64,000 nt of DNA. Origin: a plasmid. A model generated the notes under the pieces. That model saw only the letters and a list, made by a program, of their open reading frames with translations. It did not search any database and was not told the origin of the DNA. The stretch lies in assembly GCF_053078305.1 (NCBI RefSeq), contig NZ_CP166875.1. One strand, 5' to 3'. The position numbers and the translations under genes were made by a program. Shown here one piece after another: positions 1 to 64,000 of the stretch (positions are counted from its first letter, which is position 1; every line of letters starts with the position of its first letter).

Positions 1-546
1 ATGCAGGCACATGATGTCTGCGTAACAACGATGACAACGTTACTGGCTCCCTGGAATATCCGTCCTGCCGTTTTCCGTGACCCGGACAAACTCGCAGATT
101 ATCTGACAGGAGAGATTCTGACGGCTCTGGCTGACTGGTTTTATCTCAACCCGGAATGGCTGAACGGCAGGGTACGTTATCCTTTAAGCCGTGCCGGTGA
201 GTGGCCAGCAACACAGGATGCGTTCTGCCAGCTTATTTCAGCCAGCGATAATGTGGATATTATTCTCTGGCACAGTTTTCCTTTTGCCGGTGTTCATTCA
301 CAGGAATATTGCGGTGTACTGTTCCGCAAGAAAAAAGAAATTAATAAAGCCATCATTTATCCTGTACTTTCTTTATCACCTGTAAGAATGAATAAGGAAA
401 AAGAAAACTGGTTTCACACTGCCCGCAATTTATATGCAAAGACATCCGTCCGGACCGTAACGCTTCGTCCGGCACAGGCAGAATATCTGATGACAGGAAA
501 AATATTACCTGCTGAGTTATTCAGTATACCGTTATTACCCTGGTAA
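1..546 (+). CDS. hypothetical protein, possibly 5'-partial at window edge, upstream of the tra lipoprotein genes
   Basis: Open frame from position 1 to stop at 546; same strand and tight spacing with downstream tra genes; no recognisable motif. Confidence 0.3.
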   Translation: MQAHDVCVTTMTTLLAPWNIRPAVFRDPDKLADYLTGEILTALADWFYLNPEWLNGRVRYPLSRAGEWPATQDAFCQLISASDNVDIILWHSFPFAGVHSQEYCGVLFRKKKEINKAIIYPVLSLSPVRMNKEKENWFHTARNLYAKTSVRTVTLRPAQAEYLMTGKILPAELFSIPLLPW

Positions 547-635
547 TAACGCAGAGAAAAAACCAATAAATTTTTAATGGCACAGTCGTGTCATACCGTT
601 GCTGTACCCAAAACACCTCAAACCAGGAAACTGAA

Positions 636-1838
636 ATGATGATGAATATGCACATTACCCGAACTCTCATCGCATCTGCTGTTTTATTTTCCTTTAATTC
701 AACAGCCGCAACTTCATATTTTGAAGCCCGCAATGATGCAATGGGGGGAACCGGGGTAGCCTCCTCTCACTACGGTGTGGCACCTCTGGCAAACCCGGCC
801 CTGCTGACAAAAGCCGGTCCGGAAGATGACTTCAGTCTTCTGCTTCCGTCCGTTGGTGGGCAATTGTCCGATCCGGGTAATATCAGTGACAACGCAGACA
901 AAATCAGTGATGACTGGAAAGCCTTTGATCGTGCCATCGACAGTCAGAGCAACGTGTCGCAGACTGCTGCACGTCTGAAGACGCGACTTCAGGACTTCCG
1001 TCACACACATGCTGACGCACAGGTGGGAACATCTGCTGTGGCGACTCTTCCCGGTGACACCCTCGCTGCCGCTCTGATGCTGAAAAGCTACGGTACGATC
1101 AGTGTCGACGGTAAAGTCAGTGATGCCGACCTGAACTATCTGGAAAGCATTGCAAACAGTAACGGTCAGGATGTGGATAAAGACAGACTGACCTCTCAGG
1201 CTTTTGCCCGTGCCGCACTGGTCACCGATGTGGGTATTGCTCTGGCTACTGAACTGGAAACGGCCGGACAAAAGTGGTCTCTGGGCTTCACACCAAAATT
1301 CCAGCGTGTTGACCTGTTTAACTACAACGTGCTGGTTAAAAATTACGACAGCAGCGCTTTCAAAGGCGACCGTTACCACAACACCAGAAACGGCATTAAC
1401 GCTGATATCGGGGCCAGCATGGACCTGGATGACAACTGGACACTGGGTCTGGTCGCACAGAACCTGCTCCCCCGCAGTATTGAGACAAAGGAAGTGAACG
1501 GTGTCACAGAAACTTTCAGGATCCGCCCGCAGGTGACTGCCGGTGTCTCCTGGCACAACGACATGTTCACTACAGCACTGGATGTTGACCTGACCCCGGC
1601 CAGTGGCTTCACATCAGACAGTAAACGTCAGTTTGCTGCCATTGGTGCTGAATTTAATGCCTGGAAATGGGCACAGTTACGTGCAGGCTACCGCCAGAAT
1701 CTGGCCAGCAATGATGGCAGTGCGTTCACCGCCGGGCTGGGTATCTCACCATTTGATGTCGTCCATATTGATGTGGCGGGTATAGCAGGCACAGACAACA
1801 ACTACGGTGCCGTTGCACAACTGCAGTTCACATTCTGA
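636..1838 (+). CDS. secreted/outer-membrane protein of the transfer operon (TraF-like by position)
   Basis: ATG at 636 after AGGAAA; N-terminal signal-peptide-like segment (MMMNMHITRTLIASAVLFSFNSTAA); C-terminus ends ...AQLQFTF, typical of a beta-barrel terminal signature. Confidence 0.45.
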   Translation: MMMNMHITRTLIASAVLFSFNSTAATSYFEARNDAMGGTGVASSHYGVAPLANPALLTKAGPEDDFSLLLPSVGGQLSDPGNISDNADKISDDWKAFDRAIDSQSNVSQTAARLKTRLQDFRHTHADAQVGTSAVATLPGDTLAAALMLKSYGTISVDGKVSDADLNYLESIANSNGQDVDKDRLTSQAFARAALVTDVGIALATELETAGQKWSLGFTPKFQRVDLFNYNVLVKNYDSSAFKGDRYHNTRNGINADIGASMDLDDNWTLGLVAQNLLPRSIETKEVNGVTETFRIRPQVTAGVSWHNDMFTTALDVDLTPASGFTSDSKRQFAAIGAEFNAWKWAQLRAGYRQNLASNDGSAFTAGLGISPFDVVHIDVAGIAGTDNNYGAVAQLQFTF

Positions 1839-2196
1839 TCATCTCTGCCCCGGTACTGACCGGGGTATCCAGACCTGCATCCTCGCGTTTTCCGACCATC
1901 AAACGACACAGCCAGACCTGTAGTGCTGCCTCTGATCTGGCTGTTATCTGACATATCATTTTCGCATGAGGAAATGCATGTTTAACAAAAATAAAACGCA
2001 TATCGAAAACAAAGCCTTTATGGTGGAACCGTTCCGGGATCCGACAGCTAACGAATGTAATGTCGTGATAGCAAACGATATTTGTATCCGGGTAGCACTG
2101 TCTCCCTCTGAGGTGCTCCAGCCATTCAGCAAAAACACGAACCAGTAAATCCTCCCCACAACGCTTTCTTCTTTCACTGCTCAGGAAAAATACACC

Positions 2197-2649
2197 ATGA
2201 ACCGTATGATACCTGCGGGATGTCTCGCCGTACTCTGCCTGAACGGCTGCCATCTCCCCCCGGATAATACAGCTCCGACCAGAAAGTATGGTGCTGCCTC
2301 TGATGTCGCCGTCGCCCGGCATGCGCAGTATCAGCTATGGGGGCAGGGAATTTACTCTGCAGCCCTTCCGGAGCGTCAGTCCGGCGGCAGTCTGAAGGCT
2401 CACAGCGACCGTGTTTCCTTTGACTGGGAAGGCGATGCCCTGGAATTGCTCAACGAACTGGCCCGTCTGCGCGGCCAGCAGTTCAGCTACAGCGGCGTCC
2501 GTCTCCCCTTACCCGTCTCACTGCACGTCCGCGACATGACCTTTGCTGATGTCCTTCGTATCACTGAAGCCCAGACTGCCTGGCGGGCAACACTCTCGCA
2601 GTCAGCCGGGCGTTTACATCTGTCTTTTATGACGCCGGAGAAAAAATGA
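2197..2649 (+). CDS. T4SS lipoprotein (TraH/DotD-like)
   Basis: Lipobox LNGC after signal peptide; stop overlaps next start (ATGA); size and order match IncI traH. Confidence 0.5.
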   Translation: MNRMIPAGCLAVLCLNGCHLPPDNTAPTRKYGAASDVAVARHAQYQLWGQGIYSAALPERQSGGSLKAHSDRVSFDWEGDALELLNELARLRGQQFSYSGVRLPLPVSLHVRDMTFADVLRITEAQTAWRATLSQSAGRLHLSFMTPEKK

Positions 2650-3482
2650 AAACACACCTGTGTCTCCTGCTGTCTGCTCTCCTGCTTACAGGCTGTGCCG
2701 GACAGCATCACCGTTCTTCTGCCGTCATGACAGAAAACGCACCGCCCCCGGATATCCGTGCATGGCTGACGCCCTCCGGAAACCAGGATGATGGTATTTC
2801 AGATACCCGTCGTCAGATGCTCACGGATGCCGGCAGAACGCTGGGATTCCGTGGTGGAAAAGCACAGCGCTCATGGGAACTGATTCAGGCACTGAATGCC
2901 CGGGAAAGTACCCTGAATGCCCTGTATGATTTCCGGCCTCTCATCAGCAAGGAAGGCTGGCTGCCTCCTGTTATCGATGAAGCGCAGGATGTTGCACACA
3001 TCAGACCGGACCAGATAAGAACAGCCTCCCGTGTCTGGACCATCCTCCGCCCGGAACGCTTTGTCAGTAATCCACCTGGATGGCGTGACTGGCTGCTGAA
3101 AGGACTCTCAACCACCGCCACACCAGGCACTGAAGGCCGGGTTGTGCCGGAAGACCGGGCACAACGCAGACTATGGGAAAACGCCTTACGTCAGGGATGG
3201 CAGGAAGGGCGCCTCAACGCAGATCTCACACTGGAAGCTAATCAGAAGCGCCTGACCCGTGATTACCGGGGCATGATGCTTTACGCCCTTCTGTGGCGTC
3301 AGGGCATGATCACACGTCCAGATGTCACAGAGCAGATGCAGACGGTTACCGGCAACGGGCAAAAACTCATCACTGGCGATCGCGTCCGCCGCCTGAAAAC
3401 ACATGCTGAATTTACGCTGCAGAAATCGCGCTGGCGCCCTCTTGTCAGCACCGAAGGAGAGAAAAATGATATCACCAGATGA
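2646..3482 (+). CDS. T4SS lipoprotein (TraI/DotC-like)
   Basis: Signal peptide with lipobox LTGC; ATGA coupling to the preceding gene; position immediately before the DotB-like ATPase. Confidence 0.5.
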   Translation: MKTHLCLLLSALLLTGCAGQHHRSSAVMTENAPPPDIRAWLTPSGNQDDGISDTRRQMLTDAGRTLGFRGGKAQRSWELIQALNARESTLNALYDFRPLISKEGWLPPVIDEAQDVAHIRPDQIRTASRVWTILRPERFVSNPPGWRDWLLKGLSTTATPGTEGRVVPEDRAQRRLWENALRQGWQEGRLNADLTLEANQKRLTRDYRGMMLYALLWRQGMITRPDVTEQMQTVTGNGQKLITGDRVRRLKTHAEFTLQKSRWRPLVSTEGEKNDITR

Positions 3483-4614
3483 CTTCGGTACCTTCCCCTT
3501 CTCCCGTTTTACGGCAGAAGAGTTTCGCCATTTTTTTGCCTGGTGTGCCCGCCACCGCGTCAGTGATATTGATCTGACCGGCGGTTCACCGGTATCCGTC
3601 AGTCGCTTTGGACGGCGGGTTCGCTCATCCGTAAATCCCCTTCCGTCTTCCATCATGATGGCACTGAGTGATGAGCTGTTTGGGCGGGAGGTTCTTCCCC
3701 GGGTTCTGTCAGGTCATCCCGTGGATCGTACCATTCAGGTCAGCGGAGATGCCTCCGGCCGCTATGGCCTGCAGCGAGGTCAGCGTGTTCGCCTGCGCTG
3801 CCACCTGATACAGGGAACATCGGCAACAGAAGAAAAAGCCATTTCCGTCACCATGCGGGTGATCCCGTCAGATATTCCGGACATCCTCACTATGAATATT
3901 GAACCGGATCTGCTGGATGCCATGCTCAGAAAAACCGGCCTGGGCTTCATCTGCGGAGAAACCGGCTCCGGGAAATCCACACTGGCGGCGGCACTGTATC
4001 GCCACATTCTGAAAAATTTCCCCGATCGCAAAATAGTGACCTATGAAGATCCGGTGGAATACATTCTGGGCGGAGAGAATGACCTTCTGCCTCCCCATCA
4101 GGCCGAAATCGGGCGCGATGTGGAAAGTTTTGCTGCAGGACTTCGCTCTGCCGTTCGCCGTAATCCGGACATCATTGGTATCGGTGAAATCAGGGATTAT
4201 GAAACAGCAGATGCCGCAGTCCAGGCGGGTAATACCGGACACTTTTGTATCGGCACCATGCACACAAAATCACCCGGAGAAACCTTTGCCCGCCTGCTGG
4301 GATTGTTTCCTCCTGAAATCAGGGATTCGATGGCTGCAGCCACGCTTTCCCTCGTACAGTTCATTCTGGTGCAGGTACTGGTCAGAACAAATGACGGCGG
4401 CAGGCAGGCTGTCCGGGAATACATCGTCATAACTGACGAACTGCGCAATACGCTCTCCGGACAATCCCATGCAACATGGGGACATTACATTGACGAAATC
4501 ATTCGTCAGGAAAAACGGCGGATAAGGGATCAGGTTCTGACCATGTATCAGAACGACCGCATTGAGAAATCAGAAGCAGCGCTCTTCATCCCGGCCGGAG
4601 AGTTCCCCCGATGA
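3466..4614 (+). CDS. traJ: type IVB secretion ATPase, DotB/PilT/VirB11 family (TraJ-like)
   Basis: Walker A GETGSGKST; strong SD AAGGAGAG before ATG 3466; 382 aa; ATGA overlap with next gene. Confidence 0.8.
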   Translation: MISPDDFGTFPFSRFTAEEFRHFFAWCARHRVSDIDLTGGSPVSVSRFGRRVRSSVNPLPSSIMMALSDELFGREVLPRVLSGHPVDRTIQVSGDASGRYGLQRGQRVRLRCHLIQGTSATEEKAISVTMRVIPSDIPDILTMNIEPDLLDAMLRKTGLGFICGETGSGKSTLAAALYRHILKNFPDRKIVTYEDPVEYILGGENDLLPPHQAEIGRDVESFAAGLRSAVRRNPDIIGIGEIRDYETADAAVQAGNTGHFCIGTMHTKSPGETFARLLGLFPPEIRDSMAAATLSLVQFILVQVLVRTNDGGRQAVREYIVITDELRNTLSGQSHATWGHYIDEIIRQEKRRIRDQVLTMYQNDRIEKSEAALFIPAGEFPR

Positions 4615-4901
4615 AACGCGAAGGCTTCTGGCGGGATGTAACACCACCGCTCAACATTTATGGTGTCCCCCTGCCGTTTACCATGATTTACCTGCTGTTG
4701 TTTCCGTATCCGTCAAAAACGACATTCTGGGTGTGCAGCGGCATTCTGCTGTTTTTTATGCTCCTGGGATATTCCGGCTGGACAGTCCGCACCCTCTGTA
4801 TACGTCTGTACAGCCTGCTTCAGGGTAAGCAGGCATCGGGACGTCCCTGGTGGTACCGACACCGCACAGAATTACCCCGTGAATGGCACGGACCAGAATA
4901 G
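4611..4901 (+). CDS. small hydrophobic T4SS inner-membrane protein (TraK/IcmT-like)
   Basis: 96 aa, two hydrophobic segments; translationally coupled to traJ. Confidence 0.5.
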   Translation: MKREGFWRDVTPPLNIYGVPLPFTMIYLLLFPYPSKTTFWVCSGILLFFMLLGYSGWTVRTLCIRLYSLLQGKQASGRPWWYRHRTELPREWHGPE

Positions 4902-4964
4902 CCCTCTTTTGTCCATCATCCCGGCGTATCACAACGCCCTCATATTTAATCCCCGGAGAACGAC

Positions 4965-7900
4965 ATGAAGTCCAGATATCGTACCTGGCTTGCTGTCCCG
5001 CCTGAGGAGACAGAAGCCGTAAAAAATGCAGTCCCCCCGTTAAATGGCCGCAAAGCTGTCGCATGGGATCCAGAAAAAAAACTCTGGTATGCCCGGGCGG
5101 GTACCGAACTTTCACTGCTGGAGCGCTGGTTACCCCGGCCGCAGGAACTGTCGATGGATGCCGGCGATCCGGTCACCGAATTTGCTCAGGTCCTGGAAAA
5201 CGCCGGACTGGTTATTCAGGGATTGCCACAGATGGATGGCGCCATACACAGAGTCGCCACCCGGGATGACAAAAAAGGGGCCAAAAGTGGCGCATACAAG
5301 GCCTATCTTGATGGGCGCCCCGCCGGCTGGTACCGCGACTACCGGAGCGCCGATGACAGTCCCACAAACTGGGTATTTTCCGGCGGAGAACAACACGATC
5401 CTCTGGCCAGACTGCATCTGCGGGCATTCGCTCAGCAACAGCGCGATGATAACGCACGTAAACTGCAGCAACAGTACAACAAACAGGCCCGGTATGCCCG
5501 CTCCTATATTAACCAGTTACCACAGGCAACAGAGCATGAATACCTGACCCGAAAAGGGATCCTTGCCGCACCGGGCGTCCGTCTGAATAACAAGAATGAA
5601 CTCGTCATCCCTTTCAGTAACAGCCGGGGAGAAATACGTTCATACCAGCGTATTCCTGTCACCGGCGGGAAGGATGCCCGCATTCTGAAAGACTCAGAGA
5701 AAACCGGTAACTGGTTCACCTTCGGAACCCCGGAAAATGGCCGTCCCCTGTTATTTGCGGAAGGTTACGCAACTGCAGCCTCCCTGCACGAAGCCACCGG
5801 CCTTCCGGTTCTGATGACAGTTGATGCCGGCAATATGATTGACGTGGCAGAAAATGCCCGCCAAATCTGGACTGACAGCCCCTTTGTCTTCTGTGCCGAC
5901 AACGACCATCAACGGAAAATTAACAAAGGTGTTTCAAGTGCCCAAAAAGCTGCCGCAAGCACGCATGGCGAAGTCATTATTCCGGCCTTTACGGAGGCGG
6001 AAAAAGCACAGGGACTGACCGATTTCAATGACCTGGACGCCAGCAGGGGACGAGACGCCTTTCAGCGAGCCATGAACGCACAGTTAGAATATATCGGTAT
6101 CCCCACGCCCAACAATGACACTACTGACCGCCGTGAAGCTATCGTGATCGGCAACCTGATATTCACACCGGTAAAAGATGAGAAGCCACAAGTGTACCCT
6201 GAAAACAGACAGAGCACAGCCCCTGAACCGGCAGTGTCGGAACAGAATCATCCTTATGACATCCCTGCAGAAGAGACAGACAATCAGGCATATGAAGATG
6301 ACTATGCAGCATATGCATCCCTGCAGTCGGTAACTGCAGGGACAGCCTCCCCGAATGAACCGCAGGTGAATGCTGTTTCTGCCATTGACAGCAACGCAAA
6401 GAATACCTCTGCCGCCACCACTGACGACCGAAATGTATTAGCACAAGAACCCAATGCTGACGCCACAGTTACGACCACGGCTCACGACACCGGCACAGCA
6501 GAAACAGATTCACCTTCTGAACCTGCAGAGATTCAGCCAGTGCAGCAGGCCAGTCCTGAACCATCGGCTAAAGATAAACCACAGGAGAACGTAGTGTCTG
6601 CTACTGATAATGACGCAGAGAACACCTCTTCCGCCACCACTGCCCTCCGGAGTTACGACACACCGGAAACATCCGTCTCCGACGCAACCGGGACACAGCA
6701 CACCGCCACAACGCAACCTGAAGAACCACAGCAGGTCTCCATGGGCAGCGCTGACGACTGGAGCGCATTTGCGGAAGACCTCAATGCTGATGCTCCGGGG
6801 AATGCCACTGTTCACAGCACCGACAACGCGGAGACAAAGACACTTTCTGAACCTGCCGGGATGCAGCCTGTTCAACAGGCAACCCCTGAACCAACGGAAG
6901 AAAATAAACCTCAGGAAGAGGGCGTTATGTCTGCCACTGATACAGGTGAAGAGAGTGCCGCTGCCGCTATCGATGACGACCTGGACACAGTTGCGGAAGA
7001 CCTCAATGCTGATGTTACTGTGATGACCACAGCTCACCACACCGATACAGCAGAAACAGCCTCACCTTCTGAACCTGCAGAAATTCAGCCCGTACAGCAG
7101 GCAACCCCTGAACCAACGGCAGAAGATAAACCGAAGGAAGAGCGTCCAGTGTCTGCCACTGAGACCAGCACAGCGAATGAAACAGCCCGCCCTGAAACAG
7201 CATCGCTTTTCAGCCGCCTGCGCCGTTTTCTGACCGGTGGAAAATCACGTACCGCCGAACCTCCCGTTATTCAGGAGAACAAGCTTACGGAGGCCGAAAC
7301 TGCGACAGAGGCCGCAGCACCACCGTCACCACCTGAAACCAGCCCGGAAGACACATCGTCAGCAGAACCGGACACGATTATCTTTGCGCCCCGCCGGCCC
7401 AACAGTCCGCAGCGGCACAACCTGGACGAGATTATTAAAAATCTTACATACGATGAGTTACCCGACAATACTGCGCTCTGCCGCGTCGACGGCGAACCGG
7501 CATTCCTGGATAAACTCAACCGTCTGGAAATGGTGGATGGTGCCAGCACTGATGACAAAAAGGTCCTGGCTGCCCTTGCTGTGGCCACCAACTTCTATGG
7601 CGGCGTTATCGAGCTGACCGGCAGTGATGCCTTTAAACAAAAAGCCATGCAGCTGATTGTCGAATATGACATCAAGGTTCGCATGAAACTCCCGGTCCAG
7701 AGGGCTGCGCTGGAAAAACTCCGCCAGGAGAAAGGGATGGCGCATGATGCCATCGTCACCCACAGACCCACGCCGGAACTCAACCGCCTGTCACCGGAAG
7801 AGACAACAATGGCACAACCGGCCCCCCCTGTGTCACCGAAAGCAGAAACAGAGCAAACTGCAGGCAGTACGGCTGAAACACCGCATCCGGAAGCGCCGGT

Positions 7901-8981
7901 CACGGCAAAAGCTGAAGCCCCCCGGGCCGGCACACCGGAACAACCAGCCGCCCCGTCATCGTCAGCAGGAAACGTCGCTGTCAGTGCACAGCCACAGCAA
8001 CCCGACACACCGGAGGAAGAGCCCCCCGGCAAACTCAGACCCGGTGAAAGTGTGACTGCCGTCCTGACAAACTACGGAGAAAAAGAGTATGCGCCCGGAA
8101 AAGGGCGCTGCTTTTTTGTGGAGCTCACCAACCGCAGTGGCAAACGGGAATACTGGGGAAACGGCCTGGAAGAACTGGTCAAAAACCACCAGAAAGGCAA
8201 CCCCGTCACACTGACGCTGCAGGCGAGAGAAACATTCCGGCTGTCCGGTGAAACACGGGATCGTATCCGTAATATCTGGGCCATGACTCCTGTCAGTAAC
8301 GGCATTACCGTCGATAATGACCATCCTCATGCTGGTCAGCATATCCTGGATTTTCCGATGGCAACATTCAGCCAGGTGATGTTACAGATGCAACAACACT
8401 GGCCACAGATAATGCAGGAAGTTCGCTCCCCCAAAAATCCTCCCAATAATCTGTACATTGGTGAAGACAGGCAACCTGCATCAGCACCTCAGGATCAATC
8501 AATGCGACTCCCCCTCGCTGGTAATGCCCCCAATGAACTGATACCAGCCATCGCCTCTGCCGATAAGGACAATCGTCAGTTGAATCTTCTGCTGGTCCAC
8601 AGCGCAGATGATCATCTGCAGGGCGTGGTCCGCCTGAACGGCACCCTTTACCCGGCACTGGCCACCCCGTCAGCTGACAACCGTCAGCTGGTCATCAATG
8701 CCCTGACGGATAACGGTCTGCAGTTTGCCGGTTACGGTGAAGCTGTTAACCATGATGAGAATAATCATCAGCGTCCGTCCCCACAAATAATGCAGTTTCA
8801 CCTGAAGCAACAGGACTCCCCGTTGTTTGCCGCCATCCACAAACCGGAAGAGCAACCGGACAAGCTTTTCCGCTCTCTGGGTTTTGAGCAGACCTGGAAA
8901 GAGTGGTCTGACAGCCAAAAGGCGGAGGACAGGCAGGAAAAAACTCTGCAACAGGCACAATCCCACAGCCCCGGCCGATGA
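4965..8981 (+). CDS. Sog-like conjugative DNA primase, multidomain (1338 aa)
   Basis: Toprim-like motifs (FAEGYATAAS ... FVFCADNDHQ) in the N-terminal third; SD GGAGA before ATG; central acidic repetitive region; located between traK-like and traL-like genes as sog is in IncI1. Confidence 0.65.
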   Translation: MKSRYRTWLAVPPEETEAVKNAVPPLNGRKAVAWDPEKKLWYARAGTELSLLERWLPRPQELSMDAGDPVTEFAQVLENAGLVIQGLPQMDGAIHRVATRDDKKGAKSGAYKAYLDGRPAGWYRDYRSADDSPTNWVFSGGEQHDPLARLHLRAFAQQQRDDNARKLQQQYNKQARYARSYINQLPQATEHEYLTRKGILAAPGVRLNNKNELVIPFSNSRGEIRSYQRIPVTGGKDARILKDSEKTGNWFTFGTPENGRPLLFAEGYATAASLHEATGLPVLMTVDAGNMIDVAENARQIWTDSPFVFCADNDHQRKINKGVSSAQKAAASTHGEVIIPAFTEAEKAQGLTDFNDLDASRGRDAFQRAMNAQLEYIGIPTPNNDTTDRREAIVIGNLIFTPVKDEKPQVYPENRQSTAPEPAVSEQNHPYDIPAEETDNQAYEDDYAAYASLQSVTAGTASPNEPQVNAVSAIDSNAKNTSAATTDDRNVLAQEPNADATVTTTAHDTGTAETDSPSEPAEIQPVQQASPEPSAKDKPQENVVSATDNDAENTSSATTALRSYDTPETSVSDATGTQHTATTQPEEPQQVSMGSADDWSAFAEDLNADAPGNATVHSTDNAETKTLSEPAGMQPVQQATPEPTEENKPQEEGVMSATDTGEESAAAAIDDDLDTVAEDLNADVTVMTTAHHTDTAETASPSEPAEIQPVQQATPEPTAEDKPKEERPVSATETSTANETARPETASLFSRLRRFLTGGKSRTAEPPVIQENKLTEAETATEAAAPPSPPETSPEDTSSAEPDTIIFAPRRPNSPQRHNLDEIIKNLTYDELPDNTALCRVDGEPAFLDKLNRLEMVDGASTDDKKVLAALAVATNFYGGVIELTGSDAFKQKAMQLIVEYDIKVRMKLPVQRAALEKLRQEKGMAHDAIVTHRPTPELNRLSPEETTMAQPAPPVSPKAETEQTAGSTAETPHPEAPVTAKAEAPRAGTPEQPAAPSSSAGNVAVSAQPQQPDTPEEEPPGKLRPGESVTAVLTNYGEKEYAPGKGRCFFVELTNRSGKREYWGNGLEELVKNHQKGNPVTLTLQARETFRLSGETRDRIRNIWAMTPVSNGITVDNDHPHAGQHILDFPMATFSQVMLQMQQHWPQIMQEVRSPKNPPNNLYIGEDRQPASAPQDQSMRLPLAGNAPNELIPAIASADKDNRQLNLLLVHSADDHLQGVVRLNGTLYPALATPSADNRQLVINALTDNGLQFAGYGEAVNHDENNHQRPSPQIMQFHLKQQDSPLFAAIHKPEEQPDKLFRSLGFEQTWKEWSDSQKAEDRQEKTLQQAQSHSPGR
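6440..7170 (+). repeat. three imperfect tandem coding repeats inside the primase gene
   Basis: Repeated blocks LNAD...AET..PSEPAEIQPVQQA(T/S)PEPT..(D/N)KPQEE..VSATD beginning near 6445, 6781 and 7002; nucleotide copies about 85-95% identical. Confidence 0.7.
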
Positions 8982-8997
8982 GCCGGTAAGGACGACC

Positions 8998-9348
8998 ATG
9001 AACATGAAAAAAACGCTGCTGGTCATACTGACCGGCATCACCCTGGCATCACCGGTGGCAGGTGCCGCCACCTGCCGGGCGGGGGCCGCTGCCGAAGCCG
9101 GCAGCAAAGCAGCCTGGGAGCGGGCGCGCACAGCCAGCCAGGCATGGTCACAGCGAGAAAACGACGTCGCCTCCTCCCTGCAGTCCTGCCTGTCCCGCAT
9201 TAAGGACGTCAGCATCACTCTTCCGCAATTCCCCAGTCTGGACAAAATCCTTCGCGATCTGGAAAACCAGGTCTGTGATGCCGTCGTGGATCGGGTGAAT
9301 GAACATCTGCCGGGGAATATCGACCCCTGGAAAGACTATAACCTCTGA
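8998..9348 (+). CDS. small secreted protein (TraL-like)
   Basis: ATG 8998 after AAGGA; signal peptide MNMKKTLLVILTGITLASPVAGAA; 116 aa. Confidence 0.4.
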   Translation: MNMKKTLLVILTGITLASPVAGAATCRAGAAAEAGSKAAWERARTASQAWSQRENDVASSLQSCLSRIKDVSITLPQFPSLDKILRDLENQVCDAVVDRVNEHLPGNIDPWKDYNL

Positions 9349-9359
9349 ACAGGAGCCCC

Positions 9360-10055
9360 ATGAGCGAAGCACACCCCACATCCCCTGTCTCTCCGGAAAC
9401 AGATAACAGCGGAGATATTTATAAACAAACGCTCAGTACCATTGCACAGTCAGAACAACGGGCCGCACTGGTTCCCGGACTTGTCAGGGCCTTGCTGTGT
9501 AGCAGCGCAGCTCTCGTCATCAGTCTGACCGGCAATATCATACAGTACTGGCATAACAGCAACGTAACGCGTGAATACTTTGCCACCGACAATGGCCGGC
9601 TGGTCCGCCTGGCCCCCACCAGTCAGCCAGCCTGGAGTCAGAGCGACGTCATGACGTTTGGCAGCATGACGCTGAGCGAAGCTTTTAATCTGGATTTTGT
9701 CCACTACAGGAAACAAATCACGACACTGGCCCCCCGCTTTTCCGAAGCCGGTTTTGCCGGCTATGTGAATGCTCTTCAGGCCTCCAACATTCTGGACACC
9801 ATTAAAAAGGAGAAATTTAACCTCACGGCCACCATCGGGGCCGGCACGCTGGTGAATCAGGGCCAGATGGAAAACGGCATCTGGTTCTGGAAATTCCAGT
9901 ATCCGGTCAGGATGCGTCTGGTCGGTCAGAGCAGCACCCGCCCCGAGCAGGCCTTCACCTTTGAAATCACTGTCCGGCGCGTTGACCCACGAATCAAACC
10001 CGGCGGCATGGAAATCAGCCAGATGGTTTCCCGTAACGCCGCATCAGGAACCTGA
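9360..10055 (+). CDS. T4SS inner-membrane protein, IcmL/DotI family (TraM-like)
   Basis: SD AGGAG before ATG; single N-terminal TM segment then periplasmic domain; size and order match. Confidence 0.5.
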   Translation: MSEAHPTSPVSPETDNSGDIYKQTLSTIAQSEQRAALVPGLVRALLCSSAALVISLTGNIIQYWHNSNVTREYFATDNGRLVRLAPTSQPAWSQSDVMTFGSMTLSEAFNLDFVHYRKQITTLAPRFSEAGFAGYVNALQASNILDTIKKEKFNLTATIGAGTLVNQGQMENGIWFWKFQYPVRMRLVGQSSTRPEQAFTFEITVRRVDPRIKPGGMEISQMVSRNAASGT

Positions 10056-10065
10056 GACTCATATC

Positions 10066-11040
10066 ATGCAAATACATCATCTTCTTGGCGCACTGCTTAT
10101 TGTGTGCGGCACTGTCACGGCTGCAGATAACCCGAGCTGGCAGAACGCACGAACCCCACAGGCTGGCGGAAAGACAGGACAGGCTCCCGGGAACGCCCCC
10201 GCAGGCGGCCCCCCGCCTGCCACACAACTCACAGGCCCCCTGCCGCCACCTGCCTCTCCCCTTGTTCAGGAAGCCGCATCACTGGATTCCCCCCTGAATG
10301 CAGGTGAAATTCGGGAACTGCGGGGACGAATGGCCGATAACGAACGGGCCATCAGCGCACCTGTCACCAGTGTGGTGCCCCGTATCAGCTCCCTCACAGT
10401 AAATCTGTCACCCGGGGCCAGTCTGCCGCTTGTCCGAACCGCACTGCATAACGTCAGCGTGGTAACGTTCACGGACATCAACGGCTCCCCGTGGCCTCAG
10501 TCGGATCCGCCTTATAACGCGGCACCCGGTCACTTTGATGTGCAGTTCAACGGCAATATGGTCTCCGTCACTCCCCTGCGCGCCTGGGCTGCAGGGAATG
10601 TAACGGTCTACCTCAAAGGACTGTCTGTACCGGTCATTCTGAATATCACCAGTGGTGAAACCGACACCAATACCCTGAGTCAGGAGATCGACAGCCGTCT
10701 GGATCTGCGCATTCCCCGTCAGGGACCTGTCAGTCCTGTGGTAGCCGTACCATCAGAGAAGATTGCCCTGCATGATGCCACCCTGCAGGCCTTTCTGGAC
10801 GGTGTTCCTCCCGATGATCCCACCGTGCGTCGGCTGAAATTCTCCGGAAATGTTCCGGACACCACCATCTGGCAGCACGGCGATGATCTGCTCGTGCGAT
10901 CGCGGGCCATGCTGCGGGATGAATTTGAACAGACGCTGGCATCTGCTGACGGTACGCGTCTGTGGAAACTGCCGGTGACTCCCTTACTCACCTTCTCCGT
11001 GAATGGTCAGTCCATTCACGTCACCCCTGAACTGGAGTAA
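10066..11040 (+). CDS. T4SS core protein with Pro-rich linker (TraN-like, DotH/IcmK-like)
   Basis: Signal peptide MQIHHLLGALLIVCGTVTA; proline-rich segment; follows the IcmL-like gene. Confidence 0.45.
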   Translation: MQIHHLLGALLIVCGTVTAADNPSWQNARTPQAGGKTGQAPGNAPAGGPPPATQLTGPLPPPASPLVQEAASLDSPLNAGEIRELRGRMADNERAISAPVTSVVPRISSLTVNLSPGASLPLVRTALHNVSVVTFTDINGSPWPQSDPPYNAAPGHFDVQFNGNMVSVTPLRAWAAGNVTVYLKGLSVPVILNITSGETDTNTLSQEIDSRLDLRIPRQGPVSPVVAVPSEKIALHDATLQAFLDGVPPDDPTVRRLKFSGNVPDTTIWQHGDDLLVRSRAMLRDEFEQTLASADGTRLWKLPVTPLLTFSVNGQSIHVTPELE

Positions 11041-11043
11041 ATC

Positions 11044-12375
11044 ATGAGCGCAGAACAGGACACAGCCGCAAAGTCCGGCAAAAAACTGTCAGCCCTGCTG
11101 GTTCTCGGGGGCGTGATTATCATCGGGGGCGGATACCTGCTGCTCACCTGGCTTTCCCCCGAAAACAGCGCATCGCTCTCGTCAGTCAATATCAACAGCA
11201 CGACAACAGGCAGCGGGCGGACCGTGGTGGAGTCACAGCACTACCGGGATTTACTGCGTGCTGACAATGAGCGCGGGGCCGCAGAAGCATTACGTAATAA
11301 CCAGACGTTCATCGCCAGTCTGCCCAGGGGACTGGATACTGATCACGGAAAGAATCAAAGTAGGGATACTCAGCCTGCTGACCAGGCCGAGGGTTCTGGT
11401 CAACCATCAACGCCCCCTCAGGCAGATCAAACAGCCCGGGAAAAACAGCGGGAAGCGTTACAAAAACTGCTTGCCCGCATCAACACACAGCATCCTGACG
11501 CCCGCCCCCCGGTAGTGGCGGCTGCAATGTGGGGTACCACTGGTGCTCCCGGGATAAGCTCACACGCCTCACCACCCGGTACCGGCACATCACCACAACC
11601 ACGTCTGCAGGAGGCCAGTCTGGCAACCCCGGCAGCTCGTACAGGGATACAGCTGATACCGGCACTGACCCGCGTACCTGCCTTCATTGATACGGAAGTG
11701 GACTCTGACAATGCTGTCTCCCGCGTGGTGGCCTCCGTACCTGCCGGCCCATGGGCCGGGGCAGTCCTCTACAGCCAGGACGCCAGACTCGCCGGCAAGG
11801 GAATGGATATCCACTTTGACCGGATGATGTGGCGGGGCATGTTTCTGAAAGTCAATGCATATGCCCTGAATGAACATACCGGCATGTCATCCGTGGCCAG
11901 CGACGTGAACCACCGCTGGTTTAAGCATATCGTTCTGCCGTCTGTGCTCGGTGGGGTGGGCAGTGTCGGAAGTCTTTACAAAGACGCCAACACACAGGTC
12001 ATTCAGGGAAACTACGGCAGCATTACCGGCAGGGTGGGAATGCCTGATGGCGAGGCGCTGGCTGGCGTCATTGCAGGCGGCATGGCCGAACGGGGCAGTC
12101 AGTTGCTGACCCGCCAGGCGGAGAGCGAACCTTACCGGCAGGTGACAGTGTCACGCGGAGAGGTTGTCTCCATTCTGTTTGTTGAGCCGGTCATGAGCAA
12201 CGATATCAGTCCCCCCTCCTCCGGCACTGCCCCTTCTGTGCCACCGCCCTCCGGACGCCCGCTCACCCAGGAAGAAGCAGAGCGTCAGGCGTCTGACAGG
12301 ATCCAGGCAGCTGTCATGCGTAAACAGAACGAAATGCGGCAACGTTACGGAATACAACAGGAAAGTCATCCATGA
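11044..12375 (+). CDS. T4SS core protein, DotG/IcmE/VirB10-like (TraO-like)
   Basis: N-terminal TM helix, Pro/Gln-rich spacer, C-terminal globular domain; 443 aa; stop overlaps next start. Confidence 0.5.
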   Translation: MSAEQDTAAKSGKKLSALLVLGGVIIIGGGYLLLTWLSPENSASLSSVNINSTTTGSGRTVVESQHYRDLLRADNERGAAEALRNNQTFIASLPRGLDTDHGKNQSRDTQPADQAEGSGQPSTPPQADQTAREKQREALQKLLARINTQHPDARPPVVAAAMWGTTGAPGISSHASPPGTGTSPQPRLQEASLATPAARTGIQLIPALTRVPAFIDTEVDSDNAVSRVVASVPAGPWAGAVLYSQDARLAGKGMDIHFDRMMWRGMFLKVNAYALNEHTGMSSVASDVNHRWFKHIVLPSVLGGVGSVGSLYKDANTQVIQGNYGSITGRVGMPDGEALAGVIAGGMAERGSQLLTRQAESEPYRQVTVSRGEVVSILFVEPVMSNDISPPSSGTAPSVPPPSGRPLTQEEAERQASDRIQAAVMRKQNEMRQRYGIQQESHP

Positions 12376-13085
12376 AAAACGAACATGAAGATCCCGGCAG
12401 TTTTGGCGAAACAACGACACCGGCATCCGGCAAATCCTTCCTGAAACGCCAGTATATGGGATACAGCCTGCCAGTCTGGGCCGGCTGTGTCCTCATCATC
12501 CTGGCCGCAGTCTGGTACAAGTTTCTGCGGACACCCTCAGAGCCCCCTGCAGATGCAGGCTTCGCTGTCACACCGCCCGCAGCCGAAAGCTGGGCAGAGC
12601 CCATGCCCATGACGGAGACCGGGAGCGGAAACACCATGTCCGCGCCTCCTGTCTCCCCACAGGCAGACATGCAGCAGCTTGCCCGTGACCTGAAAGCAGA
12701 GCTGGACAGGCGGGATGAGGAAATCCGACGTACCCTGACCATGCTGAAAGAGAGCATCACAACCCTTGGCGACACCATACGGAAAGATGAGGCCTGGGCA
12801 CAGGAAACCCGTCAGTTGCTTGATGAAACCCGTAAGCAGGTGCATGCCCTGCAGATGCAGGGACCACTGCAAATCCCGACCGGGAATAACGGCCAGTCAA
12901 CGAAAACCCCGCCTTCCCGCCTGCAGGGCATGCAAATCATGTCGGTGGAAAAAGGAATGGCCTGGATCCGCTGGCAGGGTAGCGCCTGGGCAGTACGGGA
13001 AGGTGACAGGCTGGGGAATATCACCATCACCCGGATTGAACCGTCCAGCCGCTCAGTCATCACCTCTGCCGGTACATTACGATGA
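12372..13085 (+). CDS. T4SS membrane protein (TraP-like)
   Basis: Single TM segment (LPVWAGCVLIILAAVWY), coiled-coil-like middle; translational coupling on both sides. Confidence 0.4.
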   Translation: MKNEHEDPGSFGETTTPASGKSFLKRQYMGYSLPVWAGCVLIILAAVWYKFLRTPSEPPADAGFAVTPPAAESWAEPMPMTETGSGNTMSAPPVSPQADMQQLARDLKAELDRRDEEIRRTLTMLKESITTLGDTIRKDEAWAQETRQLLDETRKQVHALQMQGPLQIPTGNNGQSTKTPPSRLQGMQIMSVEKGMAWIRWQGSAWAVREGDRLGNITITRIEPSSRSVITSAGTLR

Positions 13086-13612
13086 TGAGCATTGATGCCC
13101 TGACAGCCATAGAGAACTTTGCCAGCGGTATATTCAGTGCAGGCATGGAGTTTCTCTTCACCTGGGGAGAGCTGCTGGGGATTATCGGCCTGATTGGTCA
13201 TCTGATGCGTGCCCGGGCTGAAGGGCGTCACAGTATGGGACCGGGAAAATTTATCGCCGGTATCGTCATCTGCGGCATGCTGGTCGCCCTGCCATCCTTC
13301 ATCAATGCCGGGGGTACCCAGATGGGATTCAGGGCAGATTCCTTCGGCCCTATCGCTTATGTACAACCAACCACCTTTGGTGCCGCTGCCGGTGCCGCCA
13401 ATGCCATGCTCTCACTGGTAAAACTGGCCGGAGTGGGGTTTGCCATGAACGGCATTTCCATCTGGCGTAAATCCCTGCTGGACGGGCATACCGCCCTGAG
13501 CAGCAGTGAGTCCATCAGCAAAGGAAACGTCAAGTTTGTTGCCGGCGTTCTGCTGGTTTTTATCGATCGCGTCATCGATGCCTCTCTGGCGAGTCTTGGT
13601 CTCGCCTTCTGA
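13082..13612 (+). CDS. polytopic T4SS inner-membrane protein (TraQ-like)
   Basis: Multiple hydrophobic helices; coupled to the preceding gene. Confidence 0.4.
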   Translation: MMSIDALTAIENFASGIFSAGMEFLFTWGELLGIIGLIGHLMRARAEGRHSMGPGKFIAGIVICGMLVALPSFINAGGTQMGFRADSFGPIAYVQPTTFGAAAGAANAMLSLVKLAGVGFAMNGISIWRKSLLDGHTALSSSESISKGNVKFVAGVLLVFIDRVIDASLASLGLAF

Positions 13613-13658
13613 TCCACATCCTTTTTCAGTAATTCAGTCTGTTAGTTAAGGAGACTAT

Positions 13659-14057
13659 ATGTCACGATTCCGTGCCATGGCGGCGCGTCTGTGCGCTGCA
13701 TTTATTTATGTTCAGTTATGCCTGGTGGCCTGCCGTGATCGGCTGATACGCCTGTTACTTCTGCTTCCCGTGATACTGCTGCCCCACACAGCGATGGCAA
13801 ACACCCTATTCGATATGATCAAAACCGTTGGCGATGGTGCAAAAGGCTCCAGCAGTTCATTTGTGGCTATCGGTCAGGTTATTGGCCTGGTGCTCTTTAT
13901 CGGCGGCCTGCTTGGCCTCAAACAAATCGGTAAAAAACCCGGTGCCGGGCTGGCCTGCCTGCTGTCAATTCTGGTCGGCCTCTGCCTTGCCGTCGTACCG
14001 GAACTGATGGGTAGCGGACAGAAAACGCTCGGTCTTTCTCCGGTTTCAATCAGTTAA
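13659..14057 (+). CDS. small T4SS membrane protein (TraR-like); start uncertain
   Basis: Two hydrophobic helices (VIGLVLFIGGLLGL, LACLLSILVGLCLAVV); alternative internal start at MANTLFD. Confidence 0.4.
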   Translation: MSRFRAMAARLCAAFIYVQLCLVACRDRLIRLLLLLPVILLPHTAMANTLFDMIKTVGDGAKGSSSSFVAIGQVIGLVLFIGGLLGLKQIGKKPGAGLACLLSILVGLCLAVVPELMGSGQKTLGLSPVSIS

Positions 14058-14113
14058 TCCGCAAAGGCACCGGGAAACCGGTGCCGTCTTCACACAATGA
14101 GGAGGACCAGACC

Positions 14114-14365
14114 ATGTCCTGTGAGCTGCCCCCTTTCACCCTGCTCAGAACAGAGCACGGCAACGTGATTGCCCGCGACAACCGGGATAATCAGGAGTTT
14201 GTGTTTGCAGAATGTTATTCCACCGCCATCGCAGCACTGATTCTGGCTGCCGTCACCCTGTATACAGAGAGAAAAACGTATGAACAAAACACCGCCACTC
14301 ATCGCCCCGGTCCGGGAACGCTGGCTTTTCCCGCTCCCGCAACCGGACACGGTATTCAGCGGTGA
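14114..14365 (+). CDS. small ORF (TraS-position); overlaps next gene in another frame
   Basis: ATG 14114 preceded by GGAGGA; overlaps 14280-15098 by about 85 nt, so one of the two boundaries is probably wrong. Confidence 0.25.
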   Translation: MSCELPPFTLLRTEHGNVIARDNRDNQEFVFAECYSTAIAALILAAVTLYTERKTYEQNTATHRPGPGTLAFPAPATGHGIQR

Positions 14366-15098
14366 ATCCCTGCTGCCACCACCAGTGCTCTCAACACCCG
14401 GACGCTGTCCCTGCTGTCGCAGGACCGTCACTCACCGCTTCATTCTGGAGGATTCATGGCCATTACAGCAGATGGCTGACACCTGCCGGGATACGGTCGT
14501 CCTGCTGGAAAAAAACCTCACCCGGGTGATGCGCCTGAAAAAACATCCGGTACCGGAAAATGCTGACGAAAAAAAGAAACACACCCGAACCCTGCAGGAT
14601 GCGGAGCGGTCCCTGGCACAGGCCCGCCTGTCGGCCAGGCGACTGGCCCTGCGTCATGTGGAAAAGTCACAAATCGTCACAACAGATGCACTCAGCGAAA
14701 ATGAAAGTGAACTGCTGCAGCCGGAAGGCCCGCCCTTTCATCTCTGTGCCTTCTGCCACGCCTGGCACTGCCTGAACGGCTACGCTGCCGCACAGGGGGT
14801 GATGGTCTGGCTCCCTGATTTGCATCCGGCCTCGGTAGTTGCTCTCAATGCACGGGCACTGAAGGAAATTTTCAGCGATGAGCGTAAGCGAGTCAGACAG
14901 GGACGGGCCGTACTGAATGCCCTGGTACAGAACCGCCTGGCCGTTGAGGAGAAATTTCGCACCTGGCGTCCGGCGGATTTTGCTGATGCACTGCGCCGCT
15001 GGCCGCCGGCACAGCGTAAAACGTTGAGGGAGAAAATGGACGGGGTGGCGCTCATTCTGCTGCCGGATTCGTTTCCTGACAAAAAGTACGTCATGTGA
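14280..15098 (+). CDS. hypothetical transfer-operon protein (TraT-position)
   Basis: 272-aa ORF, Cys-containing (CPCCRR, CAFCHAWHC), basic; same strand as the tra operon. Confidence 0.35.
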   Translation: MNKTPPLIAPVRERWLFPLPQPDTVFSGESLLPPPVLSTPGRCPCCRRTVTHRFILEDSWPLQQMADTCRDTVVLLEKNLTRVMRLKKHPVPENADEKKKHTRTLQDAERSLAQARLSARRLALRHVEKSQIVTTDALSENESELLQPEGPPFHLCAFCHAWHCLNGYAAAQGVMVWLPDLHPASVVALNARALKEIFSDERKRVRQGRAVLNALVQNRLAVEEKFRTWRPADFADALRRWPPAQRKTLREKMDGVALILLPDSFPDKKYVM

Positions 15099-15156
15099 CA
15101 CACACCGGTACCGATGACATTCTGCCGGCACACATTCAACTTACAGAGGAACAAAA

Positions 15157-15516
15157 ATGGATACACACTCTGCCGGATATCAGTTCACTGCAGATTCATT
15201 CCGGCGTTTTATTATACGGACGCTGACTGACAATATTCCGCCTGACGGAGATGAAAAAGAAATTGCCCGGTTCATTCTCCGCCACCCGGCATTTAACGGC
15301 GGCTGGCTGCTCTTTCTGGCTGCAGAAATTCATGAAAGATCCCGTACCCATAAAAGCATCACCGTCACAGTGAGCGTCGATAACTATCTCTCATGGATGG
15401 ATATTGCCGTATCCGGTCTCCCGGAATTACCGGATATGCCCTTCTGTGATTTTTTCATTCGCCGCCAGCAGTTTATCTATCCGGGTGTGCCCCCGACAAA
15501 ATCAGGAGAAGAATGA
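15157..15516 (+). CDS. hypothetical protein
   Basis: 119-aa ORF; stop overlaps next ORF start. Confidence 0.3.
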   Translation: MDTHSAGYQFTADSFRRFIIRTLTDNIPPDGDEKEIARFILRHPAFNGGWLLFLAAEIHERSRTHKSITVTVSVDNYLSWMDIAVSGLPELPDMPFCDFFIRRQQFIYPGVPPTKSGEE

Positions 15517-15896
15517 TGAAAATTCACCGCATATCCCCGGAGATGCTTATAACACTCATCCACGCACACCTGGCCGGAAAAACTGACAGTACCGCCAAAG
15601 AAGAGCACCGGCTACTCCGTCGTTTCCTGCGGGATGATGACGGCAGGCTGGCCGGCGTACTGCTGAATATTGCCGGAATACTTCAGTTCAACAGGGAATT
15701 AAGTGCGCGGCATAATTATCCGGCCACACCCCTGACTGAATTTTCATTAAGGAAACGGGGAAAACAACTTCATCTCTGTCTCTGCAGTCTCCGTTTCTTT
15801 TATATTCCTCCGGTATTTATACAAAACAAAAGAAGAAAATCTATTGTTGTACATCTTAATAAGATCACTTATAAACAAACCCATTCAATACGCTGA
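15513..15896 (+). CDS. hypothetical protein
   Basis: 127-aa ORF coupled to the previous one; C-terminal part runs into an AT-rich segment. Confidence 0.3.
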   Translation: MMKIHRISPEMLITLIHAHLAGKTDSTAKEEHRLLRRFLRDDDGRLAGVLLNIAGILQFNRELSARHNYPATPLTEFSLRKRGKQLHLCLCSLRFFYIPPVFIQNKRRKSIVVHLNKITYKQTHSIR

Positions 15897-16414
15897 CGAA
15901 GTGATTCATACTGATTATACTCATCTTTGCCTATATGTTTTTTAAGCGTATTAACAATATCATATTGAGGATGTCCTGAATTGTCAGTATACAGTGTTGT
16001 TGCAGGAAGGACTGCATAATCTGATATTTCACAACCTGTATACAGTTCTTTGTCAGTTCGGCAGGAATGGCAAAGAGAAAGACATGTATACAGGTCTGTG
16101 TTTTCTGCCTCCTCAGGAGATAACCACGACACATATTGCAAATCATCTGTATCAGGATAACAATTTTCTTCCTGAACCTGAACTCTGAAAATATAGAAAA
16201 ATAATTCATCTTTTGAAAGGCATGCTATTTTATTCCCCCAATGCACCGCATTATCAAGTTGATCCGATAAATAAATCCATCCTGGTGTCGTCTCTAACGA
16301 CCAGCATATAACAGAAGGAGCATCAGTTCTTATTTTCCCATCTTTTATTATTTGCAGACCTCTGCTCATTGTTGTCGCATGAAAAAGATTTAATATTTTA
16401 TTTTCAGCCTTCAC
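15869..16414 (-). CDS. hypothetical protein encoded antisense to the tra operon, AT-rich (181 aa)
   Basis: Long minus-strand ORF in a markedly AT-rich block between GC-rich tra genes; N-terminal motif LFHATT...GLQIIKDGKI. Confidence 0.4.
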   Translation of the reverse strand: MKAENKILNLFHATTMSRGLQIIKDGKIRTDAPSVICWSLETTPGWIYLSDQLDNAVHWGNKIACLSKDELFFYIFRVQVQEENCYPDTDDLQYVSWLSPEEAENTDLYTCLSLCHSCRTDKELYTGCEISDYAVLPATTLYTDNSGHPQYDIVNTLKKHIGKDEYNQYESLRQRIEWVCL

Positions 16415-16483
16415 TCTATTTCCTCATTTCCCAAGAAACATATTAAAAACGGAAAACATTACACATAACCTGGAGGACAAATC

Positions 16484-16576
16484 ATGACTTTAAATTTCCC
16501 TGCCGGGGAAACTACACTATTCTCAGCAAAAAACATCCTGACAGCAATACTCACTCTGCACAACTTACACGCATAG
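16484..16576 (+). CDS. small ORF (30 aa) with strong ribosome-binding site
   Basis: GGAGG 7 nt before ATG 16484; encodes MTLNFPAGETTLFSAKNILTAILTLHNLHA; lies just upstream of traU. Confidence 0.25.
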   Translation: MTLNFPAGETTLFSAKNILTAILTLHNLHA

Positions 16577-16638
16577 CGTTCCCATTTGAATACAGTTGCA
16601 GCCCGCGATTTATTTTGTCTTCCGGAGCCACCTCTGCC

Positions 16639-19600
16639 ATGAATATCAACCGCATTATTTTTGCCATTGAAGACTGTATCAGTACCCTGTCACGGTATTC
16701 CGTTTCCGCATTCTTCCCCGATTACTGTGATCTGCACACCGTCATCGGTCTGGACCAGCAGGACCGCGAACGCCGCCCCTGGCTGAAAGCCCCCTACATT
16801 GCCACCACAAAACAGGGGTATTACCTTTCCGTCTTTGAAATCAGCGGTGCCCTGAAAGAAATGGATGAAAACCCGGACCTGACAGCCCCCGGCACACTGG
16901 AATCACTGATTACAGCGCTGGCAGAGCGAATGAACACTGCCTATAAAAACACCGGTCACAAAATCAGTTTTGTTTTCGAACGCGATCCGGAGCGTGGAAG
17001 GGATGAAATCGAAGCCATGCTCTTACCCCAGCGAAAATCCATCGCACGCACGGGGATCCTGCTTCAGGACGTTCTGGATGAAAAAGTCACCACGCTCACC
17101 CCCTGGCTTGTCCGGGAACGCTGCTGGCTGACCGTCTGGAGCTCTGAAGAACTGCTGAGCCGGACCGATCGCAAGGACCACCAGACCCGTATCAGGAAAC
17201 TCGCTGAACACGCTCCGCCAGCCCGATTTGCGCAGGATCCATGGCGCTGGACACTTTCCGCACTCAAAATACGGCATGACGCCTTTCTGGACACGCTGGA
17301 GCAGGCCCTGACACATGATTCTGATGGTCTGCTGGTTCGCCTGATGGATATTCATGAAGTGGGACGGGAAATCCGCCGTCAACTGGAGCGCAACAGCACA
17401 CCTGCAGTATGGCAGCCTCATCTGCCTGAAGATGCCCGTCCTGCCGGCTGGCGACAGGGCGAGGATACCTCTGTATTCCACGCACCGTCGCTGAATCTGC
17501 AGTTATTCACCACACAGCCTGAAACACACGGCAGCCTGATAAAGGCCGGTGACCTCTGGCACGGTATGGTCGCCATTACCCTGCCACCCCAGAATCTGCG
17601 GACATTCAACCAGCTGGTCAGGGATGTGCCCCGCGCAATCCCCTGGCGTATCCGGATGGATCTGATGCCCGGCGGCATGAAGGCGCTTGGGGTCAAGAAA
17701 ACCCTGCTGACCTACAGCAGCTTTATTTCCCCTCTCCGGCCCATGTATGACTCGGTGATGATGCTGAATGACATCAACAAACATGATCCGGTCTGTATCA
17801 TGACCATTGTTGCCACCACATGGGGAAACAGCCGGGAAGTCTGTACCCGCAACCAGGCTCTCCTGAAATCTGCGCTGGAAGGCTGGGGAGTATGCGGCAC
17901 CACCACCACCTTCGGTGATCCGAGACGTGCCTGGGTGAACACGGTTCTGGCGGCCTCCCACGGTTCCGGTCCAGTCCCCCTTTACCCGCCCCTTTCACAC
18001 GCCCTTTCCCTGTTTCCCCTGAACAGGGCCGGCTCTGTCTGGCGGGGACAGGGAAATCTGATGATGCACACCGAAGACGGCTCTGCATGGGAGGTCGCGC
18101 TGGCATCGTCACAACAGAACAAGCACACGGAACTGACGCCCGGCGCACCCGGTCTGGGCAAATCGGTACTCATCAACGCACTGTCGGAGATCCAGATAGC
18201 CTCAGCCCAGAAGAACCTGCCTTTCATTGCCTATATCGACAAGGGATTCAGTGCACAGGGACTGGTACAGCTTATCCGTGACAGCCTGCCGGAGCAGAGA
18301 AAGGACGAAGCCGTGGGGATCATTCTGAGCAATGATCCGGAACACACCCGTAACCTGTTTGATGTGATGTACGGTGCTAAAAAACCCGCCACCCCGGAAA
18401 AGAACTTCATGGTATCTGTACTCTGCGCACTGTGCGTGGATACCGGCACCGGTCAGCCCTGTAATCCCGGTGACACCCGGCAAATCATAAGCAACCTGGT
18501 GGATCTGGCCTTCAGGGAGTATGGCGAAAACAACCCCAGACTGTACCGTGCAGGAACAGAGCCCCTTGTGGATCTCGCCCTGGAAGAGAGTGGCATCGCA
18601 GAACAACATGACGCTGGATGGTGGAATGCTGCCACCTGGTTTGAAATCAGGGACATGCTGCATATGGCTGGCAATATCCCCGCAGCCCAGCGGGCACACT
18701 ACCAGGCCATGCCCCTGCTGGCTGAAATGTCCGCCCTGCTGGGACAGCCATCCATCCGGGATGTGTTCGGCACAGTTCAGCGCGATAACTCAGCAGAATT
18801 GTTACTGGACTACATCCGCCGTGCCCTCGATCAGGGACACAGTGACTACCCGATGATGTCCGGCTGTACCCAGTTTATGCTCAGCCCCGACACCCGCGTC
18901 GTGGCCGTTGATCTGAACAATGTGGCCGGTGACAAGACACCTGCCGGGCGTCTGCGCACCGGCATCATGTACCTGCTGGCAGGACAAATCGCCGGAGGGG
19001 ATTTTGTCCTGCCGCAGTATCAGGAGGAAATACGGAAAAATCTCGACCCACGCTACCATGAGGTGATTTTCCGCCGCATTGAACAGCTTGATCAGGAGGT
19101 CAAGACCAAAGTCTATGACGAACTGCACAATGCAAAAGGGATCAATTTCATCTGGGAAGCCCTGGACACCCAGGAGCTGGAGCAGCGTAAGTTCGGGATA
19201 CGCACAGTGCTGAGCACCCAGCTATTGCAGGACTATCCACCGGCAGTTCTCAAATCCGCCAACACCCTCTGGTTGCTGCGTTACCGCCCTGACGAAATTC
19301 CGTTTCTGCGGGATAATTTTGGTGTCCCTGAAGTCACCCTGCGGCGCTTCCTGAAAATGCCGGAAGGGGCTGCACCGGATGGCAGCGGTGTCCCGGTACT
19401 GGCGGTGTTCCGTGTAAAAAACGGTACGCTGGCCCGGATCCTGAAATTCACTCTCGGTCCACTGGAGCTGTGGGCACTGAATTCCTCACCCAAAGACAGC
19501 GCCCTGAGACGTGCGCTGACGCAGGAGCTCGGGTCACTGCGGGCACGCCAGATCCTGGCAGAAAACTTTCCCCGTGGTTCAGCCACCTCACTGATAGAAC

Positions 19601-19683
19601 ACCGCGCCCGTACACATGACAGTGAAAACGTCATCCATGATCTGGCTGCGGAACTCATCCGTAAGCAGGGATATCACCTCTGA
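16639..19683 (+). CDS. traU: T4SS ATPase, DotO/IcmB (VirB4-like) family (TraU-like)
   Basis: Walker A PGAPGLGKS; 1014 aa from ATG 16639; stop overlaps next start. Confidence 0.75.
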   Translation: MNINRIIFAIEDCISTLSRYSVSAFFPDYCDLHTVIGLDQQDRERRPWLKAPYIATTKQGYYLSVFEISGALKEMDENPDLTAPGTLESLITALAERMNTAYKNTGHKISFVFERDPERGRDEIEAMLLPQRKSIARTGILLQDVLDEKVTTLTPWLVRERCWLTVWSSEELLSRTDRKDHQTRIRKLAEHAPPARFAQDPWRWTLSALKIRHDAFLDTLEQALTHDSDGLLVRLMDIHEVGREIRRQLERNSTPAVWQPHLPEDARPAGWRQGEDTSVFHAPSLNLQLFTTQPETHGSLIKAGDLWHGMVAITLPPQNLRTFNQLVRDVPRAIPWRIRMDLMPGGMKALGVKKTLLTYSSFISPLRPMYDSVMMLNDINKHDPVCIMTIVATTWGNSREVCTRNQALLKSALEGWGVCGTTTTFGDPRRAWVNTVLAASHGSGPVPLYPPLSHALSLFPLNRAGSVWRGQGNLMMHTEDGSAWEVALASSQQNKHTELTPGAPGLGKSVLINALSEIQIASAQKNLPFIAYIDKGFSAQGLVQLIRDSLPEQRKDEAVGIILSNDPEHTRNLFDVMYGAKKPATPEKNFMVSVLCALCVDTGTGQPCNPGDTRQIISNLVDLAFREYGENNPRLYRAGTEPLVDLALEESGIAEQHDAGWWNAATWFEIRDMLHMAGNIPAAQRAHYQAMPLLAEMSALLGQPSIRDVFGTVQRDNSAELLLDYIRRALDQGHSDYPMMSGCTQFMLSPDTRVVAVDLNNVAGDKTPAGRLRTGIMYLLAGQIAGGDFVLPQYQEEIRKNLDPRYHEVIFRRIEQLDQEVKTKVYDELHNAKGINFIWEALDTQELEQRKFGIRTVLSTQLLQDYPPAVLKSANTLWLLRYRPDEIPFLRDNFGVPEVTLRRFLKMPEGAAPDGSGVPVLAVFRVKNGTLARILKFTLGPLELWALNSSPKDSALRRALTQELGSLRARQILAENFPRGSATSLIEHRARTHDSENVIHDLAAELIRKQGYHL

Positions 19684-20300
19684 TGTACAGCATACACATC
19701 ACTCCCCGCTGCCGGCGTCCTGCACGGGGACAGGTCTTCCTGAAAACGCTGCGCGTGGACGGTGACAGTTTCAGCTTCACCCTGCCGTCCGCCTGCTTCA
19801 CGCTGCGTCCCTCCCCCAATCCCCGGGTCATTTTCGCCAGTGACAGACGGGCTGACGGGGAAATGAGTGGCGTTCGCCTGGCTCTGCCCGGAGAGACAGG
19901 CACGCTGATAACAACGGCCACCTGGCAGGTCAACGTGCCGGAGCGGCCTCCTTTTGATATACAGCATGTCATTCACTGGCTCCTGCCCTCGCCTCTCACG
20001 GCGCTGATGTCCGACAACACCTGGCTGTGGCCGGATAGCCCCGGCACACCGGCACTGACGGCGGGAGACTGGCCGGTAATGGAAACCGATACCCCGACGC
20101 TGAAACGCGTGAAGCGTCGTACCTTCACGCTCATCGATAACCGCAACCGTCAGGGATGGATCACCCGTCGCTTCCAGTGCTTCCCGCTGGCTCCGCTGCC
20201 GGAATCACACAGTCACCGCGTACCAGACATCCTGTATCCCCTGAAAACGGAGAAAAAAGAATGCAAAGACAACCAGCAACCACACTGCTTGCACTCCTGA
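19683..20300 (+). CDS. hypothetical transfer protein (TraV-position)
   Basis: ATG overlapping the traU stop (TGATG); 205 aa. Confidence 0.4.
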   Translation: MYSIHITPRCRRPARGQVFLKTLRVDGDSFSFTLPSACFTLRPSPNPRVIFASDRRADGEMSGVRLALPGETGTLITTATWQVNVPERPPFDIQHVIHWLLPSPLTALMSDNTWLWPDSPGTPALTAGDWPVMETDTPTLKRVKRRTFTLIDNRNRQGWITRRFQCFPLAPLPESHSHRVPDILYPLKTEKKECKDNQQPHCLHS

Positions 20301-21466
20301 TAGGCTGTACGGTTATCCCGTCCACCCACGCCTATCCTGTGACCGTAGTGGCCAGCCAGCCTGTCACCACACAAATCATGCCGGAGCTGGCCGCCATTCA
20401 GGGCGTGATGGCAGAGATGGTCCGTATGCAGACAGCCACCGGCACAGCCATCAACCAGAGTTCAGAGAAGCTGGCCTCTGTCATCGCACAGGATGGGCAG
20501 GCCACCCGTCAGCAGATGATATTCAGTAATGAAACCCGCCGGCTTGAGGAAGCCCGGAAGAGCTTCAGCGTGCCGGACTCCATCTGCAGTGAATCCGCCT
20601 CCGGAGTTGCAGCTGAAAGTCGCCGTGCAGCAGCGTCTGCGGCTGCACGTCTGAGTCAGGGAGGAGGCGTCAGCAGTAAACCCATCCGTGAACGTCTCTC
20701 CCGGGCAGCAGACTCACCAACCCGCGAGGCATATGACAGTGCAGGCATTCATGCCGGTTACTGCACGGAAGCTGAATATGCCCGCTTTGGCGGAACCGAT
20801 GTCTGCCCTGCCGTGGGCGAGCTGCCGGGCGGAGACAGCCAGGTGCGATCGCTCTATCAGGGTGCAGGCACAGCAGATAGCCCTGCCGCCCTCACCTGGG
20901 ATCAGAAACAGATTGATGCTGCCACGGCTTACATGAAAAACACCGCCAGACCGTCAGCGGGTCGTGCCCCGGGGAAAGGTGAAGTGGGAACACAGACCGG
21001 GCGCACGTATGTGGGCCTGCAGAATGAATACAACGGCATCATCGATGCCGCTTCTCATCCGCAACTGTCACTGATAGCTGACAGCACCCCTAATGAGGCC
21101 ACCCGTGGAGCGCTGACTGAAGCCCTGCAGTCACCATCCGCTGCGGCATATTTTGACCGGACCGCATCATCAGAGGCCCGCACCCGTGGTCACATGAGCC
21201 AGCGGGAGTTTGAGGCCTTTGAAGCCGGCAGACGCTATGCAAACACCGACTGGCAGCAGGATCTGCAGGGCATGGAAGGCGATAACCTTCTCCGTGAACT
21301 GCTGCGCACTACCGCCCTGCTGAACTGGCAGATGAACGACCTGAAAGAGCAGATACGCCAGGGTAATGTTATCGCCGGGCAGCAGCTGGCACTGGCGGCA
21401 CGACAGTATTACGGACAGCGTCTCGGTGAACTGTCACAGGCCATGAGCCAGGGGAGCGTAAGATGA
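20261..21466 (+). CDS. T4SS lipoprotein (TraW-like)
   Basis: SD GGAG before ATG 20261; lipobox LLIGC after signal peptide; 401 aa. Confidence 0.5.
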   Translation: MQRQPATTLLALLIGCTVIPSTHAYPVTVVASQPVTTQIMPELAAIQGVMAEMVRMQTATGTAINQSSEKLASVIAQDGQATRQQMIFSNETRRLEEARKSFSVPDSICSESASGVAAESRRAAASAAARLSQGGGVSSKPIRERLSRAADSPTREAYDSAGIHAGYCTEAEYARFGGTDVCPAVGELPGGDSQVRSLYQGAGTADSPAALTWDQKQIDAATAYMKNTARPSAGRAPGKGEVGTQTGRTYVGLQNEYNGIIDAASHPQLSLIADSTPNEATRGALTEALQSPSAAAYFDRTASSEARTRGHMSQREFEAFEAGRRYANTDWQQDLQGMEGDNLLRELLRTTALLNWQMNDLKEQIRQGNVIAGQQLALAARQYYGQRLGELSQAMSQGSVR

Positions 21467-22032
21467 AAGACGACAACAGCACCGACAAAAAAAAACCGGC
21501 CCCCCGTCTCCGCCGCATCGGTGACATCGGGATAAACCTGTTCGCACCACTGGCAGAAACCCGGTGGATGCTGCGCAGCTGCCACCATATGCTGGGCCAG
21601 CATAAAACGCGCCTGAAGCGCCTCATGCCCGACCGGCAACCGGAGAGTCCGGTCTGTATGACCTGGGAAGAAGCCGTCAGGGCCAGCGGCCTTACGGTCA
21701 ACGAACTGGATCGGCGTCTGCGACGTCGCAGGATGTTCTGGCGGACAGGATTCTGGCTGATGATGATACCGGTACTTCTGCTGTGCGGCATGGCCCTTGC
21801 TGCCACAGCGCTTCCGGCCATCACCCTGATACGTATACTGGCCTGCCTGTTACTGATGAGTGCCATTGCAGCACTGTGTGCCTCAAAAACCCTGATTGTG
21901 TCATACCGCCTCTGGCAACTGAATGAACGGCGGGTCAGCGAGGACGAACAGGGCACCTTCCCCGATTACCTGCAGGCCCGGCACGGCTGGAAACAGGCCA
22001 CATGGCTGGCCATTACCCACCGGCAGTACTGA
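21463..22032 (+). CDS. membrane protein (TraX-position)
   Basis: Coupled start (ATGA); two long hydrophobic segments. Confidence 0.4.
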   Translation: MKDDNSTDKKKPAPRLRRIGDIGINLFAPLAETRWMLRSCHHMLGQHKTRLKRLMPDRQPESPVCMTWEEAVRASGLTVNELDRRLRRRRMFWRTGFWLMMIPVLLLCGMALAATALPAITLIRILACLLLMSAIAALCASKTLIVSYRLWQLNERRVSEDEQGTFPDYLQARHGWKQATWLAITHRQY

Positions 22033-22104
22033 CCGTCCGGTCTGCAATTCCTTTTCCTCATTCCGGAGGCTGATGCCCTGCATCCCTTCGGTTCCGGAGT
22101 TATC

Positions 22105-24270
22105 GTGAAAATCATACCCAGAGCACTGAGTGCGGGTCTGGCGCTGGCTGCCGTACCTGCACAGGCATTCGTCACCTATCAGGACATTGTGAGCGCCGCC
22201 ACCAATCCGGATGACCTGTCGCGCCAGGCACTGGTCACCATTTTTGGCGACGTGGTCACAAATCCCCTGACAGCCAGCAGCAACACCATTATCGGCAACC
22301 TGTTCATGGTGTTTAACGCAATTATCGCCATTATGGGGATAGTCTGGTTCCTGTTTATTGGAATCCGCCATGTTGTCCGCACCGGCCACCAGGGCAATGT
22401 CTTTAACAACGGGCGGGACGTCGTCGGAATGCTCAGTATTGTGAGCGGTTTTATGATGATTGTGCCCACCGCTTCCGGCTGGAGCCTGGCACAACTGGTC
22501 ATGCTCTGGGGCGCATCCATCATGGGCATTGGTTCCGCCAATATCATGGTTCAGACGGCTGCAGAAAACATCGCTGAAGGCTATTCAATGACCGTACAGC
22601 CAGTTCATGTCTCCACCCGCACGGCAGCACGGGGAATACTGGAGATGGCGCTGTGCAAACACGCCATGAATGCAGGCCTCGATGACTTTAACCGTACTGC
22701 CCGTTCATCAACGCCCCCCATGAGCGAATCCTCACGGACAGAGAACGGCAGGTATACCATCACCGTTTCAAATGGCAGTGCCACCTGCGGTAGTGTGAGT
22801 CTCTCCGTAAAAGGGAATGGCAGCAACAACCAGTCCGCACTGGACTATTTTTTCAATCCCTTCATTGAAACGGAGTATCAGGGTGTCCTGACGGCACAAC
22901 GCTCCGCCATGGATACCATGCTCCGTGACCTGGACAGCGCAGCACAGGAATTTGTGTCAGCGTACCGGACCCGACGCGACACGGGTAACGGCAACCTGCC
23001 GGATATTGAAAGCCGTATTCAGAAGGCTGCCAACAGGTATGAAGAAACGGTGCAGAAGGCGTTGCCAACAGATAACGCAGAAACTGAGCGCAGGGAGCAG
23101 CTGAAATCCTACCTGACCACCTACGGCTGGGTTGCCCTGGGGGCCTGGTACCAGACCTTTGCCACTGCCAACCAGCGACTGGCAGAACTGGCCGACCGTG
23201 CCCCCACTGTGAGTGGAGTTTCATCGCAGGGCGAAGCAGGGGATACTGAATTCCTGAAGGAAGTAAAAGGAGCTTACCAGGCACAGTTGCAAAACTCACC
23301 ATATACACCTGCACTGGGAACAGCCACCTCCGCCAGTGAATACCAGGCATCTAATACACAGAATCCTCAATCAGCCCTGTTAGAGTTCATAGGGCCAGGG
23401 TTAACTCGATTTTCAAATAAAGTAGCAACCATACATTCAGGAACAGGAACAACGAGTCAGCAGGCAAATCCTCTGCTGAAAATGAAGGACATTGGTGATT
23501 ACACCATGGTCACAACCGAAACCATCTGGGCGGGTTATACCACTGTCAGGGTGCTTTCAACTGCCGGCAGCAACTCCGTTTTTGGCCGACTGGTCAATGC
23601 CGTCAGCGGCTTATCTGATGCCGCAAAGGCTTTTCTGGAAGCCTCCGCACCACCACTCTACTTCCTGCTGTTTTTGCTGTTCTGTGCCGGTTTTTCGTTG
23701 TCCATTTACCTGCCGTTTATCCCGTTTATCTTCTGGATGACCGGCATCGGCAACTGGATAGTCAGCGTACTGATTGGATGCGCCGCCGGCCCCCTGTGGG
23801 CCGCAACCCACCTGGGAACAAGTCAGGACAGAGGAAGTCGGGCCGCTTACGGTTACATCTACCTGATAGACAGCATGATCAGGCCTCTGTTGATGGTGTT
23901 CGGGTTCTTTTTTGCATCGGTCGCCATCGTGGCTGGCGGCACCATACTGAATGCTCTGTACGCTGCAGCACTAATGAATGTCCAGATAAATTCTGTGACG
24001 GGCGTGTTCAGCATGGCGGGATTTTTGATGATTTATGCCCGCGCCTGTACCACACTGGTTGCGGGCGTTTTTGCACTTCAGGCTTATCTGCCAGACCATG
24101 TGATTAATTTTCTGGGCGGACGTGATGGCGTTAATATGCTGGGGAATATGGTTTCTTCCGTCAAAGATATTATTGCCGGCGGAAACACCAATATACGCAG
24201 AACACCTGGCGTTCGTGAAGATAAACTGAAAAATATTAATAGAGATGATAAGGACGGAATAAAACAATAG
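22105..24270 (+). CDS. traY: large polytopic membrane protein, DotA-like (TraY-like)
   Basis: GTG start after GGAG; signal peptide; multiple TM clusters at both ends; 721 aa at the distal end of the tra operon. Confidence 0.6.
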   Translation: MKIIPRALSAGLALAAVPAQAFVTYQDIVSAATNPDDLSRQALVTIFGDVVTNPLTASSNTIIGNLFMVFNAIIAIMGIVWFLFIGIRHVVRTGHQGNVFNNGRDVVGMLSIVSGFMMIVPTASGWSLAQLVMLWGASIMGIGSANIMVQTAAENIAEGYSMTVQPVHVSTRTAARGILEMALCKHAMNAGLDDFNRTARSSTPPMSESSRTENGRYTITVSNGSATCGSVSLSVKGNGSNNQSALDYFFNPFIETEYQGVLTAQRSAMDTMLRDLDSAAQEFVSAYRTRRDTGNGNLPDIESRIQKAANRYEETVQKALPTDNAETERREQLKSYLTTYGWVALGAWYQTFATANQRLAELADRAPTVSGVSSQGEAGDTEFLKEVKGAYQAQLQNSPYTPALGTATSASEYQASNTQNPQSALLEFIGPGLTRFSNKVATIHSGTGTTSQQANPLLKMKDIGDYTMVTTETIWAGYTTVRVLSTAGSNSVFGRLVNAVSGLSDAAKAFLEASAPPLYFLLFLLFCAGFSLSIYLPFIPFIFWMTGIGNWIVSVLIGCAAGPLWAATHLGTSQDRGSRAAYGYIYLIDSMIRPLLMVFGFFFASVAIVAGGTILNALYAAALMNVQINSVTGVFSMAGFLMIYARACTTLVAGVFALQAYLPDHVINFLGGRDGVNMLGNMVSSVKDIIAGGNTNIRRTPGVREDKLKNINRDDKDGIKQ

Positions 24271-24340
24271 AGTACAAAACAGTATTGCCATATTCACCTG
24301 AAGAGTTTAAAATATATTCAGGTGAATATGGAGGTTTATT

Positions 24341-24991
24341 ATGAACAAAACGAAAAGCAGATATCCTTCCTGGTGGGCATATTACCACTTGGCCCGCAAC
24401 GCTTATTTCTTATTAGGAATACCGTGTTTACTTTTATACTCAGCCGCTTATACATCAGATTTATTAGATGATAATCTAAGACATTCAACAAGCCTTTTTA
24501 TTTTGGCATATGGATGTTATTTTCTTCTTTTTATTCCCCCACTCTGGCTATATCTGAGAACTAAGGCAAAGAAAAAGAAAATCCTACAGGTTGTTAAGAA
24601 GATAAAAGAAAGCAGTCCCTTTGCGCCGACCAGCGATTACGAGCAACTGTCATTCTCGAAGAGTTGCTATTTCGGGATCGACATTAAAAACGGCACCATG
24701 CTGTATGTGCGCATTTACCCAAACAATGTCATGGATGTGATTGGTCTGGATATTCACAACTTCACCCGAACAGTTGCTGAAGACGGCAAGCTGGAAATCC
24801 ACACCACCTATGTGAGTCTGCCGATGATCCCTCTTGAAATCTCCGGCATCTCAGCAAGGACGCTGGCCAACACCATGCACACCATGGCTGCACGTGGATA
24901 TGAGTACAAGGAACGTTTCCCACAGATGATCCGGTATCGGGTTAAAGAGTGGGAAAAAGTTGCCGGTGTTCCTGTTGCAGAAGTATTTTGA
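24341..24991 (+). CDS. inner-membrane protein, candidate entry-exclusion protein (ExcA-like by position)
   Basis: GGAGG before ATG; AT-rich; two N-terminal TM helices; immediately follows the traY-like gene. Confidence 0.4.
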   Translation: MNKTKSRYPSWWAYYHLARNAYFLLGIPCLLLYSAAYTSDLLDDNLRHSTSLFILAYGCYFLLFIPPLWLYLRTKAKKKKILQVVKKIKESSPFAPTSDYEQLSFSKSCYFGIDIKNGTMLYVRIYPNNVMDVIGLDIHNFTRTVAEDGKLEIHTTYVSLPMIPLEISGISARTLANTMHTMAARGYEYKERFPQMIRYRVKEWEKVAGVPVAEVF

Positions 24992-25023
24992 GGTAGCTAT
25001 CAACTGTTAGACGATAATCCGTC

Positions 25024-25055
25024 AGCCGGTTTTCTCTGAACCGGCTTTTTCTTTT
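25024..25055 (+). terminator. intrinsic terminator after the tra/exc operon
   Basis: Inverted repeat AGCCGGTT / AACCGGCT followed by a T-run. Confidence 0.5.
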
Positions 25056-25264
25056 CAGGCAGAATGCCTGTCTGCCGTCTATCTCAGGACGCCGCATGGA
25101 GTCTCTATGTTTTCCCCACAAATTCTTAGCACTGTCTTGCCCACTGTAGACAAAATCAATACAATTCTGCATATCAGTTATCTATAAAAGATAACAATAT
25201 CATTATAAATAATTATCATATCCACACACTCAAGGCAGTACCTAGAAAACATAAAGATAAAATC

Positions 25265-26848
25265 ATGTCTACCCGCAGCAATTTTCCAGCACGACATGGT
25301 ACTCCATGGAATACTGAAGAGTTACAGCGTCTTCTCGTATCCATAGCGGAGGGCGTCTCGCTAAAAAAACTTACTCAAACACATCAACGATCGTCCGGGG
25401 GAATACGTGGAGCAATCAAACGCCTGCTTCCTTCTGAGTTTCTTGAGTTCAACGATATAAACACGGTGAATGATCTCAGCAATTACTTCAACAAGATTCC
25501 TCGCCAAGAACACAATAGTATCATCAATAATTTAATATCATTGAGCACTGCAAAAACAATTGCTCATGATAAAGTTGAAATACAAAAGAATAGTTTTAAA
25601 CAAAATACCCCACTCCCCCTCTGCCAACCCAATACAGATTTTAAAGATTATATAGCCGATGAACATGATGTCATTATGCTAATTCATTCTGCTATCGAAA
25701 GTTTATCTAATAAACGACATCAATATATTCTTCTAATGCGACTCGGCACAGATGATTCACCTCATTCTCTGGCAGATATTGCCGTCAAATTAGGAATTTC
25801 CCGTGAAAGGGTAAGACAACTTCAGGAACGAGCCCTTGGCTTACTAGCTGCTAAATCTCGCTATGAAGGGACACCTGGAGCTTGCCTTAAAGCCCTTATT
25901 AACTCAATAGGTAATTCACCATATGATATAGCAGTATGGATTTATCGTATTGTTCATCGGGATTTCGTTACATCCTCTGACTTAGCCGCCAAATTCATTA
26001 TTTTTACCGCAGGCATTCCTAAAGCAAGACGAGATGAAATAAAAAGTTCGCTCTCATTAATATCACAATTACAAAAGCAGAGGTTACGTGAACGAAGAGC
26101 AGAATTAGCACACGCTCGCGCTCAGGAAAGAGCCCGAATCAAGAAAGAAAGAGTTGAGTTCATATTCAGTAAATGGCTAGACAATACACATTGGCCAAAA
26201 TATATCGCACCTCCTCCCCCCGTAGAACAGCTATGTTCACAGAGAGCGGTTAATGATACTGACATATCTGGATTCTTTTACTCTCAAAAATTAGGTCGTA
26301 CAGTCCAGTACGAATCAGGGCTTGAGTTTAAAATAATGAATCTATTAGAATGTTGCGATCAGGTTCTTTTCTATCAAGAACAACCATTTTCTATTCCATA
26401 TTGTTTTAAAAACAAATCAAAAAAATACTATCCAGATTTACTCATTGCGACAGTTGATGGTCGGTGCCTACTTATGGAAGTGAAGCCAACAGACCGAATG
26501 ACCTTGAGTCTCACGAGAATAAAAAGTAATGCAGGTCGCAAATGGGCACATACTCGAGGATGGGGATGGTTGGTCATTAGTGATAGGTTCTCGTTACGTC
26601 AGCTGGAAGAACATGCCATCTCAACAAACACATGGAAACTTATAGAGGCTGAACTGAAAACATCAAGGATTTTAGCATGGCGTGAAATGATGGAGTTACG
26701 TACACGATACGAGATTCATCGTTTAGATCTTATTGCATATATCATTCAGTCTGGTGCTGAAGTGGATAACTTTTATCGAATTACCCCGAAAATATCTAAT
26801 AATACATCTAACCAGAGACAACTAAATGAGAGCGACTGTCATAATTGA
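25265..26848 (+). CDS. fusion protein: sigma-70 region-4-like HTH and C-terminal TnsA-like PD-(D/E)xK endonuclease domain
   Basis: Strongly AT-rich 527-aa ORF; HTH segment SLADIAVKLGISRERVRQLQERALGLL; C-terminal YESGLEF...YYPDLLIATVDGRCLLMEVK resembles the TnsA/restriction-endonuclease fold. Confidence 0.5.
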   Translation: MSTRSNFPARHGTPWNTEELQRLLVSIAEGVSLKKLTQTHQRSSGGIRGAIKRLLPSEFLEFNDINTVNDLSNYFNKIPRQEHNSIINNLISLSTAKTIAHDKVEIQKNSFKQNTPLPLCQPNTDFKDYIADEHDVIMLIHSAIESLSNKRHQYILLMRLGTDDSPHSLADIAVKLGISRERVRQLQERALGLLAAKSRYEGTPGACLKALINSIGNSPYDIAVWIYRIVHRDFVTSSDLAAKFIIFTAGIPKARRDEIKSSLSLISQLQKQRLRERRAELAHARAQERARIKKERVEFIFSKWLDNTHWPKYIAPPPPVEQLCSQRAVNDTDISGFFYSQKLGRTVQYESGLEFKIMNLLECCDQVLFYQEQPFSIPYCFKNKSKKYYPDLLIATVDGRCLLMEVKPTDRMTLSLTRIKSNAGRKWAHTRGWGWLVISDRFSLRQLEEHAISTNTWKLIEAELKTSRILAWREMMELRTRYEIHRLDLIAYIIQSGAEVDNFYRITPKISNNTSNQRQLNESDCHN

Positions 26849-27467
26849 TGACGCACAGGACGGAAAAAATAATAGCTGCCGGACAGCAGCAACCAGCAGT
26901 CGTCCGGTAAAAAAGACAAACAAGGCGCATTGAGGTCAGCCTTCGCAACAATCCGGCGGCAGATTCTCTACCGCCGTGTTGCCCGTTAACGTTTAACTTC
27001 GTAGGCTAACGTTGCCACAAGCACCGTATTTCCCTGCTCGATACGAAATCCGCAAAGCGAATCCCTCACCATCCAGACAAAACACAGTATCGTCACACAG
27101 ACGACGATTAACATCATTAAAAACGTTCGTTGTGGCATCGCAGCCCCTCCATTGCCTTTCGGCCGTCATCGGGCTACTATAATGTTGTTGAGGCATTACA
27201 GTGGGCCCTGGGTTGATTGATAAAAAAATCGCCTGGGGCTTTCTGCTACATGCCGTCCACAAAACGCTTTCGGCATACAGCCTCAAGCGCCCGCCGCTAT
27301 TCTAATCGTTTTCCAGTCCGCCACAATCCTTTTCATGCCACCACGTATTTTGTGTCAGGGACAGAAATAAAGCCGGAAAGTGACTACGTGTGCACACATC
27401 TGTTTTCCGGGCTGCAGGCATCGTGTTATTTTCTGAAATGCAAAATAATAAAAAACAAGGACACATC

Positions 27468-27710
27468 ATGAAGGATGAAATACACAGTACCAGCATTAAC
27501 CCGGATGTTGTTGAGCAGTTTCTGGCCCTTATGAACACACATTGTAAATCCTCAGAAGAGGCACTCGCCATGCTGAGTACGCTTTGTTACAACCTGATGA
27601 TGACATGCGGTATCCATTCCATGGACAGCCAGATGCTCAATGGGCATGGGATATCCATGCAACTTCAGGGGATTGATATTGCCGAAAGGCCAGGCAAGAA
27701 TATTCACTAA
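27468..27710 (+). CDS. hypothetical small protein
   Basis: ATG 27468 preceded by AAGGA; 80 aa. Confidence 0.3.
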   Translation: MKDEIHSTSINPDVVEQFLALMNTHCKSSEEALAMLSTLCYNLMMTCGIHSMDSQMLNGHGISMQLQGIDIAERPGKNIH

Positions 27711-27994
27711 CCTGAACAGGGTCTGAAAACGCTGATTTTTCAGCGTCTCTGCAGGCTAAAACTGATGATGTAATGACAACAAAATTTCTGCGTTTGTACC
27801 CCACCGATGAAAAAGACAAAAACTCACACCGGGCTTCTCATCATTAAAGATAAAACCCGACGTGTCAGCCTCTACGAAACGCCAACGGCATGGTGTATCA
27901 GGGGGCAGGAGTGCTACAGCAAAAGTACAGGACGCCGCTGTGGCAGCCACGACAGTCTGAGCAGACTGCGCCTGGACAGCATTAAGCCTGTTGA

Positions 27995-28378
27995 ATGAGT
28001 GGTGGCACCATGAAAGATAACAACACAACCTCCACCCCAGAAGCCTGGAAAATGCGTTTTCTGGCCAACGGGACATCCGGCACATGGTTTTACACTGACG
28101 ACATTGCAGTCACTGACGCGTGGCTTCGCGCGCACCCGGATGATGTGGAGGTTATCCCTCTCTGCCGGATACAGCCCCGCCAGCATTCCCATGAACAACA
28201 TATTGAAGAACTCCGCGCAGCCCTGGCCCGGATGCTCCATATGCATCATATGATGCTGGAAACCACACATTACCGGGAAAATATCACCGATGCCCGTTGT
28301 ATCCGTGAAATGCATGAAGCGCCATTACAGGCGCTCAATATTCTGTCCAGATACCCGCATAAAAAGGACGAGGTGTGA
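27995..28378 (+). CDS. hypothetical protein (His-rich)
   Basis: 127-aa ORF, first of three tightly linked small ORFs. Confidence 0.3.
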   Translation: MSGGTMKDNNTTSTPEAWKMRFLANGTSGTWFYTDDIAVTDAWLRAHPDDVEVIPLCRIQPRQHSHEQHIEELRAALARMLHMHHMMLETTHYRENITDARCIREMHEAPLQALNILSRYPHKKDEV

Positions 28379-28381
28379 CGC

Positions 28382-28597
28382 ATGTGGCTACTGATTTTCT
28401 GGCTTTCATCGCCCTTTAATGTCTCTTCCGGTGATGCCCGTCAGCCCACACTGGCGGTGCACAGCCAGGCCTTTCATACCGAACGGGCCTGCCGCGATGC
28501 ATTGCGCGCCATTAAAAAGGAGAATGTTGGCGAATTTTCTCTGCGGGGCGTTTGTGTTTCTGACGGAAATACGAAGGAGGAGGCTGAGAGCTCATGA
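28382..28597 (+). CDS. hypothetical small protein
   Basis: 71-aa ORF starting 4 nt after the previous stop; N-terminal hydrophobic segment. Confidence 0.25.
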   Translation: MWLLIFWLSSPFNVSSGDARQPTLAVHSQAFHTERACRDALRAIKKENVGEFSLRGVCVSDGNTKEEAESS

Positions 28598-28845
28598 CGG
28601 ATATTACTGACAGACATACACTTCGCCGTATGTCCTGGTCGGAACTCATCACGGCAGGACAGGAAGCAGAATTTCAGCATGATTACGAGCGTGCCAGAAT
28701 AGTGTGGTCATTCGCCTTACATGTTGCAACAACCACGATTAACAAAAATCTGGCCATAGCTCATATTCGACGCTGCGATACTTTGTTGCATAAATCAAAG
28801 GCTGTACCCGGAAACAACCCGTGTGGTTCCGGTCAGCGAGTCTGA
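28594..28845 (+). CDS. hypothetical small helical protein
   Basis: 83-aa ORF overlapping the previous stop; predicted helical. Confidence 0.3.
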   Translation: MTDITDRHTLRRMSWSELITAGQEAEFQHDYERARIVWSFALHVATTTINKNLAIAHIRRCDTLLHKSKAVPGNNPCGSGQRV

Positions 28846-29475
28846 GACCTCAACATCCCGGGTGATGATTGTCATTCCGGACTGACGCAGCCGCTGCACA
28901 TCTGCGGCAATACGTTGAATACCAAGCCAGAACAGACCATCCAGCGCGGTGACAATTAACCCGCTTTCCAGCGCCAGTTTCAGCCGTGCTGTCGGGGCTT
29001 TAACCTGCCCGGCTATATCAGTGAAACAACGCGTCGTCATGCCATAGCTGTCCGCCCGCCGTATTCGCGTCGCAAGACTGTAACTGAAGCTATCCGGCAC
29101 GCCGGATAAGTCATTCTGCAGACTGTATACACATCCCCGCTGCCGCTCATTGAATACAACTTTTTTCTGGCTGAGCTGCCATTCCCGCCGCACGCTGTCA
29201 ATCATCTGCGGTGTCCGGGTTAACAGCAGACGAAACGGCAGTTCAAAACTGGTCACATAATCAACATTAAGTAAGGCAATCCGCAGCCGCTCCCTGGCTC
29301 CTGCTCCGGTATCACGGCATTCACGCATGACATCTTCCCACTGGCGCATCAGTCGCGGTGACTCATTCCTGGCCCTGAACTGATATTTCTCAATCTGATA
29401 ATCAATATGTTCCTGCATACCGTCACCGGATATCTGTTGCCGTATCATCACGGATATCAGCGTACTGGAATTCAT
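28795..29475 (-). CDS. hypothetical protein with putative C-terminal DNA-binding region
   Basis: 226-aa minus-strand ORF convergent with the small-ORF cluster; C-terminus LDGLFWLGIQRIAADVQRLRQSGMTIITRD looks HTH-like. Confidence 0.35.
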   Translation of the reverse strand: MNSSTLISVMIRQQISGDGMQEHIDYQIEKYQFRARNESPRLMRQWEDVMRECRDTGAGARERLRIALLNVDYVTSFELPFRLLLTRTPQMIDSVRREWQLSQKKVVFNERQRGCVYSLQNDLSGVPDSFSYSLATRIRRADSYGMTTRCFTDIAGQVKAPTARLKLALESGLIVTALDGLFWLGIQRIAADVQRLRQSGMTIITRDVEVSDSLTGTTRVVSGYSL

Positions 29476-29577
29476 GCCCTGCGTGAAGTATCACACTGCC
29501 AAAAAAAACACACCTGAACGTTATTATTTCGCAATATTAATTGCACCTGTTTTCATAAATAAAAAGGAGACGATGAA

Positions 29578-30045
29578 ATGATAAAATATATCTTTTCACT
29601 CACCATTATTTTTTCCGCTTCTCTCTGTGCTGCACAGATTCAGGGGCACGTCATCCGCGTTCTTGATGGTGATACGCTGGAAATATTACAGGACAAAAAG
29701 CCTGTCAGGGTCCGTCTGGCTAATATTGATGCACCGGAAAAGAAACAGCCCTTTGGACGCTGGTCAGCCACTCAGCTGAAGGACCTGGTGGCCGGAAAGC
29801 CCGTAACCGTGCAATACGCGCAGACAGACAGGTATGGCCGTATTCTCGGCCGGGTCTATACCGCTGACGGCACAGAAGCAAATCGCTGGCAGGTCCGTAA
29901 CGGCGCTGCCTGGGTGTACCCGGACTACAATAATGACTATACTCTCCCGCCGCTCCAGCGTGATGCCCGCGCCCTGAAGCGGGGATTATGGGCAGATAAA
30001 AATCCGGTACCACCATGGACCTGGAGAAAACAGAATAAGAAATAA
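29578..30045 (+). CDS. nuc: secreted thermonuclease (staphylococcal nuclease/SNase family)
   Basis: SD AAGGAGA; signal peptide; SNase motifs VIRVLDGDT, RVRLANIDAPE, DRYGRILGRVY. Confidence 0.75.
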   Translation: MIKYIFSLTIIFSASLCAAQIQGHVIRVLDGDTLEILQDKKPVRVRLANIDAPEKKQPFGRWSATQLKDLVAGKPVTVQYAQTDRYGRILGRVYTADGTEANRWQVRNGAAWVYPDYNNDYTLPPLQRDARALKRGLWADKNPVPPWTWRKQNKK

Positions 30046-30385
30046 TTATTTGCTGATATGAAGAAAAAAACCATTTCAAAGAAAATAAATGGCAAAAATA
30101 CAGCATGGAAAAAAATTGCCATTTTTACCGCCGCGTTATTTTTAATATTTGCTGTCTGCTGGTCGTAATAAGCAGAATAACAGAAAGGTGTAAAAATGAA
30201 CCTGGTTGATGCATTTGTCACTAAAGTGATATCCGGACCGTATGAAGAATACGGAAAATGGTGGGTGGATGTAGAATATATTTCCTGGGGAGTTCCGGGT
30301 AAAAGCCGGCTCATGTTTGACTCACGGGAACAGGCACAGGAAGTGCAGGAAGGTTTTCGATTTTTAACCTGAGCATATTTTGTTA

Positions 30386-30415
30386 AAGGGCAGAAGGCGG
30401 TGACCCTCTGCCCTT
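30386..30415. terminator. hairpin after toxin copy 1 (bidirectional)
   Basis: Perfect 9-bp inverted repeat AAGGGCAGA ... TCTGCCCTT. Confidence 0.4.
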
Positions 30416-30434
30416 AAGTACGTTTCCGGGATTA

Positions 30435-30530
30435 TCAGTCAACCAGTTCCCGGATCAGTTCCAGGAGAGCTATCACTGCGTTAGCCACAGCAACAACCGC
30501 CCTGAGAACGATGATTAACAGGTTAATCAT
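30435..30530 (-). CDS. DinQ/TisB-like small hydrophobic toxin peptide, copy 1 (31 aa)
   Basis: Encodes MINLLIIVLRAVVAVANAVIALLELIRELVD; GGAG 8 nt before ATG; the IALLELIR core matches DinQ as I recall it. Confidence 0.4.
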   Translation of the reverse strand: MINLLIIVLRAVVAVANAVIALLELIRELVD

Positions 30531-30845
30531 CCGCTTCTCCATCAATGGAGAAAGAACACCGTGGTTTGCCCTTACATTGCCTGTCGCCACGTTTTCTATA
30601 GTGTCAGTTATAGACAGTTCTTCTCCGGCCAGAGCACCAAAACCAGCACCACCTGATGTTTTGGCCAGGACTTGCAACCTGTTCATCCCGGTGAACGATA
30701 TGCCGGAAAGAACGTGCCTCAAAGCTGACACACCGAGTATATACTTATACTGTGCTTGCAGAAATATTATTTCAGCCGTATTATTTCATAGTCAGTTATA
30801 GGCAGTTATCTTCCGGTCAGGGCTACCAACTTCGATCCGGAATCG

Positions 30846-30876
30846 CAAAAAAACCGGCCTCACCAGTCGGTTTTTT
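30846..30876 (+). terminator. A-tract / hairpin / T-tract terminator, possible 3' end of an antisense sRNA
   Basis: AAAAAAACCG-loop-CGGTTTTTTT; sits at the far end of the toxin leader. Confidence 0.4.
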
Positions 30877-31077
30877 TGCGTCTGTACCTCCTCCCCGGAC
30901 AGCAGTTCTCTCACTCCCGTTGAATATTTCCTGTTGAATTTTACGAAAATACGGCAAATGGGAGATATCGAATATATTTCCTTGGGTGTAGTCGGTAAAA
31001 ACCAGCTCATGTTTGACTCACAGAAACAGGCTCTGGAAGTACAGAAAGTAATCTGTCCGTAGATTATTAAAGGGCAG

Positions 31078-31107
31078 AGGGCGGTGACCCTCTGCCCTTA
31101 AGTACGT
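31078..31107. terminator. hairpin after toxin copy 2
   Basis: Same 9-bp inverted repeat as at 30386. Confidence 0.4.
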
Positions 31108-31118
31108 TTCCGGGATTA

Positions 31119-31214
31119 TCAGTCAACCAGTTCCCGGATCAGTTCCAGGAGAGCTATCACTGCGTTAGCCACAGCAACAACCGCCCTGAGAACGATGATT
31201 AACAGGTTAATCAT
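31119..31214 (-). CDS. DinQ/TisB-like small hydrophobic toxin peptide, copy 2
   Basis: Identical 31-aa peptide and GGAG site to copy 1. Confidence 0.4.
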   Translation of the reverse strand: MINLLIIVLRAVVAVANAVIALLELIRELVD

Positions 31215-31575
31215 CCGTTTCTCCATCAATGGAGGAAATCACTGTTGTTTACTCTTACATTGCCTGTCACAACAGCTCTTTCATTGTTAGCTGAAAAGAG
31301 ACTTCCTCCGGCCAGAGCACCAGACGCAGCACCACCTGTTTGTCCGGCCAGGTCTTTGAATAGCACAGATCCATAGTCCCGATGGATTGATGCGAAGGTA
31401 AGTCTCCAGACAAGGCTAACTTGCTGATTATACTTGTTTCAGGCGATATCGCTACTCCCGGAACAATAGACTGTAACGAACAGATTGCGATCAGGTGAAT
31501 ATAACGATATTCTGGTAACGTTAGTTGAAAAGAGACTTCCCCCGGGCCAGAGCCACCCACTCTCCCTGGGATCGC

Positions 31576-31606
31576 AAAAAAGCCGGCCTCACCAGTCGGC
31601 TTTTTT
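31576..31606 (+). terminator. A-tract / hairpin / T-tract terminator (second copy)
   Basis: AAAAAAGCCG-loop-CGGCTTTTTT; same loop sequence as at 30846. Confidence 0.4.
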
Positions 31607-31750
31607 GTGCCTGTCTCTCACCACCTTCTGCTGTTCCTGTGAAAATGCCCTGCTGAATTCAGCCCTGCCCGGTCATTACCGGCGATTGTTCGCATTAATT
31701 CCACTCAGCCTCATCCCGAAATTTATCTATTTATCGATGGAGGAATCCTC

Positions 31751-33067
31751 GTGTCTTACCAACACTCCCCCACAACAGAAGACCCGATGAACATATGGTA
31801 TATCGTTGGCACCATATGTCTGCTCTTTGCGCTTCTCATCTGGCTCTTTTTACCCGACATCGTCTTTGCCACCTGCCTGATCCTGCACACAATGTGGGGG
31901 ATGACTGACTGGGGGCCTTTTCACCATTTTGCCGCCCCCCGTTACAACCTGCTGGCCATCACTGCTAACAACGCGGCAACCATCACTTTCGGCCAGTGGC
32001 TGGATGTTATGTCCCGGACAGTGGGGATCCTCTGGTTGATTCTGCTTCCCATGACATTCGGCTTTCTGTGGATGTGGTTTCACCATCCGGCCCAGCCCCG
32101 TTTTACCCGCAGGCCACTGAATATCCACACACTGCCCCATATTTTTTCAGCTCTGTCACCGGCGATCGCCCCCGTTCTGGCTGATGGAGACAACAACAGA
32201 CTCTTCCACGGACAAAAACGTCCCGAGCGCCGTGTCGCACTAACCCCCGAAGTCTTTGTGGAGCAGAACAACCTTATCCGCAACATGCAGCTCGATGTTG
32301 CGTCCACACGCCAGTGCTTCATGGCGCAACTGGGGCAACCACTGACCAGCTGGAAAGACATGGCCCCACATGAAAAAGCGCTCTTTGCCATCTTTGGCCT
32401 GCAGTTCTTCCTCGGTGACCGGAAAGCAGCGGTAGCCCTGATGAACAACCTCAATCTCTCCTGCAGGCTCAAAAGTAAACGGGACCAGGGGCGTTTCAGC
32501 ACGCCGGTGTATTCACTGGCCAGAAACGCCTTTATCCGGGTCATCAAAACAGAAGGCGCACAACAGTGGCTCAGGCAGCACCGTTACGTTCGCAGCGGTC
32601 TGGTCTGGCTTTACGCACATGATTTGCGCCTGACGCCTCCGAACTGGCTGTGGCTCAAGGGCGTTGACCGGACGCTCTTCTATGCCCTTCACCGGGCAAA
32701 CACCACAAAAGGCTTCATCGAAGGGGCCGGCGTGGTGGCCGTTGCCCGGGCAGAAAATGAAGCCAGCCGTCTCGGCCTCCCCTGCCCGGAACCCTGTGTG
32801 GAAGAGGCCATTGAAGGGCTTCGACGGGACATGCTGGGGCTGGGCCTGATATGGGACGAACCTCAGCCAGATCGCGATCGTAAACGTCAGATCAGGACCC
32901 GCTGGTCACTCACGGATGACGTGATACCCCGCCGCCATGATAACGACGAAGACACTGACACTGGTGAAACCACCGAAACCACCGAAACCACCGAAACCAC
33001 CGAAACCACCGAAACCACCGAAACCACCGAAAAACAGCATCCCGCCGACAAGGAAAAAGAACAATGA
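31751..33067 (+). CDS. T4SS inner-membrane protein, DotM/IcmP-like (TrbA-like)
   Basis: GTG start after GGAGG; N-terminal TM helices; C-terminal ETT tandem repeat; precedes the trbB/trbC-like genes. Confidence 0.5.
   Translation: MSYQHSPTTEDPMNIWYIVGTICLLFALLIWLFLPDIVFATCLILHTMWGMTDWGPFHHFAAPRYNLLAITANNAATITFGQWLDVMSRTVGILWLILLPMTFGFLWMWFHHPAQPRFTRRPLNIHTLPHIFSALSPAIAPVLADGDNNRLFHGQKRPERRVALTPEVFVEQNNLIRNMQLDVASTRQCFMAQLGQPLTSWKDMAPHEKALFAIFGLQFFLGDRKAAVALMNNLNLSCRLKSKRDQGRFSTPVYSLARNAFIRVIKTEGAQQWLRQHRYVRSGLVWLYAHDLRLTPPNWLWLKGVDRTLFYALHRANTTKGFIEGAGVVAVARAENEASRLGLPCPEPCVEEAIEGLRRDMLGLGLIWDEPQPDRDRKRQIRTRWSLTDDVIPRRHDNDEDTDTGETTETTETTETTETTETTETTEKQHPADKEKEQ
32966..33028 (+). repeat. in-frame tandem 9-bp repeat (gaaaccacc, 6-7 copies)
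   Basis: Perfect tandem units encoding (ETT)n at the TrbA-like C-terminus. Confidence 0.85.
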
Positions 33068-34188
33068 CCATCCACTACACTGCAACACTGAATAATAAAC
33101 ACCTGTCCCTGACCGCCCTGTACCCTGACGGTAATCGGGAGGTGATTGCCATCCTGCCGGTAACAGAACTGGGCGCACTGATTAACCGTAATAACAGGCT
33201 GATGCACCTGTCCTTCAGTTCCCCTTTTCGCGAAATAACCGAAACGGTGCTTGTTGATACCGTTGATGCAGAACGTCCCGGACATCACATCGGCAGAATG
33301 CTCTCAGCGATTGATGCCTGCCTGGATGCCGAATATGCCGGAAAAGGAAAACATCCCTCCCGGAAATATGGCTTCTGGCGGACACTGATGTGTGGCTTTA
33401 TCGCCGGAATTGCTCTGCCGGCGACAGTTGCAGGTTACCACTGGATGAAGGCAGAGCCCCCTTCCACGCTGGCTTACCCTAAATCTCAGGAATGGAGAGC
33501 TGAACCAGTAACCGACACAGAGACACCACGCCCACATACGGAACATCATGTTAACAGCATCCCGGCCCGCCCGGCTCCCACACAGCAGGAACCTTCTTCT
33601 GCCCCCGCCCCGACGGCAGTGACGGAAGAACAACACGTTCAGGCCGCTGAGGCCCGCCGTAATCTGGCCACAGTACTTAAACGCAACGCAGACCGGGGGA
33701 TGTTCACCATTAACCTGTCCACTGGTCATGAACGCACGCTGTACGCCTTCCTTGACCCCGCATGCATCAACTGCCGTCTGCTGGAACCCGCGCTTAAGCA
33801 ACTGGCCCGGGAATTCAGCGTGGTGATTTATCCGGTCTCCGTGATTGGCGGGGAGTCCAGTACAAAGCGGACTGCTCCGCTGCTGTGTGAACCGGACTCA
33901 CAAAAACGGGCGACCGGATGGCATCAGCTGTATTCCGCTGACAGTGGTATGGCCCCCACCGGCGATGCACCGGCCGCACAGGATGGACAGTGTCTGACCG
34001 CCGCACGTGCTGCCATCGATGTCAATAACCAGGCTTTCCGCCAGTTCGGTTTTGGCGGAACCCCCTGGGTGTTATCAGATACCGGCTGGCACCTGCCGTC
34101 CGGCATCCTGAAAGACGCCACTTCCGTTCGCCTCTTCCTGAAAGCAACAGATAGCGAGGAGTATCACAATGAGCCAGCACCACGTTAA
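33064..34188 (+). CDS. thioredoxin-fold protein with CxxC motif (TrbB-like)
   Basis: ATGA coupling; CINC motif in LDPACINCRLL; hydrophobic N-terminal segment. Confidence 0.45.
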   Translation: MTIHYTATLNNKHLSLTALYPDGNREVIAILPVTELGALINRNNRLMHLSFSSPFREITETVLVDTVDAERPGHHIGRMLSAIDACLDAEYAGKGKHPSRKYGFWRTLMCGFIAGIALPATVAGYHWMKAEPPSTLAYPKSQEWRAEPVTDTETPRPHTEHHVNSIPARPAPTQQEPSSAPAPTAVTEEQHVQAAEARRNLATVLKRNADRGMFTINLSTGHERTLYAFLDPACINCRLLEPALKQLAREFSVVIYPVSVIGGESSTKRTAPLLCEPDSQKRATGWHQLYSADSGMAPTGDAPAAQDGQCLTAARAAIDVNNQAFRQFGFGGTPWVLSDTGWHLPSGILKDATSVRLFLKATDSEEYHNEPAPR

Positions 34189-36469
34189 TCCTGACCTCAT
34201 ACACCGCACGGCCTGGGGAAACCCGCTGTGGAATGCACTGCATAACCTGAACATCATTGGTCTGTGTCTGGCCGGCAGTATCATTACGGCCCTGATATGG
34301 CCACTGGCCCTTCCTGTCTGTCTGCTGTTCACCCTGGTCACCTCCGTGATATTCACGCTGCAACGCTGGCGATGCCCCCTGCGTATGCCCATGACGCTCA
34401 GCCTTGATGACCCCTCCCAGGACAGAAAGGTCAGGCGAAGCCTCTTCAGCTTCTGGCCCACCCTGTTTCAGTATGAAGCAGATGAAACATCCCCCGCACG
34501 GGGGATTTTTTATGTCGGTTACCGCCGTATCAATGATATCGGTCGTGAGCTCTGGCTGAGCATGGATGACCTCACCCGGCATGTCATGTTTTTTGCCACC
34601 ACCGGTGGCGGTAAAACAGAAACCACCTTTGCCTGGCTGCTCAACCCGCTCTGCTGGGGAAGAGGCTTTACCTTTGTTGACGGAAAGGCACAGAACGATA
34701 CCACGAGGACAATCTGGTATCTCTCCCGACGTTTTGGCAGGGAGGATGATATCGAGGTCATCAACTTCATGAACGGCGGAAAATCCCGCAGCGAAATCAT
34801 TCAGAGTGGCGATAAATCCCGCCCACAGTCAAACACCTGGAACCCGTTCGCATTCAGCACCGAAGCCTTCACCGCCGAAACCATGCAGTCCATGCTGCCC
34901 CAGAACGTTCAGGGCGGTGAATGGCAGTCACGGGCGATAGCCATGAACAAGGCACTGGTCTTTGGCACAAAATTCTGGTGCGTCCGGGAAGGTAAAACCA
35001 TGTCCCTGCAGATGTTACGGGAACATATGACGCTGGAAGGGATGGCAAAACTCTATTGCCGTGGCCTTGATGACCAGTGGCCGGAAGAAGCCATCGCACC
35101 ACTGCGAAACTACCTGCAGGATGTCCCGGGATTCGATATGTCACTGGTGAGAACGCCGTCAGCCTGGACTGAGGAGCCCCGTAAACAGCATGCTTATCTC
35201 TCCGGTCAGTTCTCGGAAACGTTCACAACCTTTGCCGAAACCTTCGGGGACGTCTTTGCGGCAGATGCCGGCGACATCGATATTCGCGACAGTATTCACA
35301 GCGACCGCATTCTGATTGTGATGATCCCTGCACTGGACACATCGGCCCATACCACGTCGGCACTCGGTCGTATGTTCGTCACCCAGCAGAGCATGATCCT
35401 CGCCCGTGACCTGGGCTACCGCCTGGAAGGCACAGATGCACAGACCCTGGAAGTCAAAAAATACAAAGGCAGCTTCCCCTATATCTGTATCCTTGACGAA
35501 GTCGGTGCCTACTACACAGACCGCATTGCTGTGGAGGCCACCCAGGTACGTTCACTGGAGTTTTCCCTGATAATGATGGCGCAGGATCAGGAGCGAATTG
35601 AAGGGCAGACCTCCGCCACCAACACCGCCACACTGATGCAGAACGCCGGCACCAAATTCGCCGGACGCATTGTCAGTGACGACAAAACGGCAAGAACGGT
35701 GAAAAATGCCGCCGGTGAAGAGGCACGGGCCAGAATGGGCAGCCTGCAGCGCCACGATGGTGTGATGGGTGAGTCCTGGGTGGACGGTAACCAGATCACC
35801 ATCCAGATGGAAAGCAAAATCGACGTGCAGGATTTGATCAGACTGAATGCCGGTGAGTTCTTTACCGTTTTCCAGGGGGATGTGGTGCCGTCAGCCTCTG
35901 TGTATATTCCGGACAGCGAGAAAAGTTGCGACAGTGATCCGGTGGTCATCAACCGCTATATTTCCGTTGAAGCCCCCCGGCTGGAGCGTCTCCGCCGTCT
36001 CGTCCCCAGGACAGTGCAGCGCAGGCTCCCCACACCGGAGCATGTCAGCAGCATCATCGGTGTACTGACAGCAAAACCATCCCGTAAACGTCGTAAAAAC
36101 CGTACAGAGCCTTACCGTATCATTGATACATTCCAGCGCCGGTTGGCAACAGCGCAGACATCACTGGATCTGCTTCCGCAATATGATACAGATATCGAAT
36201 CCCGGGCAAACGAACTGTGGAAAAAGGCTGTGCACACTATCAATAACACAACCTGGGAAGAACGCCGGGTATGTTATATCACACTGAATCGTCCGGAAGA
36301 GGAACACTCCGGTCCTGAAGATATACCTTCAGTAAAGGCGATTCTGAATACCCTGCTCCCCCTGGAGATACTGTTACCGGTCGCTGAAAATAATAAATCG
36401 CAGACAATAAATAATGATCATCCCCAGAAATCATGTGGAGCACAACCAACAACTGACGAAAAATACTGA
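34169..36469 (+). CDS. trbC: type IV coupling protein, DotL/IcmO (VirD4-like) family (TrbC-like)
   Basis: N-terminal TM helices; Walker A FFATTGGGKTET; 766 aa; SD GAGGAG. Confidence 0.7.
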   Translation: MSQHHVNPDLIHRTAWGNPLWNALHNLNIIGLCLAGSIITALIWPLALPVCLLFTLVTSVIFTLQRWRCPLRMPMTLSLDDPSQDRKVRRSLFSFWPTLFQYEADETSPARGIFYVGYRRINDIGRELWLSMDDLTRHVMFFATTGGGKTETTFAWLLNPLCWGRGFTFVDGKAQNDTTRTIWYLSRRFGREDDIEVINFMNGGKSRSEIIQSGDKSRPQSNTWNPFAFSTEAFTAETMQSMLPQNVQGGEWQSRAIAMNKALVFGTKFWCVREGKTMSLQMLREHMTLEGMAKLYCRGLDDQWPEEAIAPLRNYLQDVPGFDMSLVRTPSAWTEEPRKQHAYLSGQFSETFTTFAETFGDVFAADAGDIDIRDSIHSDRILIVMIPALDTSAHTTSALGRMFVTQQSMILARDLGYRLEGTDAQTLEVKKYKGSFPYICILDEVGAYYTDRIAVEATQVRSLEFSLIMMAQDQERIEGQTSATNTATLMQNAGTKFAGRIVSDDKTARTVKNAAGEEARARMGSLQRHDGVMGESWVDGNQITIQMESKIDVQDLIRLNAGEFFTVFQGDVVPSASVYIPDSEKSCDSDPVVINRYISVEAPRLERLRRLVPRTVQRRLPTPEHVSSIIGVLTAKPSRKRRKNRTEPYRIIDTFQRRLATAQTSLDLLPQYDTDIESRANELWKKAVHTINNTTWEERRVCYITLNRPEEEHSGPEDIPSVKAILNTLLPLEILLPVAENNKSQTINNDHPQKSCGAQPTTDEKY

Positions 36470-36558
36470 AGGAATACAAATATTTTCTGGTGACCATATC
36501 TGTCAATCCGACTGTAAAACCCTGTTCACTAAGTCCGGGGTTTTACGGCACACTGGAT

Positions 36559-36580
36559 AAGGGCCGCAGACACGGCCCTT
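36559..36580. terminator. bidirectional hairpin between convergent trbC and nikB
   Basis: AAGGGCCG-cagaca-CGGCCCTT. Confidence 0.45.
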
Positions 36581-36689
36581 AATTCAGAGTTAACCGGGTA
36601 TAAACTCAATTCAGTGACTACTCCCGCCCTTATTGACGAAGGTTCCTGCCGTTTTGGGGCTGAATCTTTGCACCATCACTTATCCGGGC

Positions 36690-39410
36690 TTACATTCCAG
36701 GTGATGGTGGCTCCCATGTTTTCTCCTGCCGTAACGTATAATTATCATCATGGCTCTCCGATAAACGGGTCTGCTGTCTGATATATTCCCGGTAATACTG
36801 CTCACTGCGTTGACGGTGCAAATCCACGTCCGGACGAGTAATGGTGAAGTGTCCGTTTCCGGTTATTCCCGCTGCATTGTGCCAGGCCACCATTTCTGCA
36901 AACACATCATTAAACTGCTGGTATGAACCTTCCGGCTCAAAACCAAGCTTTCCGTTGCGGCTGAACAGAACTGGCGCAATTAAATCAAGCTTCTCTGCCA
37001 GTTCATTTCGGTCCGTGTGATGGTAGAACACAACCCGATCTCCGTAATCCGTACAGACATTTTTTCCTGTCCGCGTATCCCTGAAATGAACACTTCCATT
37101 TTTCTGAAGACGAGCTTCAAGTTTTGCAACATTATTAAAAAGTGGCGTTCCTCCGGGTTCGCAGAGTACGACACAACGATCAGCATTAGTTGTGCGTCTT
37201 TTATCCTTATTACGCGAGCGACGATCACGATAATCCCAGCCACGTAACTGCGATACTGCAGCCCTGTCTCCCTGAGCCGCCTGTTGTTCCACCCACTGCC
37301 GGTAGGACAAAGGATACCACTTACCCTCCGCAATCAGTGACAACCGCTCTTCCTTCACACTCTCCTTCAGCCTGATCAGCGCCTGCATACGCTGCACTTC
37401 CGCAATATGGTAATGCAGCTTACGCAATTGTGGATCCCGGAACTGCACACGGATATACGCCTTGCGCCGACGGCAGGCAGCATGAATTTCCCGTAACCGT
37501 TCTCCGTAACGTAAGTCGGGTTTACGCCAGTGCTCCTTCCATGCAAGATAACGCGCACGCAAATCTTCCCGCGCAGCTGCACGGGCTTCACGGCGCTCAC
37601 GACGAATCTCAGGATCGCGCCGGAAGCCTGGTTCCACTTCATCACTGGCAGCAAGTTCCGGATTGTAACGACATTCAGGCTTCACCCGTTCGAAAATATC
37701 TGCAGCCGCAATTTCAAATGGCCCGGCCTGAGGCTCGGCACGGGATAACGTCAAATCCGGGTGGATACTGCTGGCCTTCACCGGTGTCAGCTCATGATTA
37801 AACGCATCCACAATCACAAGACCATGATGCTGTTTCTGCAGCATAAGCCCTTTACGCGCAAACATCTCATGACATGCCTGCCAGCTGAAATCCCCGCCAG
37901 CTATCATCTCTTCAATCTGGCTCCTGCACTGAATAAGAGCGTATCCCCACAGACTTTCCTTATCGGAAAACAGTTCACGCTTTATAGCCCCCTGCGGACC
38001 TGTGCCCATCCTCATGCGATACCATTCGTAATCACTGACAGGCTGAGAGCCAATACTGTGTCCCCGGAATCGTTCTCCGGGAACGACCTGAGTAAAAATA
38101 TCCTTCGGTACAGGCTGCCATCCACCATCCAGATCCTGCATATAATCCAGCGTCATTAACGGCCACACACTGTCTGCACGTACTGGTGTCTGTTGTTTAT
38201 CAAATCCATCATGCAGTACCAGATGCCCGTGCTGAATCCCCATCCATAATCCCGCCTCTGCCAGAGTACGGTGTACAGCCAGGCAGCTTTTCAGTTCACC
38301 ATTGCGCGCCATTGCCGGTAAGCGTTCGGCAAAATGACGGCAGGCGTACTGTTTCAGACTCTCCGTTTCTGCCACTTTTTCCGGCCGGATATCAACGTTT
38401 ATGGCTTCCGGATCATAACGACCGGGTGTCCCCACCTGACTGAAAATATCTGTCGGTACAGGCTGATATTCCCCCAGTTTCCGCCCCAGTTTTTCAGCCG
38501 TCCATGACGGTCCGAACGAACTGAGTGCAACACCTTCCCGCGCTCTGTCCCAGCCATCCTTCACCACCAGTTCCCCTTCCTGCATCGTGATATACAGACC
38601 ATCGCTGGCCAGCCGTTTATGCAAAGATAACCAGTCCTGTGCAGGCTCTTCACGCAGCCCGGCAATCGACATCTGAGCAATATATTCCCTGAACGTCTGC
38701 TTTTTCCCGCGTCGCCAGGCATTACGGCGCTCACGTACCAGCGCTGTTTTGCGCACAATACGGTTGCCGGGTGCATGCACAAAGCAGCCATTATCCGGCG
38801 CGAATCCGTGCTTAAGTTCAAGTTCACGACATGCACGGCTGAGTTTTTCCTGGCTCCACGGAAGGCAATTGATATAGCCGGTTTCAGGGTGGACACGATT
38901 CACTGCAACATGTACATGCAGGTTATCCGTGTCTGTATGAACGGCTGCCACATACTGATGTTTTGACAGCTCAAGGGATTTCAGGGTGTGACGCACACAG
39001 TCAAAAAGCTGCTCAGAACGCGGACTTTCGTGCGCAGGCCAGGAGAGAATATAGTGAAAAACAGGATCTGTATCATCTTTGGAAAAATGAGCAAGGTCTG
39101 CTGCTTTCTGCATTTCTTCAGCCGCAGATTCAAGAGACAAACAGTTATGAAAGCAGGTCACACCATAGAAATTCACCCACTGACTGCCGTCTTTCATCAC
39201 ATCAATCAGGGAAACAAATTTTTCATTACGCAGACGTGTTGCATAATCAACAAGACGTCTGAAGCGATTCCGGTGCGGAACCTCACCTTTCACTTCCGTG
39301 TCTGGTCTGAGTTCATCTTCCGGCACATCATCCCGCACTGAGGTGTACGCAATCAGGTCTTCAAAAGAAGACTTTCCGTCGCGTCTTTTTTTCGGAATGA
39401 TGGCATTCAT
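36690..39410 (-). CDS. nikB: conjugative relaxase (NikB-like)
   Basis: 906 aa; N-terminal relaxase domain with histidine motif HVHVAVNRVH; adjacent to nikA-like gene and oriT-like site. Confidence 0.8.
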   Translation of the reverse strand: MNAIIPKKRRDGKSSFEDLIAYTSVRDDVPEDELRPDTEVKGEVPHRNRFRRLVDYATRLRNEKFVSLIDVMKDGSQWVNFYGVTCFHNCLSLESAAEEMQKAADLAHFSKDDTDPVFHYILSWPAHESPRSEQLFDCVRHTLKSLELSKHQYVAAVHTDTDNLHVHVAVNRVHPETGYINCLPWSQEKLSRACRELELKHGFAPDNGCFVHAPGNRIVRKTALVRERRNAWRRGKKQTFREYIAQMSIAGLREEPAQDWLSLHKRLASDGLYITMQEGELVVKDGWDRAREGVALSSFGPSWTAEKLGRKLGEYQPVPTDIFSQVGTPGRYDPEAINVDIRPEKVAETESLKQYACRHFAERLPAMARNGELKSCLAVHRTLAEAGLWMGIQHGHLVLHDGFDKQQTPVRADSVWPLMTLDYMQDLDGGWQPVPKDIFTQVVPGERFRGHSIGSQPVSDYEWYRMRMGTGPQGAIKRELFSDKESLWGYALIQCRSQIEEMIAGGDFSWQACHEMFARKGLMLQKQHHGLVIVDAFNHELTPVKASSIHPDLTLSRAEPQAGPFEIAAADIFERVKPECRYNPELAASDEVEPGFRRDPEIRRERREARAAAREDLRARYLAWKEHWRKPDLRYGERLREIHAACRRRKAYIRVQFRDPQLRKLHYHIAEVQRMQALIRLKESVKEERLSLIAEGKWYPLSYRQWVEQQAAQGDRAAVSQLRGWDYRDRRSRNKDKRRTTNADRCVVLCEPGGTPLFNNVAKLEARLQKNGSVHFRDTRTGKNVCTDYGDRVVFYHHTDRNELAEKLDLIAPVLFSRNGKLGFEPEGSYQQFNDVFAEMVAWHNAAGITGNGHFTITRPDVDLHRQRSEQYYREYIRQQTRLSESHDDNYTLRQEKTWEPPSPGM

Positions 39411-39421
39411 CAGCGATTATC

Positions 39422-39754
39422 TCAGCGTCCCATTAAATCTCTTCGCAGAGTATTAGCGAGTTCTGTAATAGCAACGAGAACCTCTGCATACTCTTTATCT
39501 CCCGTGCGTTTTCCTTCCACAAACAGATGCTTCTGCAGGCGACCAAGACGCATCAGCTCTTTCAAAAACTCTTCGTCAATGCGGGCATTTATCTGTTTTC
39601 CCAGCACAGTTTTTCTTATCAGAGTTGAAACTGTCAGTCCGTTTTTTTCTGCCTTTTCTCTAACAATCTCAGCCTCTTCTGGTGAAAAACGAACAGCAAT
39701 GAGGACATTCTTTTGCCGTTTCTCACTGCCACTTCGGGTTTTCTTCTCACTCAT
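39422..39754 (-). CDS. nikA: relaxosome accessory DNA-binding protein (NikA-like)
   Basis: 110 aa, basic; sits directly between relaxase gene and oriT-like inverted repeat. Confidence 0.65.
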   Translation of the reverse strand: MSEKKTRSGSEKRQKNVLIAVRFSPEEAEIVREKAEKNGLTVSTLIRKTVLGKQINARIDEEFLKELMRLGRLQKHLFVEGKRTGDKEYAEVLVAITELANTLRRDLMGR

Positions 39755-39794
39755 GGTCTGCTCCTTACCGGGGTGTCGGGGCTAAGCCCTGACC

Positions 39795-39855
39795 AGGTGG
39801 TAATCGTATAGCCGTGCGTGCGCGGTTATACGATTACACATCCTGTCCCGTTTTT
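39795..39855 (+). other. predicted origin of transfer (oriT): inverted repeat plus nick-region-like motif
   Basis: Inverted repeat GGTAATCGTATA (39799-39810) / TATACGATTAC (39827-39837) followed by ACATCCTGTCCCG, which resembles IncP/IncI-type nick regions. Confidence 0.5.
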
Positions 39856-39986
39856 CGGTCCATTATAGCCTGTTATTTTTGTGCATCATAGTCTTATGCA
39901 GACGGCAGAGGCAGGGCGCAGCCCTGCCAGGAGTCAGTTTTTGATGATAAAATCAGACTTCAACATGAAACGGAGAGAAAGTGCCA

Positions 39987-40322
39987 ATGGCTTCTAAAAA
40001 ATTTTACTCAGATGATGACATCCAGCTGGCAAAAGCTGCTTTATCAGAATTGCCGGACCTCACCGCTCAACGGAAAACATTGCGTGATTTTCTTGATGCC
40101 ATTCGTGATGACATTATTGTCCTGGTAAGGACAAAGGGTTATGCACTGGCAGATGTTCGTGACACGCTCAAAAATGCAGGGTATGAAGTAGGAGAGAAGG
40201 CACTTCGTGACATTATTCGGGAAGCAGAATCGAAAAAACCATCCCGCCGTTCTTCCTCTAAAACAGCACCTAAAAAGACAGATTCAGGCAGGAAAGATGG
40301 CATCGATATGAACAACAATTGA
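39987..40322 (+). CDS. hypothetical basic protein adjacent to oriT
   Basis: SD GGAGAG before ATG 39987; 111 aa; Lys/Arg/Ser-rich C-terminus. Confidence 0.4.
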   Translation: MASKKFYSDDDIQLAKAALSELPDLTAQRKTLRDFLDAIRDDIIVLVRTKGYALADVRDTLKNAGYEVGEKALRDIIREAESKKPSRRSSSKTAPKKTDSGRKDGIDMNNN

Positions 40323-40407
40323 TGTGACAATGTCACATCGTGTTCTGAGATTATGATGATTACAGAAAAAAAAGCCCCGGCATAAATACCAGGGCTTTTC
40401 TGTTTAA

Positions 40408-41259
40408 TCAGACTCGTGGCGGCAATGCACCAGGATAATGCCGTGCAATAATATCATTCAGTTTTTCAACAAGGTCAGAACGCTTAAAGACAATGTGTAC
40501 GGTCCCTTTCTGGTAGCCACGCACCGTAAAATATTCCCCTTCTAACAGCTTACCGACATTGTCGCCGTTCCCGAGAAATTCACCGTACTGCGCCCCGATG
40601 CTGCTCCGGAAGTCAGGAACGTTGCGCCCCTCCAGCAGATAAAACGGACGTACCAGGTCATCCAGTGCCTCCCGTCCGCTGCAGTCCAGCGTCACACGCC
40701 CGTTACTCCAGCGGTACAGCAGGTTTTCAATAATGATTTTCTTACCCAGACGGCAGGGATTATTGGTTCTGTAATCCCATGACAATTTCCGGTAGACATC
40801 AATCAGTCCCTGTTCAAATGTTTGCATCTTACTGGCATTCAGATAGCGAAAAGTTGCCAGTACATTGTCCAGGGTGATTTCAGGACAGGTGTCGCTCATC
40901 AGCTGGCTGTTCCACTCATCACGCTGGCATGAACTCATGAAGGTGTACATGCCAGTATCCGTCATCAGGCGATCCCAGATTTTCCGGTCGGCAAGACGGG
41001 TGATATTCTTTTTTGCTTCTTCCGGTTTATCCATGCATCGAACGGAGTCAGTCACGCAGTCTTCAAACCCGTAGAGAAAAATGTCACCGGAAGCATCGAG
41101 CAGAATCCTGCGCGCTGTCGCCAGGCATTCCATCGCCTGCATGAACAGTGCAATACCTTCGTTACGCTGCGCGATAATGCGGTCGATGGCCACAGACGGA
41201 ATAATATCTGTCGTGCCGGCAGTATTCAGGTCAGCAGTGGGTAAAGTCTGATTCATCAC
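40408..41259 (-). CDS. hypothetical leading-region protein (283 aa)
   Basis: First minus-strand ORF downstream of hairpin element A1. Confidence 0.5.
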   Translation of the reverse strand: MMNQTLPTADLNTAGTTDIIPSVAIDRIIAQRNEGIALFMQAMECLATARRILLDASGDIFLYGFEDCVTDSVRCMDKPEEAKKNITRLADRKIWDRLMTDTGMYTFMSSCQRDEWNSQLMSDTCPEITLDNVLATFRYLNASKMQTFEQGLIDVYRKLSWDYRTNNPCRLGKKIIIENLLYRWSNGRVTLDCSGREALDDLVRPFYLLEGRNVPDFRSSIGAQYGEFLGNGDNVGKLLEGEYFTVRGYQKGTVHIVFKRSDLVEKLNDIIARHYPGALPPRV

Positions 41260-41269
41260 ATTGTCTCCT

Positions 41270-41660
41270 CATCGTCACGACTGCCGGGTCAGCCAGGTCA
41301 TTTCCCGGAGGAGCGAAGCTCCTTCTGCCGTCCGGGTCTTCGGGGATTTCCCCGCAGTGGACCTTTCCGATGGGGGCCCGTTTACCGCCTCACGGGACAG
41401 CTGTCCGGGGGCGGACGCAAAATTTTTAGCCGGGTTCATGGCTAAAAATTTTGTGGCCGGTGCATCTCACCCTGGACAGATGGAACGGGAGGGGGTTACG
41501 TCTGCCCCCTGGAAAGTCCACAGCGGGAAACAGGCCGCAGGGGTGGCGGCAGGAGGGAAGACTGCTGCGCCATCAGGCGCAGTTTCCTCACACACCGTCA
41601 GGTGTGCAGGGAGCGCAGGTCACGGCGCGACTGAAGAAAAACGACGGCACAACAATGGCA
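41270..41660 (-). promoter_or_regulatory. repeated hairpin element, family A copy 1 (Frpo/ssi-like ssDNA promoter candidate)
   Basis: Shares blocks with 44690-45070 and 60050-60420; contains perfect hairpin AAAATTTTTAGCC / GGCTAAAAATTTT. Confidence 0.4.
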
Positions 41661-41734
41661 TGTGGTGGTCACTGGCACACCACTCCCGCACAGGTGAAAA
41701 CAGAGAAAACCGCACGACATTTACAACCAAAAAA

Positions 41735-41820
41735 AAGTGAAATTTCTTCACTTTTTCACGCTTATTTTTCGCGTTGATTTGGTGATTATGATGATAAAAT
41801 AAAGTGAAATTTTTTCACTT
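41735..41820 (+). promoter_or_regulatory. two identical palindromes (AAGTGAA-N5-TTCACTT) flanking a putative promoter
   Basis: Palindromes at 41735-41753 and 41802-41820, AT-rich spacer with TTGATT; just upstream of the HTH gene. Confidence 0.4.
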
Positions 41821-41835
41821 TTTCAAAGGTGTTTT

Positions 41836-42087
41836 ATGACCGGCTGGGAACTGCGAATCTGGCGAAAAAGCATGCTCTGGTCACGCGAAAAAGCGGCCAG
41901 AGAATTTGGCGTGACGCAGAGAACATGGCACGCCTGGGAAAATGCGGAACAGGTGGATGTCACCGTCTGGAGGACCACCCAGGCACTTTCAGTCCGTGAC
42001 CTGCTGCCTCACATGCAGGGGATGCGTAAGGCAGATATCATCAGGCGTCTGGAAAATGAACTGGGGGAAACGGCAGGGAATGTGTGA
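41836..42087 (+). CDS. small HTH DNA-binding regulator (Cro/XRE-like)
   Basis: 83 aa; segment AAREFGVTQRTWHAWEN typical of an HTH; preceded by twin palindromes. Confidence 0.5.
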   Translation: MTGWELRIWRKSMLWSREKAAREFGVTQRTWHAWENAEQVDVTVWRTTQALSVRDLLPHMQGMRKADIIRRLENELGETAGNV

Positions 42088-42117
42088 GCGTGATTCACAG
42101 CCTGGCTGAATGCCAGG

Positions 42118-42324
42118 CTACTGCTCATCAGGAAACAGCTTTTTCAGTTCTTCACCGGAAAGTCCCGTGACCTCCTGAATCCGTTCCGGCGGCCAGCCTA
42201 TATCCCGCAGCCGGCAGGCTATTTCCCGCGCCACTTCAAGAACCCCTTGTTTAAAACCTTCTTTAAAACCTTCTTTAAAACCCTCGTCGAAACCTTTCTG
42301 TATAAGACGTTCTGCAATCGTCAT
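42118..42324 (-). CDS. stand-alone small protein resembling an Rpn C-terminal domain (RpnS-like)
   Basis: SD AGGAG before ATG; resembles the C-terminus of the adjacent Rpn (TIAERL..KG...TGLS.EEL.K); contains KEGF x3 tandem repeat. Confidence 0.45.
   Translation of the reverse strand: MTIAERLIQKGFDEGFKEGFKEGFKQGVLEVAREIACRLRDIGWPPERIQEVTGLSGEELKKLFPDEQ
42249..42287 (-). repeat. 12-bp tandem repeat x3 encoding (GFKE)n
   Basis: ttctttaaaacc repeated three times on the + strand. Confidence 0.8.
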
Positions 42325-42386
42325 GCTGTTTGCTCTGCTCCTGCTGGCAAAAAAGCCCGGGATTTTGCCGGGCTTTGTGGTTCTCA

Positions 42387-43301
42387 TCAGTGAGTGATTT
42401 TCTTCAGTTCGTCATCGGAAAGTCCGGTAGCCTGCTTAATCTGCTCCGGCGTCATCCCCATTTTCTGAAGCTGGCACGCAATAGCCAGGGCTTTTTCAAG
42501 CGCTCCTTCCATGCGTCCTTCCATCCTGCCTTCCTGGCGACCTTTTTGCTCAAGACGTTCTGCGATAGTCATCAGTTTATCCTCATGCTGCGGCAGACGC
42601 TCAGCCAGCGCCCGCATAAATTCCGGTGATACAGAGTCCCCTGCGTTAACGATGTAATGAATCAGAACACGCACCTGTTCATCTGAAATTTCCACCATGA
42701 CCTGCGGGAGTTTGTCCAGCAGCTCCATCATGTCACGATGGCGGATATGCTTCATCAGCAGCGTCAGTGCGGCCATCCGGCGATGGTTCATGATTTCATT
42801 GTCATCAACGACAGTGATATCAACCAGCGGAAACGGCTTTGTGTATATTTTAGCCGCAAGAGCCGGATTCTCAAAACAGCCCAGCCAGTTCATGCTGTAC
42901 GGGTACGGGCTGCGCTCACCGTGATAGAACAGCACCGGAATCACCAGTGGCAACGTTTTGTGCTGCTCCAGATGTCTCTGCATCGCCGCCACACTGTAAC
43001 GTAACATGCGAAAAGGCATGTACAGATTTTCGGTGCTCTGGTGCTCGATGAGCGTATAAACATAGCCGTCTTCACCCCCGGTGGTTTTCACGCTCCAGAG
43101 GATATCGCTGGCGTACTGATGCAGGTCCGGCTCTACAAAGGTGGCGGGTTCCAGCTTCAGCGTGGACAGGTCGCACAACTGCCGGTACTCCGCAGGAAGA
43201 TGCAGTTCCAGAAAATCTCTGGCGACGTCGGGATTCGCCAGGAACGACCGGAACGCGGCATCATGCGGCGTGGGCGTTGTGGTGTTTTTCTTCTTACTCA
43301 C
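42387..43301 (-). CDS. Rpn-family recombination-promoting nuclease (YhgA-like PD-(D/E)xK)
   Basis: 304 aa; N-terminal region typical of YhgA/Rpn proteins; C-terminal repeat domain QEGRMEGRMEG ... TGLSDDELKK. Confidence 0.65.
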   Translation of the reverse strand: MSKKKNTTTPTPHDAAFRSFLANPDVARDFLELHLPAEYRQLCDLSTLKLEPATFVEPDLHQYASDILWSVKTTGGEDGYVYTLIEHQSTENLYMPFRMLRYSVAAMQRHLEQHKTLPLVIPVLFYHGERSPYPYSMNWLGCFENPALAAKIYTKPFPLVDITVVDDNEIMNHRRMAALTLLMKHIRHRDMMELLDKLPQVMVEISDEQVRVLIHYIVNAGDSVSPEFMRALAERLPQHEDKLMTIAERLEQKGRQEGRMEGRMEGALEKALAIACQLQKMGMTPEQIKQATGLSDDELKKITH

Positions 43302-43687
43302 GGTTCCTCCATCAAATCAGCAGCATCGCAGCAATCATCGCCCAAATCCCCACAACCGAGAGGACAGCAATTGCGTTCAAAGCCATGACAACAATAGCCG
43401 CGTTCTGAGTCACGGCGTATTTCTTCAGCAATCTCTTCTGCGGAAAGGTAATCAAACTCCTCACGGGCCAGTTCCAGGACCAGTAGATGTTGTTCTGTCG
43501 GCAATGTGGCCACAAAATTATCAATAGCAGCACTCAAACGTCGCTGATATAGCTCATAAACAAGACCACAACGGGGCATTAGTTCTTCGGATAATAGTTC
43601 CAGTTTTGAGCGAATTCTGTCAGCGTTGAAAGTGACTTCATCAAAAGACATATGAAAAGCTTTGTCAGTATCAAAACAAGACTTCAT
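43298..43687 (-). CDS. hypothetical acidic protein with Cys-rich C-terminus
   Basis: SD GGAGG before ATG 43687; C-terminus CCHGFERNCCPLGCGDLGDDCCD. Confidence 0.4.
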   Translation of the reverse strand: MKSCFDTDKAFHMSFDEVTFNADRIRSKLELLSEELMPRCGLVYELYQRRLSAAIDNFVATLPTEQHLLVLELAREEFDYLSAEEIAEEIRRDSERGYCCHGFERNCCPLGCGDLGDDCCDAADLMEEP

Positions 43688-43863
43688 TGTTATCTCCAGC
43701 CCTCCCGGGCCCTGAATGAAAGAGAATCTGTTTCCCTTTTCTGTTTTTTGTGGAGACACCATGCAACACAGACGTCGTGATGTTTTTCATCTTGCTCACG
43801 GTTCCTCCTGGTAAAGTACCTGAACACATCCTGCCACCTGCACAGGCAGACGGCAGGGGTTAA

Positions 43864-44130
43864 TCAGTGACAGACCCGTTCAATTTCAAGCGCGCGGAGC
43901 AGGTGGCCCCATTCGCTGACTTTCATGGCGGGGATACGTACCCGCTTCTGCTCACTGCAGCGTCTGGCGATATGACCGCCCATCGCCAGGACGTCCGGGT
44001 TAATCTCATCCGGTGCCAGTTCCTGGCGTCTGAAGCGGGTATGGCGGTGCAGGGGTTTATTCTCCCGCAGGCACTCTTCACGCAGACGCTTTACATACTC
44101 GGCGGTTGCGAAGATAATTGATGGTCTCAT
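43864..44130 (-). CDS. hypothetical basic protein (88 aa)
   Basis: SD GGAG before ATG 44130. Confidence 0.4.
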   Translation of the reverse strand: MRPSIIFATAEYVKRLREECLRENKPLHRHTRFRRQELAPDEINPDVLAMGGHIARRCSEQKRVRIPAMKVSEWGHLLRALEIERVCH

Positions 44131-44222
44131 GGCATAATCTCCATAGTTAGTGAATGAGATGCCGGACTTCCGTACGGGGAAGCGCCGGCGGAGAGAGGCA
44201 GGGTTTATCGCCCTGCTTTTTT

Positions 44223-44657
44223 TCATTCCGGACAGCGACGCAGTGCCAGCGCGAGCGCTTTCATCTTCCAGCCTTCCGGCGTGCGGTACATCACCTTCCA
44301 GTAGCCGTCGATGAACACATAATGGAAGCGCACCTCTTCAGTGCTTTCCGTGGCGATGGCCTCCCTGAAAGAACGGTACTCACGCGCCTCACTGTCCATC
44401 CGGAAACCACTGTCACGTCCGTAATAAGCCGTCACACCGTCCACCGGGTTCTGAAGCGTATGCCCGGCGGGTTTGTCGCAACGGGGACCGAGGCAACGGA
44501 TATCACCGTGTTCAACCAGGGCTTCGGCCTGCTGACCGGTGGCATAGTGGGTATGCAGGATGCGACCGTTCCAGGTCGGCTCACCGTGCAGGTGGCAGTA
44601 AACGGTACGGAACACCCCGTCGCGGCAAAAAACGGAAATCGTGCTGCTGACTGTCAT
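44223..44657 (-). CDS. hypothetical leading-region protein (144 aa)
   Basis: SD AAGGAGA before ATG 44657; directly downstream of hairpin element A2. Confidence 0.45.
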   Translation of the reverse strand: MTVSSTISVFCRDGVFRTVYCHLHGEPTWNGRILHTHYATGQQAEALVEHGDIRCLGPRCDKPAGHTLQNPVDGVTAYYGRDSGFRMDSEAREYRSFREAIATESTEEVRFHYVFIDGYWKVMYRTPEGWKMKALALALRRCPE

Positions 44658-44689
44658 GAAAACGTCTCCTTCTGCTGAATCAGGTCGCC

Positions 44690-45070
44690 GGGCCGACCGA
44701 TTGCTCCCCCGGAGGGGCGAAAGCCCCTTCTGCCGTCCACTTCTTCGGGGTTTCTCCCCGCAGTGGACCTTTCCGATGGGGCAGCGACAGCCACGGCACG
44801 GGGCAGTTGTCCGGGGGCAGACGCAAAAGTTTTTGACGCTTGCGGCAAAAAGTTTTGTGGCTGGTACATCTCCCCCCTGGACGGCTGACACGTGTTGTGG
44901 CCGCTTCAGCCCCCGGAAAGTCCACAGCGGGAAACAGGCCGCAGGGGTGGCGGCGGAAGGGCAGACAACTGCGCCATCAGGCGCAGTTTCCTTACACACC
45001 GTCAGGTGTGCAGGGAGCGCAGGTCACGGCGCGACAGAGGCGGCGCGACCGGAACGGTCGCTGCAAGCCT
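44690..45070 (-). promoter_or_regulatory. repeated hairpin element, family A copy 2
   Basis: Same ordered blocks as copy 1; hairpin CAAAAGTTTTTG / CAAAAAGTTTTG with TTGACG in the stem. Confidence 0.4.
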
Positions 45071-45388
45071 GGTTTTTCAGACATCGGACCGTAGCGGCAG
45101 CCCGAAACCGCGCCAGCGGGTTCGGCGGAGACTGGCGGGTGCGCCAGCAGCTGCCTGTCGGAGTCGGGCCTGACGACCGGATGCCGCCAGGCAGCCGGGA
45201 GCCGAAGGTGTCCCCGCCTCCGGAAATCAGAACAACAGAAACGACATAACAGAAAAATGCCTCACACCATGACGGGCAGGAAGGGCAGCGCCGCAGGCGC
45301 GGCCCTCCTGCATTTCAGGCAGGCGTAAGCCTGCCAGGGTTTTCCGGCGGCCTGGCAGGCCATACCCCCGCCGGAGCGGGGGAGTAAA

Positions 45389-45889
45389 TCACCGACGGAA
45401 CACATGACCGTCAATAAAGGTGAAGGAGTCCAGGAATAAATCCCGCGCATACGCCTCATAGTCAAAATAGAGCGCCACCGTCTCCGGCACGTCAGCCAGC
45501 AGGCCGGTATCACTGGCGAACTCAACCGCAAAAGCCTCCTCACTGTCAGCCTCGCCCCACCAGGCATCGCGGAAGCTGTCAAAATCCGTCTCACCGGTAT
45601 CATCCACCCAGAGACGATAAGCCTCTTCGCAGCCTTCATCCCGTGCCCGGCGGAAGCCTTCAACCCAGGCCCAGTTGATATGACATTCAGAGGCCATATT
45701 CCCCGGGAATCCCTCATAATCCTGAAACATCAGTTCAGGATCGGCTTCATCCTGGTGAAGAGCACGGCAGGCGGCGAAAAAGTCGCGCTCATCATCAAAC
45801 GTGGTCAGGTCAAACCAGCGTCCGGCGATGCTTCCACAGTTGTATTTGTGCCAGGTTCCAACGTATACAGCAGGTGCAACAACAGACAT
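45389..45889 (-). CDS. ardA: antirestriction protein ArdA (DNA mimic)
   Basis: 166-aa highly acidic protein starting MSVVAPAVYVGTWHKYNCGSIAGRWFDLTTFDDE, recognised as ArdA; SD GGAGGA. Confidence 0.85.
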   Translation of the reverse strand: MSVVAPAVYVGTWHKYNCGSIAGRWFDLTTFDDERDFFAACRALHQDEADPELMFQDYEGFPGNMASECHINWAWVEGFRRARDEGCEEAYRLWVDDTGETDFDSFRDAWWGEADSEEAFAVEFASDTGLLADVPETVALYFDYEAYARDLFLDSFTFIDGHVFRR

Positions 45890-46302
45890 TCCCGAATCCT
45901 CCATAGTCACATGTTCTGCGACACCGGGCGGTGCCGTGCCTCCATCTTTGCCGGGCCTGCAGGGATGCAAGGGCGCAAGGAAAGCCGCAGCCCGACGCGC
46001 ACGGCTGACGGGAGTTGGAGGGTGAGACCGCGAAATCTGAGCGGGTGAACGACCGGAAAATCACGGCAGACGGGAAGGAGGGACCGGGTGACCGCAGCGG
46101 TTCATCTTACCTTGCAACCCGCCCGCAGAAGCCCGGCTACGATGGAGGCACGGCACAGCCCGCACACGACGCTGAGGCCACATAACTGAAAACCCACAAG
46201 GCCATGCCCCGCATGGCCGGGTAAAGCGGAGCCTGCGGCGACATCCTTTTGCTCTTTCCGGGGACCGGCTGGAAAAGGCGGAGATTTTCCCCGCCAGCGT
46301 CA

Positions 46303-47073
46303 TCATTTCCGGATTTTCGCCAGTGCATCCGCCATGCTGCGGATTTCAGTCCGGGCTTCCAGGACCACCTCCCGCAGAATATCCCGGTCAAACCAGCGAC
46401 GGGACGGTTCATCAGGTATACGCAGCACATCGCAGGCCAGCCCACTGGACAGGATATGCTCCACACACTCACTGACCAGATACATTTCCACCGACGAAAA
46501 ACGAGCGCCCCGGTTCAGGATGGCATCGAGCACCACGGGCAGGTTTTCGTCGTCTTCATCGAGCCAGCAGGGGTGATCGCTTTCCTTCACAACCAGACGA
46601 AAGCGGCGCGTCTGGCGGGTCAGCAACGTCTGACCGGTGGTAGTCAACGCCGCACGGATACGCCGCGCATCTTCTGCCACCCGGCAACTGACACTGCATA
46701 CTGCATCGCGCACCGCATCAAGAACTGCCCTGATTTCGTCTTCGGTCAGCCATTCTCCGGCATACGGGAAAGACACCTGCGTTCCGTCTGCCGGAAGTAC
46801 CGGCAGCGACTGCCACTGACTGCCGGACAGAACAAGTTCCGCCCCGGTTCCGGTCAGTTTCTGAATGGCAGAGGCCAGGAGCGGCGGCAGTACGCCGCCG
46901 TGACGGTTGATAAGTAACGTCGCCAGCCGGGGCGCATCCAGCCGCACGTAAATGCTGATCCAGCCCGGATACTTCGGGTTCCGCTGGTCAACATCCGTTT
47001 CTTCCGGCCAGCCCTGCGCCAGCAACAGGTTGCTGGCGTGGCGATAAATCAGTGCATTCAGCGTTTCATTCAT
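46303..47073 (-). CDS. hypothetical leading-region protein (256 aa)
   Basis: SD GGGAG before ATG; same strand as ardA. Confidence 0.5.
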
Positions 47074-47117
47074 AATTCATGAACTCCCTGTATCGCCGCC
47101 CGAAGGCGGCGATAACA

Positions 47118-47552
47118 TCAGTCGTTTTCGTGTGTGTTGTTTTTCAGCAGGGTGCGGGCCTGATTAACCACCTCCTGACGGCGGGTGACGCATTCCGGGA
47201 CGGCGAGGCCATGATCCCGGGCGGCCCATTCACGTTTCCACAATGCCTGCTCAGCGGTCTGAATCAGGGACGCCAGCAGTTCAGCAGGGACGGTCACCTG
47301 GCGGTTTTCGCTCACGTTATTGATGATCTCCATCACCGCAGCGGAAGAAATACCGGACTCAATCCGCTGTTCTTCCGGGATGTCCTCCAGGCGTGCCAGG
47401 ACGGTCCTGATTTCATGACCGGTCAGAGAAATTTCCATACCGTCAGCCAGTGCCTGAATCTCTTCCGGGGACCAGACAACCAGCATCAGCGGCGTGTTCT
47501 CCGTATACTGCGCTGCCAGCTCACGGCAGAGCGTTTCGCATGTTCCGTACAT
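47118..47552 (-). CDS. hypothetical leading-region protein (144 aa)
   Basis: SD AAGGAGA before ATG 47552. Confidence 0.45.
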   Translation of the reverse strand: MYGTCETLCRELAAQYTENTPLMLVVWSPEEIQALADGMEISLTGHEIRTVLARLEDIPEEQRIESGISSAAVMEIINNVSENRQVTVPAELLASLIQTAEQALWKREWAARDHGLAVPECVTRRQEVVNQARTLLKNNTHEND

Positions 47553-47565
47553 TCTCGTCTCCTTC

Positions 47566-47787
47566 TCAATCTTTAAAGCACGCATCCAGTTCCAGAATTT
47601 CGGTATATGCCTCCATCAGGAGGCGGTTTGCGCGAAACAACGTCTGACGCACCAGACGTTCCGGCAGGGTGTCAGCATTAAAGCTGTACCGCCGCTCCAT
47701 CTCATTCATGGTTGTACGCAGGTCGCACATGGCATTGGCCACATCCGCCACTTCGGCGCGAAGTTTTTCGTGTCCGGCATAGTTCAT
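47566..47787 (-). CDS. hypothetical small protein (73 aa)
   Basis: SD GGAGG before ATG; start overlaps the methyltransferase stop. Confidence 0.4.
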   Translation of the reverse strand: MNYAGHEKLRAEVADVANAMCDLRTTMNEMERRYSFNADTLPERLVRQTLFRANRLLMEAYTEILELDACFKD

Positions 47788-48471
47788 TTACGCAGCCTCC
47801 GGCATAAACCAGTCATCATTCGCGGCCCCCTGCTGCATGGCCCGTTGTACGGCGGCAAGGCGTTGCTGCCCGGCACGGTGATACTGCTCAAGCAGCTCGA
47901 TACCGATATACCGGCGTCCGGACTGGAAGGCGGCCACGCAGGTTGAGCCGCTGCCTGCAAACGGGTCCAGCACAATTGCGTTCGGGTGTGTGAAGCTCTC
48001 AATCAGCGGTTGCAGGCTGGTAACGGGCTTTTCCGTCGGGTGATGACGATTGCCTGAATATTTCCAGCCCAGCACGTCCGGCAGCGGGTTTTGTGGCAGA
48101 CGTGGACGGCCTTTTGCCAGGATGTAGGCACATTCGTGGCGATAGCCCACATATGCGGCCTTCGATGTGTAGTTTTTGGTGAAGACCAGGTGACCAACAA
48201 CGCTGAATCCCGCATTTTTCCAGGCAGACATAAAACGATCGACGCGATTCCAGCCATAGAAGCTCACCATTAACGCGTCTTTTTTGAGTACGCGGTACAT
48301 CTCATTACAGGCCGGTTGCAGCCATTCATCGGTTTTATCGCCGGCAATGGTACGCCCCTGACGGTCACGAAAACCGACGAGGTACGGCGGGTCGGTGAGG
48401 ATGAAATCAATGGCGTTATCAGGGATACGGGCCATAACATCGATGCAGTTACCGAGGACAAAACGGGACAT
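47788..48471 (-). CDS. orphan DNA methyltransferase (N6-adenine/N4-cytosine class, DPPY motif)
   Basis: Motif IV FILTDPPYL; C-terminal AdoMet-binding segment VLDPFAGSGSTCVAA; SD GAAGGAG; no adjacent restriction enzyme gene. Confidence 0.7.
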   Translation of the reverse strand: MSRFVLGNCIDVMARIPDNAIDFILTDPPYLVGFRDRQGRTIAGDKTDEWLQPACNEMYRVLKKDALMVSFYGWNRVDRFMSAWKNAGFSVVGHLVFTKNYTSKAAYVGYRHECAYILAKGRPRLPQNPLPDVLGWKYSGNRHHPTEKPVTSLQPLIESFTHPNAIVLDPFAGSGSTCVAAFQSGRRYIGIELLEQYHRAGQQRLAAVQRAMQQGAANDDWFMPEAA

Positions 48472-48485
48472 ACCAAACTCCTTCT

Positions 48486-48830
48486 CTTACAGAGGGCACC
48501 GGGAGGGCCCCCCTGTGGTGCCCGTTCCCCGCTGCCTGTGGGCTGTTCACCGCGTCCGGTAACGGGTCAGGCCGACCGTGGAATACCGCAGCCGTCGTCT
48601 TTTTGACGGCAAGGTTATGCCGCGAAAGCGGCTTGAAGGGCGTTCATCAGAAAAGGGCGACGGGCTGGCGTACACTGTCACCGGTGCCAGCCGGGAGCGG
48701 TAAAAGCGCCCGTCCCGTGCCCGGCCGGACGCGGGACACTGACCACAGGCAGCGTTTATGCCGCGCCGCGTCAGCCGGCGCAGTAAAAAGAGGAGCACGG
48801 CGACATCCTTTGTCGGAAAAGAAACGGGCG
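48486..48830 (-). promoter_or_regulatory. long imperfect-hairpin element, family B copy 1 (Frpo/ssi-like ssDNA promoter candidate)
   Basis: Near-identical to 49800-50115; distal arms complementary (CGCTGCCTGTGG ... CCACAGGCAGCG); contains TTGACGG. Confidence 0.45.
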
Positions 48831-48855
48831 GTTGCCCGCCCGTCTCCGTCATACT

Positions 48856-49782
48856 TCATCCGCCATAATGCGCCACCTTGTCGACTATCCACGCAGGTCC
48901 GGTGACTTCCGGCAGCTCATCGTCATCTGTCGGGGAAGACCATTCCAGTTCCCCCCACAGCACATCAACGAGCTCTCCGCGCTCATACAACTGCCAGCCA
49001 CAGAAATTGCAGCCCTGTTCGGCGTACCAGTGCTCCAGCGTGCAGCCGAAACGGCGGCTTAATTCTGCAACAACGTCGCTTTCCGGCTGACACCACGGCG
49101 TGTCGAAATCTACCTGAATGAAGTTTTCCCCCTGACTGCTGATATTCAGGTCATACCCACAAGGCCACTTCACGCCATACCGTTCTGTATACCAGTGATA
49201 TGCAGAAGGAACACCGTTCAGAACACCGCCGTTAAAGCCATTCACTTCAATATCCAGGCGGGTCGGCAAAACCGTCAGCAGGTCAAACGGCATGGTTTTT
49301 TCCGGCAGTACGTTGTCACACAGACGGTTCCACCACACCGATACATCCTCGTTACCCCAGATGTCACACCAGTCACCTCTTTTTGCGGTGAAATGCACAG
49401 TGATAGTTTCCCTGACATCATCCGGTAACTCTTCCCAGCGACGCTGTCCAGTACCGCTCTGCAGCCAGAGTTCATGCAGCATCAGGCAGTTTTGCTCATC
49501 CAGCAGTACACCGTTCTGCAGGTGTGTCAGCCAGCGGGTGAACGCGATATTTTCCGGTGATACAGCACCACGTCCGGCAGCCGTCACTCCGGGGCACTGC
49601 TCAGAGCGGATATTTTCAGTGATCTGCAGAAGTCCGGCACTTCCGGCCAGAAACAGCTGAATACCTTCATTTGTGGCGCGGCGATAAAACGGTGTGACTG
49701 CACCGCTGGCCAGTCGTTTAATCTCAGCAATCTGTGCCGGTTCACCAGAAAAATACATACGATTCGAGCACCAGTTTGGCAT
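48856..49782 (-). CDS. hypothetical leading-region protein (308 aa), Trp/Cys-rich
   Basis: SD GAGGAG before ATG 49782; directly downstream of element B2. Confidence 0.5.
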   Translation of the reverse strand: MPNWCSNRMYFSGEPAQIAEIKRLASGAVTPFYRRATNEGIQLFLAGSAGLLQITENIRSEQCPGVTAAGRGAVSPENIAFTRWLTHLQNGVLLDEQNCLMLHELWLQSGTGQRRWEELPDDVRETITVHFTAKRGDWCDIWGNEDVSVWWNRLCDNVLPEKTMPFDLLTVLPTRLDIEVNGFNGGVLNGVPSAYHWYTERYGVKWPCGYDLNISSQGENFIQVDFDTPWCQPESDVVAELSRRFGCTLEHWYAEQGCNFCGWQLYERGELVDVLWGELEWSSPTDDDELPEVTGPAWIVDKVAHYGG

Positions 49783-49799
49783 GGGAATTCTCCTCACAG

Positions 49800-50115
49800 G
49801 AGCACCGGGAGGGAGCCCCTGTGGCGCCCGTTCCCCGCTGCCTGTGGGCTGTTCACCGCGTCCGGTAACGGGTCAGGCCGACCGTGGAATACCGCAGCCG
49901 TCGTCTGTTTGACGGCAAGGTTATGCCGCGAAAGCGGCTTGAAGGGCGTTCATCAGAAAAGGGCGACGGGCTGGCGTACACTATCACCGACGCCAGCCGG
50001 GAGCGGTAAAAGCGCCCGTCCCGTGCCCGCCGGACGCGGGACACTGACCACAGGCAGCGTTTATGCCGCGCCGCGTCAGCCGGCGCAGTAAAAAGAGGAG
50101 CACGGCGACATCCTT
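49800..50115 (-). promoter_or_regulatory. long imperfect-hairpin element, family B copy 2
   Basis: About 97% identical by eye to copy 1 over roughly 310 bp. Confidence 0.45.
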
Positions 50116-50159
50116 TTCCCCTGAACATCCGTCAGCCTTTCTCTGCGGCAAGATCAATC

Positions 50160-50385
50160 CTTAACAGAAAAAAAACCAACAAGCACCCACATAAAAAACA
50201 AAAAACCCAAGCAACACCCACACAAACAAAAAAAACACCCAGAAAACACCCAAAGACAAACAACAATAAAGTAATGAAACCCATAAAACACCCAAAAAAA
50301 GACAAAAAAGATTAAATAGCACTTGAACGCCACCAAAAAAATACTATTATGGGTATAGACACCCAAACGACACCCAAAAGAGGAT
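50160..50385 (+). repeat. parC-like centromere: A/C-rich iterons (ACACCCA and variants)
   Basis: At least 8 direct copies of (A)ACACCCA in a C/A-rich tract directly upstream of the ParM-like gene. Confidence 0.45.
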
Positions 50386-50388
50386 TTT

Positions 50389-51360
50389 ATGATTAAGATA
50401 TTCTGTGATGATGGTTCTACAGCGGTTAAGCTGGCATGGTTTGAAAACGGGGAACTAAAAACCCTCATTAGTCACAATTCTTTCAAGGAAGGCTGGAACA
50501 CATCAGGATTTGGCAGTGAGAAAACTTATAATTACTTAGTCGATGGAGAGAAATATGCGTTTGATACACATAACCCATCAGCAATAGTCACAACCAATAT
50601 TGAGTTTCAATATAGTGTAGAAAATCGTCTCGCTGTACATCACGCACTACTACAAACAGGAATGGAGCCTGGGGATGTAGAGCTTTGGGTTACATTACCT
50701 GTATCTGAATATTTCACTACAGATATGCAAGAGAATTCGGATAACATAAGAAAAAAAATAGAAAACCTGAAAAAAGAAATTACACTGAATAAAGGCAGCG
50801 TATTTTCAATCAAGAAAGTTCATGTATTACCCGAGTCTCTACCTGCAGCGTTGACCTCTCTCGAAGAGGATAAAGTCAGTGATCTTGAAACGTCCCTTGT
50901 CGTCGATCTTGGTGGAACAACTCTTGATTGTGGCGCTATAGCTGGCAGATATAAAAATGTAACACAAGTATCCGGAGAACCTGGTCTTGGCGTAACTCTG
51001 GTAACAACGGCGACAATGAATGCCCTGAAACAGGCAGGAACGCATACCAGCTACTATATTGCAGATCAACTGGTTAGAAACAGAAATGCTGATGATTTAT
51101 TCGAAATTGTTGTTAATGACAGCAGTAAAATAGATGATGTGAAATCAGTAATTGAAAACAGTATTACAAGACTTTCAGACAGAGTTATAAATCATTTACA
51201 CTCGTACAAAGGGATAAATCGTATATACATGACTGGTGGTGGTGCGGAACTAATCTACCCTGCAATAAAAAAAGCATTCCCCTTATTAAAGGATAAAGTA
51301 AAAATTTTACCAGATGCGCAATTAGCCCTTGTTATTTCTATTGCTGAAATAAATCGATAA
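50389..51360 (+). CDS. parM: actin-like plasmid segregation ATPase (ParM/StbA family)
   Basis: N-terminal IFCDDGSTAVKLAW and phosphate-2 motif VVDLGGTTLD; overall resemblance to R1 ParM; 323 aa. Confidence 0.75.
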   Translation: MIKIFCDDGSTAVKLAWFENGELKTLISHNSFKEGWNTSGFGSEKTYNYLVDGEKYAFDTHNPSAIVTTNIEFQYSVENRLAVHHALLQTGMEPGDVELWVTLPVSEYFTTDMQENSDNIRKKIENLKKEITLNKGSVFSIKKVHVLPESLPAALTSLEEDKVSDLETSLVVDLGGTTLDCGAIAGRYKNVTQVSGEPGLGVTLVTTATMNALKQAGTHTSYYIADQLVRNRNADDLFEIVVNDSSKIDDVKSVIENSITRLSDRVINHLHSYKGINRIYMTGGGAELIYPAIKKAFPLLKDKVKILPDAQLALVISIAEINR

Positions 51361-51371
51361 TGAGGTACAGG

Positions 51372-51923
51372 ATGAGTGATGAACGTCGTAAATTATGGCT
51401 ATACTTATATCCTGATGAGCCACAGCAAAAATCCGCAATAGAAACCATTGAAGAAATACCTCAAAGACAACGTTCTGATTTCTTCAGAGATAGTATTGTT
51501 GCAGGTATTGCATTATCAAAACTCGATAAACGATTACCTGCACTTGTATCTATGTTACTACAGCAAGATAGTAATATAGATACTCTTGTACGTATTTTAA
51601 AAATACTATTCCCCAAGCTTGATATTGACTCAACGGAAGATAAATCTACACTCTGTGCCGTTGCTTGGCAAAAAAGATGTCGGGATGAATTACAACAAGG
51701 CACACCATGGTCTGCCTGGTTTGCGATTAGTGAGGATGAATATAATCATCATCTTAATCATCCAGAATCAAACAGTCAGGTACGTGCATTATGGGCTTAT
51801 GATGAAAACGAGCAGAAAAAGGATATACAGGATAAAGAGAGAACGCCCTTTCCGGAGGCCAACACCAATACAAGTTCAGAAACATTGAGTAATGCTAAAA
51901 AATTATTTGGTAATTCAAATTAA
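51372..51923 (+). CDS. putative partition adaptor (ParR/StbB-position)
   Basis: Immediately follows the ParM-like gene; no motif recognised, assignment by position only. Confidence 0.35.
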   Translation: MSDERRKLWLYLYPDEPQQKSAIETIEEIPQRQRSDFFRDSIVAGIALSKLDKRLPALVSMLLQQDSNIDTLVRILKILFPKLDIDSTEDKSTLCAVAWQKRCRDELQQGTPWSAWFAISEDEYNHHLNHPESNSQVRALWAYDENEQKKDIQDKERTPFPEANTNTSSETLSNAKKLFGNSN

Positions 51924-51936
51924 TTATTCAAAGAAA

Positions 51937-51958
51937 ATCCCGGTCGAAGGGCCGGGAT
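51937..51958. terminator. bidirectional hairpin between convergent parR-like gene and helicase
   Basis: ATCCCGG-tcgaaggg-CCGGGAT. Confidence 0.45.
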
Positions 51959-52033
51959 GTTTACACGTTAACCACCCTGCAATTCTGCCACTCCTGATGC
52001 GGAATAACAGGACAGGACCGGGAACAGTCAGGC

Positions 52034-53560
52034 TCACTTTTTTCTCCGTCGTCTGCCACGCGCTCTGCTGCCTGTATTTTTTTCCCGGGATGCCGGCTCA
52101 CTCTGCAATGCCGGGGGAGGTACCTGTTTCAGGAGCTGGCGCAGCACACTGTTGAGGATCAGCGTCCGCCGAGCCCGTGTGGCAGCCACATAGAGCAGGT
52201 TGAGTTCATCCCGCAGTTTCTCTTCAAATTCCTGCACATTGTCCGTTCCCGGCTGCTCAAGCTCCTGAAAATCCTCATGCAGCCTCACTGTGTCCCATTC
52301 CAGGCCTTTGGCCCTGTGCACCGTGGTGACAGTCACGGCAGCAGCCTTTTCGTCACGGACCTCATATTTTCGCAGCGTGGCCACATGTTCCGGCAGCGGC
52401 GAAAACTTCTGAATGATAGCCACTGACTGCAGCATTTCCGCGTCCCGGCTTGCCTTTGCCGTCGCCTCATAGTCAGAGAACGACTCCCACGCAGCAAAGC
52501 GAGCCGGCTCCCGGATTTTTTCCGTCATTCCCACAGAAAACCACCACAGATCCAGCAGGCGGGCAACCGGCCAGGCATTCATACCGTTGATCCAGTATGT
52601 TTTCTGCTTCCTCCGGGCCGCGTGAAGCGCAGCACCAATCACGCCCATCACTGTCCGGCACAGCACCGCACAGTGAGGCATATTCCTCTCGGGTTTCAGC
52701 AACAGACGGTCATCACCGCCAAGCCCACAGACTTTTTTCGTCTCCCCGTCCAGAGCCAGCACAGCATTTGCCACATCTGCCACACAGGGACCGAAACGGA
52801 AACTGCCGGTAAGCCACAGCCTGTCTGCCGTGGCCAGAGAGGGGGTATTCAGCGCATCCACGGCACCCCGGAAGCGATAAATCTGCTGATGTGGATCACC
52901 CACCATCACCAGCGTTCCACGGTGGCGCAGGACCAGGTCGGAGATCACCGGACTGGCGTCCTGGGCTTCATCAAACAGGATTTCATCGTACTTTGCGGAC
53001 AGATCCGGCTGCGAAAGCTGGTACAGCTTCAGATACAGATCATGAACGACCGGAAAGTCATCACTGCGGTCGCACATTCTTTGCCAGAGACGCACGGCCA
53101 GCGGCAGCACCTCTGCTGCGCGCAGTGGCGGCCTGGCACGGACATGCACCTCAGACAACGTCGTGTCCGCACTGTTCATGAAAGCCTGTAGGGTTTCCCT
53201 GACGGCCGCAGCCAACGGCCACTGGCGCAGTGAAAGCGCCCCGGCGATATCAGTAATGCCCAGGGAAGGCACGAGACGGTGGGAGTAATGTCGTCCAAAT
53301 TCCGGCCACGCCAGCTGATGTGCAGTCCGGCAACAGACATTCACCGGGAAGCGTGCCTGAGCCTCCTCCCGGACAGACCGGTTGAATGCGATATAGAGCA
53401 TACGGCGTTCAGGCCGGGCCTGCGCATAAGCCACCAGTGTGGCTGTTTTGCCGGTGCCGGCAAAAGCCCTGACAACCAGTCGCTGTCCCTGCCAGTTAAT
53501 GACAGCCTGTTGTTCAGCGGTCGGAGCGTGACGGATTTTCCTGACCGGGTGCTGAGTCAT
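52034..53560 (-). CDS. UvrD/Rep-like superfamily-1 DNA helicase (about 508 aa)
   Basis: Walker A AGTGKTAT, motif II FDEAQD, C-terminal VTTVHRAKGLEWDTV; ATG overlaps the upstream stop (ATGA). Confidence 0.7.
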   Translation of the reverse strand: MTQHPVRKIRHAPTAEQQAVINWQGQRLVVRAFAGTGKTATLVAYAQARPERRMLYIAFNRSVREEAQARFPVNVCCRTAHQLAWPEFGRHYSHRLVPSLGITDIAGALSLRQWPLAAAVRETLQAFMNSADTTLSEVHVRARPPLRAAEVLPLAVRLWQRMCDRSDDFPVVHDLYLKLYQLSQPDLSAKYDEILFDEAQDASPVISDLVLRHRGTLVMVGDPHQQIYRFRGAVDALNTPSLATADRLWLTGSFRFGPCVADVANAVLALDGETKKVCGLGGDDRLLLKPERNMPHCAVLCRTVMGVIGAALHAARRKQKTYWINGMNAWPVARLLDLWWFSVGMTEKIREPARFAAWESFSDYEATAKASRDAEMLQSVAIIQKFSPLPEHVATLRKYEVRDEKAAAVTVTTVHRAKGLEWDTVRLHEDFQELEQPGTDNVQEFEEKLRDELNLLYVAATRARRTLILNSVLRQLLKQVPPPALQSEPASREKNTGSRARGRRRRKK

Positions 53561-54183
53561 TTTGCCGTTGCGTCCTCCCCGTCCGTCATCCCGGCCAGAG
53601 CGACCTGTTTTTTCTCCCACCGTCGGTCCCGGATGGCCAGCCAGCGTTGAGCATTTTTTGCCTCATCCTCAGAAACCAGCCCGGCAGGCTTACCGTCGAG
53701 GTCATAGCGGGTGGCACCGGTGACAGCGGTACGCAACAGATAGACACGGCGGGAGGTGATACAGGATACGGCACAGTCCCATTCATCCCGGGTGAGTCCG
53801 GCTTCAGGGTGCTCAGCCAGCCAGGCAGGAATATCGCGGGAGATACCGACCCTGAGAGGCAGAAAACCGCCGCCTTCAGCGCGAAGATGCGGGAAAATCG
53901 CCTTGACCTTTTCCATGCACTGGTCGGTGAACTCCCGTGTCCAGTGCTCTCTGAGGGGTCTGCGTGGTGGTCTTCCTTTCCTTTTTTTTCCGACGGCAGC
54001 AGGCGCAGGAGACGCATCCTGGATGGGGGCTGGCAGCTGCTCATCAGCAGCAGCCGGTGGTGCCCCCACTTCCGGTACAGGCGAAATGACAGTCTCTGTT
54101 TTATCGACGACAGGTGGTGGTGAAATAACGCGACGTTTTTTCACCACAATGACGGGCGTTTTCTTTTCCTGATTCCTGGCCAT
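53557..54183 (-). CDS. ProQ/FinO-domain RNA-binding protein (FinO-like)
   Basis: Basic/Pro-rich N-terminus; C-terminal domain aligns by eye with FinO (PLRVGISRDI ... GATRYDLDGKP ... EDEAKNAQRWL). Confidence 0.55.
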   Translation of the reverse strand: MARNQEKKTPVIVVKKRRVISPPPVVDKTETVISPVPEVGAPPAAADEQLPAPIQDASPAPAAVGKKRKGRPPRRPLREHWTREFTDQCMEKVKAIFPHLRAEGGGFLPLRVGISRDIPAWLAEHPEAGLTRDEWDCAVSCITSRRVYLLRTAVTGATRYDLDGKPAGLVSEDEAKNAQRWLAIRDRRWEKKQVALAGMTDGEDATAK

Positions 54184-54635
54184 TAATACCCCGACAAGAT
54201 TAAATTCTGGTTAACGATATCATTATACAGCGAATAATATAATTATGGTTCACGTATTATTATCCGTGACTCTTTCCTGGTAACTCCCGCATAATAACTT
54301 CACTTTTCCAGTATTCCAGAAGATGATGTTTTTTCCTCGATAATAAAAATGTGCCAATATGGAAATAAGAAATCGGATTTTTTATCAGCATACGCAAATT
54401 TTCAGATAACAATGAATACAGATGTATTTTATATACACAGATAAAACCGCGCAACAGACATAAATATGACAGTAGCATGAAAAAGCAGAGAGAGACAGGG
54501 TGATACAGAAAAGTAACTATTTTTTTAGCTATAGTATTATTGGTTTTACCTATTTTCGTGATTGTGTTTCTGTATATTGGGGGTTCGCGCCCATTTCCTC
54601 TAAAAGTCTCACCTTGCTTAGGTAATTAATTGAAT

Positions 54636-55217
54636 TTATTTATAAAACGTTGCAATTTTAGCATCATTTTTTATTGTTCTTTTTAACCTGAAGTACGTCG
54701 ATCGAGAGATACCTGTTTTTTCTGTCACACTGCCCAGAGATTCTCCCTGTGATATAAGCTCCAACGCTGTAGGCGTTCGTGGATGCTTCTTCCTGCCAAA
54801 TTTTACGCCTGCGGCAAGTGCCGCTATTCTTCCGTCGTTTGTCCGCTCCAGAATACGCTCACGTTCCGCTTCAGCTACAGCAGCAAGGATTTGGATAACC
54901 ATTTTGCCCATTGTCCCTTCTGTACTGAGACCGTTCTCCAGGAACCGGATGGCGATCCCCTTTTTGTAACAGCTATCAACCACACGAATCATGTCAGCAG
55001 TGTTACGCCCCAGTCGGTCCATTTTTGTACAGATGATTACGTCGTCTTTCTCTGCACGGGCCAACAACCGCTGTAGTCCTTCCCGTTCATCAGTTGCGCC
55101 AGTCATCATATCCGTAAAAATACGATCTTCCCGTACCCCGGCATTTTTTAGCTCCGAGATTTGATGTGTTAGCTTCTGATGACTGGTTGATACCCGTGCA
55201 TACCCCAATAACGCCAT
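54636..55217 (-). CDS. tnpR: serine recombinase (resolvase TnpR)
   Basis: N-terminal LLGYARVSTSHQ catalytic motif; C-terminal HTH. Confidence 0.8.
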   Translation of the reverse strand: MALLGYARVSTSHQKLTHQISELKNAGVREDRIFTDMMTGATDEREGLQRLLARAEKDDVIICTKMDRLGRNTADMIRVVDSCYKKGIAIRFLENGLSTEGTMGKMVIQILAAVAEAERERILERTNDGRIAALAAGVKFGRKKHPRTPTALELISQGESLGSVTEKTGISRSTYFRLKRTIKNDAKIATFYK

Positions 55218-55373
55218 TTTTAGTCTCACTTATCGTTTTTGACACTGCATGGTATCATAATGTACAAAATACGATTTTTGAAACCTGCTTTTATGCTGTT
55301 TTAGACAGGTATCAGATATCTTAATATTTGATACTAGCCATATTTAACAAATATTTAGCATTTTGGTAAATGT
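55218..55373. promoter_or_regulatory. res site region between divergent tnpR and tnpA
   Basis: AT-rich 156-bp divergent intergenic region; subsites not resolved. Confidence 0.4.
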
Positions 55374-58300
55374 ATGCAGAAGTACAAGAAAAGAATTAGT
55401 ATATTAACAAAAAGTGAAATAAATGAATTATATCAAGTCCCCTCTTTTAATCCTGTTGAAAGGGATGAGTTTTTTTCGCTGGATATCAGCCTTAAAAGAG
55501 AAATTGATAAAATAATAAATATAGAAAGCAGGGTGTATCTGATATTAATAACAGGGTATTTCAGATATAAACCTGTGATTCCTGAATTTACATTAAAAGA
55601 CGTAAAAAGGGATGTGAAATATATTATCCAGACATATTATAAAAACGAAAGTACTAATCTCAATTTAAACATACCTAAAAGTACAAAGTACCGCCTTGTT
55701 AAACGAATGCTTTCTACTCTAGGATTTGAACAACTCACCCCATCTATAAAAAATGAGTTAAGTGAACGTCTGAATGATGTTGCTACTATATGTATGGAAC
55801 CAAAATATATTTTTGATGAATTACTTGCTTTTTTAGGACAGCGGCGTATAGCTCTTCCTGGATACAGTACTGTCCAGAACCTCGTTTCAGATGCTTTAAA
55901 CTTTGAAAGGAAAAGGACAATTAATATTTTGTCAAAGAGAATTTATCCTGCCACTGCACAAAAGATTACATCCATCATCCATGATGATGGAATATTAAAT
56001 TCCATCAGGGGATATAATTATAGCACGAGAGACTTCTCAGCATCAGAAATAGAAAATGAATTAAGAACTCACAATGTGATAAGTAGTATTTACTATGAAA
56101 TAAAAGATATAATTAATTCATTAGGTATATCCCAGGGAAACATGGAGTACTATGCAACTATCGTAAAACACAGTACAACATTCAGACTTAAGCGACACCC
56201 TAAATGGCAAGGAATACTTTATTTGTGCTGCTACTTGTACTTCAGATACAGAGAGATAAATGATAAAATAATCACAGCCTTCAGATATTTAGTAAAAAAA
56301 CATAAAGACGCTTCAGTTTTGTTTGCAAAAGCTCGGGCAACAGAGGAAATAGATCTAATAAATAAAAAGCTTAAGTTTGCGAGTAAAATATTTAACTTCT
56401 TCGTTGATAGTAACATTGAAGACAGCATCCCTTTTGGATATGTTCGTGAAAAGGTTTTTTCACTTATATCGAAAGATGATATGCATCTTGTGAGTGAATT
56501 TTTTGACAAAAATAAAATCGATGTAATTGAATATCAATGGCAGTATATTGACAGCCATCACCTTAAGATCGCCAATTCAATCCGAAAGCTTTTTCTGGCT
56601 ATAGATATAGTATATGACAACGAGAAGTCTGTTATTGGCCAGCAAATTACTGCTGCCAAGGATGATCTCAGAGGAAAAGGAAAGCTGGATGCTAAGGATC
56701 TGAGGGTAATTCATCCATCCGAGAAAAATTACATTGTAAAAGAAGGAGAAATTAACACTCAACGATTCGAATTTCATATGTACAGCAGGGTATCTAACCA
56801 TCTGGAAAACGGTGTCTTTTATGCTGCGGAGAGTGAACAAAACAAGAGACTGGAAGATGATCTCATAGAACGAAGTTACTGGCATAAGAATAAATCGATT
56901 TTGATAGAGAAAACAGGCCTTGAACGACTTATCACACCAATAACGCAGACTCTTAATGAGCTGGAGAATACCTTTAGCGATAAACTGGCTCGTATAACCA
57001 TTGGAATAAACTCAGATGCTAATGAGTTTGTGAAAAAACAACCACACTCCAACAGATTACAGTGGAGTCTGGCCAGTAAAAAATGGAAGACCAGCATCGA
57101 TAATCCGATTTACAATCAGATAAAAAATATCGGAATAGTTGACGTAATGAAGTATGTAAACAATGAGACGAATTTTTTGTCTGTGTTTAATGCCATATCA
57201 TCCAGGAAAAATAATCTTGAAGCTGACTATAATGACCTTCTTGCCTGTATATTTGGTAATGGCGCAAATTATGGTGTTCACAGAATGGCATCTGCATCAG
57301 ACCGTAGTATTGGAATACTACGTGATGTGAATGACAAATTCATTCGTCCAGAAACAACAGGAATGGCCAACACAGTAATATCTGATGCAATTGCAAATCT
57401 TTCTGTATATAAATACTGGACGATAAATGAAGATTCTCCATTTGGAAGTGTTGATGGGCAGAAGCACACTTGCAGAATAAATACATTTAAAGCCCGTTAT
57501 TCTGCCAAGTATTTCAGAAAGGGGAAAGGGGTTTCTGCGATGACACTGGTATCTAATCATGTGCCATTATCAACTGTGGTAATTTCTCCAAATGAATATG
57601 AAGGTCATTTTGCATTTGACTTGTTATATAACAACACCAGTGAAATACAACCAAAGTCATTAGCGACTGACAATCATGGTATAAACAACGTTAATTTTGC
57701 GATTCTTGACATTTTTGGCTATCAGTTTTCACCACGTTATGCAAAATTCAAGAAAATATTTAATGAATTATTTGATGTTATACTGGAGAGTGATAAACTC
57801 ATTATAAAACTTAAAAAACAATTTAACTTTAAGCTCATTGAACATGAATGGGAAAACATCCAACATATTATTTGTTCTTTAAGCAGAAAAACAACCATTC
57901 AAAGTACGGTTGTTAAGAAGTTATCTAATACAAAGCGTAGCAACAAGACATTAGCAGCACTTCGGGAGTATGACCGAGTTATAAAATGCATATATGTCCT
58001 GGATTATGCTGACAATAAAACCTTAAGGCAATTTGTGCAACAAGCACTGAACAGAGGTGAAGCTTATCATCAACTAAGAAGAGCAATAGCATCAGTAAAT
58101 GGAAATCAATTTCGCGGTGGTAATGACTACCAAATAGATCAATGGAACGACTGTGCGAGGTTAATAGCTAATTGTGTAATCTATTATAATTCAGCAATAT
58201 TATCCAGGCTGGTCGAGAAATTTGAAAAAGAAAATAATAAAAAAGCGATAGATGTTCTGGCTAACTTATCCCCAGTAGCATGGAGACACATTCTCCTTGG

Positions 58301-58412
58301 AGGGAATTATTCTTTTGAAGATCAAGTTGCGATCACAAATTTGGACAGTCTTTTGGAGGGAGTAGACCCACTAAGTGATATCGGAGATATTGAGTCCGAA
58401 TATGACGGTTAA
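55374..58412 (+). CDS. tnpA: Tn3-family transposase TnpA (1012 aa)
   Basis: Size, N-terminal region and position inside the IR-bounded element. Confidence 0.8.
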   Translation: MQKYKKRISILTKSEINELYQVPSFNPVERDEFFSLDISLKREIDKIINIESRVYLILITGYFRYKPVIPEFTLKDVKRDVKYIIQTYYKNESTNLNLNIPKSTKYRLVKRMLSTLGFEQLTPSIKNELSERLNDVATICMEPKYIFDELLAFLGQRRIALPGYSTVQNLVSDALNFERKRTINILSKRIYPATAQKITSIIHDDGILNSIRGYNYSTRDFSASEIENELRTHNVISSIYYEIKDIINSLGISQGNMEYYATIVKHSTTFRLKRHPKWQGILYLCCYLYFRYREINDKIITAFRYLVKKHKDASVLFAKARATEEIDLINKKLKFASKIFNFFVDSNIEDSIPFGYVREKVFSLISKDDMHLVSEFFDKNKIDVIEYQWQYIDSHHLKIANSIRKLFLAIDIVYDNEKSVIGQQITAAKDDLRGKGKLDAKDLRVIHPSEKNYIVKEGEINTQRFEFHMYSRVSNHLENGVFYAAESEQNKRLEDDLIERSYWHKNKSILIEKTGLERLITPITQTLNELENTFSDKLARITIGINSDANEFVKKQPHSNRLQWSLASKKWKTSIDNPIYNQIKNIGIVDVMKYVNNETNFLSVFNAISSRKNNLEADYNDLLACIFGNGANYGVHRMASASDRSIGILRDVNDKFIRPETTGMANTVISDAIANLSVYKYWTINEDSPFGSVDGQKHTCRINTFKARYSAKYFRKGKGVSAMTLVSNHVPLSTVVISPNEYEGHFAFDLLYNNTSEIQPKSLATDNHGINNVNFAILDIFGYQFSPRYAKFKKIFNELFDVILESDKLIIKLKKQFNFKLIEHEWENIQHIICSLSRKTTIQSTVVKKLSNTKRSNKTLAALREYDRVIKCIYVLDYADNKTLRQFVQQALNRGEAYHQLRRAIASVNGNQFRGGNDYQIDQWNDCARLIANCVIYYNSAILSRLVEKFEKENNKKAIDVLANLSPVAWRHILLGGNYSFEDQVAITNLDSLLEGVDPLSDIGDIESEYDG

Positions 58413-58478
58413 CAACATGATAAATAATGGTTTTTATGCTAAGAGTGAGACTTTTGGAGGAAATGGGCGCAGAACCCC

Positions 58479-58702
58479 TGTATCTGCCGTTCGGTTTTTG
58501 CACGAAGTTTTTCTGAGCTTTTACCGAACTGCATACGTTGCAGTTTCGCAACCAGCGCCTTCAGCCGGTTGATTTCGGAAGCATAAGCCGCCACCCGCTG
58601 TGAGAGCAGGCGGTTGTATTCAGCCATCTGGCGGATGGTGTCCTGTTGCGTCTGCAACAGTGCCCGCAGGCGGGCGTTCTCATGAGCAAGTGAGGTGTCC
58701 AT
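58479..58702 (-). pseudogene. IS66 tnpC 5' fragment
   Basis: Leucine-zipper-like N-terminus (ENARLRALLQ...) ending inside the Tn3-family IR. Confidence 0.5.
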
Positions 58703-58721
58703 ATCCTCACTTTACAACGGG

Positions 58722-59069
58722 TTATATGCGGATTCCAGCGCGTTCCGTTCGTTTCGGGTGCTTCCAGTTGATACCTTCAAGAAGCATGGATAACTGAGCC
58801 GGAGTAAGGTGCACCTTGCCGTCACGGGTGACTGGCCAGACGAAGCGGCCCCGCTCCAGGCGTTTGGTGAAGAGGCACAGTCCGTCACTGTCAGCCCACA
58901 ACACTTTTATCTGGTCACCCCGGCGTCCGCGGAAGATGAACAGGTGTCCGGAGAACGGGTCATCCTTCAGGACGTTCTGAACTTTTGATGCCAGGCCGTT
59001 AAAGCCATTTCGCATATCGGTGATACCTGCAACCAGCCAGATACGCGAACCTGCAGGGAGAGATATCAT
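58722..59069 (-). CDS. IS66-family accessory protein TnpB (orf2)
   Basis: 115 aa with RIWLVAGITDMRNGFNGL motif. Confidence 0.65.
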   Translation of the reverse strand: MISLPAGSRIWLVAGITDMRNGFNGLASKVQNVLKDDPFSGHLFIFRGRRGDQIKVLWADSDGLCLFTKRLERGRFVWPVTRDGKVHLTPAQLSMLLEGINWKHPKRTERAGIRI

Positions 59070-59746
59070 CAGTGGCTGCTCCCTTTTATTTCGCGGATAA
59101 GTGTCTGTAATAACGCCGGCGTCAGTTTACCTTTAAGCCTGAGAGTTCCGGCCGGCAGAACCAGCTCACAACACAGACTGTCGGACGGTGTATTTATCTG
59201 CTCTGGTTCCTGTGCGGGGGCCGGGATTTTATTATCCGGCTCCGGCGTTAACGTCACGGGAAGCAGTGCCGGCATATTTTTTCCGGAAGGCAGCAGGCCA
59301 CCTTTCCGGTATTGATGGCGCCAGTTGAAGAGCAGGTTATCGTTGATTCCGTTTTCCCGGGCGATCTGCGCCACACAGGCTCCGGGCTGCAGTGACTGCT
59401 CCACTAAGGCGATTTTAAACTCATAAGGGAAGTTGGGCCGCCGGGGACGTTTTTTTACCACGGGGGCTTCGGATATAACGGTGCTTTCAGGACGTACGAC
59501 TGGTACCGTGGAAAATTGTCCGTAAAGGCAGGCATCAAGTTCCTGCTCCGACATGCCTGCGGGCAAAGGCCACGAAAGGCCAGCTCTCCGAAAGCGCACG
59601 AACATACTACAAACTGTTGATTTTGGTACACCCAGGCGACGCCCGGCCACAACCCGGGGTAAATGTTCTTCAAAGTGAAGACGTAAAGCTTCAGTGATCC
59701 AGGTCCGGTGTTTCATACGATAGTGTCCATTAAAAATGATGGACAT
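59069..59746 (-). CDS. IS66-family orf1 (HTH transposase accessory protein); true start may be 59716
   Basis: C-terminal half FPYEFKIALVEQSLQPGACVAQIARENGINDNLLFNWRHQYR typical of IS66 orf1; stop overlaps tnpB start. Confidence 0.6.
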   Translation of the reverse strand: MSIIFNGHYRMKHRTWITEALRLHFEEHLPRVVAGRRLGVPKSTVCSMFVRFRRAGLSWPLPAGMSEQELDACLYGQFSTVPVVRPESTVISEAPVVKKRPRRPNFPYEFKIALVEQSLQPGACVAQIARENGINDNLLFNWRHQYRKGGLLPSGKNMPALLPVTLTPEPDNKIPAPAQEPEQINTPSDSLCCELVLPAGTLRLKGKLTPALLQTLIREIKGSSH

Positions 59747-59798
59747 TATTTTTGTAGAGCCGGAGGAAACAGACCAGACGGTTTAAATGAGCCGGTTA

Positions 59799-59964
59799 CA
59801 AACAAATTCGCTTCATAAATTTCATAGTGCAGACCACATCCCCAATGAGCCTGCTTTTCCAGCCTGCTGATCACCACATCAGCCCGGATAACATCAAAGG
59901 GATTGCGGGAATGAATATTACGAATAAAGCCATCGGTACGTGCTGCTGACATATTTCTGCCCAT
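59799..59964 (-). pseudogene. 3'-truncated ORF interrupted by the IS66-family element
   Basis: SD AGAGGTG before ATG 59964; reading frame runs into the IS terminus; directly downstream of hairpin element A3. Confidence 0.3.
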
Positions 59965-60049
59965 CTTTAATACACCTCTGTTTTTTGCCCCCATCATCTG
60001 TTGAGTTTCGGGAGCCGCGGTTTTGACGTTTTGCGGGGACCTGCCTTTT

Positions 60050-60420
60050 GTTCCCTCCGGTATTCACCATCACCTGTTTGAGAACCTTCGCCGCAAGGGG
60101 CATCACTGCCACGGCCGGAAACGACTGTCCGGGGGCAGACCGCAAAAGTTTTTGCCTGCTTTTGGGCAAAAAGTTTTGCGGGATGTGCATTTCACCCCTG
60201 GACTGGCGGAGACGGTTGTGGCTGTCTTTGCCCCCGGCGACAGGGGCTTAAACAGGTGTATGGCACCGGACACAACAACGGGCAGGGACCCGCCGCAACG
60301 ACGAAGAGCGCGTGCGCGAAACGGCGTTGCCCCTTACATCCCGGCGGCCTTTTGCCGGGATGCCAGGAGCGCAGGCCACGGCGCGACAGAGGCGGCGCGA
60401 CCGGAACGGTCGCTGCAAGC
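60050..60420 (-). promoter_or_regulatory. repeated hairpin element, family A copy 3
   Basis: Shares the CAAAAGTTTTTG hairpin and the 60-bp block CGCAGG(T/C)CACGGCGCGACAGAGGCGGCGCGACCGGAACGGTCGCTGCAAGCC with copy 2. Confidence 0.4.
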
Positions 60421-60856
60421 CCGGGGTTTCGCGTCAGGGATGGAAGCCCGCCAGGGCGGAGACAGCTTCGCTGGCTCCGTTCACGACAGCCCGCCCCGCC
60501 TGGGGGACGCCCGGAAAAGGCATAAGCAGGAGAACAACAAAACAGACAATAATCAGGGCAGCAGTAATCAGAGTCAGAACAGGAGGAAAAAGAGAATAAT
60601 CAAAGGGAAGGTGATGTGATTTCCGACAGGTCATAAACAGAGAAGGCGGGGGAAAAGAACGGGCGCCGCAGGCGCGCGTTCATCCCCGTTCCCGGAGGGA
60701 ATCGGCCTTCCTGGCAGTCTGGTTGTTCATGCTGCTGCAATGTCAGCAAGGAGAAAGGGGCCACCGGCGAACCAGCAGCCCCTTTATAAAGGCGCTTCAG
60801 TGCAGTCAGACCAGCATCAGCCCTGAAAAGGCGGGCCTGCGCCCGCCTCCAGGTTG

Positions 60857-61015
60857 CTACTTACCGGATTCGTAAGCCATGAAAGCCGCCACCTCCCTGT
60901 ATCCGTCTCTGTAACGAATCTCGCACAGCGATTTTCGTGTCAGATAAGTAAATATCAACAGTGTGAGACACACAATCAACACACACCAGACAAGAGAGCT
61001 GCGTGGTAGTTTCAT
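60857..61015 (-). CDS. hok: Hok/Gef-family type I toxin
   Basis: Encodes [52 protein letters not shown]. Confidence 0.8.
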
Positions 61016-61072
61016 GGCCTTCTTCTCCTTGCGCAAAGCGCGGTAAGAGGCTATCCTGATGTTGTCAGACAT
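60857..61072 (-). CDS. mok-like overlapping leader frame
   Basis: In-frame upstream extension ([19 protein letters not shown]-) of hok, as in hok/mok/sok loci. Confidence 0.4.
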
Positions 61073-61289
61073 ATGGGATGCCTCGTGGGTTAATGAAAAA
61101 TTAACTACGGGGCTATCTTCTTTCTGCCACACAACACGGTAACAAACCACCTTCACGTCATGAGGCAGAAAGCCTCAAGCGCCGGGCACATCATAGCCCA
61201 TATACCTGCACGCTGACCACACTCACTTTTCCTGAAAATAACCCGCTCATTCAGGCTGTTTACGGGTAATCTGTGTGATTGTTGCCGCA

Positions 61290-62009
61290 TCACGCCGCCT
61301 CCCGGAGTTTGTTCGGCACCATCCACCGCTCCATCTCACGGACAGCGTGACCCGCCTCCCTTGCTGCCATACCTGCCTCTGCGATGACCTGCCAGAATGG
61401 CATATCCTGCCACTGCCAGCGTTCCATCCCGGCCAGTGACGGAAAACGCTCACCCCACTGCCAGAACAGGGTTTCCAGGTCATGCTCTGCCACCCGGTCA
61501 CTCCAGCGTGCATACCAGCTTCCGACTGTTTCCGGTGAATGGAACGCCAGTTCGATTTCAGCCTGAGCGACCAGCGTCTGGTACGCACGGGCTTTCTGCT
61601 CTGCCTCCCGTGCCTGCTGGCGGCTGTACTTCTGCATGACCAGCACGGATTTATGGCGACTGCGTTCCCTGACACGGAACCGCACCGACGGGAACAACCG
61701 CTCTGCTGCATCACCGGGAAGGGGAAGGAGGCAGACCTCGCCCTGTGTTTCAATCAGCACATCGACGGCATACAGCCACTGAGAACGGTTGCCGCGCAGT
61801 TCTTCTGCGGTCAGGGACGGCATGAAAAATCGCAGGTCAGACAGCGAAATCCTGCGGCTTCCGTTCAGACAGCGGAAAAACGCCCCCGCATACGGATATT
61901 CCGCCAGCGTGTTACCCTGGTGGCGGCGTTTTTCTGTCTCCGCCACCGCCCGCCATGCGGCCTGTTGCTCTGTGCTGAGAGGAACCAGTGCCTGTGAACG
62001 TGCGCTCAT
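61290..62009 (-). CDS. psiA: plasmid SOS-inhibition protein PsiA
   Basis: 239 aa starting [22 protein letters not shown]; coupled downstream of psiB. Confidence 0.8.
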
Positions 62010-62440
62010 GCCTGACCTCCTTCCGCCATCAGGATATGGATGATGTCACTGACGCTGTATCCCTGTTCATCCAGTGATGCCGCCAGTGCCAGTGAATGGC
62101 TGACAGCTTCCGGTGCAAACCGCCGCTGCACCTGAACCACCGCAAACGGCTCACCACCGGCATTCACCAGAACCAGCACCCAGACCTGAGAGACATCGCC
62201 CGGTGAACATAACGCCAGGTGAAAACGTTCGTGGGCAGGCGTGAAACGGACCTGGACGGGGAAAAAGCCGCCGAACTCGCTGCCGTACTCGCCATTCATC
62301 GTCCAGTTGTCCGGCGCATCCAGTTCCCGCATCACGGCGTGTGTCAGCTCACGGCGTTCATCACTTCCGGCAGCCCGGATATCTTCATATTCCTGTGCGC
62401 TCATGGTCTGTAATACATTCAGGGTCAGTTCAGTTTTCAT
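62006..62440 (-). CDS. psiB: plasmid SOS-inhibition protein PsiB
   Basis: [41 protein letters not shown]... recognised as PsiB. Confidence 0.9.
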
Positions 62441-62494
62441 CACGGTATCTCCCTTGCTGCCGCCCCGTCTCCGGCGGGGCGGTGTGGTTGTTCA

Positions 62495-64000
62495 TCAGGC
62501 GGCATCAGCCAGGTTATCGGCGCGTTCAGTGGCATCCGTCTGTGGACGTGGTGAACCCATCCAGCCAGGCACCCAGCGGTTGTCTTTCATGTGGAACTCT
62601 GCATGTTCAGCGGCATCGCCTTTCTTCATCTTCTCCGCGTCCCGTGCGGCACCGGACAGTCCGGCATCATTCAGGGCATCGATAATCTGCGGCTTTTTCA
62701 GGTGACCGAAGAAGTTTGCTTTTGTCGGCTGCCACCAGTCACGCATGTGAAAGCCGATGGCGCTCTCCAGCGAGTCCAGCGGACTGCGTGACGTGTGACC
62801 ATACTCGCGGGTCTGAACGCCGTGGATGCTGCACGCGGTGCAGAAACTGAGCAGTGATAACAGCACGTCCTGGCTGAGTGACAGGAACGTCGTCATGTCC
62901 CGTGCCCATCCCTCCGGTAACAGGGCAGCAAGACGGGCTTTTTCTGCCATCATCGCCATGAATGCGGCACCGTCCTTCCCCGATGGCGCATCGCTGGTCA
63001 GCGAATAATGTTTACATTCCAGGCTGATTTGTGCTGGTTTACTGTACGCTCCGCTGCCAAACACATTCAGGCAGAGCGTCCATGCCAGCAGTGCCAGAGA
63101 TTTGTCCGGTTGCTGCATGAGTGCCGCCTGGACTGCCAGCGTGCGTTCGGAAGACATTTTCGTCAGCAGTGGCAGACTGATTTCCTCCACTGACGCTTTC
63201 TCCTGCACCTGTTCCGTGCGGTCAGCGTCGTCAGTCACGTCATCTTCACTGCGCAACTGCACACCACGCTGGACACACACATTACCGTAACGCCAGGACA
63301 CCACCACGCCACTTCCGGCACGCATCTCCGGCGTCCACGCCCTGACCTTCGCCATGCAGTCAATCAGCTTCATTTCTGCTGCCAGCAGGTCAGATTCCTC
63401 ACACTGGTTTTCCAGCGCGTCGTAACGCATCATCAGTTCGTTCAGGCGTTCTTCTTCTGCCTCCGTCAGCACCGCTTCCGGCTCCGGCAGGTTGCGGTAT
63501 GCCCGGGAATCTTCACGGCACTCACCGACAGGCTCCATGCGTCCGGCGCACCATTCCCAGCCTTCGGCTTCCCGAAGGTGTTCAGCGACAGCCTGGAGTT
63601 TTTCCAGCAGGGCGGCATCGAGCGCCACGCAGTCCACATAGCCACCCTCGTCATCGCTGAACAAATCAGTACGCAGTTCGTCAGGTGAGAAAGCATCAGC
63701 CCCCACGAAGCGGAATTTAGTGTTGTCCTTCACCGCCACTTCACTTTCCGTAATCAGATTGCGGATAACCCGCACATCCGGTTTACCGCCCCATCCTGAC
63801 TGGCAGGCCGCTTCAAACACCTGCACCTGACGCGCGGTGTCGTTCTCCAGCGCCAGCGCCTGACAGTGCTCGGTGGTGATGCGGTCTTCTGCCAGCGCAT
63901 CGAGGATGACAGGCGCAAGGTCTGCCAGTTTCAGCATTCGCTGAACGTGGCGGGGCGAATAACCCAGCAAATCACCGATTTGTGCAGGTGTTTTGCCTTC
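62495..64000 (-). CDS. ParB-like nuclease-domain protein of the leading region, 5'-truncated by window end
   Basis: Frame stays open to the window edge; N-terminal visible part has ParB-type HTH (IGDLLGYSPRHVQRMLKL). Confidence 0.55.
   Translation of the reverse strand, partial: EGKTPAQIGDLLGYSPRHVQRMLKLADLAPVILDALAEDRITTEHCQALALENDTARQVQVFEAACQSGWGGKPDVRVIRNLITESEVAVKDNTKFRFVGADAFSPDELRTDLFSDDEGGYVDCVALDAALLEKLQAVAEHLREAEGWEWCAGRMEPVGECREDSRAYRNLPEPEAVLTEAEEERLNELMMRYDALENQCEESDLLAAEMKLIDCMAKVRAWTPEMRAGSGVVVSWRYGNVCVQRGVQLRSEDDVTDDADRTEQVQEKASVEEISLPLLTKMSSERTLAVQAALMQQPDKSLALLAWTLCLNVFGSGAYSKPAQISLECKHYSLTSDAPSGKDGAAFMAMMAEKARLAALLPEGWARDMTTFLSLSQDVLLSLLSFCTACSIHGVQTREYGHTSRSPLDSLESAIGFHMRDWWQPTKANFFGHLKKPQIIDALNDAGLSGAARDAEKMKKGDAAEHAEFHMKDNRWVPGWMGSPRPQTDATERADNLADAA

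What the first reader, a model, noticed from the sequence alone, without database searches (positions are those of the whole stretch)
52034..54183. FinO/ProQ-domain RNA-binding gene translationally coupled to a short UvrD-like helicase
The FinO-like ORF (53557-54183) ends in ATGA with the start of a 508-aa SF1 helicase, implying co-expression from the AT-rich promoter region at 54184-54578. Pairing an RNA chaperone domain with a DNA helicase in a leading region is unusual. It could couple antisense-RNA control to processing of incoming DNA, or act as an anti-defence helicase.
Basis: partly seen in the sequence, partly recalled or inferred. Interest (0 to 1): 0.55.

Follow-up and report, generated by a model that had tools for sequence, protein, structure and literature searches.

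The report
Plasmid FopA and FBH1-like helicase operon
On this conjugative E. coli-type plasmid, a gene for a known kind of RNA chaperone (FopA, which controls plasmid copy number) shares a four-base overlap, and so very probably one transcript, with a DNA helicase that resembles human FBH1; the pairing is real but rare, and the helicase has been lost repeatedly, so the two proteins probably do separate jobs.

Summary
ORF 53557-54183 (-) encodes a 208-aa protein with a C-terminal FinO/ProQ domain, confirmed by Pfam, PDB sequence matches and a predicted fold. Its TGA stop overlaps the ATG (ATGA) of a 508-aa SF1A helicase at 52034-53560 (-).

The window is an I-complex (IncK2/Z-type) conjugative plasmid.

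- **FinO gene.** It belongs to the FopA family, about 55% identical to the IncI1 type and 37-40% to IncI2 PcnR-type proteins. It sits in the usual repA-toxin/antitoxin-fopA replicon module.
- **Helicase.** It is not a generic UvrD. Its nearest solved relative by far is human F-box helicase FBH1 (phmmer E 6.5e-66; Foldseek E 1e-39, TM 0.78).
- **Helicase family.** It is large and carried by mobile elements: over 1,700 plasmids, ICEs where it abuts MOBH relaxase genes, and phages. There it almost never has a FinO neighbour.

The fopA-helicase operon with its ATGA junction is conserved in three diverged lineages, and the helicase is under purifying selection (dN/dS 0.12-0.22). At least five related plasmid lineages keep fopA with a decayed or deleted helicase.

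Co-expression is therefore supported, but mechanistic coupling of RNA control to DNA unwinding is not. The module lies next to the replicon, beyond parMR, and not in the ssDNA-promoter leading region. Interest is modest.

The parts
53557..54183 (-). fopA-family gene, 208 aa. It has a disordered basic N-terminal region (residues 1-70, with the near-invariant PVIVVKKRR motif) and a FinO/ProQ RNA-binding domain.
   Evidence: ORF and sequence. Pfam PF04352, E 4.6e-14. PDB sequence matches to the ProQ N-terminal domain 5nb9 and RocC 7rgu. Family alignment A2. AlphaFold model and Foldseek. Identity is 55-56% to the IncI1-type protein and 37-40% to the IncI2 type.
53578..53937 (-). FinO/ProQ domain, with its C-terminal helix, of the FopA-like protein (residues about 83-202).
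   Evidence: Model pLDDT is 85-96 here. Secondary-structure elements are H83-96, H112-124, H132-152, E158-160, E166-169 and H172-202. The top 26 Foldseek PDB hits are RocC, FinO, NMB1681 and Lpp1663.
53557..53560 (-). ATGA junction: the fopA stop (TGA, 53557-53559) overlaps the helicase start (ATG, 53558-53560).
   Evidence: Sequence. The junction is identical in lineages A, B and C and is even kept in plasmids where the helicase is deleted.
53574..53578 (-). GGAGG Shine-Dalgarno-like motif inside the end of fopA, 13 nt before the helicase ATG. This spacing is long, so helicase translation probably relies partly on termination-reinitiation.
   Evidence: Sequence. GGGGAGGAC is conserved in L026 and L027. 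The dependence on coupling is inference.
52034..53560 (-). FBH1-type SF1A (UvrD-family) DNA helicase/translocase gene, 508 aa. Walker A (AGTGKT) is at 53444-53461 and DEAQD at 52958-52972. The C-terminal tail (residues 484-508) is disordered and basic.
   Evidence: Pfam. phmmer against PDB: FBH1 9xzj, E 6.5e-66, over residues 14-497. Model pLDDT 90.3. Foldseek: FBH1 E 1e-39 and TM 0.78, against UvrD/PcrA/Rep at E about 1e-17. The motifs are invariant in alignment A3. dN/dS is 0.12-0.22.
54222..54283 (-). Promoter-like elements upstream of fopA. A perfect TATAAT lies at 54222-54227, 39 nt before the ATG. The scan also found a TTACCA-16 nt-AATAAT site at 54283-54256.
   Evidence: Scan, sequence. 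This proximal roughly 100 nt is shared with lineage L020, and a TATAAT-like element sits at the same place in the other lineages. No transcription data are available, so function is inferred.
51937..51958 (-). Terminator-like hairpin followed by a T-run, 76 nt after the helicase stop and facing the end of the convergent parR gene.
   Evidence: Scan. Consensus match only.
54580..58478 (.). Context, not part of the operon: an inserted Tn3-family element with resolvase at 54636-55229 (-), transposase at 55374-58412 (+) and roughly 34-nt terminal inverted repeats. It cuts the native fopA upstream region 397 bp before the start codon.
   Evidence: Homology to the reference plasmid ends at 54580. 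Inverted repeats. ORFs. The same element, 98.5% identical, lies upstream of fopA in L026.
50389..51923 (+). Context: parM/parR (StbA/StbB-type) partition genes, convergent with the helicase. They separate the operon from the leading region proper.
   Evidence: ORFs. Annotation of the 99.98%-identical reference.

Best explanation
This is a two-gene operon in the replicon-proximal accessory region of an I-complex (IncK2/Z-type) conjugative plasmid.

**Gene 1.** It is a FopA-family FinO-domain RNA chaperone. By homology it binds the plasmid's Inc/RNAI antisense RNA and speeds its pairing with the repZ/repA leader, which holds down Rep synthesis and copy number.

**Gene 2.** It is translationally coupled through an ATGA overlap. 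It encodes an FBH1-type SF1A 3'-5' ssDNA translocase/helicase from a large family carried by plasmids, ICEs and phages.

**Likeliest job of the helicase.** It acts as a plasmid-borne substitute for host UvrD. It would work on the plasmid's single-stranded or nicked intermediates, clearing RecA and secondary-structure roadblocks from the transferred strand. That would let complementary-strand synthesis proceed and limit SOS induction and recombination.

**Relationship between the two.** They are co-expressed but functionally separable. The helicase is an optional add-on to the fopA locus.

**What is shown here.**
- the gene structures and the fold and family assignments;
- conservation of the operon;
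- independent distributions of the two families and repeated loss of the helicase.

**What is inferred.**
- the RNA target of this FopA;
- the helicase's substrate and its timing;
- translational coupling in vivo.
For: **Operon.**
- ATGA junction, SD-like motif, a single GC island, upstream promoter-like elements and one downstream terminator-like hairpin.
- The junction is conserved in three lineages: A at 100%, B with FopA 89% and helicase 97%, and C with FopA 67% and helicase 91%.

**FopA membership.**
- FinO domain and fold.
- Family-wide N-terminal motif.
- The fixed repA-TA-fopA arrangement.
- The 99.98%-identical reference plasmid carries the PK-repZ pseudoknot (RF01087, 164 bits) and a weak, sub-threshold CopA-like antisense match upstream of repA.
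- IncI1 FopA binds Inc RNA and accelerates Inc-repZ pairing about 7-fold (PMC7491321; PMC9977716).

**Helicase.**
- FBH1 is by far the closest solved structure.
- All SF1 motifs are invariant, and dN/dS is 0.12-0.22.
- FBH1 is a 3'-5' ssDNA translocase that disassembles RAD51 filaments (PMC12946210).
- Recipient UvrD is needed for ss-to-ds conversion of IncI1, F and R388 plasmids. The defect is suppressed by deleting recA, and B. subtilis PcrA was tested as a complement for the uvrD deletion in that study (PMC10085688).
- UvrD resolves an ssDNA-promoter roadblock in the F leading region (bioRxiv 10.64898/2026.01.09.698686).
- The operon has the same orientation as the leading-region genes, so the T-strand is its template.

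**Separability.**
- The helicase occurs without FinO on more than 1,700 plasmids, on ICEs and in phages.
- fopA occurs without the helicase in about 3,000 plasmids.
- Helicase remnants lie downstream of intact fopA in L002, L023/L024, L025 and CP0258xx; E. albertii plasmids carry helicase fragments among IS elements with no fopA found beside them.
Against: - There are no expression or biochemical data for this locus.
- FopA here is only about 55% identical to the characterised protein, so its RNA target is assumed rather than shown.
- The window itself does not contain the rep/Inc region.
- No ssDNA-promoter-like repeat lies upstream of fopA. Early expression in the recipient would therefore need ordinary dsDNA promoters, which weakens a role before strand conversion.
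- In ICEs and some plasmids the family abuts MOBH relaxase or tra genes. That points as much to a donor-side DNA-processing role.
- Conservation of the tight junction across dS up to 0.7 could also reflect a need for fixed stoichiometry between interacting partners.
Confidence: 0.6

Rival explanations
1. The helicase works on the donor side as a DNA-processing helicase. It would partner the helicase-less relaxase (NikB here, MOBH TraI elsewhere) to unwind DNA from the nick at oriT, or drive rolling-circle replication, as PcrA with HelP does for ICEBs1. FopA would simply be its operon neighbour.
For: - In Salmonella ICE contigs the helicase gene overlaps the TraI_2 (MOBH) relaxase gene by 11 nt.
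- In a Pantoea plasmid it directly precedes a TraI-domain gene.
- In IncC and a Vibrio plasmid it precedes traF-traH-traG.
- In a Citrobacter plasmid it lies near mobH.
- ICEBs1 needs the host UvrD-family helicase PcrA plus a processivity factor for conjugation and replication (PMC3542172, title and abstract; PMC10085688).
Against: - In the I-complex plasmids the gene is 20 kb from nikAB and next to the replicon.
- Most I-complex plasmids transfer without it.
Confidence: 0.25
2. FopA and the helicase would act in one pathway or complex. For example, FopA-bound RNA could target or regulate the helicase at R-loops or primer RNAs on plasmid DNA, or the helicase could assist RepZ-dependent replication under FopA/Inc control.
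For: - The ATGA junction is conserved in three lineages over dS up to 0.7.
- The two genes share one compositional island.
- Both lie 3 kb from repA, inside the replicon module.
- The helicase has a disordered, basic C-terminal tail (RGRRRRKK) that could bind nucleic acid.
Against: - The two families are distributed independently.
- fopA stays intact after at least five independent helicase losses.
- IncI1 FopA works on Inc/repZ in vitro without any helicase (PMC7491321).
- In lineage C, FopA has diverged to 67% identity while the helicase stays at 91%, so the pair does not co-evolve.
- A 4-nt overlap is the commonest operon junction, and it survives even where the helicase is gone.
Confidence: 0.1
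3. The helicase is a defence or anti-defence factor. It could be a Gabija GajB-like component, or a decoy or antagonist of host nuclease-helicase systems such as RecBCD or Gabija, that protects incoming plasmid DNA.
For: - PADLOC GajB profiles match (best E 2.7e-24).
- Leading-side plasmid genes are enriched for anti-defence functions (PMC11541004, title and abstract).
- The family is also found in large lytic phages.
Against: - The GajB matches cover only the shared SF1 motif blocks (for example residues 187-267 and 407-471), and GajB structures score E about 1e-3 against 6.5e-66 for FBH1.
- No GajA/OLD-type nuclease gene lies next to it in any context examined.
- No Frpo-like element lies upstream.
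Confidence: 0.08
4. The helicase is a passenger in decay with no present function on this plasmid. The operon structure would be a relic.
For: - The helicase has been lost or truncated repeatedly in sister plasmids.
- Only 6 of the 51 complete E. coli genomes that carry this fopA clade keep the intact pair.
Against: - The ORF here is intact, with all catalytic motifs.
- Where intact it is under purifying selection, with dN/dS 0.12-0.22 at dS up to 0.40.
- The FopA variant of lineage B (P0122) is listed in 198 index blocks of the public assemblies, and all six places examined carry the intact helicase.
Confidence: 0.05

Closest known systems
FopA (YafB) of IncI1 plasmid pCol1B9, Salmonella
   Same: - Both have a FinO/ProQ domain preceded by the family-specific disordered N-terminus with the KKTPVIVVKKRR motif.
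- Both are encoded a few kb downstream of an I-complex repZ/repA replicon that has the Inc antisense RNA and pseudoknot control.
- The size is about 200 aa (PMC7491321).
   Different: - Identity to the dominant IncI1-type protein (the 3,123-member cluster) is only about 55%.
- Here the gene runs in the same direction as yacAB-exo rather than converging on it.
- Here it is followed by a translationally coupled helicase instead of yagA-side genes.
- RNA binding of this variant has not been tested.
- I could not retrieve the pCol1B9 record itself, so I used a ColIb-type IncI-gamma/K1 plasmid as proxy.
PcnR of IncI2 plasmids, and FinO of F-like plasmids
   Same: These are plasmid-encoded FinO-domain repressors. 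PcnR controls copy number and FinO controls transfer. The IncI2 protein is 37-40% identical and also lies 2 kb downstream of repA (PMC9977716). The fold search also matches FinO 1dvo.
   Different: They have different RNA targets and mechanisms. PcnR binds the repR leader directly, and FinO acts on FinP/traJ. The NCBIfam FinO and ProQ models score far below their cut-offs (21 and 27 bits against 136 and 127).
Human F-box DNA helicase 1 (FBH1), helicase domain (PDB 9xzj, 9xzm)
   Same: This is the closest solved structure by a wide margin. phmmer gives E 6.5e-66 over residues 14-497, and Foldseek gives E 1e-39, TM 0.78 and 33% identity. All SF1A motifs are shared. FBH1 is a 3'-5' ssDNA translocase that strips RAD51 and reverses forks (PMC12946210).
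   Different: The plasmid protein is the bare helicase core. It has no F-box, no PCNA-interaction motifs and no SCF ligase context. It has a short N-terminal extension and a basic C-terminal tail. Its bacterial partner would be RecA rather than RAD51, and its activity has not been tested.
E. coli UvrD, B. subtilis PcrA and E. coli Rep (canonical SF1A helicases)
   Same: They belong to the same superfamily and share the motif set. UvrD removes RecA from ssDNA and is needed in recipients for plasmid ss-to-ds conversion (PMC10085688). This is the functional analogy proposed here.
   Different: Identity is only 16-18%, with Foldseek E about 1e-17. The plasmid protein is about 200 aa shorter. No NCBIfam equivalog comes near its cut-off (45-55 bits against 540-1,140). 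It lacks the UvrD C-terminal Tudor-like region.
Uncharacterised 'UvrD-helicase domain-containing protein' of IncC plasmids and of SPI-7/PAPI-type ICEs
   Same: They are in the same family, at 44-51% identity over the full length. They are carried by conjugative elements whose relaxases lack a helicase domain.
   Different: They sit next to tra or relaxase genes rather than a replicon, and have no FinO gene alongside. I found no functional study of them.
Gabija GajB
   Same: It is a UvrD-like helicase of similar length (about 490 aa). PADLOC GajB profiles give partial hits.
   Different: The matches are limited to the SF1 motif blocks. The PDB sequence E-value is about 1e-3. No GajA partner is present in any context examined.

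Membership tests
FinO/ProQ RNA-chaperone family (PF04352) | Sequence match to the FinO/ProQ domain profile | tested here: met
   PF04352 for residues 87-192, E 4.6e-14. phmmer against PDB: ProQ N-terminal domain 5nb9 at E 6.5e-7 and RocC 7rgu at 5e-5.
FinO/ProQ RNA-chaperone family (PF04352) | FinO fold (helical domain with a beta-hairpin) | tested here: met
   AlphaFold model with pLDDT 85-96 over residues 80-200. The top 26 Foldseek PDB matches are RocC, FinO, NMB1681 and Lpp1663, all at probability 0.85 or higher.
FinO/ProQ RNA-chaperone family (PF04352) | Binds structured RNA or terminator hairpins | not testable with these tools
   This needs EMSA or CLIP.
FopA subfamily (I-complex plasmid FinO-domain proteins) | Family-specific N-terminal region together with full-length homology to IncI1 FopA-type proteins | tested here: met
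   Identity is 55-56% over 93% of the length to the IncI1/I-gamma protein encoded beside yagA and the colicin Ib genes. P10, V11, I12, V14, K15, K16, R17 and R18 are invariant or nearly so across 41 family members. The pCol1B9 record itself could not be retrieved.
FopA subfamily (I-complex plasmid FinO-domain proteins) | Encoded in the repZ/repA (Inc RNA-controlled) replicon module | tested here: met
   The order repA-TA-fopA is seen in every lineage examined. PK-repZ RF01087 (164 bits) lies upstream of repA in the 99.98%-identical reference. The rep region is not inside the window.
FopA subfamily (I-complex plasmid FinO-domain proteins) | Binds Inc RNA and accelerates Inc-repZ pairing | not testable with these tools
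   This is shown only for pCol1B9 FopA (PMC7491321).
SF1A UvrD-family helicases | Walker A, DExx and helicase motifs III-VI intact | tested here: met
   G35, G37, K38, T39, D197, E198, Q200, D201, G221, D222, Q225, R255, G419, E421, T461 and R462 are invariant in 41 homologues and present here. Pfam also matches.
FBH1-type subgroup of SF1A | Closest sequence and fold relative is the FBH1 helicase core, across all four subdomains | tested here: met
   phmmer E 6.5e-66 over residues 14-497, against 3.6e-7 for the next hit, UvrD. Foldseek E 1e-39 and TM 0.78, against about 1e-17 to 1e-18 for UvrD, PcrA and Rep.
FBH1-type subgroup of SF1A | F-box / SCF ubiquitin-ligase module | tested here: not met
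   The protein starts 13 residues before the helicase core, and Pfam finds no F-box. It is a homologue of the helicase domain only, not an FBH1 orthologue.
FBH1-type subgroup of SF1A | 3'-5' ssDNA translocation and recombinase-filament removal | not testable with these tools
   This needs biochemistry.
Canonical UvrD, Rep, PcrA, HelD and RecB equivalogs | NCBIfam equivalog score above the curated cut-off | tested here: not met
   The best scores are 37-55 bits against cut-offs of 543-1,144.
Gabija (GajA + GajB) | Full-length GajB match together with an adjacent GajA OLD-family nuclease | tested here: not met
   The PADLOC GajB hits are partial motif blocks. No nuclease partner appears in the window or in any related locus.
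Zygotically induced leading-region genes (Frpo/ssDNA-promoter operons) | Same orientation as the leading genes, so that the T-strand is the template | tested here: met
   All leading genes and fopA-helicase are on the same strand, transcribed towards oriT/nikA.
Zygotically induced leading-region genes (Frpo/ssDNA-promoter operons) | An ssDNA-promoter-like hairpin repeat upstream of the operon | tested here: not met
   The four roughly 330-bp repeats lie at 41304-50116, and the last one is before parM. None lies in 54184-54580, and no Rfam or structured element was found there.

The most novel reading that the evidence does not exclude
FopA and the FBH1-like helicase are a working pair. The RNA chaperone would bind Inc RNA, or primer or ssDNA-promoter transcripts, and recruit or gate the helicase on plasmid ssDNA or R-loop intermediates. 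That would tie copy-number control to strand conversion or establishment after transfer. It would be the first FinO-domain protein with a DNA-helicase partner.
Probability: 0.08. Interest if true: 0.7.

Novelty: new variant of a known kind. Interest (0 to 1): 0.35.

Why it matters
FopA is one of only a few characterised plasmid FinO-domain regulators. The published locus description, between yafA and yagA on pCol1B9, does not mention a helicase. This work shows that one FopA clade ancestrally carried a translationally coupled helicase, which many descendants then lost.

The more useful point is about the helicase. It belongs to a large, uncharacterised family carried by mobile elements: 2,880 clusters at 50% identity with E<=1e-30, on plasmids, ICEs and phages. 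Its only close solved relative is eukaryotic FBH1, a translocase that strips recombinase filaments.

Host UvrD was recently shown to be needed for establishment of incoming plasmids, by counteracting RecA. That makes a concrete hypothesis testable: some plasmids carry their own UvrD substitute. If so, it would bear on host range and on how antibiotic-resistance plasmids of the IncC and I-complex groups establish in new hosts.

As it stands, both genes are already annotated in RefSeq, and nothing here requires a new mechanism.

Tried and rejected
- **RefSeq's 528-aa GTG start for the helicase.** Rejected. L026 has no start codon in that frame, and the N-termini of homologues agree with the ATG.
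- **Gabija GajB membership.** Rejected. The hits are partial and there is no GajA.
- **Equivalence to UvrD, Rep, PcrA, HelD or RecB.** Rejected. All scores are far below the NCBIfam cut-offs.
- **A conserved FinO-helicase pair outside the I-complex.** I looked in IncC, Vibrio, Citrobacter, Arsenophonus, Pantoea, Raoultella and Salmonella plasmid and ICE contexts. I found none adjacent. The only near case is a degraded Arsenophonus plasmid with a FinO fragment 1.5 kb downstream of a broken helicase.
- **A structured RNA, or Inc-like RNA, within 51800-54700.** No Rfam match at E<=1.
- **A rep/Inc region in the window.** Absent. It is present in the reference plasmid.
- **Literature on the plasmid helicase, or on FopA with a helicase.** Searches found nothing. 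'FBH1' in PMC4270446 is an isolate name.
- **Direct retrieval of pCol1B9 (HE654725) and R64 (AP005147).** Neither is in the collections.
- **Source names for the IncI1 cluster.** They gave only 'ProQ/FINO family protein', never FopA or YafB.
- **'3'-5' exonuclease' as a name for the helicase cluster**. It looks like a naming artefact. The real DEDD-type exonuclease is a separate upstream gene in the reference plasmid.


Full report
**1. What is in the sequence.**

On the minus strand, an ATG at 54183 opens a 208-codon ORF that ends with TGA at 53557-53559. The A of that TGA's preceding ATG context...GCA AAA TGA CTC..., places an ATG at 53560-53558. That ATG opens a 508-codon ORF ending at 52034.

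Pfam finds a ProQ/FinO domain in residues 87-192 of the first protein (E 4.6e-14). It finds UvrD_C, UvrD-helicase and AAA_19 in the second.

Other features of the locus:
- A GGAGG lies 13 nt before the helicase ATG, inside fopA.
- A perfect TATAAT lies 39 nt upstream of the fopA ATG (54222-54227).
- The scan reports another promoter-like site at 54283-54256, and a hairpin with a T-run at 51937-51958, 76 nt past the helicase stop.
- The two genes form one block of 57-62% GC between flanks of 33-40% GC.

**2. Where the window comes from.**

The 4.8 kb from 49762 to 54580 is 99.98% identical to E. coli plasmid pJNE170426-2 (NZ_AP027219), a conjugative IncK2/Z plasmid with MOBP relaxase and MPF_I mating-pair type.

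In that plasmid the gene order is:
- repA, then the yacAB toxin/antitoxin pair, then a 3'-5' exonuclease;
- the FinO-like gene, then the helicase;
- parR and parM, which converge on the helicase;
- the leading-region genes (methylase, ardA, ssb, psiB and others);
- nikA and nikB.

All leading genes and the FinO-helicase pair are on the same strand, transcribed towards oriT.

In the window, mapping through one search puts nikA at about 39423-39755 and oriT just beyond it. The pair therefore lies 12-14 kb from oriT, on the far side of parMR.

Four roughly 330-bp repeats lie in the leading region, the last at 49788-50116. The T-strand of that copy folds into a long DNA hairpin (-91.9 kcal/mol, z -5.0), as ssDNA promoters do. 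None lies upstream of the FinO gene.

Its two flanks come from different contexts and show no target duplication. The native yacAB-exonuclease-repA segment is therefore not contiguous in this window.

**3. The FinO-like gene is a FopA-family gene.**

tblastn finds full-length relatives in about 3,000 plasmids, nearly all from Escherichia, Salmonella, Shigella and Klebsiella.
- The dominant IncI1/I-gamma form is 55-56% identical. It is a 200-aa protein in a 3,123-member cluster, encoded beside yagA on colicin-Ib plasmids, as published for fopA.
- The IncI2 form, which is PcnR-type, is 37-40% identical.

In every lineage I opened, the gene sits 2.5-3.5 kb downstream of an IncFII-family/I-complex repA, after a toxin-antitoxin pair.

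An alignment of 41 family members shows a near-invariant N-terminal PVIVVKKRR motif and a conserved FinO core.

The AlphaFold model is confident over residues 80-200 (pLDDT 85-96) and disordered over residues 1-70. Its 26 best PDB matches are all FinO-family structures: RocC, FinO, NMB1681 and Lpp1663.

The reference plasmid has the repZ regulatory pseudoknot (RF01087, 164 bits) with a weak, sub-threshold CopA-like match on the opposite strand upstream of repA. This is the kind of RNA pair that pCol1B9 FopA binds and anneals about 7-fold faster (PMC7491321; PMC9977716). That this variant does the same is inference.

**4. The helicase is FBH1-type.**

No NCBIfam equivalog (UvrD, Rep, PcrA, HelD, RecB, AddA) comes near its cut-off. 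PADLOC GajB profiles match only the motif blocks.

Against the PDB:
- Human F-box DNA helicase 1 aligns over residues 14-497 at E 6.5e-66. The next hit, UvrD, is at 3.6e-7.
- The model built from 41 homologues has pLDDT 90.3.
- Foldseek puts FBH1 first (E 1e-39, TM 0.78, 33% identity). UvrD, PcrA and Rep follow at about 1e-17 to 1e-18 with 16-18% identity.

All SF1 motifs are invariant. There is no F-box.

FBH1 is described as a non-canonical SF1 3'-5' ssDNA translocase that disassembles RAD51 filaments and reverses forks (PMC12946210).

**5. Distribution of the helicase family.**

- 1,712 plasmids hold a homologue covering 80% or more of the protein. They are mostly IncC (44.5% identity), but also plasmids of Vibrio, Pseudomonas, Providencia, Acinetobacter and others.
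- The wider protein collection adds many chromosomal copies in Salmonella, Serratia and Xenorhabdus.
- 259 phage records have one.
- An exhaustive HMMER scan finds 2,880 clusters at 50% identity with E<=1e-30. Some are proteins of about 1,000 aa with N-terminal extensions.

The neighbours differ from one element to the next:
- traF-traH-traG in IncC and a Vibrio plasmid;
- mobH nearby in a Citrobacter plasmid;
- a TraI-domain gene directly downstream in Pantoea;
- an 11-nt overlap with a TraI_2 (MOBH) relaxase gene in Salmonella ICE contigs;
- H-NS, Hha, topoisomerase III or HU genes upstream in other plasmids.

None of these has an adjacent FinO gene.

**6. The pair is conserved in one clade, and the helicase is repeatedly lost.**

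Intact fopA-helicase operons with the same ATGA junction occur in three lineages:
- Lineage A is the window plus AP027219, NC_025145 and CP038793.
- Lineage B includes CP088825 and CP056802, and the FopA variant P0122, which is listed in 198 index blocks. FopA is 89% and the helicase 97% identical, and all six places shown carry the helicase.
- Lineage C is Salmonella contig L026, with FopA 67% and the helicase 91% identical.

dN/dS is 0.12-0.22 for the helicase and 0.25-0.43 for fopA. In lineage C, dS for fopA (0.71) is about twice that for the helicase (0.38), so the two genes do not share one history.

Sister plasmids with intact fopA show helicase decay in several ways:
- The PerC-type plasmids (about 33 in PLSDB) keep the ATGA and only the first 70-90 nt of the helicase.
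- L023 and L024 have a frameshifted gene that ends at residue 226.
- L025 has a 5' stub, plus a C-terminal fragment 2.7 kb away.
- Four CP0258xx plasmids end at residue 190.

E. albertii plasmids carry helicase fragments among IS elements, with no fopA found next to them.

Among 5,426 complete E. coli genomes, 51 carry this fopA clade and 6 carry the intact pair. All copies are on plasmids.

**7. Interpretation.**

The sequence evidence supports a bicistronic, probably translationally coupled operon. It does not support a mechanistic partnership, for three reasons:
- The two families are distributed independently.
- fopA survives helicase loss.
- IncI1 FopA acts on its RNAs without a helicase.

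For FopA I take the published mechanism as the default.

For the helicase the best lead is recent work on host UvrD:
- Deleting uvrD in recipients lowers acquisition of IncI1, F and IncW plasmids 10-100-fold.
- The defect lies in ssDNA-to-dsDNA conversion and is suppressed by deleting recA. The same study also tested B. subtilis PcrA as a complement for the uvrD deletion (PMC10085688).
- UvrD also clears an ssDNA-promoter roadblock in the F leading region (bioRxiv 10.64898/2026.01.09.698686).

A plasmid-borne relative of a recombinase-stripping translocase, oriented so that the T-strand is its template, is a natural candidate for a self-supplied UvrD-like function. I put this at about 0.4.

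The relaxase-adjacent contexts in ICEs make a donor-side unwinding or rolling-circle role the main rival, at about 0.25. Direct FopA-helicase cooperation is at about 0.1, defence or anti-defence at about 0.08, and a functionless relic at about 0.05.

**8. Novelty and value.**

Both genes are annotated in RefSeq, as 'ProQ/FINO family protein' and 'UvrD-helicase domain-containing protein'. FopA is a described family.

I could not find the following in the literature:
- the coupled fopA-helicase variant of the locus, with its pattern of conservation and decay;
- the recognition that this helicase family, widespread on mobile elements, is FBH1-type.

It is a new variant of a known kind, of modest interest, with one clearly testable hypothesis attached.

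Noticed in passing
window 54580-58478: A 3.9-kb Tn3-family element consisting only of resolvase (54636-55229, -), a 1,012-aa transposase (55374-58412, +) and roughly 34-nt GGGG-type terminal inverted repeats. The 5-bp flanks differ (TATTG and TGTAT), and the two sides come from different plasmid contexts, so it probably mediated a rearrangement. The same element, 98.5% identical, sits upstream of a diverged fopA-helicase operon in Salmonella contig L026, at a different junction.
   Followed up: partly
window 41304-41634, 44708-45038, 48482-48811, 49788-50116: Four copies of a roughly 330-bp GC-rich repeat in the leading region. The + strand, which is the transferred strand, of the last copy folds as ssDNA into a long hairpin (-91.9 kcal/mol, z -5.0). 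These look like Frpo/ssi-type single-stranded DNA promoters.
   Followed up: partly
window about 45897-46248, and 61434-64000: Relative to the reference plasmid, the oriT-proximal leading region lacks the ssb-parB-psiB-psiA block (reference 14681-21277), with the junction at one of the 330-bp repeats. A different, 87%-identical psiA/psiB/parB-like segment with IS66-family genes lies beyond the Tn3-family element. The plasmid is therefore a mosaic.
   Followed up: partly
L001 2375-3223 (reference plasmid; not in the window) and L003 1932-2801 (IncC): The DEDD-type 3'-5' exonuclease next to yacAB in I-complex plasmids is 51% identical to an IncC exonuclease. IncC also carries the helicase homologue 3 kb away, so exonuclease and FBH1-like helicase co-occur on two unrelated backbones.
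   Followed up: partly
L018 5001-8058, L019 2615-5672, L009 5007-8246: In Salmonella ICE contigs and a Pantoea plasmid, the FBH1-like helicase gene overlaps or directly precedes a MOBH (TraI_2) relaxase gene. This suggests that the family often works as a relaxase-associated helicase.
   Followed up: partly
window 27136-27292 (-), 61013-61184 (-), 30792-30879 (+): Rfam finds two sok antitoxin RNAs (hok/sok loci) and one AgrB-type antisense RNA (dinQ-like type I toxin locus), all above their gathering scores.
   Followed up: no
window 53561-53620 (RefSeq WP_244060170.1 in NZ_AP027219): RefSeq starts the helicase at a GTG 60 nt upstream of the ATG, giving 528 aa. Some cluster members are named '3'-5' exonuclease'. 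Both look like annotation artefacts.
   Followed up: yes
P0268, P0269, P0283, P0327, P0342: Among the best family representatives are proteins of about 1,000 aa in which the helicase core starts at residue 145-200. They may be eukaryotic FBH1-like proteins or bacterial fusions. Their origin, and the direction of transfer between mobile elements and eukaryotes, was not examined.
   Followed up: no

Follow-up and report, generated by a model that had tools for sequence, protein, structure and literature searches.

Related transposons and insertion sequences

In the established model of Tn3-family transposition, the DDE transposase TnpA acts at the inverted repeats of ~38 bp, where it nicks the 3′ ends of the element and links them to an AT-rich target with a 5-bp stagger. 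The replication that follows produces a cointegrate, and the serine resolvase TnpR resolves it at res, which separates the divergently oriented genes tnpR and tnpA. The transposon described here lies at 54579–58478 of the window, by which we mean the whole 64-kb stretch of DNA that was analysed. It resembles Tn3 and gamma-delta (Tn1000) of the Tn3 subgroup in several respects. Its tnpR and tnpA diverge from the presumed res region; its serine resolvase aligns over the full length (E = 3e-51 to gamma-delta resolvase, 1GDT; E = 2e-49 to Tn3 resolvase, 5CY1); its terminal repeats, ~38 bp long, begin with GGGG; the target that it duplicates is AT-rich and 5 bp long; and its TnpA has DUF4158 and the Tn3 DDE domain. 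Tn3 carries bla, whereas the element in the window has no passenger gene, is only 3.9 kb long and is AT-rich (32–38% G+C). Among solved structures, its transposase matches only that of Tn4430 (PDB 7QD4–7QD8). The match covers residues 450–983 in the catalytic C-terminal half (E ~1e-37; E = 6e-37 for 7QD4), and the N-terminal DNA-binding half is unaligned in it. Tn4430 uses the tyrosine recombinase TnpI and not a serine resolvase.

Deletions that adjoin the end of a Tn3-family element, with loss of one 5-bp duplication, have been described as intramolecular replicative transposition in cis, and cointegrates as the intermolecular outcome (PMC5142620). The clinical hybrid plasmids of He et al. 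(2016; PMC5142620), formed by a Tn1331 derivative and a TnAs3 derivative, share with the window one original and one new flank, the loss of one 5-bp duplication, a neighbouring gene cut exactly at the transposon end, and DNA from two plasmids joined at the element. That study had the sequences of the precursor plasmids as well as of the products, whereas the pathway for the window element is deduced. The second element concerned is ISCro1 of the IS66 family (tnpA, tnpB and tnpC; 2,699 bp; 8-bp target duplication), of which the window keeps nt 1379–2699 at 100% identity, with tnpA, tnpB and one terminal repeat. The locus is ordinary, already known biology, the usual scar of plasmid-rearranging replicative transposons; no new mechanism is implied, and its value is mainly for annotation.

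The transposon and its other copies

The features of the locus are as follows, with the evidence for each in brackets.

46406–54578, no strand: I-complex (IncK2/Z-type) plasmid backbone, left flank (identity and colinearity with pJNE170426-2 and pL2-87)
54579–58478, plus strand: Tn3-family transposon, complete, no passenger genes (ends shared by 15 other sites)
54579–54616, plus strand: IRL, left terminal inverted repeat, ~38 bp, GGGGGTTCGCGCCCATTTCCTCTAAAAGTCTCACCTTG (repeat search, arm alignment)
54636–55217, minus strand: tnpR, serine resolvase, 193 aa (PF00239, E = 5e-38)
55230–55373, no strand: divergent tnpR–tnpA intergenic region, presumed res site, 144 bp (palindrome and mosaic breakpoints)
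55374–58412, plus strand: tnpA, intact Tn3-family DDE transposase, 1,012 aa (PF01526, E = 5e-117; PF13700, DUF4158)
58441–58478, minus strand: IRR, right terminal inverted repeat, reverse complement GGGGTTCTGCGCCCATTTCCTCCAAAAGTCTCACTCTT (repeat search, arm alignment)
58479–59799, minus strand: truncated ISCro1 (IS66 family), nt 1379–2699 of 2,699 (100% identity to intact ISCro1 in pSTM32_108)
58479–58702, minus strand: 5′ fragment of ISCro1 tnpC, codons 1–75 of 523 (tblastn, 100%; PF13007, LZ_Tnp_IS66)
58722–59069, minus strand: ISCro1 tnpB, IS66 Orf2 accessory protein, intact (PF05717, E = 5e-40; NF033819)
59069–59746, minus strand: ISCro1 tnpA, accessory helix-turn-helix protein, intact (PF01527; NF038385, E = 1e-88)
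59800–64000, minus strand: F-type plasmid leading region (NF010258, NF010255; IncF identity)

The transposon is 3,900 bp long and is arranged in the order IRL, tnpR, res region, tnpA, IRR, with a G+C content of 32–38% vs. 54–60% in the flanks. A repeat search returned inverted arms at 54579–54612 (GGGGGTTCGCGCCCATTTCCTCTAAAAGTCTCAC) and 58445–58478 (reverse complement GGGGTTCTGCGCCCATTTCCTCCAAAAGTCTCAC). Counted from the tips without gaps the arms match at 30 of 34 positions; alternatively, they differ by one substitution and a 1-nt indel pair. The window has exactly two occurrences of the 26-mer core common to both arms, inverted relative to each other, and shuffled sequences are expected to contain none. 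Positions 54579 and 58478 are the exact ends, as megablast matches in other plasmids begin and finish there, and copies L001 and L003, with their clean duplications (AACAT and TATTA), fix the five-G tip of IRL. The original prediction of a minimal tnpR-res-tnpA element of the Tn3 family, bounded by inverted repeats of approximately 38–40 bp, agrees with these results: the repeats are ~38 bp long, the GGGG tips are the same in 15 other copies, and PF00239 and PF01526 identify the two genes, with a putative res site between them. The repeats and the large TnpA with its Tn3-type DDE domain are those of the Tn3 family. The 5-bp AT-rich duplication of that family is seen with the element at other sites, but not at the window copy.

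The open reading frame of tnpR reaches back as far as a GTG at 55229 (54636–55229, minus strand), and the resolvase alignment includes the N-terminal serine motif YARVSTS. A 26-bp palindrome, GTATCAGATATCTTAATATTTGATAC, at 55309–55334 (11-nt arms, 91% complementary) is a candidate for crossover subsite I. In related tnpR modules from Hafnia, Serratia, Citrobacter and E. coli plasmids the homology ends at 55335 of the window (query position 936), as expected for exchange at res, and 55230–55373 is a candidate res site. TnpA scores 605 bits with profile NF033527, vs. a cut-off of 500. Identical TnpA and TnpR proteins were found on 364 and 841 contigs, respectively, under the generic RefSeq names “Tn3 family transposase” and “recombinase family protein” only.

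We read 16 copies of the element, namely the window copy and 15 other public ones. Fourteen of these 15 are 3,899–3,900 bp long, and an IS interrupts the remaining one. Each of the 15 starts with GGGGGTTCGCG and finishes with GCAGAACCCC, at different chromosomal and plasmid sites. Copies on pFHI_NMBU_11_01 and pFHI_NMBU_11_03 are 100% identical to the window copy, and copies on E. albertii and Salmonella plasmids are 99.4–99.6% identical. A 5-bp target duplication flanks eight of the 16 copies (AACAT, TATTA, GAATA, TATCT, AGATA, TATTT, TTATT and GTATA) and a 6-bp duplication flanks one; a related element with 87% identity has duplicated TTATT. At least four of the five positions are A or T in all verified 5-bp duplications (9/9). 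The transposon is intact and evidently active, and its copies elsewhere show that it is mobile. The target duplication is present in all four chromosomal copies and absent from seven of the 12 plasmid-borne copies, the window copy counted. Unmatched flanks are thus (7/12 vs. 0/4) a recurrent plasmid-rearrangement signature of the element. The cryptic transposon of 3.9 kb is widespread: records from E. coli, E. albertii and Salmonella contain the exact TnpA. Its frequent position at plasmid rearrangement junctions is helpful background when hybrid plasmids are to be reconstructed.

The flanking backbones and the truncated ISCro1

The left flank contains parM, a stability gene, a UvrD-like helicase gene, a ProQ/FinO-family gene and an AT-rich intergenic region. 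It is colinear with pJNE170426-2 and pL2-87 at 99.1–99.98% identity up to 54578/54580, and the match to pJNE170426-2 (99.98% over 49762–54580) reaches IRL. The uninterrupted backbone reads CTGTATATTGGACAATGAG here. In IncK2/Z-typed relatives ATATTGGACAATGAG follows, and after it come an exonuclease gene, yacAB and repA; this continuation was not found anywhere in the 64-kb window. The last five nucleotides of the flank, ATATT (54574–54578), are the presumed target half-site.

On the right, the transposon adjoins nt 1379 of ISCro1, a name that rests on 100% identity over 1,321–1,323 nt to RefSeq-annotated ISCro1-family copies. Three intact copies, which have the two repeats and 8-bp duplications (AAACAAAC in L007, GGATATCT in L010 and TGAATACC in L011), served to define the ends of ISCro1. 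Where the window turns from transposon to IS, intact ISCro1 reads GCTTCCTGTATCTGCC, and the first flank bases are TGTAT (58479–58483). An IS66 tnpC frame had been predicted to be cut here after about 75 codons, and the fragment proved to be residues 1–75 of ISCro1 TnpC with 100% identity (tblastn). The frame continues into IRR until it meets a stop codon at 58439, which makes a hybrid ORF of 87 aa. The remainder of tnpC was likewise predicted to be absent; tblastn on the 64-kb window returned residues 1–75 alone and nothing of TnpC beyond them. The IS66 set of tnpA, tnpB and tnpC is incomplete, with tnpC cut after codon 75. Only the tnpA-proximal terminal repeat (GTAACCGGCTCATTTAAACCG...) is retained, and its outer end lies at 59799 (...GAGCCGGTTAC) and not at 59798 as first given. 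The two repeats (GTAAGCG/GTAACCG...) and paired 8-bp duplications of IS66 elements are not found together here: the missing nt 1–1378 comprise the other inverted repeat and TnpC residues 76–523 (448 of 523), and the partner of the target duplication is gone as well. As judged by these losses, the window ISCro1 is a remnant unable to move on its own.

The IS is inserted in the F-type leading region at AAACAAAT (59800–59807). This region contains a repeat element (59979–60429), a hok region, psiA (61290–62009), psiB (62006–62443) and a parB-like gene that begins at 62495 and continues past the window end. Over 59800–64000 the sequence is 94–97% identical to IncF plasmids, whereas the psiAB region is only 87% identical to its counterpart in an I-complex relative. 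In all eight contexts read, the exact PsiA protein was encoded in an F tra setting with the gene order ssb, parB, psiB, psiA, hok, DUF932, SLT, traM, traJ. Since the left flank is I-complex and the surroundings of ISCro1 are F-type, the transposon bridges two replicon types; by these identities it joins an I-complex backbone on the left to an F-type backbone on the right. For annotation, we advise recording a complete Tn3-family transposon and a truncated ISCro1, with the join marked as an inter-replicon rearrangement point or possible misassembly.

Junctions and probable history

To within 2 nt, both junctions coincide with the tips of the transposon: on the left the backbone ...ATATTGG overlaps GGGGG by two nucleotides, and on the right ISCro1 ...TTCC overlaps ...CCCC to the same extent. 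It had been noted that ATATT and TGTAT are not a clean 5-bp repeat, and we found no direct repeat under any choice of boundary. ATATT is A+T at 5/5 positions and TGTAT at 4/5; for comparison, 13% of 5-mers in ISCro1 reach 4/5, and 4.5% of those in the backbone are 5/5. Both flanks look like genuine targets of the element.

A bridge between two replicons is the signature expected after replicative transposition within one molecule, at a cointegrate junction, after recombination of two copies, or where an assembly was wrongly joined through a repeat. The likeliest history, which we consider reasonably probable, is that the element inserted at one AT-rich site and that a TnpA-mediated replicative event followed at the other. 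In the first step the element would have inserted at ATATT or TGTAT, and either flank could be the original site. In the second step TnpA would have acted on the other site. If this event was intramolecular (cis), the DNA between the transposon and the new target would have been deleted and one copy with unmatched flanks left behind; if it was intermolecular, the window would be one junction of a cointegrate. The outcome would be an ISCro1 stripped of nt 1–1378 and thereby made an immobile remnant. We infer both the order of events and the pathway. With tnpR and the res region apparently intact, one would not expect a cointegrate to stay unresolved, and this favours the deletion version. The original prediction of insertion into the IS with adjacent deletion is correct in that most of tnpC is lost, but the left flank is I-complex backbone and not DNA from beyond the IS. 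Comparison with insertion-free relatives, proposed as a way to the ancestral junction, gave us the uninterrupted backbone and intact ISCro1, but no precursor relative. Neither actual junction was found in PLSDB or RefSeq complete E. coli genomes, neither precursor insertion in PLSDB, and neither predicted reciprocal junction in RefSeq complete E. coli genomes. The exact right junction, the one searched for there, was not found in GTDB representative genomes or JGI metagenomes. The window itself, which stops 5.5 kb right of the element, contains no second transposon copy or reciprocal junction. With no precursor, actual or reciprocal junction in the searched relatives, the history given here is not reconstructed from data.

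The same structure could have formed from two independent simple insertions, at ATATT in the I-complex backbone and at TGTAT in ISCro1, directly oriented and located on a single molecule or on fused plasmids. Recombination between them (by TnpR at res, or by RecA anywhere within the 3.9 kb) would have removed the intervening DNA and left a hybrid copy. The product would be indistinguishable from what is observed, both flanks are target-like AT-rich 5-mers, and hosts with several copies exist, as FHI_NMBU_11 has identical copies on two plasmids. However, Tn3-family target immunity would work against a second copy on the same replicon, and searches of PLSDB and of the complete E. coli genomes in RefSeq yielded neither of the precursor insertions. 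The window copy also lacks internal mosaicism and is 100% identical to copies H1 and H2, which is uninformative if the parents were identical. We regard this history as unlikely. An assembly artefact, in which copies on an I-complex replicon and on an F-type replicon (inside ISCro1) were joined through the identical 3.9-kb repeat into a chimeric contig, seems to us quite unlikely. It would account for the lack of either junction in the other public sequences searched and for hybrid ORFs that are not on record; the element exceeds short-read length, both flanks resemble ordinary insertion targets, and a strain is on record in which two plasmids have identical copies. Yet three finished PLSDB plasmids (L002, L004 and L014) also lack the duplication, which indicates that real rearrangements at the element are common, and the window itself has no sign of a join error.

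Insertion into ISCro1 tnpC could also have been followed by a transposase-independent deletion (illegitimate or microhomology-mediated) that ran leftward and ended by chance at the tip of IRL. The 2-nt overlaps, GG between backbone ATATTGG and IRL and CC at IRR, are readable as microhomology. Such a random end, however, must fall within 2 nt of the tip and on a 5/5 A+T pentamer (4.5% of backbone 5-mers), and the CTGTAT common to the backbone (54570–54575) and ISCro1 lies off the join and so cannot have mediated it; we find this course of events highly improbable. It is also rather improbable that the window is one junction of a stably kept I-complex::F-type cointegrate with two transposon copies, despite an apparently intact resolvase gene. 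If so, there would be a defect in res/TnpR resolution in the element or selection for the fused replicon, and a cargo-free transposon would be a recurrent driver of plasmid fusion (7/12 plasmid copies without duplication). For plasmid epidemiology, the unmatched flanks ATATT/TGTAT provide a unique lineage marker.

Structure and distribution of the transposon

The transposon is a 3,900-bp unit with the same gene layout as Tn3/gamma-delta, and consists of the following parts:

Starting at 54579: left inverted repeat arm (IRL), reading GGGGGTTCGCGCCCATTTCCTCTAAAAGTCTCAC
54636-55217, minus strand: tnpR, serine resolvase of 193 aa (Pfam Resolvase, E=5e-38)
Between tnpR and tnpA: divergent intergenic region of 144 bp
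55309-55334, within this intergenic region: palindrome of 26 bp, GTATCAGATATCTTAATATTTGATAC
55374-58412, plus strand: tnpA, intact transposase gene, 1,012 aa (DUF4158 and Tn3 DDE domain)
Ending at 58478: right inverted repeat arm (IRR), reverse complement GGGGTTCTGCGCCCATTTCCTCCAAAAGTCTCAC

The two arms share a 26-nt core that has exactly two occurrences in the 64-kb window, inverted relative to each other, where shuffled sequences predict none. The gamma-delta and Tn3 resolvases align along the entire length of TnpR, its N-terminal serine motif YARVSTS included. TnpA scores 605 bits against the NCBIfam model "Tn3 family transposase" (cut-off 500) and its catalytic half matches the Tn4430 TnpA structure (E ~1e-37). 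The G+C content is 32-38%, versus 54-60% on both sides. We infer that the intergenic region with its palindrome is the res site. In related tnpR modules from Hafnia, Serratia, Citrobacter and E. coli plasmids the homology ends at 55335, one base beyond the palindrome, which would fit an exchange at the res crossover site. The defining Tn3-family features that we tested are present, except that the copy in the window has no target duplication and that res is a predicted site.

By megablast against PLSDB, a single E. coli strain has the element at 100% identity on two of its plasmids, and E. albertii and Salmonella plasmids have it at 99.4-99.6%, every match beginning and ending at 54579 and 58478. 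Exact matches to TnpA are present on 364 contigs; for TnpR the number is 841. We read 15 further copies from plasmids and chromosomes, and all have identical tips. Perfect 5-bp duplications border eight of them (AACAT, TATTA, GAATA, TATCT, AGATA, TATTT, TTATT and GTATA), a 6-bp duplication, AAAAGA, borders one (locus L017, 9200-9206 and 13105-13111), and six have none. The duplication is seen in all four chromosomal copies, and all copies lacking it are plasmid-borne. In Citrobacter, an 87% relative has perfect repeats and the duplication TTATT. The shared tips and the target duplications lead us to conclude that this cargo-free Tn3-family transposon is genuine and was recently active. Thus, the minimal element with tnpR, a putative res and tnpA, bounded by inverted repeats at 54579-58478 as originally predicted, is confirmed by its repeats, its gene content and the copies with the same tips. 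A literature search by accession and repeat sequence returned no name for it. Locus L016 has, besides a complete copy, an additional IRL of this transposon 277 bp upstream (positions 8929 and 9206); it adjoins a second, distinct Tn3-family element with a resolvase and a split transposase.

The two flanks belong to different plasmid types

To the right of the transposon, 58479-59799 matches ISCro1 (IS66 family) from nt 1379 to nt 2699 at 100% identity; the 2,699-bp length of ISCro1 was set from three intact copies with 8-bp duplications. The outer end is at 59799 rather than the predicted 59798. The remnant retains:

59746-59069: ISCro1 tnpA
59069-58722: ISCro1 tnpB
58702-58479: codons 1-75 of the 523 of ISCro1 tnpC

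The estimate of about 75 tnpC codons was exact, and the reported lack of a tnpC remainder agrees with our blastn and tblastn searches, which found no other ISCro1 piece in the 64-kb window. The neighbour is a remnant of ISCro1 rather than a working member of the IS66 family; the transposon and ISCro1 both already occur in public records. The remnant contributes TnpC residues 1-75 to a hybrid ORF of 87 aa (58439-58702, minus strand), completed by 12 codons from the transposon IRR. By exact look-up this ORF is absent from a collection of 15 billion proteins.

The DNA beyond ISCro1 (59800-64000) is 94-97% identical to IncF plasmids and represents an F-type leading region, in which a hok region is accompanied by psiA, psiB and a parB-like gene. 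All eight contexts of the exact PsiA that were read show the order ssb, parB, psiB, psiA, hok, DUF932, SLT, traM, traJ, traY. On the left, 1-46000 is an I-complex transfer region. From 46406 to 54578 the sequence runs colinear with pJNE170426-2 and pL2-87, I-complex plasmids typed as IncK2/Z, to which its final 4.8 kb is 99.98% identical; homology stops at IRL. Their uninterrupted backbone continues through ...CTGTATATTGGACAATGAG... into a 3′-5′ exonuclease gene, yacAB and repA, a continuation that was not found in the window. As the backbone homology ends at IRL and F-type DNA lies to the right, the transposon is placed exactly at the joint of an I-complex backbone and an F-type segment, which exceeds a missing half of tnpC. 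The proposed insertion with adjacent deletion holds in that ISCro1 is truncated at IRR; it does not describe the left flank, which is I-complex backbone. In sum, the original observation was confirmed and its interpretation is partly supported.

The I-complex part (45897-46248) is without the ssb, parB, psiB, psiA block, which pJNE170426-2 has at 14681-21277, and an F-type psiA, psiB, parB block (61290-64000) is found on the far side of the transposon. We rejected the idea that the right-hand psiAB is the I-complex plasmid's own leading region, relocated by the event: it is just 87% identical to the I-complex version, the segment includes an F-type hok region, and the exact PsiA always adjoins F tra genes. 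A lack of ssb-psiAB at its usual position is common among I-complex plasmids (116 PLSDB records), and the missing block is therefore probably unrelated to the transposon event.

Origin of the junctions

The pentamer next to IRL is ATATT, and the one next to IRR is TGTAT. At both junctions the boundary is ambiguous by 2 nt (backbone ATATTGG meets IRL GGGGG, and ISCro1 ...TTCC meets IRR ...CCCC). No alternative boundary yields a target duplication, in agreement with the original description of these pentamers as no clean direct repeat. All nine verified 5-bp duplications of the element have A+T in at least four of five positions, a composition found in just 13% of ISCro1 pentamers; five of five is found in just 4.5% of backbone pentamers. 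Both ATATT and TGTAT resemble genuine targets of the element, and the joins lie precisely at its tips. These two findings point to a reaction of the transposase at the left as well as the right flank, and not to a random deletion.

The structure can be explained by what is established for the Tn3 family. When these elements transpose replicatively between molecules, they form a cointegrate, each copy of the element being bordered by donor DNA on one side and by target DNA on the other. Intramolecular transposition results in a deletion (cis) or an inversion (trans), giving a copy with unmatched flanks and a single original 5-bp repeat. The rearrangement signature is textbook, and transposon-abutting deletions and hybrid plasmids of exactly this type have been documented (He et al., 2016; PMC5142620).

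We lean towards a two-step origin, in which the element would have inserted at one of the two sites, ATATT or TGTAT, and a second TnpA-mediated event would have gone into the other; the sequence gives no order for the two flanks. A deletion is favoured over a cointegrate as the second event because the apparently intact tnpR/res should resolve a cointegrate. A stable I-complex::F cointegrate, held unresolved by the element, is improbable. Recombination between two independently inserted copies seems rather unlikely. An assembly join through the 3.9-kb repeat is also doubtful, even with identical copies known on two plasmids from one strain. The target-like pentamers and exact joins argue against a transposase-independent adjacent deletion, the literal form of the original prediction, which we consider very unlikely.

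The window holds no second transposon copy, and megablast of 54400-58700 against PLSDB yielded no record running past the transposon ends. Two records (H9 and H10) with a match that reaches 8 nt past IRR were rejected as sharing the ISCro1 flank, as the sequence there is TGGATATG; a transposon fragment in an ETEC plasmid (H14) has no relation to the window junction. No RefSeq complete E. coli genome has either junction. The exact 43-mer of the right junction does not occur in GTDB representative genomes or in JGI metagenomes, and exact matching of the two hybrid ORFs specific to the junctions returned no record. The predicted reciprocal junctions are ...GCTTCCTGTAT joined to GGGGGTTCGCG and GCAGAACCCC joined to ATATTGGACAATGAG; synthetic versions (ISCro1...TGTAT+IRL and IRR+ATATTGGACA...) had no match in RefSeq E. 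coli. As neither junction was found in a relative in PLSDB or RefSeq complete E. coli, the comparison with relatives lacking the insertion recovers the ancestral state flank by flank (uninterrupted backbone; intact ISCro1) and not that of the join.

Additional features of the flanks

The hexamer CTGTAT occurs in native I-complex backbone (54570-54575), 3 nt left of IRL, and again in ISCro1 at the IRR junction (CC/TGTAT, 58477-58483). A shifted duplication or microhomology join was rejected, as the left TGTAT is native backbone sequence away from the join. By chance, TGTAT would lie within 12 nt in 0.7-3% of cases; the recurrence is probably a coincidence or a similar target context.

Three independent ISCro1 insertions (window, pF95-3 and pESBL3171-IncF) lie in one orientation within ~270 bp of one F leading-region gene (positions compared: window 59800-59807; 7322 in loci L010 and L011; 4322 in L007). 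The presumed ISCro1 target in the window, AAACAAAT, is similar to the duplication AAACAAAC of the pSTM32_108 copy. This clustering may reflect a target preference or a hot spot.

In the I-complex part, pJNE170426-2 and pL2-87 carry a group II intron (ltrA; L005, 3358-5763) whose site in the window, 49763, is empty. The segment 25079-26918 has no counterpart in pJNE170426-2 and includes an ORF of 527 aa (25265-26848) that combines the N-terminal domain of a TnsA-like endonuclease with a sigma-70 region 4 helix-turn-helix. A tandem-like duplication (30244-30673 and 30945-31356) corresponds to the two loci that the annotation of pJNE170426-2 names dqlB (DinQ-like type I toxin). Finally, a dispersed repeat of ~330-450 bp, with copies 83-96% identical (41304-41634, 44708-45207, 48482-48811, 49788-50116 and 59979-60429), is present in the I-complex and F-type leading regions alike, and is presumably a leading-region single-strand promoter/ssi-type repeat.

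Follow-up and report, generated by a model that had tools for sequence, protein, structure and literature searches.

Two plasmid-borne type I toxin-antitoxin modules, hok/mok/sok (parB) of R1 and flm/stm (flmA-flmB-flmC) of F, are the closest described relatives of the locus analyzed here. The standard hok/sok mechanism has been reviewed (PMC1635323, PMC4147584, PMC9841398), and both Flm and R1 Hok are reported to be experimentally toxic (bioRxiv 10.1101/2025.08.07.668861). The hokC/mokC/sokC (gef) locus of E. coli K-12 is chromosomal and abuts IS186; chromosomal hok loci have been reported not to mediate post-segregational killing. Earlier work has described Hok as enriched in leading regions and on large conjugative plasmids (bioRxiv 10.1101/2025.08.07.668861; PMC11541004), and the occurrence of hok/sok (flm/stm) next to psiA is textbook knowledge. 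The locus described here lies in a 64,000-nucleotide stretch of plasmid DNA (contig NZ_CP166875.1 of RefSeq assembly GCF_053078305.1), which we refer to as the window. Its exact allele is already in public records, where it is partly annotated.

The sequence-only reading of the window had claimed a hok/mok-type locus adjoining psiA, with a recognizable Hok peptide, and both claims were borne out. On the minus strand, an ORF of 71 codons plus stop occupies exactly 60857..61072 and ends in ...ESGK; an internal ATG at 61015 opens the hok coding sequence (61015..60857, minus strand; 52 amino acids plus stop). The 52-residue peptide matches Pfam HOK_GEF (PF01848) with E = 3.8e-21 and 74.8 bits (cut-off 22). 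It also matches the NCBIfam profile "Hok family toxin" (NF007279) from end to end (positions 1–52 of 52) with 125.2 bits (cut-off 73), and its sequence is that of FlmA from plasmid F (100% identity). The leader of the hok mRNA (61184..61013, minus strand) matches Rfam RF01794 with 87.2 bits (gathering score 59, E = 1.7e-19), the match spanning model positions 1–157 of 157. Directly upstream of hok lies psiA (61290..62009, minus strand; Pfam PsiA, 1.9e-39), followed upstream by psiB (62006..62443, minus strand; Pfam, 3.1e-63). Taken with these neighbors, the three profile matches are far beyond chance. A separate Rfam hit within psiA ("Betaproteobacteria-1", 24.8 bits, below the gathering score of 49.4) was dismissed as a chance match. 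Only the coding part falls within 60857..61072. The whole hok/sok locus extends over ~60754–61219 and also takes in the promoter, the 5′ leader, the 3′ regulatory elements and the greater part of the Sok gene, all of them beyond that interval.

We conclude, with a probability of roughly 85%, that the locus is an intact type I toxin-antitoxin module of the hok/mok/sok family, in the lineage of F flm/stm and R1 parB. The sequence-level hallmarks of a hok/mok/sok locus are all present and intact. Transcription of hok, processing of its mRNA, toxicity and plasmid stabilization are inferred from the sequence of the locus; for toxicity, the expectation follows from the identity of the peptide to FlmA, which is reported to be toxic. 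R1 was represented in these comparisons by its published primers and probe (PMC1635323) and by the R1-type locus of pAMSC2. All published R1 hok and Sok primers match the pAMSC2 locus exactly and the hok probe matches with one mismatch; in R1 coordinates, its mok and hok ATGs lie at 116–118 and 174–176. Homology of the window with F flm and pAMSC2 spans the whole 600 bp at 96%, and the hok mRNA is 96–97% identical to those of the F, R1-type, pO26_2 and pO165 loci. Judged by the probe sequence, R1 Hok has His where the window peptide has Tyr39.

The hok promoter lies at 61190..61219 on the minus strand and consists of a −35 box TGGTCA (61219..61214), an 18-nt spacer and a −10 box TATGAT (61195..61190). 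A consensus promoter scan recovered it, reporting two sites in the region against 0.3 expected. TATGAT is the −10 box that was defined by mutation in R1 (PMC9841398), and the promoter region is that of F and pAMSC2 save for one spacer base. The box sits six bases upstream of +1 at 61183, a position set by the exact match of the R1 5′ primer, GGCGCTTGAGGCTTTCTGC (PMC1635323). The 3′ end (60791) was set by blunt-ended complementarity of the transcript to its own 5′ end; the first seven bases, GGCGCUU, are exactly complementary to 60797..60791. These ends give a predicted full-length mRNA of 393 nt (61183..60791, minus strand), against 398 nt in R1. Its minimum free energy (MFE) is −167.1 kcal/mol (z = −6.4), and none of 100 shuffled sequences was as stable. 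Nucleotides 1–7 are paired with nucleotides 387–393 in both the MFE and the centroid structure, forming the blunt-ended tac/fbi pairing.

Each regulatory element of the R1 mRNA has a counterpart in this transcript. The tac element at the 5′ end (GGCGCUUGAGGC; 61172..61183, minus strand) is base-paired to the 3′ end in the MFE structure and identical in F, pAMSC2, pO26_2 and pO165; it keeps G4, C5 and U6, which are needed in R1 (PMC9841398). Its partner fbi, at the 3′ end of the full-length mRNA (...CACUGAAGCGCC; 60791..60802, minus strand), is joined to tac in both the MFE and the centroid structure, and the five plasmid loci compared do not differ in this element. The ucb, or anti-Shine-Dalgarno, box (mRNA nucleotides 67–77, GAUAGCCCCGU; 61107..61117, minus strand) pairs with the mok Shine-Dalgarno region in the full-length fold, and its A70, G71, C72 and C74 are as in R1 (R1 positions from PMC9841398). 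The mok Shine-Dalgarno sequence GAGG (mRNA nucleotides 100–103; 61081..61084, minus strand) stands 8 nt before the mok ATG and is sequestered in that fold. Complementary to it is dcb, UAGCCUC (61047..61053, minus strand), which was assigned from this complementarity and from its conservation with the R1-type and F loci. The hok Shine-Dalgarno region AAGGAG (61025..61030, minus strand), read from the sequence, corresponds to about R1 positions 159–164, and substitutions near the hok Shine-Dalgarno sequence abolish Hok translation in R1 (PMC9841398). The R1 loss-of-function positions named in that study, namely G4, C5, U6, A70, C74, the mok ATG and the hok ATG, are all unaltered here.

Toward the 3′ end, a G+C-rich "roadblock" hairpin (60822..60853, minus strand) was folded separately and gave −25.1 kcal/mol (z = −3.6). 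The processed mRNA is predicted to end at ~60828, which gives a length of 356 nt; the primer used to define the 3′ end of mature R1 hok mRNA matches exactly and stops at this position, at the base of the hairpin. Just past fbi, a second hairpin is followed by a U-rich tract (60754..60785, minus strand; −26.1 kcal/mol, z = −2.1), and this is a possible transcription terminator. A consensus terminator scan of the region reported neither of the two 3′ hairpins. When fbi was removed, the 5′ end refolded in the MFE structure of the trimmed mRNA, and the published structure with tac-ucb and Shine-Dalgarno-dcb pairing was absent from that fold. We therefore rejected the fold of the trimmed mRNA as evidence of the refolded state.

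The sequence-only reading had also expected a sok-like RNA on the plus strand over the mok start, which it did not place precisely. Homology allows this RNA to be placed at ~61065..61122 (plus strand) by two independent references, the primers used for in vitro synthesis of R1 Sok and the annotation of K-12 sokC. The R1 primers (PMC1635323) put the 5′ end at 61065 and the 3′ end at 61122; in a four-way alignment, annotated sokC maps to 61063..61123. The predicted RNA is ~58 nt long (ends ±2 nt) and complementary to nucleotides 62–119 of the hok mRNA. Its overlap with the mok start is 8 nt (61065–61072), made up of the mok ATG and five further bases; the 59-nt K-12 sokC overlaps the mokC start by 9 nt. 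A putative Sok promoter at 61029..61057 (plus strand) has a −35 box TTGCGC (61029–61034), a 17-nt spacer and a −10 box TATCCT (61052–61057). The consensus promoter scan of the region did not report it, since only 7 of its 12 bases match the consensus. It was assigned by homology, from its conservation (neither hexamer varies between the window, R1-type and F loci) and its distance to the 5′ ends of R1 and K-12 Sok. The −10 box overlaps dcb here, which fits the R1 Sok promoter mutation that falls within dcb (PMC9841398).

In the predicted fold of the 58-nt Sok (−20.8 kcal/mol, z = −5.1), the first 10 nt form an unpaired 5′ tail, after which come a long hairpin and CUUCUUU; R1-type Sok and F FlmB share this architecture of tail and hairpin. 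In silico, the locus would encode in cis an antisense RNA of ~60 nt that is transcribed from a promoter of its own, leaves its 5′ tail unpaired and carries a terminator-like hairpin. RF01794, although described as "sok antitoxin", is modeled on the hok sense strand: its K-12 match (L003, 502..654) lies opposite annotated sokC. For this reason we read the match in the window as the hok leader, and the strand of an RF01794 match should not be taken as the strand of the antisense RNA.

Viewed as a whole, the F flm/stm locus shares with the window its orientation and its place, an F-type leading-region block in which it directly follows psiB-psiA. Its mRNA is 95.9% identical, has the same predicted length of 393 nt and carries identical tac and fbi ends, and the Sok and FlmB hairpins are of equal length. 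The two differ in the antisense 5′ tail and mok start, where the window has UCAGACAUAUGGG and F has UCUAAGCAUGCAGG, so that the window lacks an FlmB-type antisense recognition sequence. The R1-type locus shares the −10 box, tac/fbi, ucb, dcb, both Shine-Dalgarno sequences and the context of the hok ATG, together with the 3′ hairpin, the Sok promoter and the Sok 3′ end. Its mRNA is longer by 5 nt, a difference that lies entirely in a longer Sok hairpin region, and the R1 Sok 5′ tail, ACUAGACAUAGGG, differs from that of the window. By analogy with R1, the overall mechanism is presumed to be identical.

The leader frame sets this allele apart from both prototypes. An in-frame, mok-like frame upstream of hok had been claimed in the earlier reading, and this was confirmed: the two ATGs are 57 nt apart, in a layout unlike that of R1 and F. 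The frame (61072..60857, minus strand; 71 codons plus stop) starts at the ATG at 61072, runs through the hok Shine-Dalgarno sequence and ATG in frame, and specifies an N-terminally extended Hok. It has the features of a leader ORF, with its own Shine-Dalgarno sequence (GAGG, 61084..61081), an overlap with the hok initiation region and a start that is covered by Sok. The flmC ATG of F precedes hok by 58 nt, in the +1 frame, and opens a frame of 70 amino acids; mok of R1 is likewise in the +1 frame, with its ATG 58 nt upstream. Compared with the R1-type and F sequences, the mok ATG of the window is displaced by one base: CCCAUAUGUCUGAC. The +1 frame of R1-type Mok is still recognizable here (NCBIfam NF010277, "modulator of post-segregation killing protein", 134 bits, positions 4–70), but the canonical 70-residue +1-frame Mok has no start codon and a UGA precedes its frame. 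The only ATG served by a Shine-Dalgarno sequence is the one in frame with hok, 57 nt upstream.

Such a layout has a precedent in the K-12 chromosome. There, mokC and hokC share one stop codon and have starts 57 nt apart, as in the window, whereas the hokC leader has only ~72% nucleotide identity with that of the window. In R1, translation of mok is needed only up to the hok Shine-Dalgarno sequence, and the amino acid sequence of Mok is irrelevant (PMC9841398). Because of this and because mokC/hokC has the same layout, we regard in-frame mok as compatible with function; by analogy, the change should not disable the system. We know of no in-frame plasmid hok allele that has been experimentally tested.

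Homologues of the allele were counted in a plasmid collection (PLSDB) and in E. coli RefSeq records, which together hold thousands of hok homologues. An identical copy of the 111-nt Sok/mok region is carried by 126 PLSDB plasmids (from E. coli, E. albertii and Klebsiella); among E. coli RefSeq records, 76 have it. It is a minority form, found in ~2.7% of matching PLSDB records (~4,750 PLSDB matches). The Hok peptides that accompany the same allele in pO26_2 and a pO165 plasmid carry different substitutions. Because of these copies and their linkage to differing peptides, the in-frame Sok/mok form is, on sequence evidence, a maintained allele rather than a sequencing error. We rejected a count of in-frame alleles by tblastn coverage of the 71-residue ORF, since the open hok frame extends 5′ of its ATG in R1-type loci as well and coverage would not discriminate between the two. 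The same 71-residue ORF is annotated as "stm: cell killing protein" in AP026747.1.

Existing annotation of these loci is uneven. RefSeq calls Hok inconsistently, as shortened proteins of 41 or 32 amino acids (WP_096937776.1, WP_233329041.1), and Mok as a partial pseudogene or as "DUF5431 family protein, incomplete". Examples are found in pAMSC2 (L001, 3158..3374), F (L002, 5010..5135) and pO26_2 (L004, 3828..3975). Sok RNA is not annotated in the RefSeq plasmid records of these loci.

The elements described above suggest how the module would operate. The weak promoter (61219..61190, minus strand) would give rise to a stable 393-nt hok mRNA, in which tac-fbi pairing, together with ucb hiding the mok Shine-Dalgarno sequence, would prevent binding of both ribosomes and Sok. 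Slow trimming from the 3′ end to the G+C-rich hairpin (~60828) would free tac, and refolding of the leader would expose the mok Shine-Dalgarno sequence and AUG and the Sok target. As long as the plasmid is present, short-lived Sok (~61065..61122, plus strand) would be made constitutively and its free 5′ tail would pair over the mok start, blocking translation of mok and hence of hok and marking the duplex for RNase III. After plasmid loss, Sok would decay first, the stored processed mRNA would be translated and the 52-residue membrane toxin would kill the cell. One step would be specific to this allele: ribosomes starting at the in-frame leader ATG would also make a 71-residue extended Hok, as in mokC/hokC.

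The surrounding DNA places the locus in a mosaic. Positions 20000–44000 of the window are 99.7% identical to the IncK2/Z plasmid pL2-87, and the blocks at 38873–46248, 45897–49763 and 49762–54580 are 99.2–99.98% identical to it. These blocks skip the native ssb/ParB-like/psiA block and the group II intron of pL2-87, which has its own psiA followed by ardA and no annotated hok at that site; the window lacks the native ssb-psiB-psiA block at the usual site. Positions 59976–64000, by comparison, align to F (L002, 6017–1992) at 96.2% identity and carry a ParB-like gene, psiB, psiA and flm. The junction with this F-like sequence lies at ~59976, ~880 bp downstream of the hok stop. On the other side of the junction are an IS66-family element (58439..59746, minus strand), which has kept TnpA and TnpB and only the first 87 amino acids of TnpC, and, abutting it, a Tn3-family transposase of 1012 amino acids (55374..58412, plus strand; DDE_Tnp_Tn3, 5e-117). 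Since 59976–64000 is F-like and the other blocks are pL2-87-like, the alignments indicate that recombination has brought the locus, within a fragment derived from F, into an IncI-complex backbone and that the plasmid is a mosaic.

Two small ORFs were noted in this segment and its relatives. In pO26_2 and the pO165 plasmid, an extra 519-nt ORF (hypothetical protein WP_001178554.1) lies between psiA and the hok promoter (L004, 4162..4680; L005, 2662..3180); it is absent from that place in the window (61220–61290), F and pAMSC2. Downstream of hok in the F-like segment, a 66-residue ORF (60434..60634, minus strand) has a hydrophobic core, …LFPPVLTLITAALIIVCFVVLLLMPF…, and no Pfam match. It may be the small hypothetical protein found at the equivalent place in pO26_2.

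The setting and the displaced mok start raise an alternative, namely that the one-base shift removed the canonical Mok start and altered the coupling, that Hok is poorly made, and that the locus is a crippled or silent relic, carried as a passenger without stabilizing the plasmid. In favor of this, the R1-type Mok frame is retained behind a UGA, with no start codon of its own. Moreover, the F-like segment abuts the truncated IS66 element and the Tn3-family transposase inside an IncK2/Z-type backbone, and a locus in a displaced fragment between IS66 and Tn3 remnants could be a passenger. The plasmid also has a pnd-like hok-family module and ParM partition and may not need hok/sok. We nevertheless consider a relic improbable. 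The promoters, tac/fbi, ucb, both Shine-Dalgarno sequences, both ATGs and the Sok hairpin are intact and match functional prototypes. Neither the sequence of Mok nor its translation past the hok start is required in R1 (PMC9841398), mokC/hokC is in frame as well, and at least 126 plasmids, whose Hok sequences have diverged, retain the allele.

That the module is active but serves mainly in early establishment, plasmid-plasmid competition or phage exclusion as a leading-region gene, as might be suggested by its place beside psiA-psiB, by the enrichment of hok/Sok among toxin-antitoxin genes in leading regions near psiA/psiB/ssb with a proposed role in establishment (PMC11541004; bioRxiv 10.1101/2025.08.07.668861) and by the reported protection against phage T4 by hok/Sok on a high-copy plasmid, is very unlikely: hok-psiA-psiB lies ~20 kb from the relaxase gene (36690..39410), the presumed site of the transfer origin, with ParM, helicase and transposon sequences in between, so that the block is not early-entering in its present backbone, and post-segregational killing has been demonstrated for the nearly identical loci of R1 and F (PMC1635323, PMC4147584). 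Post-segregational killing and these other roles are not mutually exclusive.

Further type I loci were found in the window. A second, independent hok-family locus occupies 26924..27291 on the minus strand, with an RF01794 match of 124.7 bits at 27292..27136 and a 50-residue Hok/Gef peptide, MPQRTFLMMLIVVCVTILCFVWMVRDSLCGFRIEQGNTVLVATLAYEVKR, at 27138..26986 (Pfam, 1.3e-12), which we take to be PndA-like. It has a 67-residue leader ORF that starts 58 nt upstream in the +1 frame and a predicted 368-nt mRNA with tac/fbi pairing. The pndA/pndB/pndC systems of IncI and IncB plasmids, which we regard as represented here by this second locus, belong to the same family as the locus beside psiA and share with it the RF01794 leader, the Hok/Gef peptide, tac/fbi pairing and a leader ORF overlapped by the antisense region; they differ in their 50-residue toxin of clearly different sequence, their 368-nt mRNA and the +1 frame of the leader ORF, 58 nt upstream. 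At 30792..30879 (plus strand) there is a match to Rfam AgrB (47.7 bits, gathering score 40), a family that represents the antisense RNA from the dinQ type I toxin locus. The opposite strand encodes ...MEKRMINLLIIVLRAVVAVANAVIALLELIRELVD, the C-terminal end of an ORF at 30435..30731 (minus strand) that has no Pfam match; the sequence resembles, we assume, the DinQ toxin. With this AgrB/dinQ-like site, the plasmid may have three type I toxin-antitoxin loci.

The window, R1-type and F loci vary mostly in the stretch complementary to Sok. Calculated duplex energies were compared for the tails concerned. The first 14 nt of the cognate Sok are predicted to pair with the window leader at −23.6 kcal/mol; the R1-type Sok tail pairs with it at −15.7 kcal/mol, with a bulge, and the F FlmB tail at −6.2 kcal/mol. 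The window Sok tail and the leader of the pnd-like locus gave −7.1 kcal/mol, and no meaningful Sok cross-pairing is predicted between the two hok-family loci of the window. These values are compatible with distinct antisense specificity groups, a suggestion that, we stress, is speculative and comes from the energy calculation alone. It is conceivable, though doubtful, that the allele forms a separate antisense "immunity" group, in which its Sok and those of R1 or F type would not replace one another between co-resident plasmids and the in-frame leader may yield a toxic 71-residue Hok, and that hok alleles diversify at the recognition site and thereby avoid cross-protection.

Beyond annotation, the locus matters little. 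It would be one of several maintenance modules on a mosaic IncK2/Z-type plasmid, along with the pnd-like locus, the dinQ/agrB-like site and ParM, and this set of modules helps to explain the persistence of such plasmids. With its in-frame mok and its distinct Sok 5′ tail, the allele offers a means of testing whether hok alleles fall into separate antisense specificity groups.
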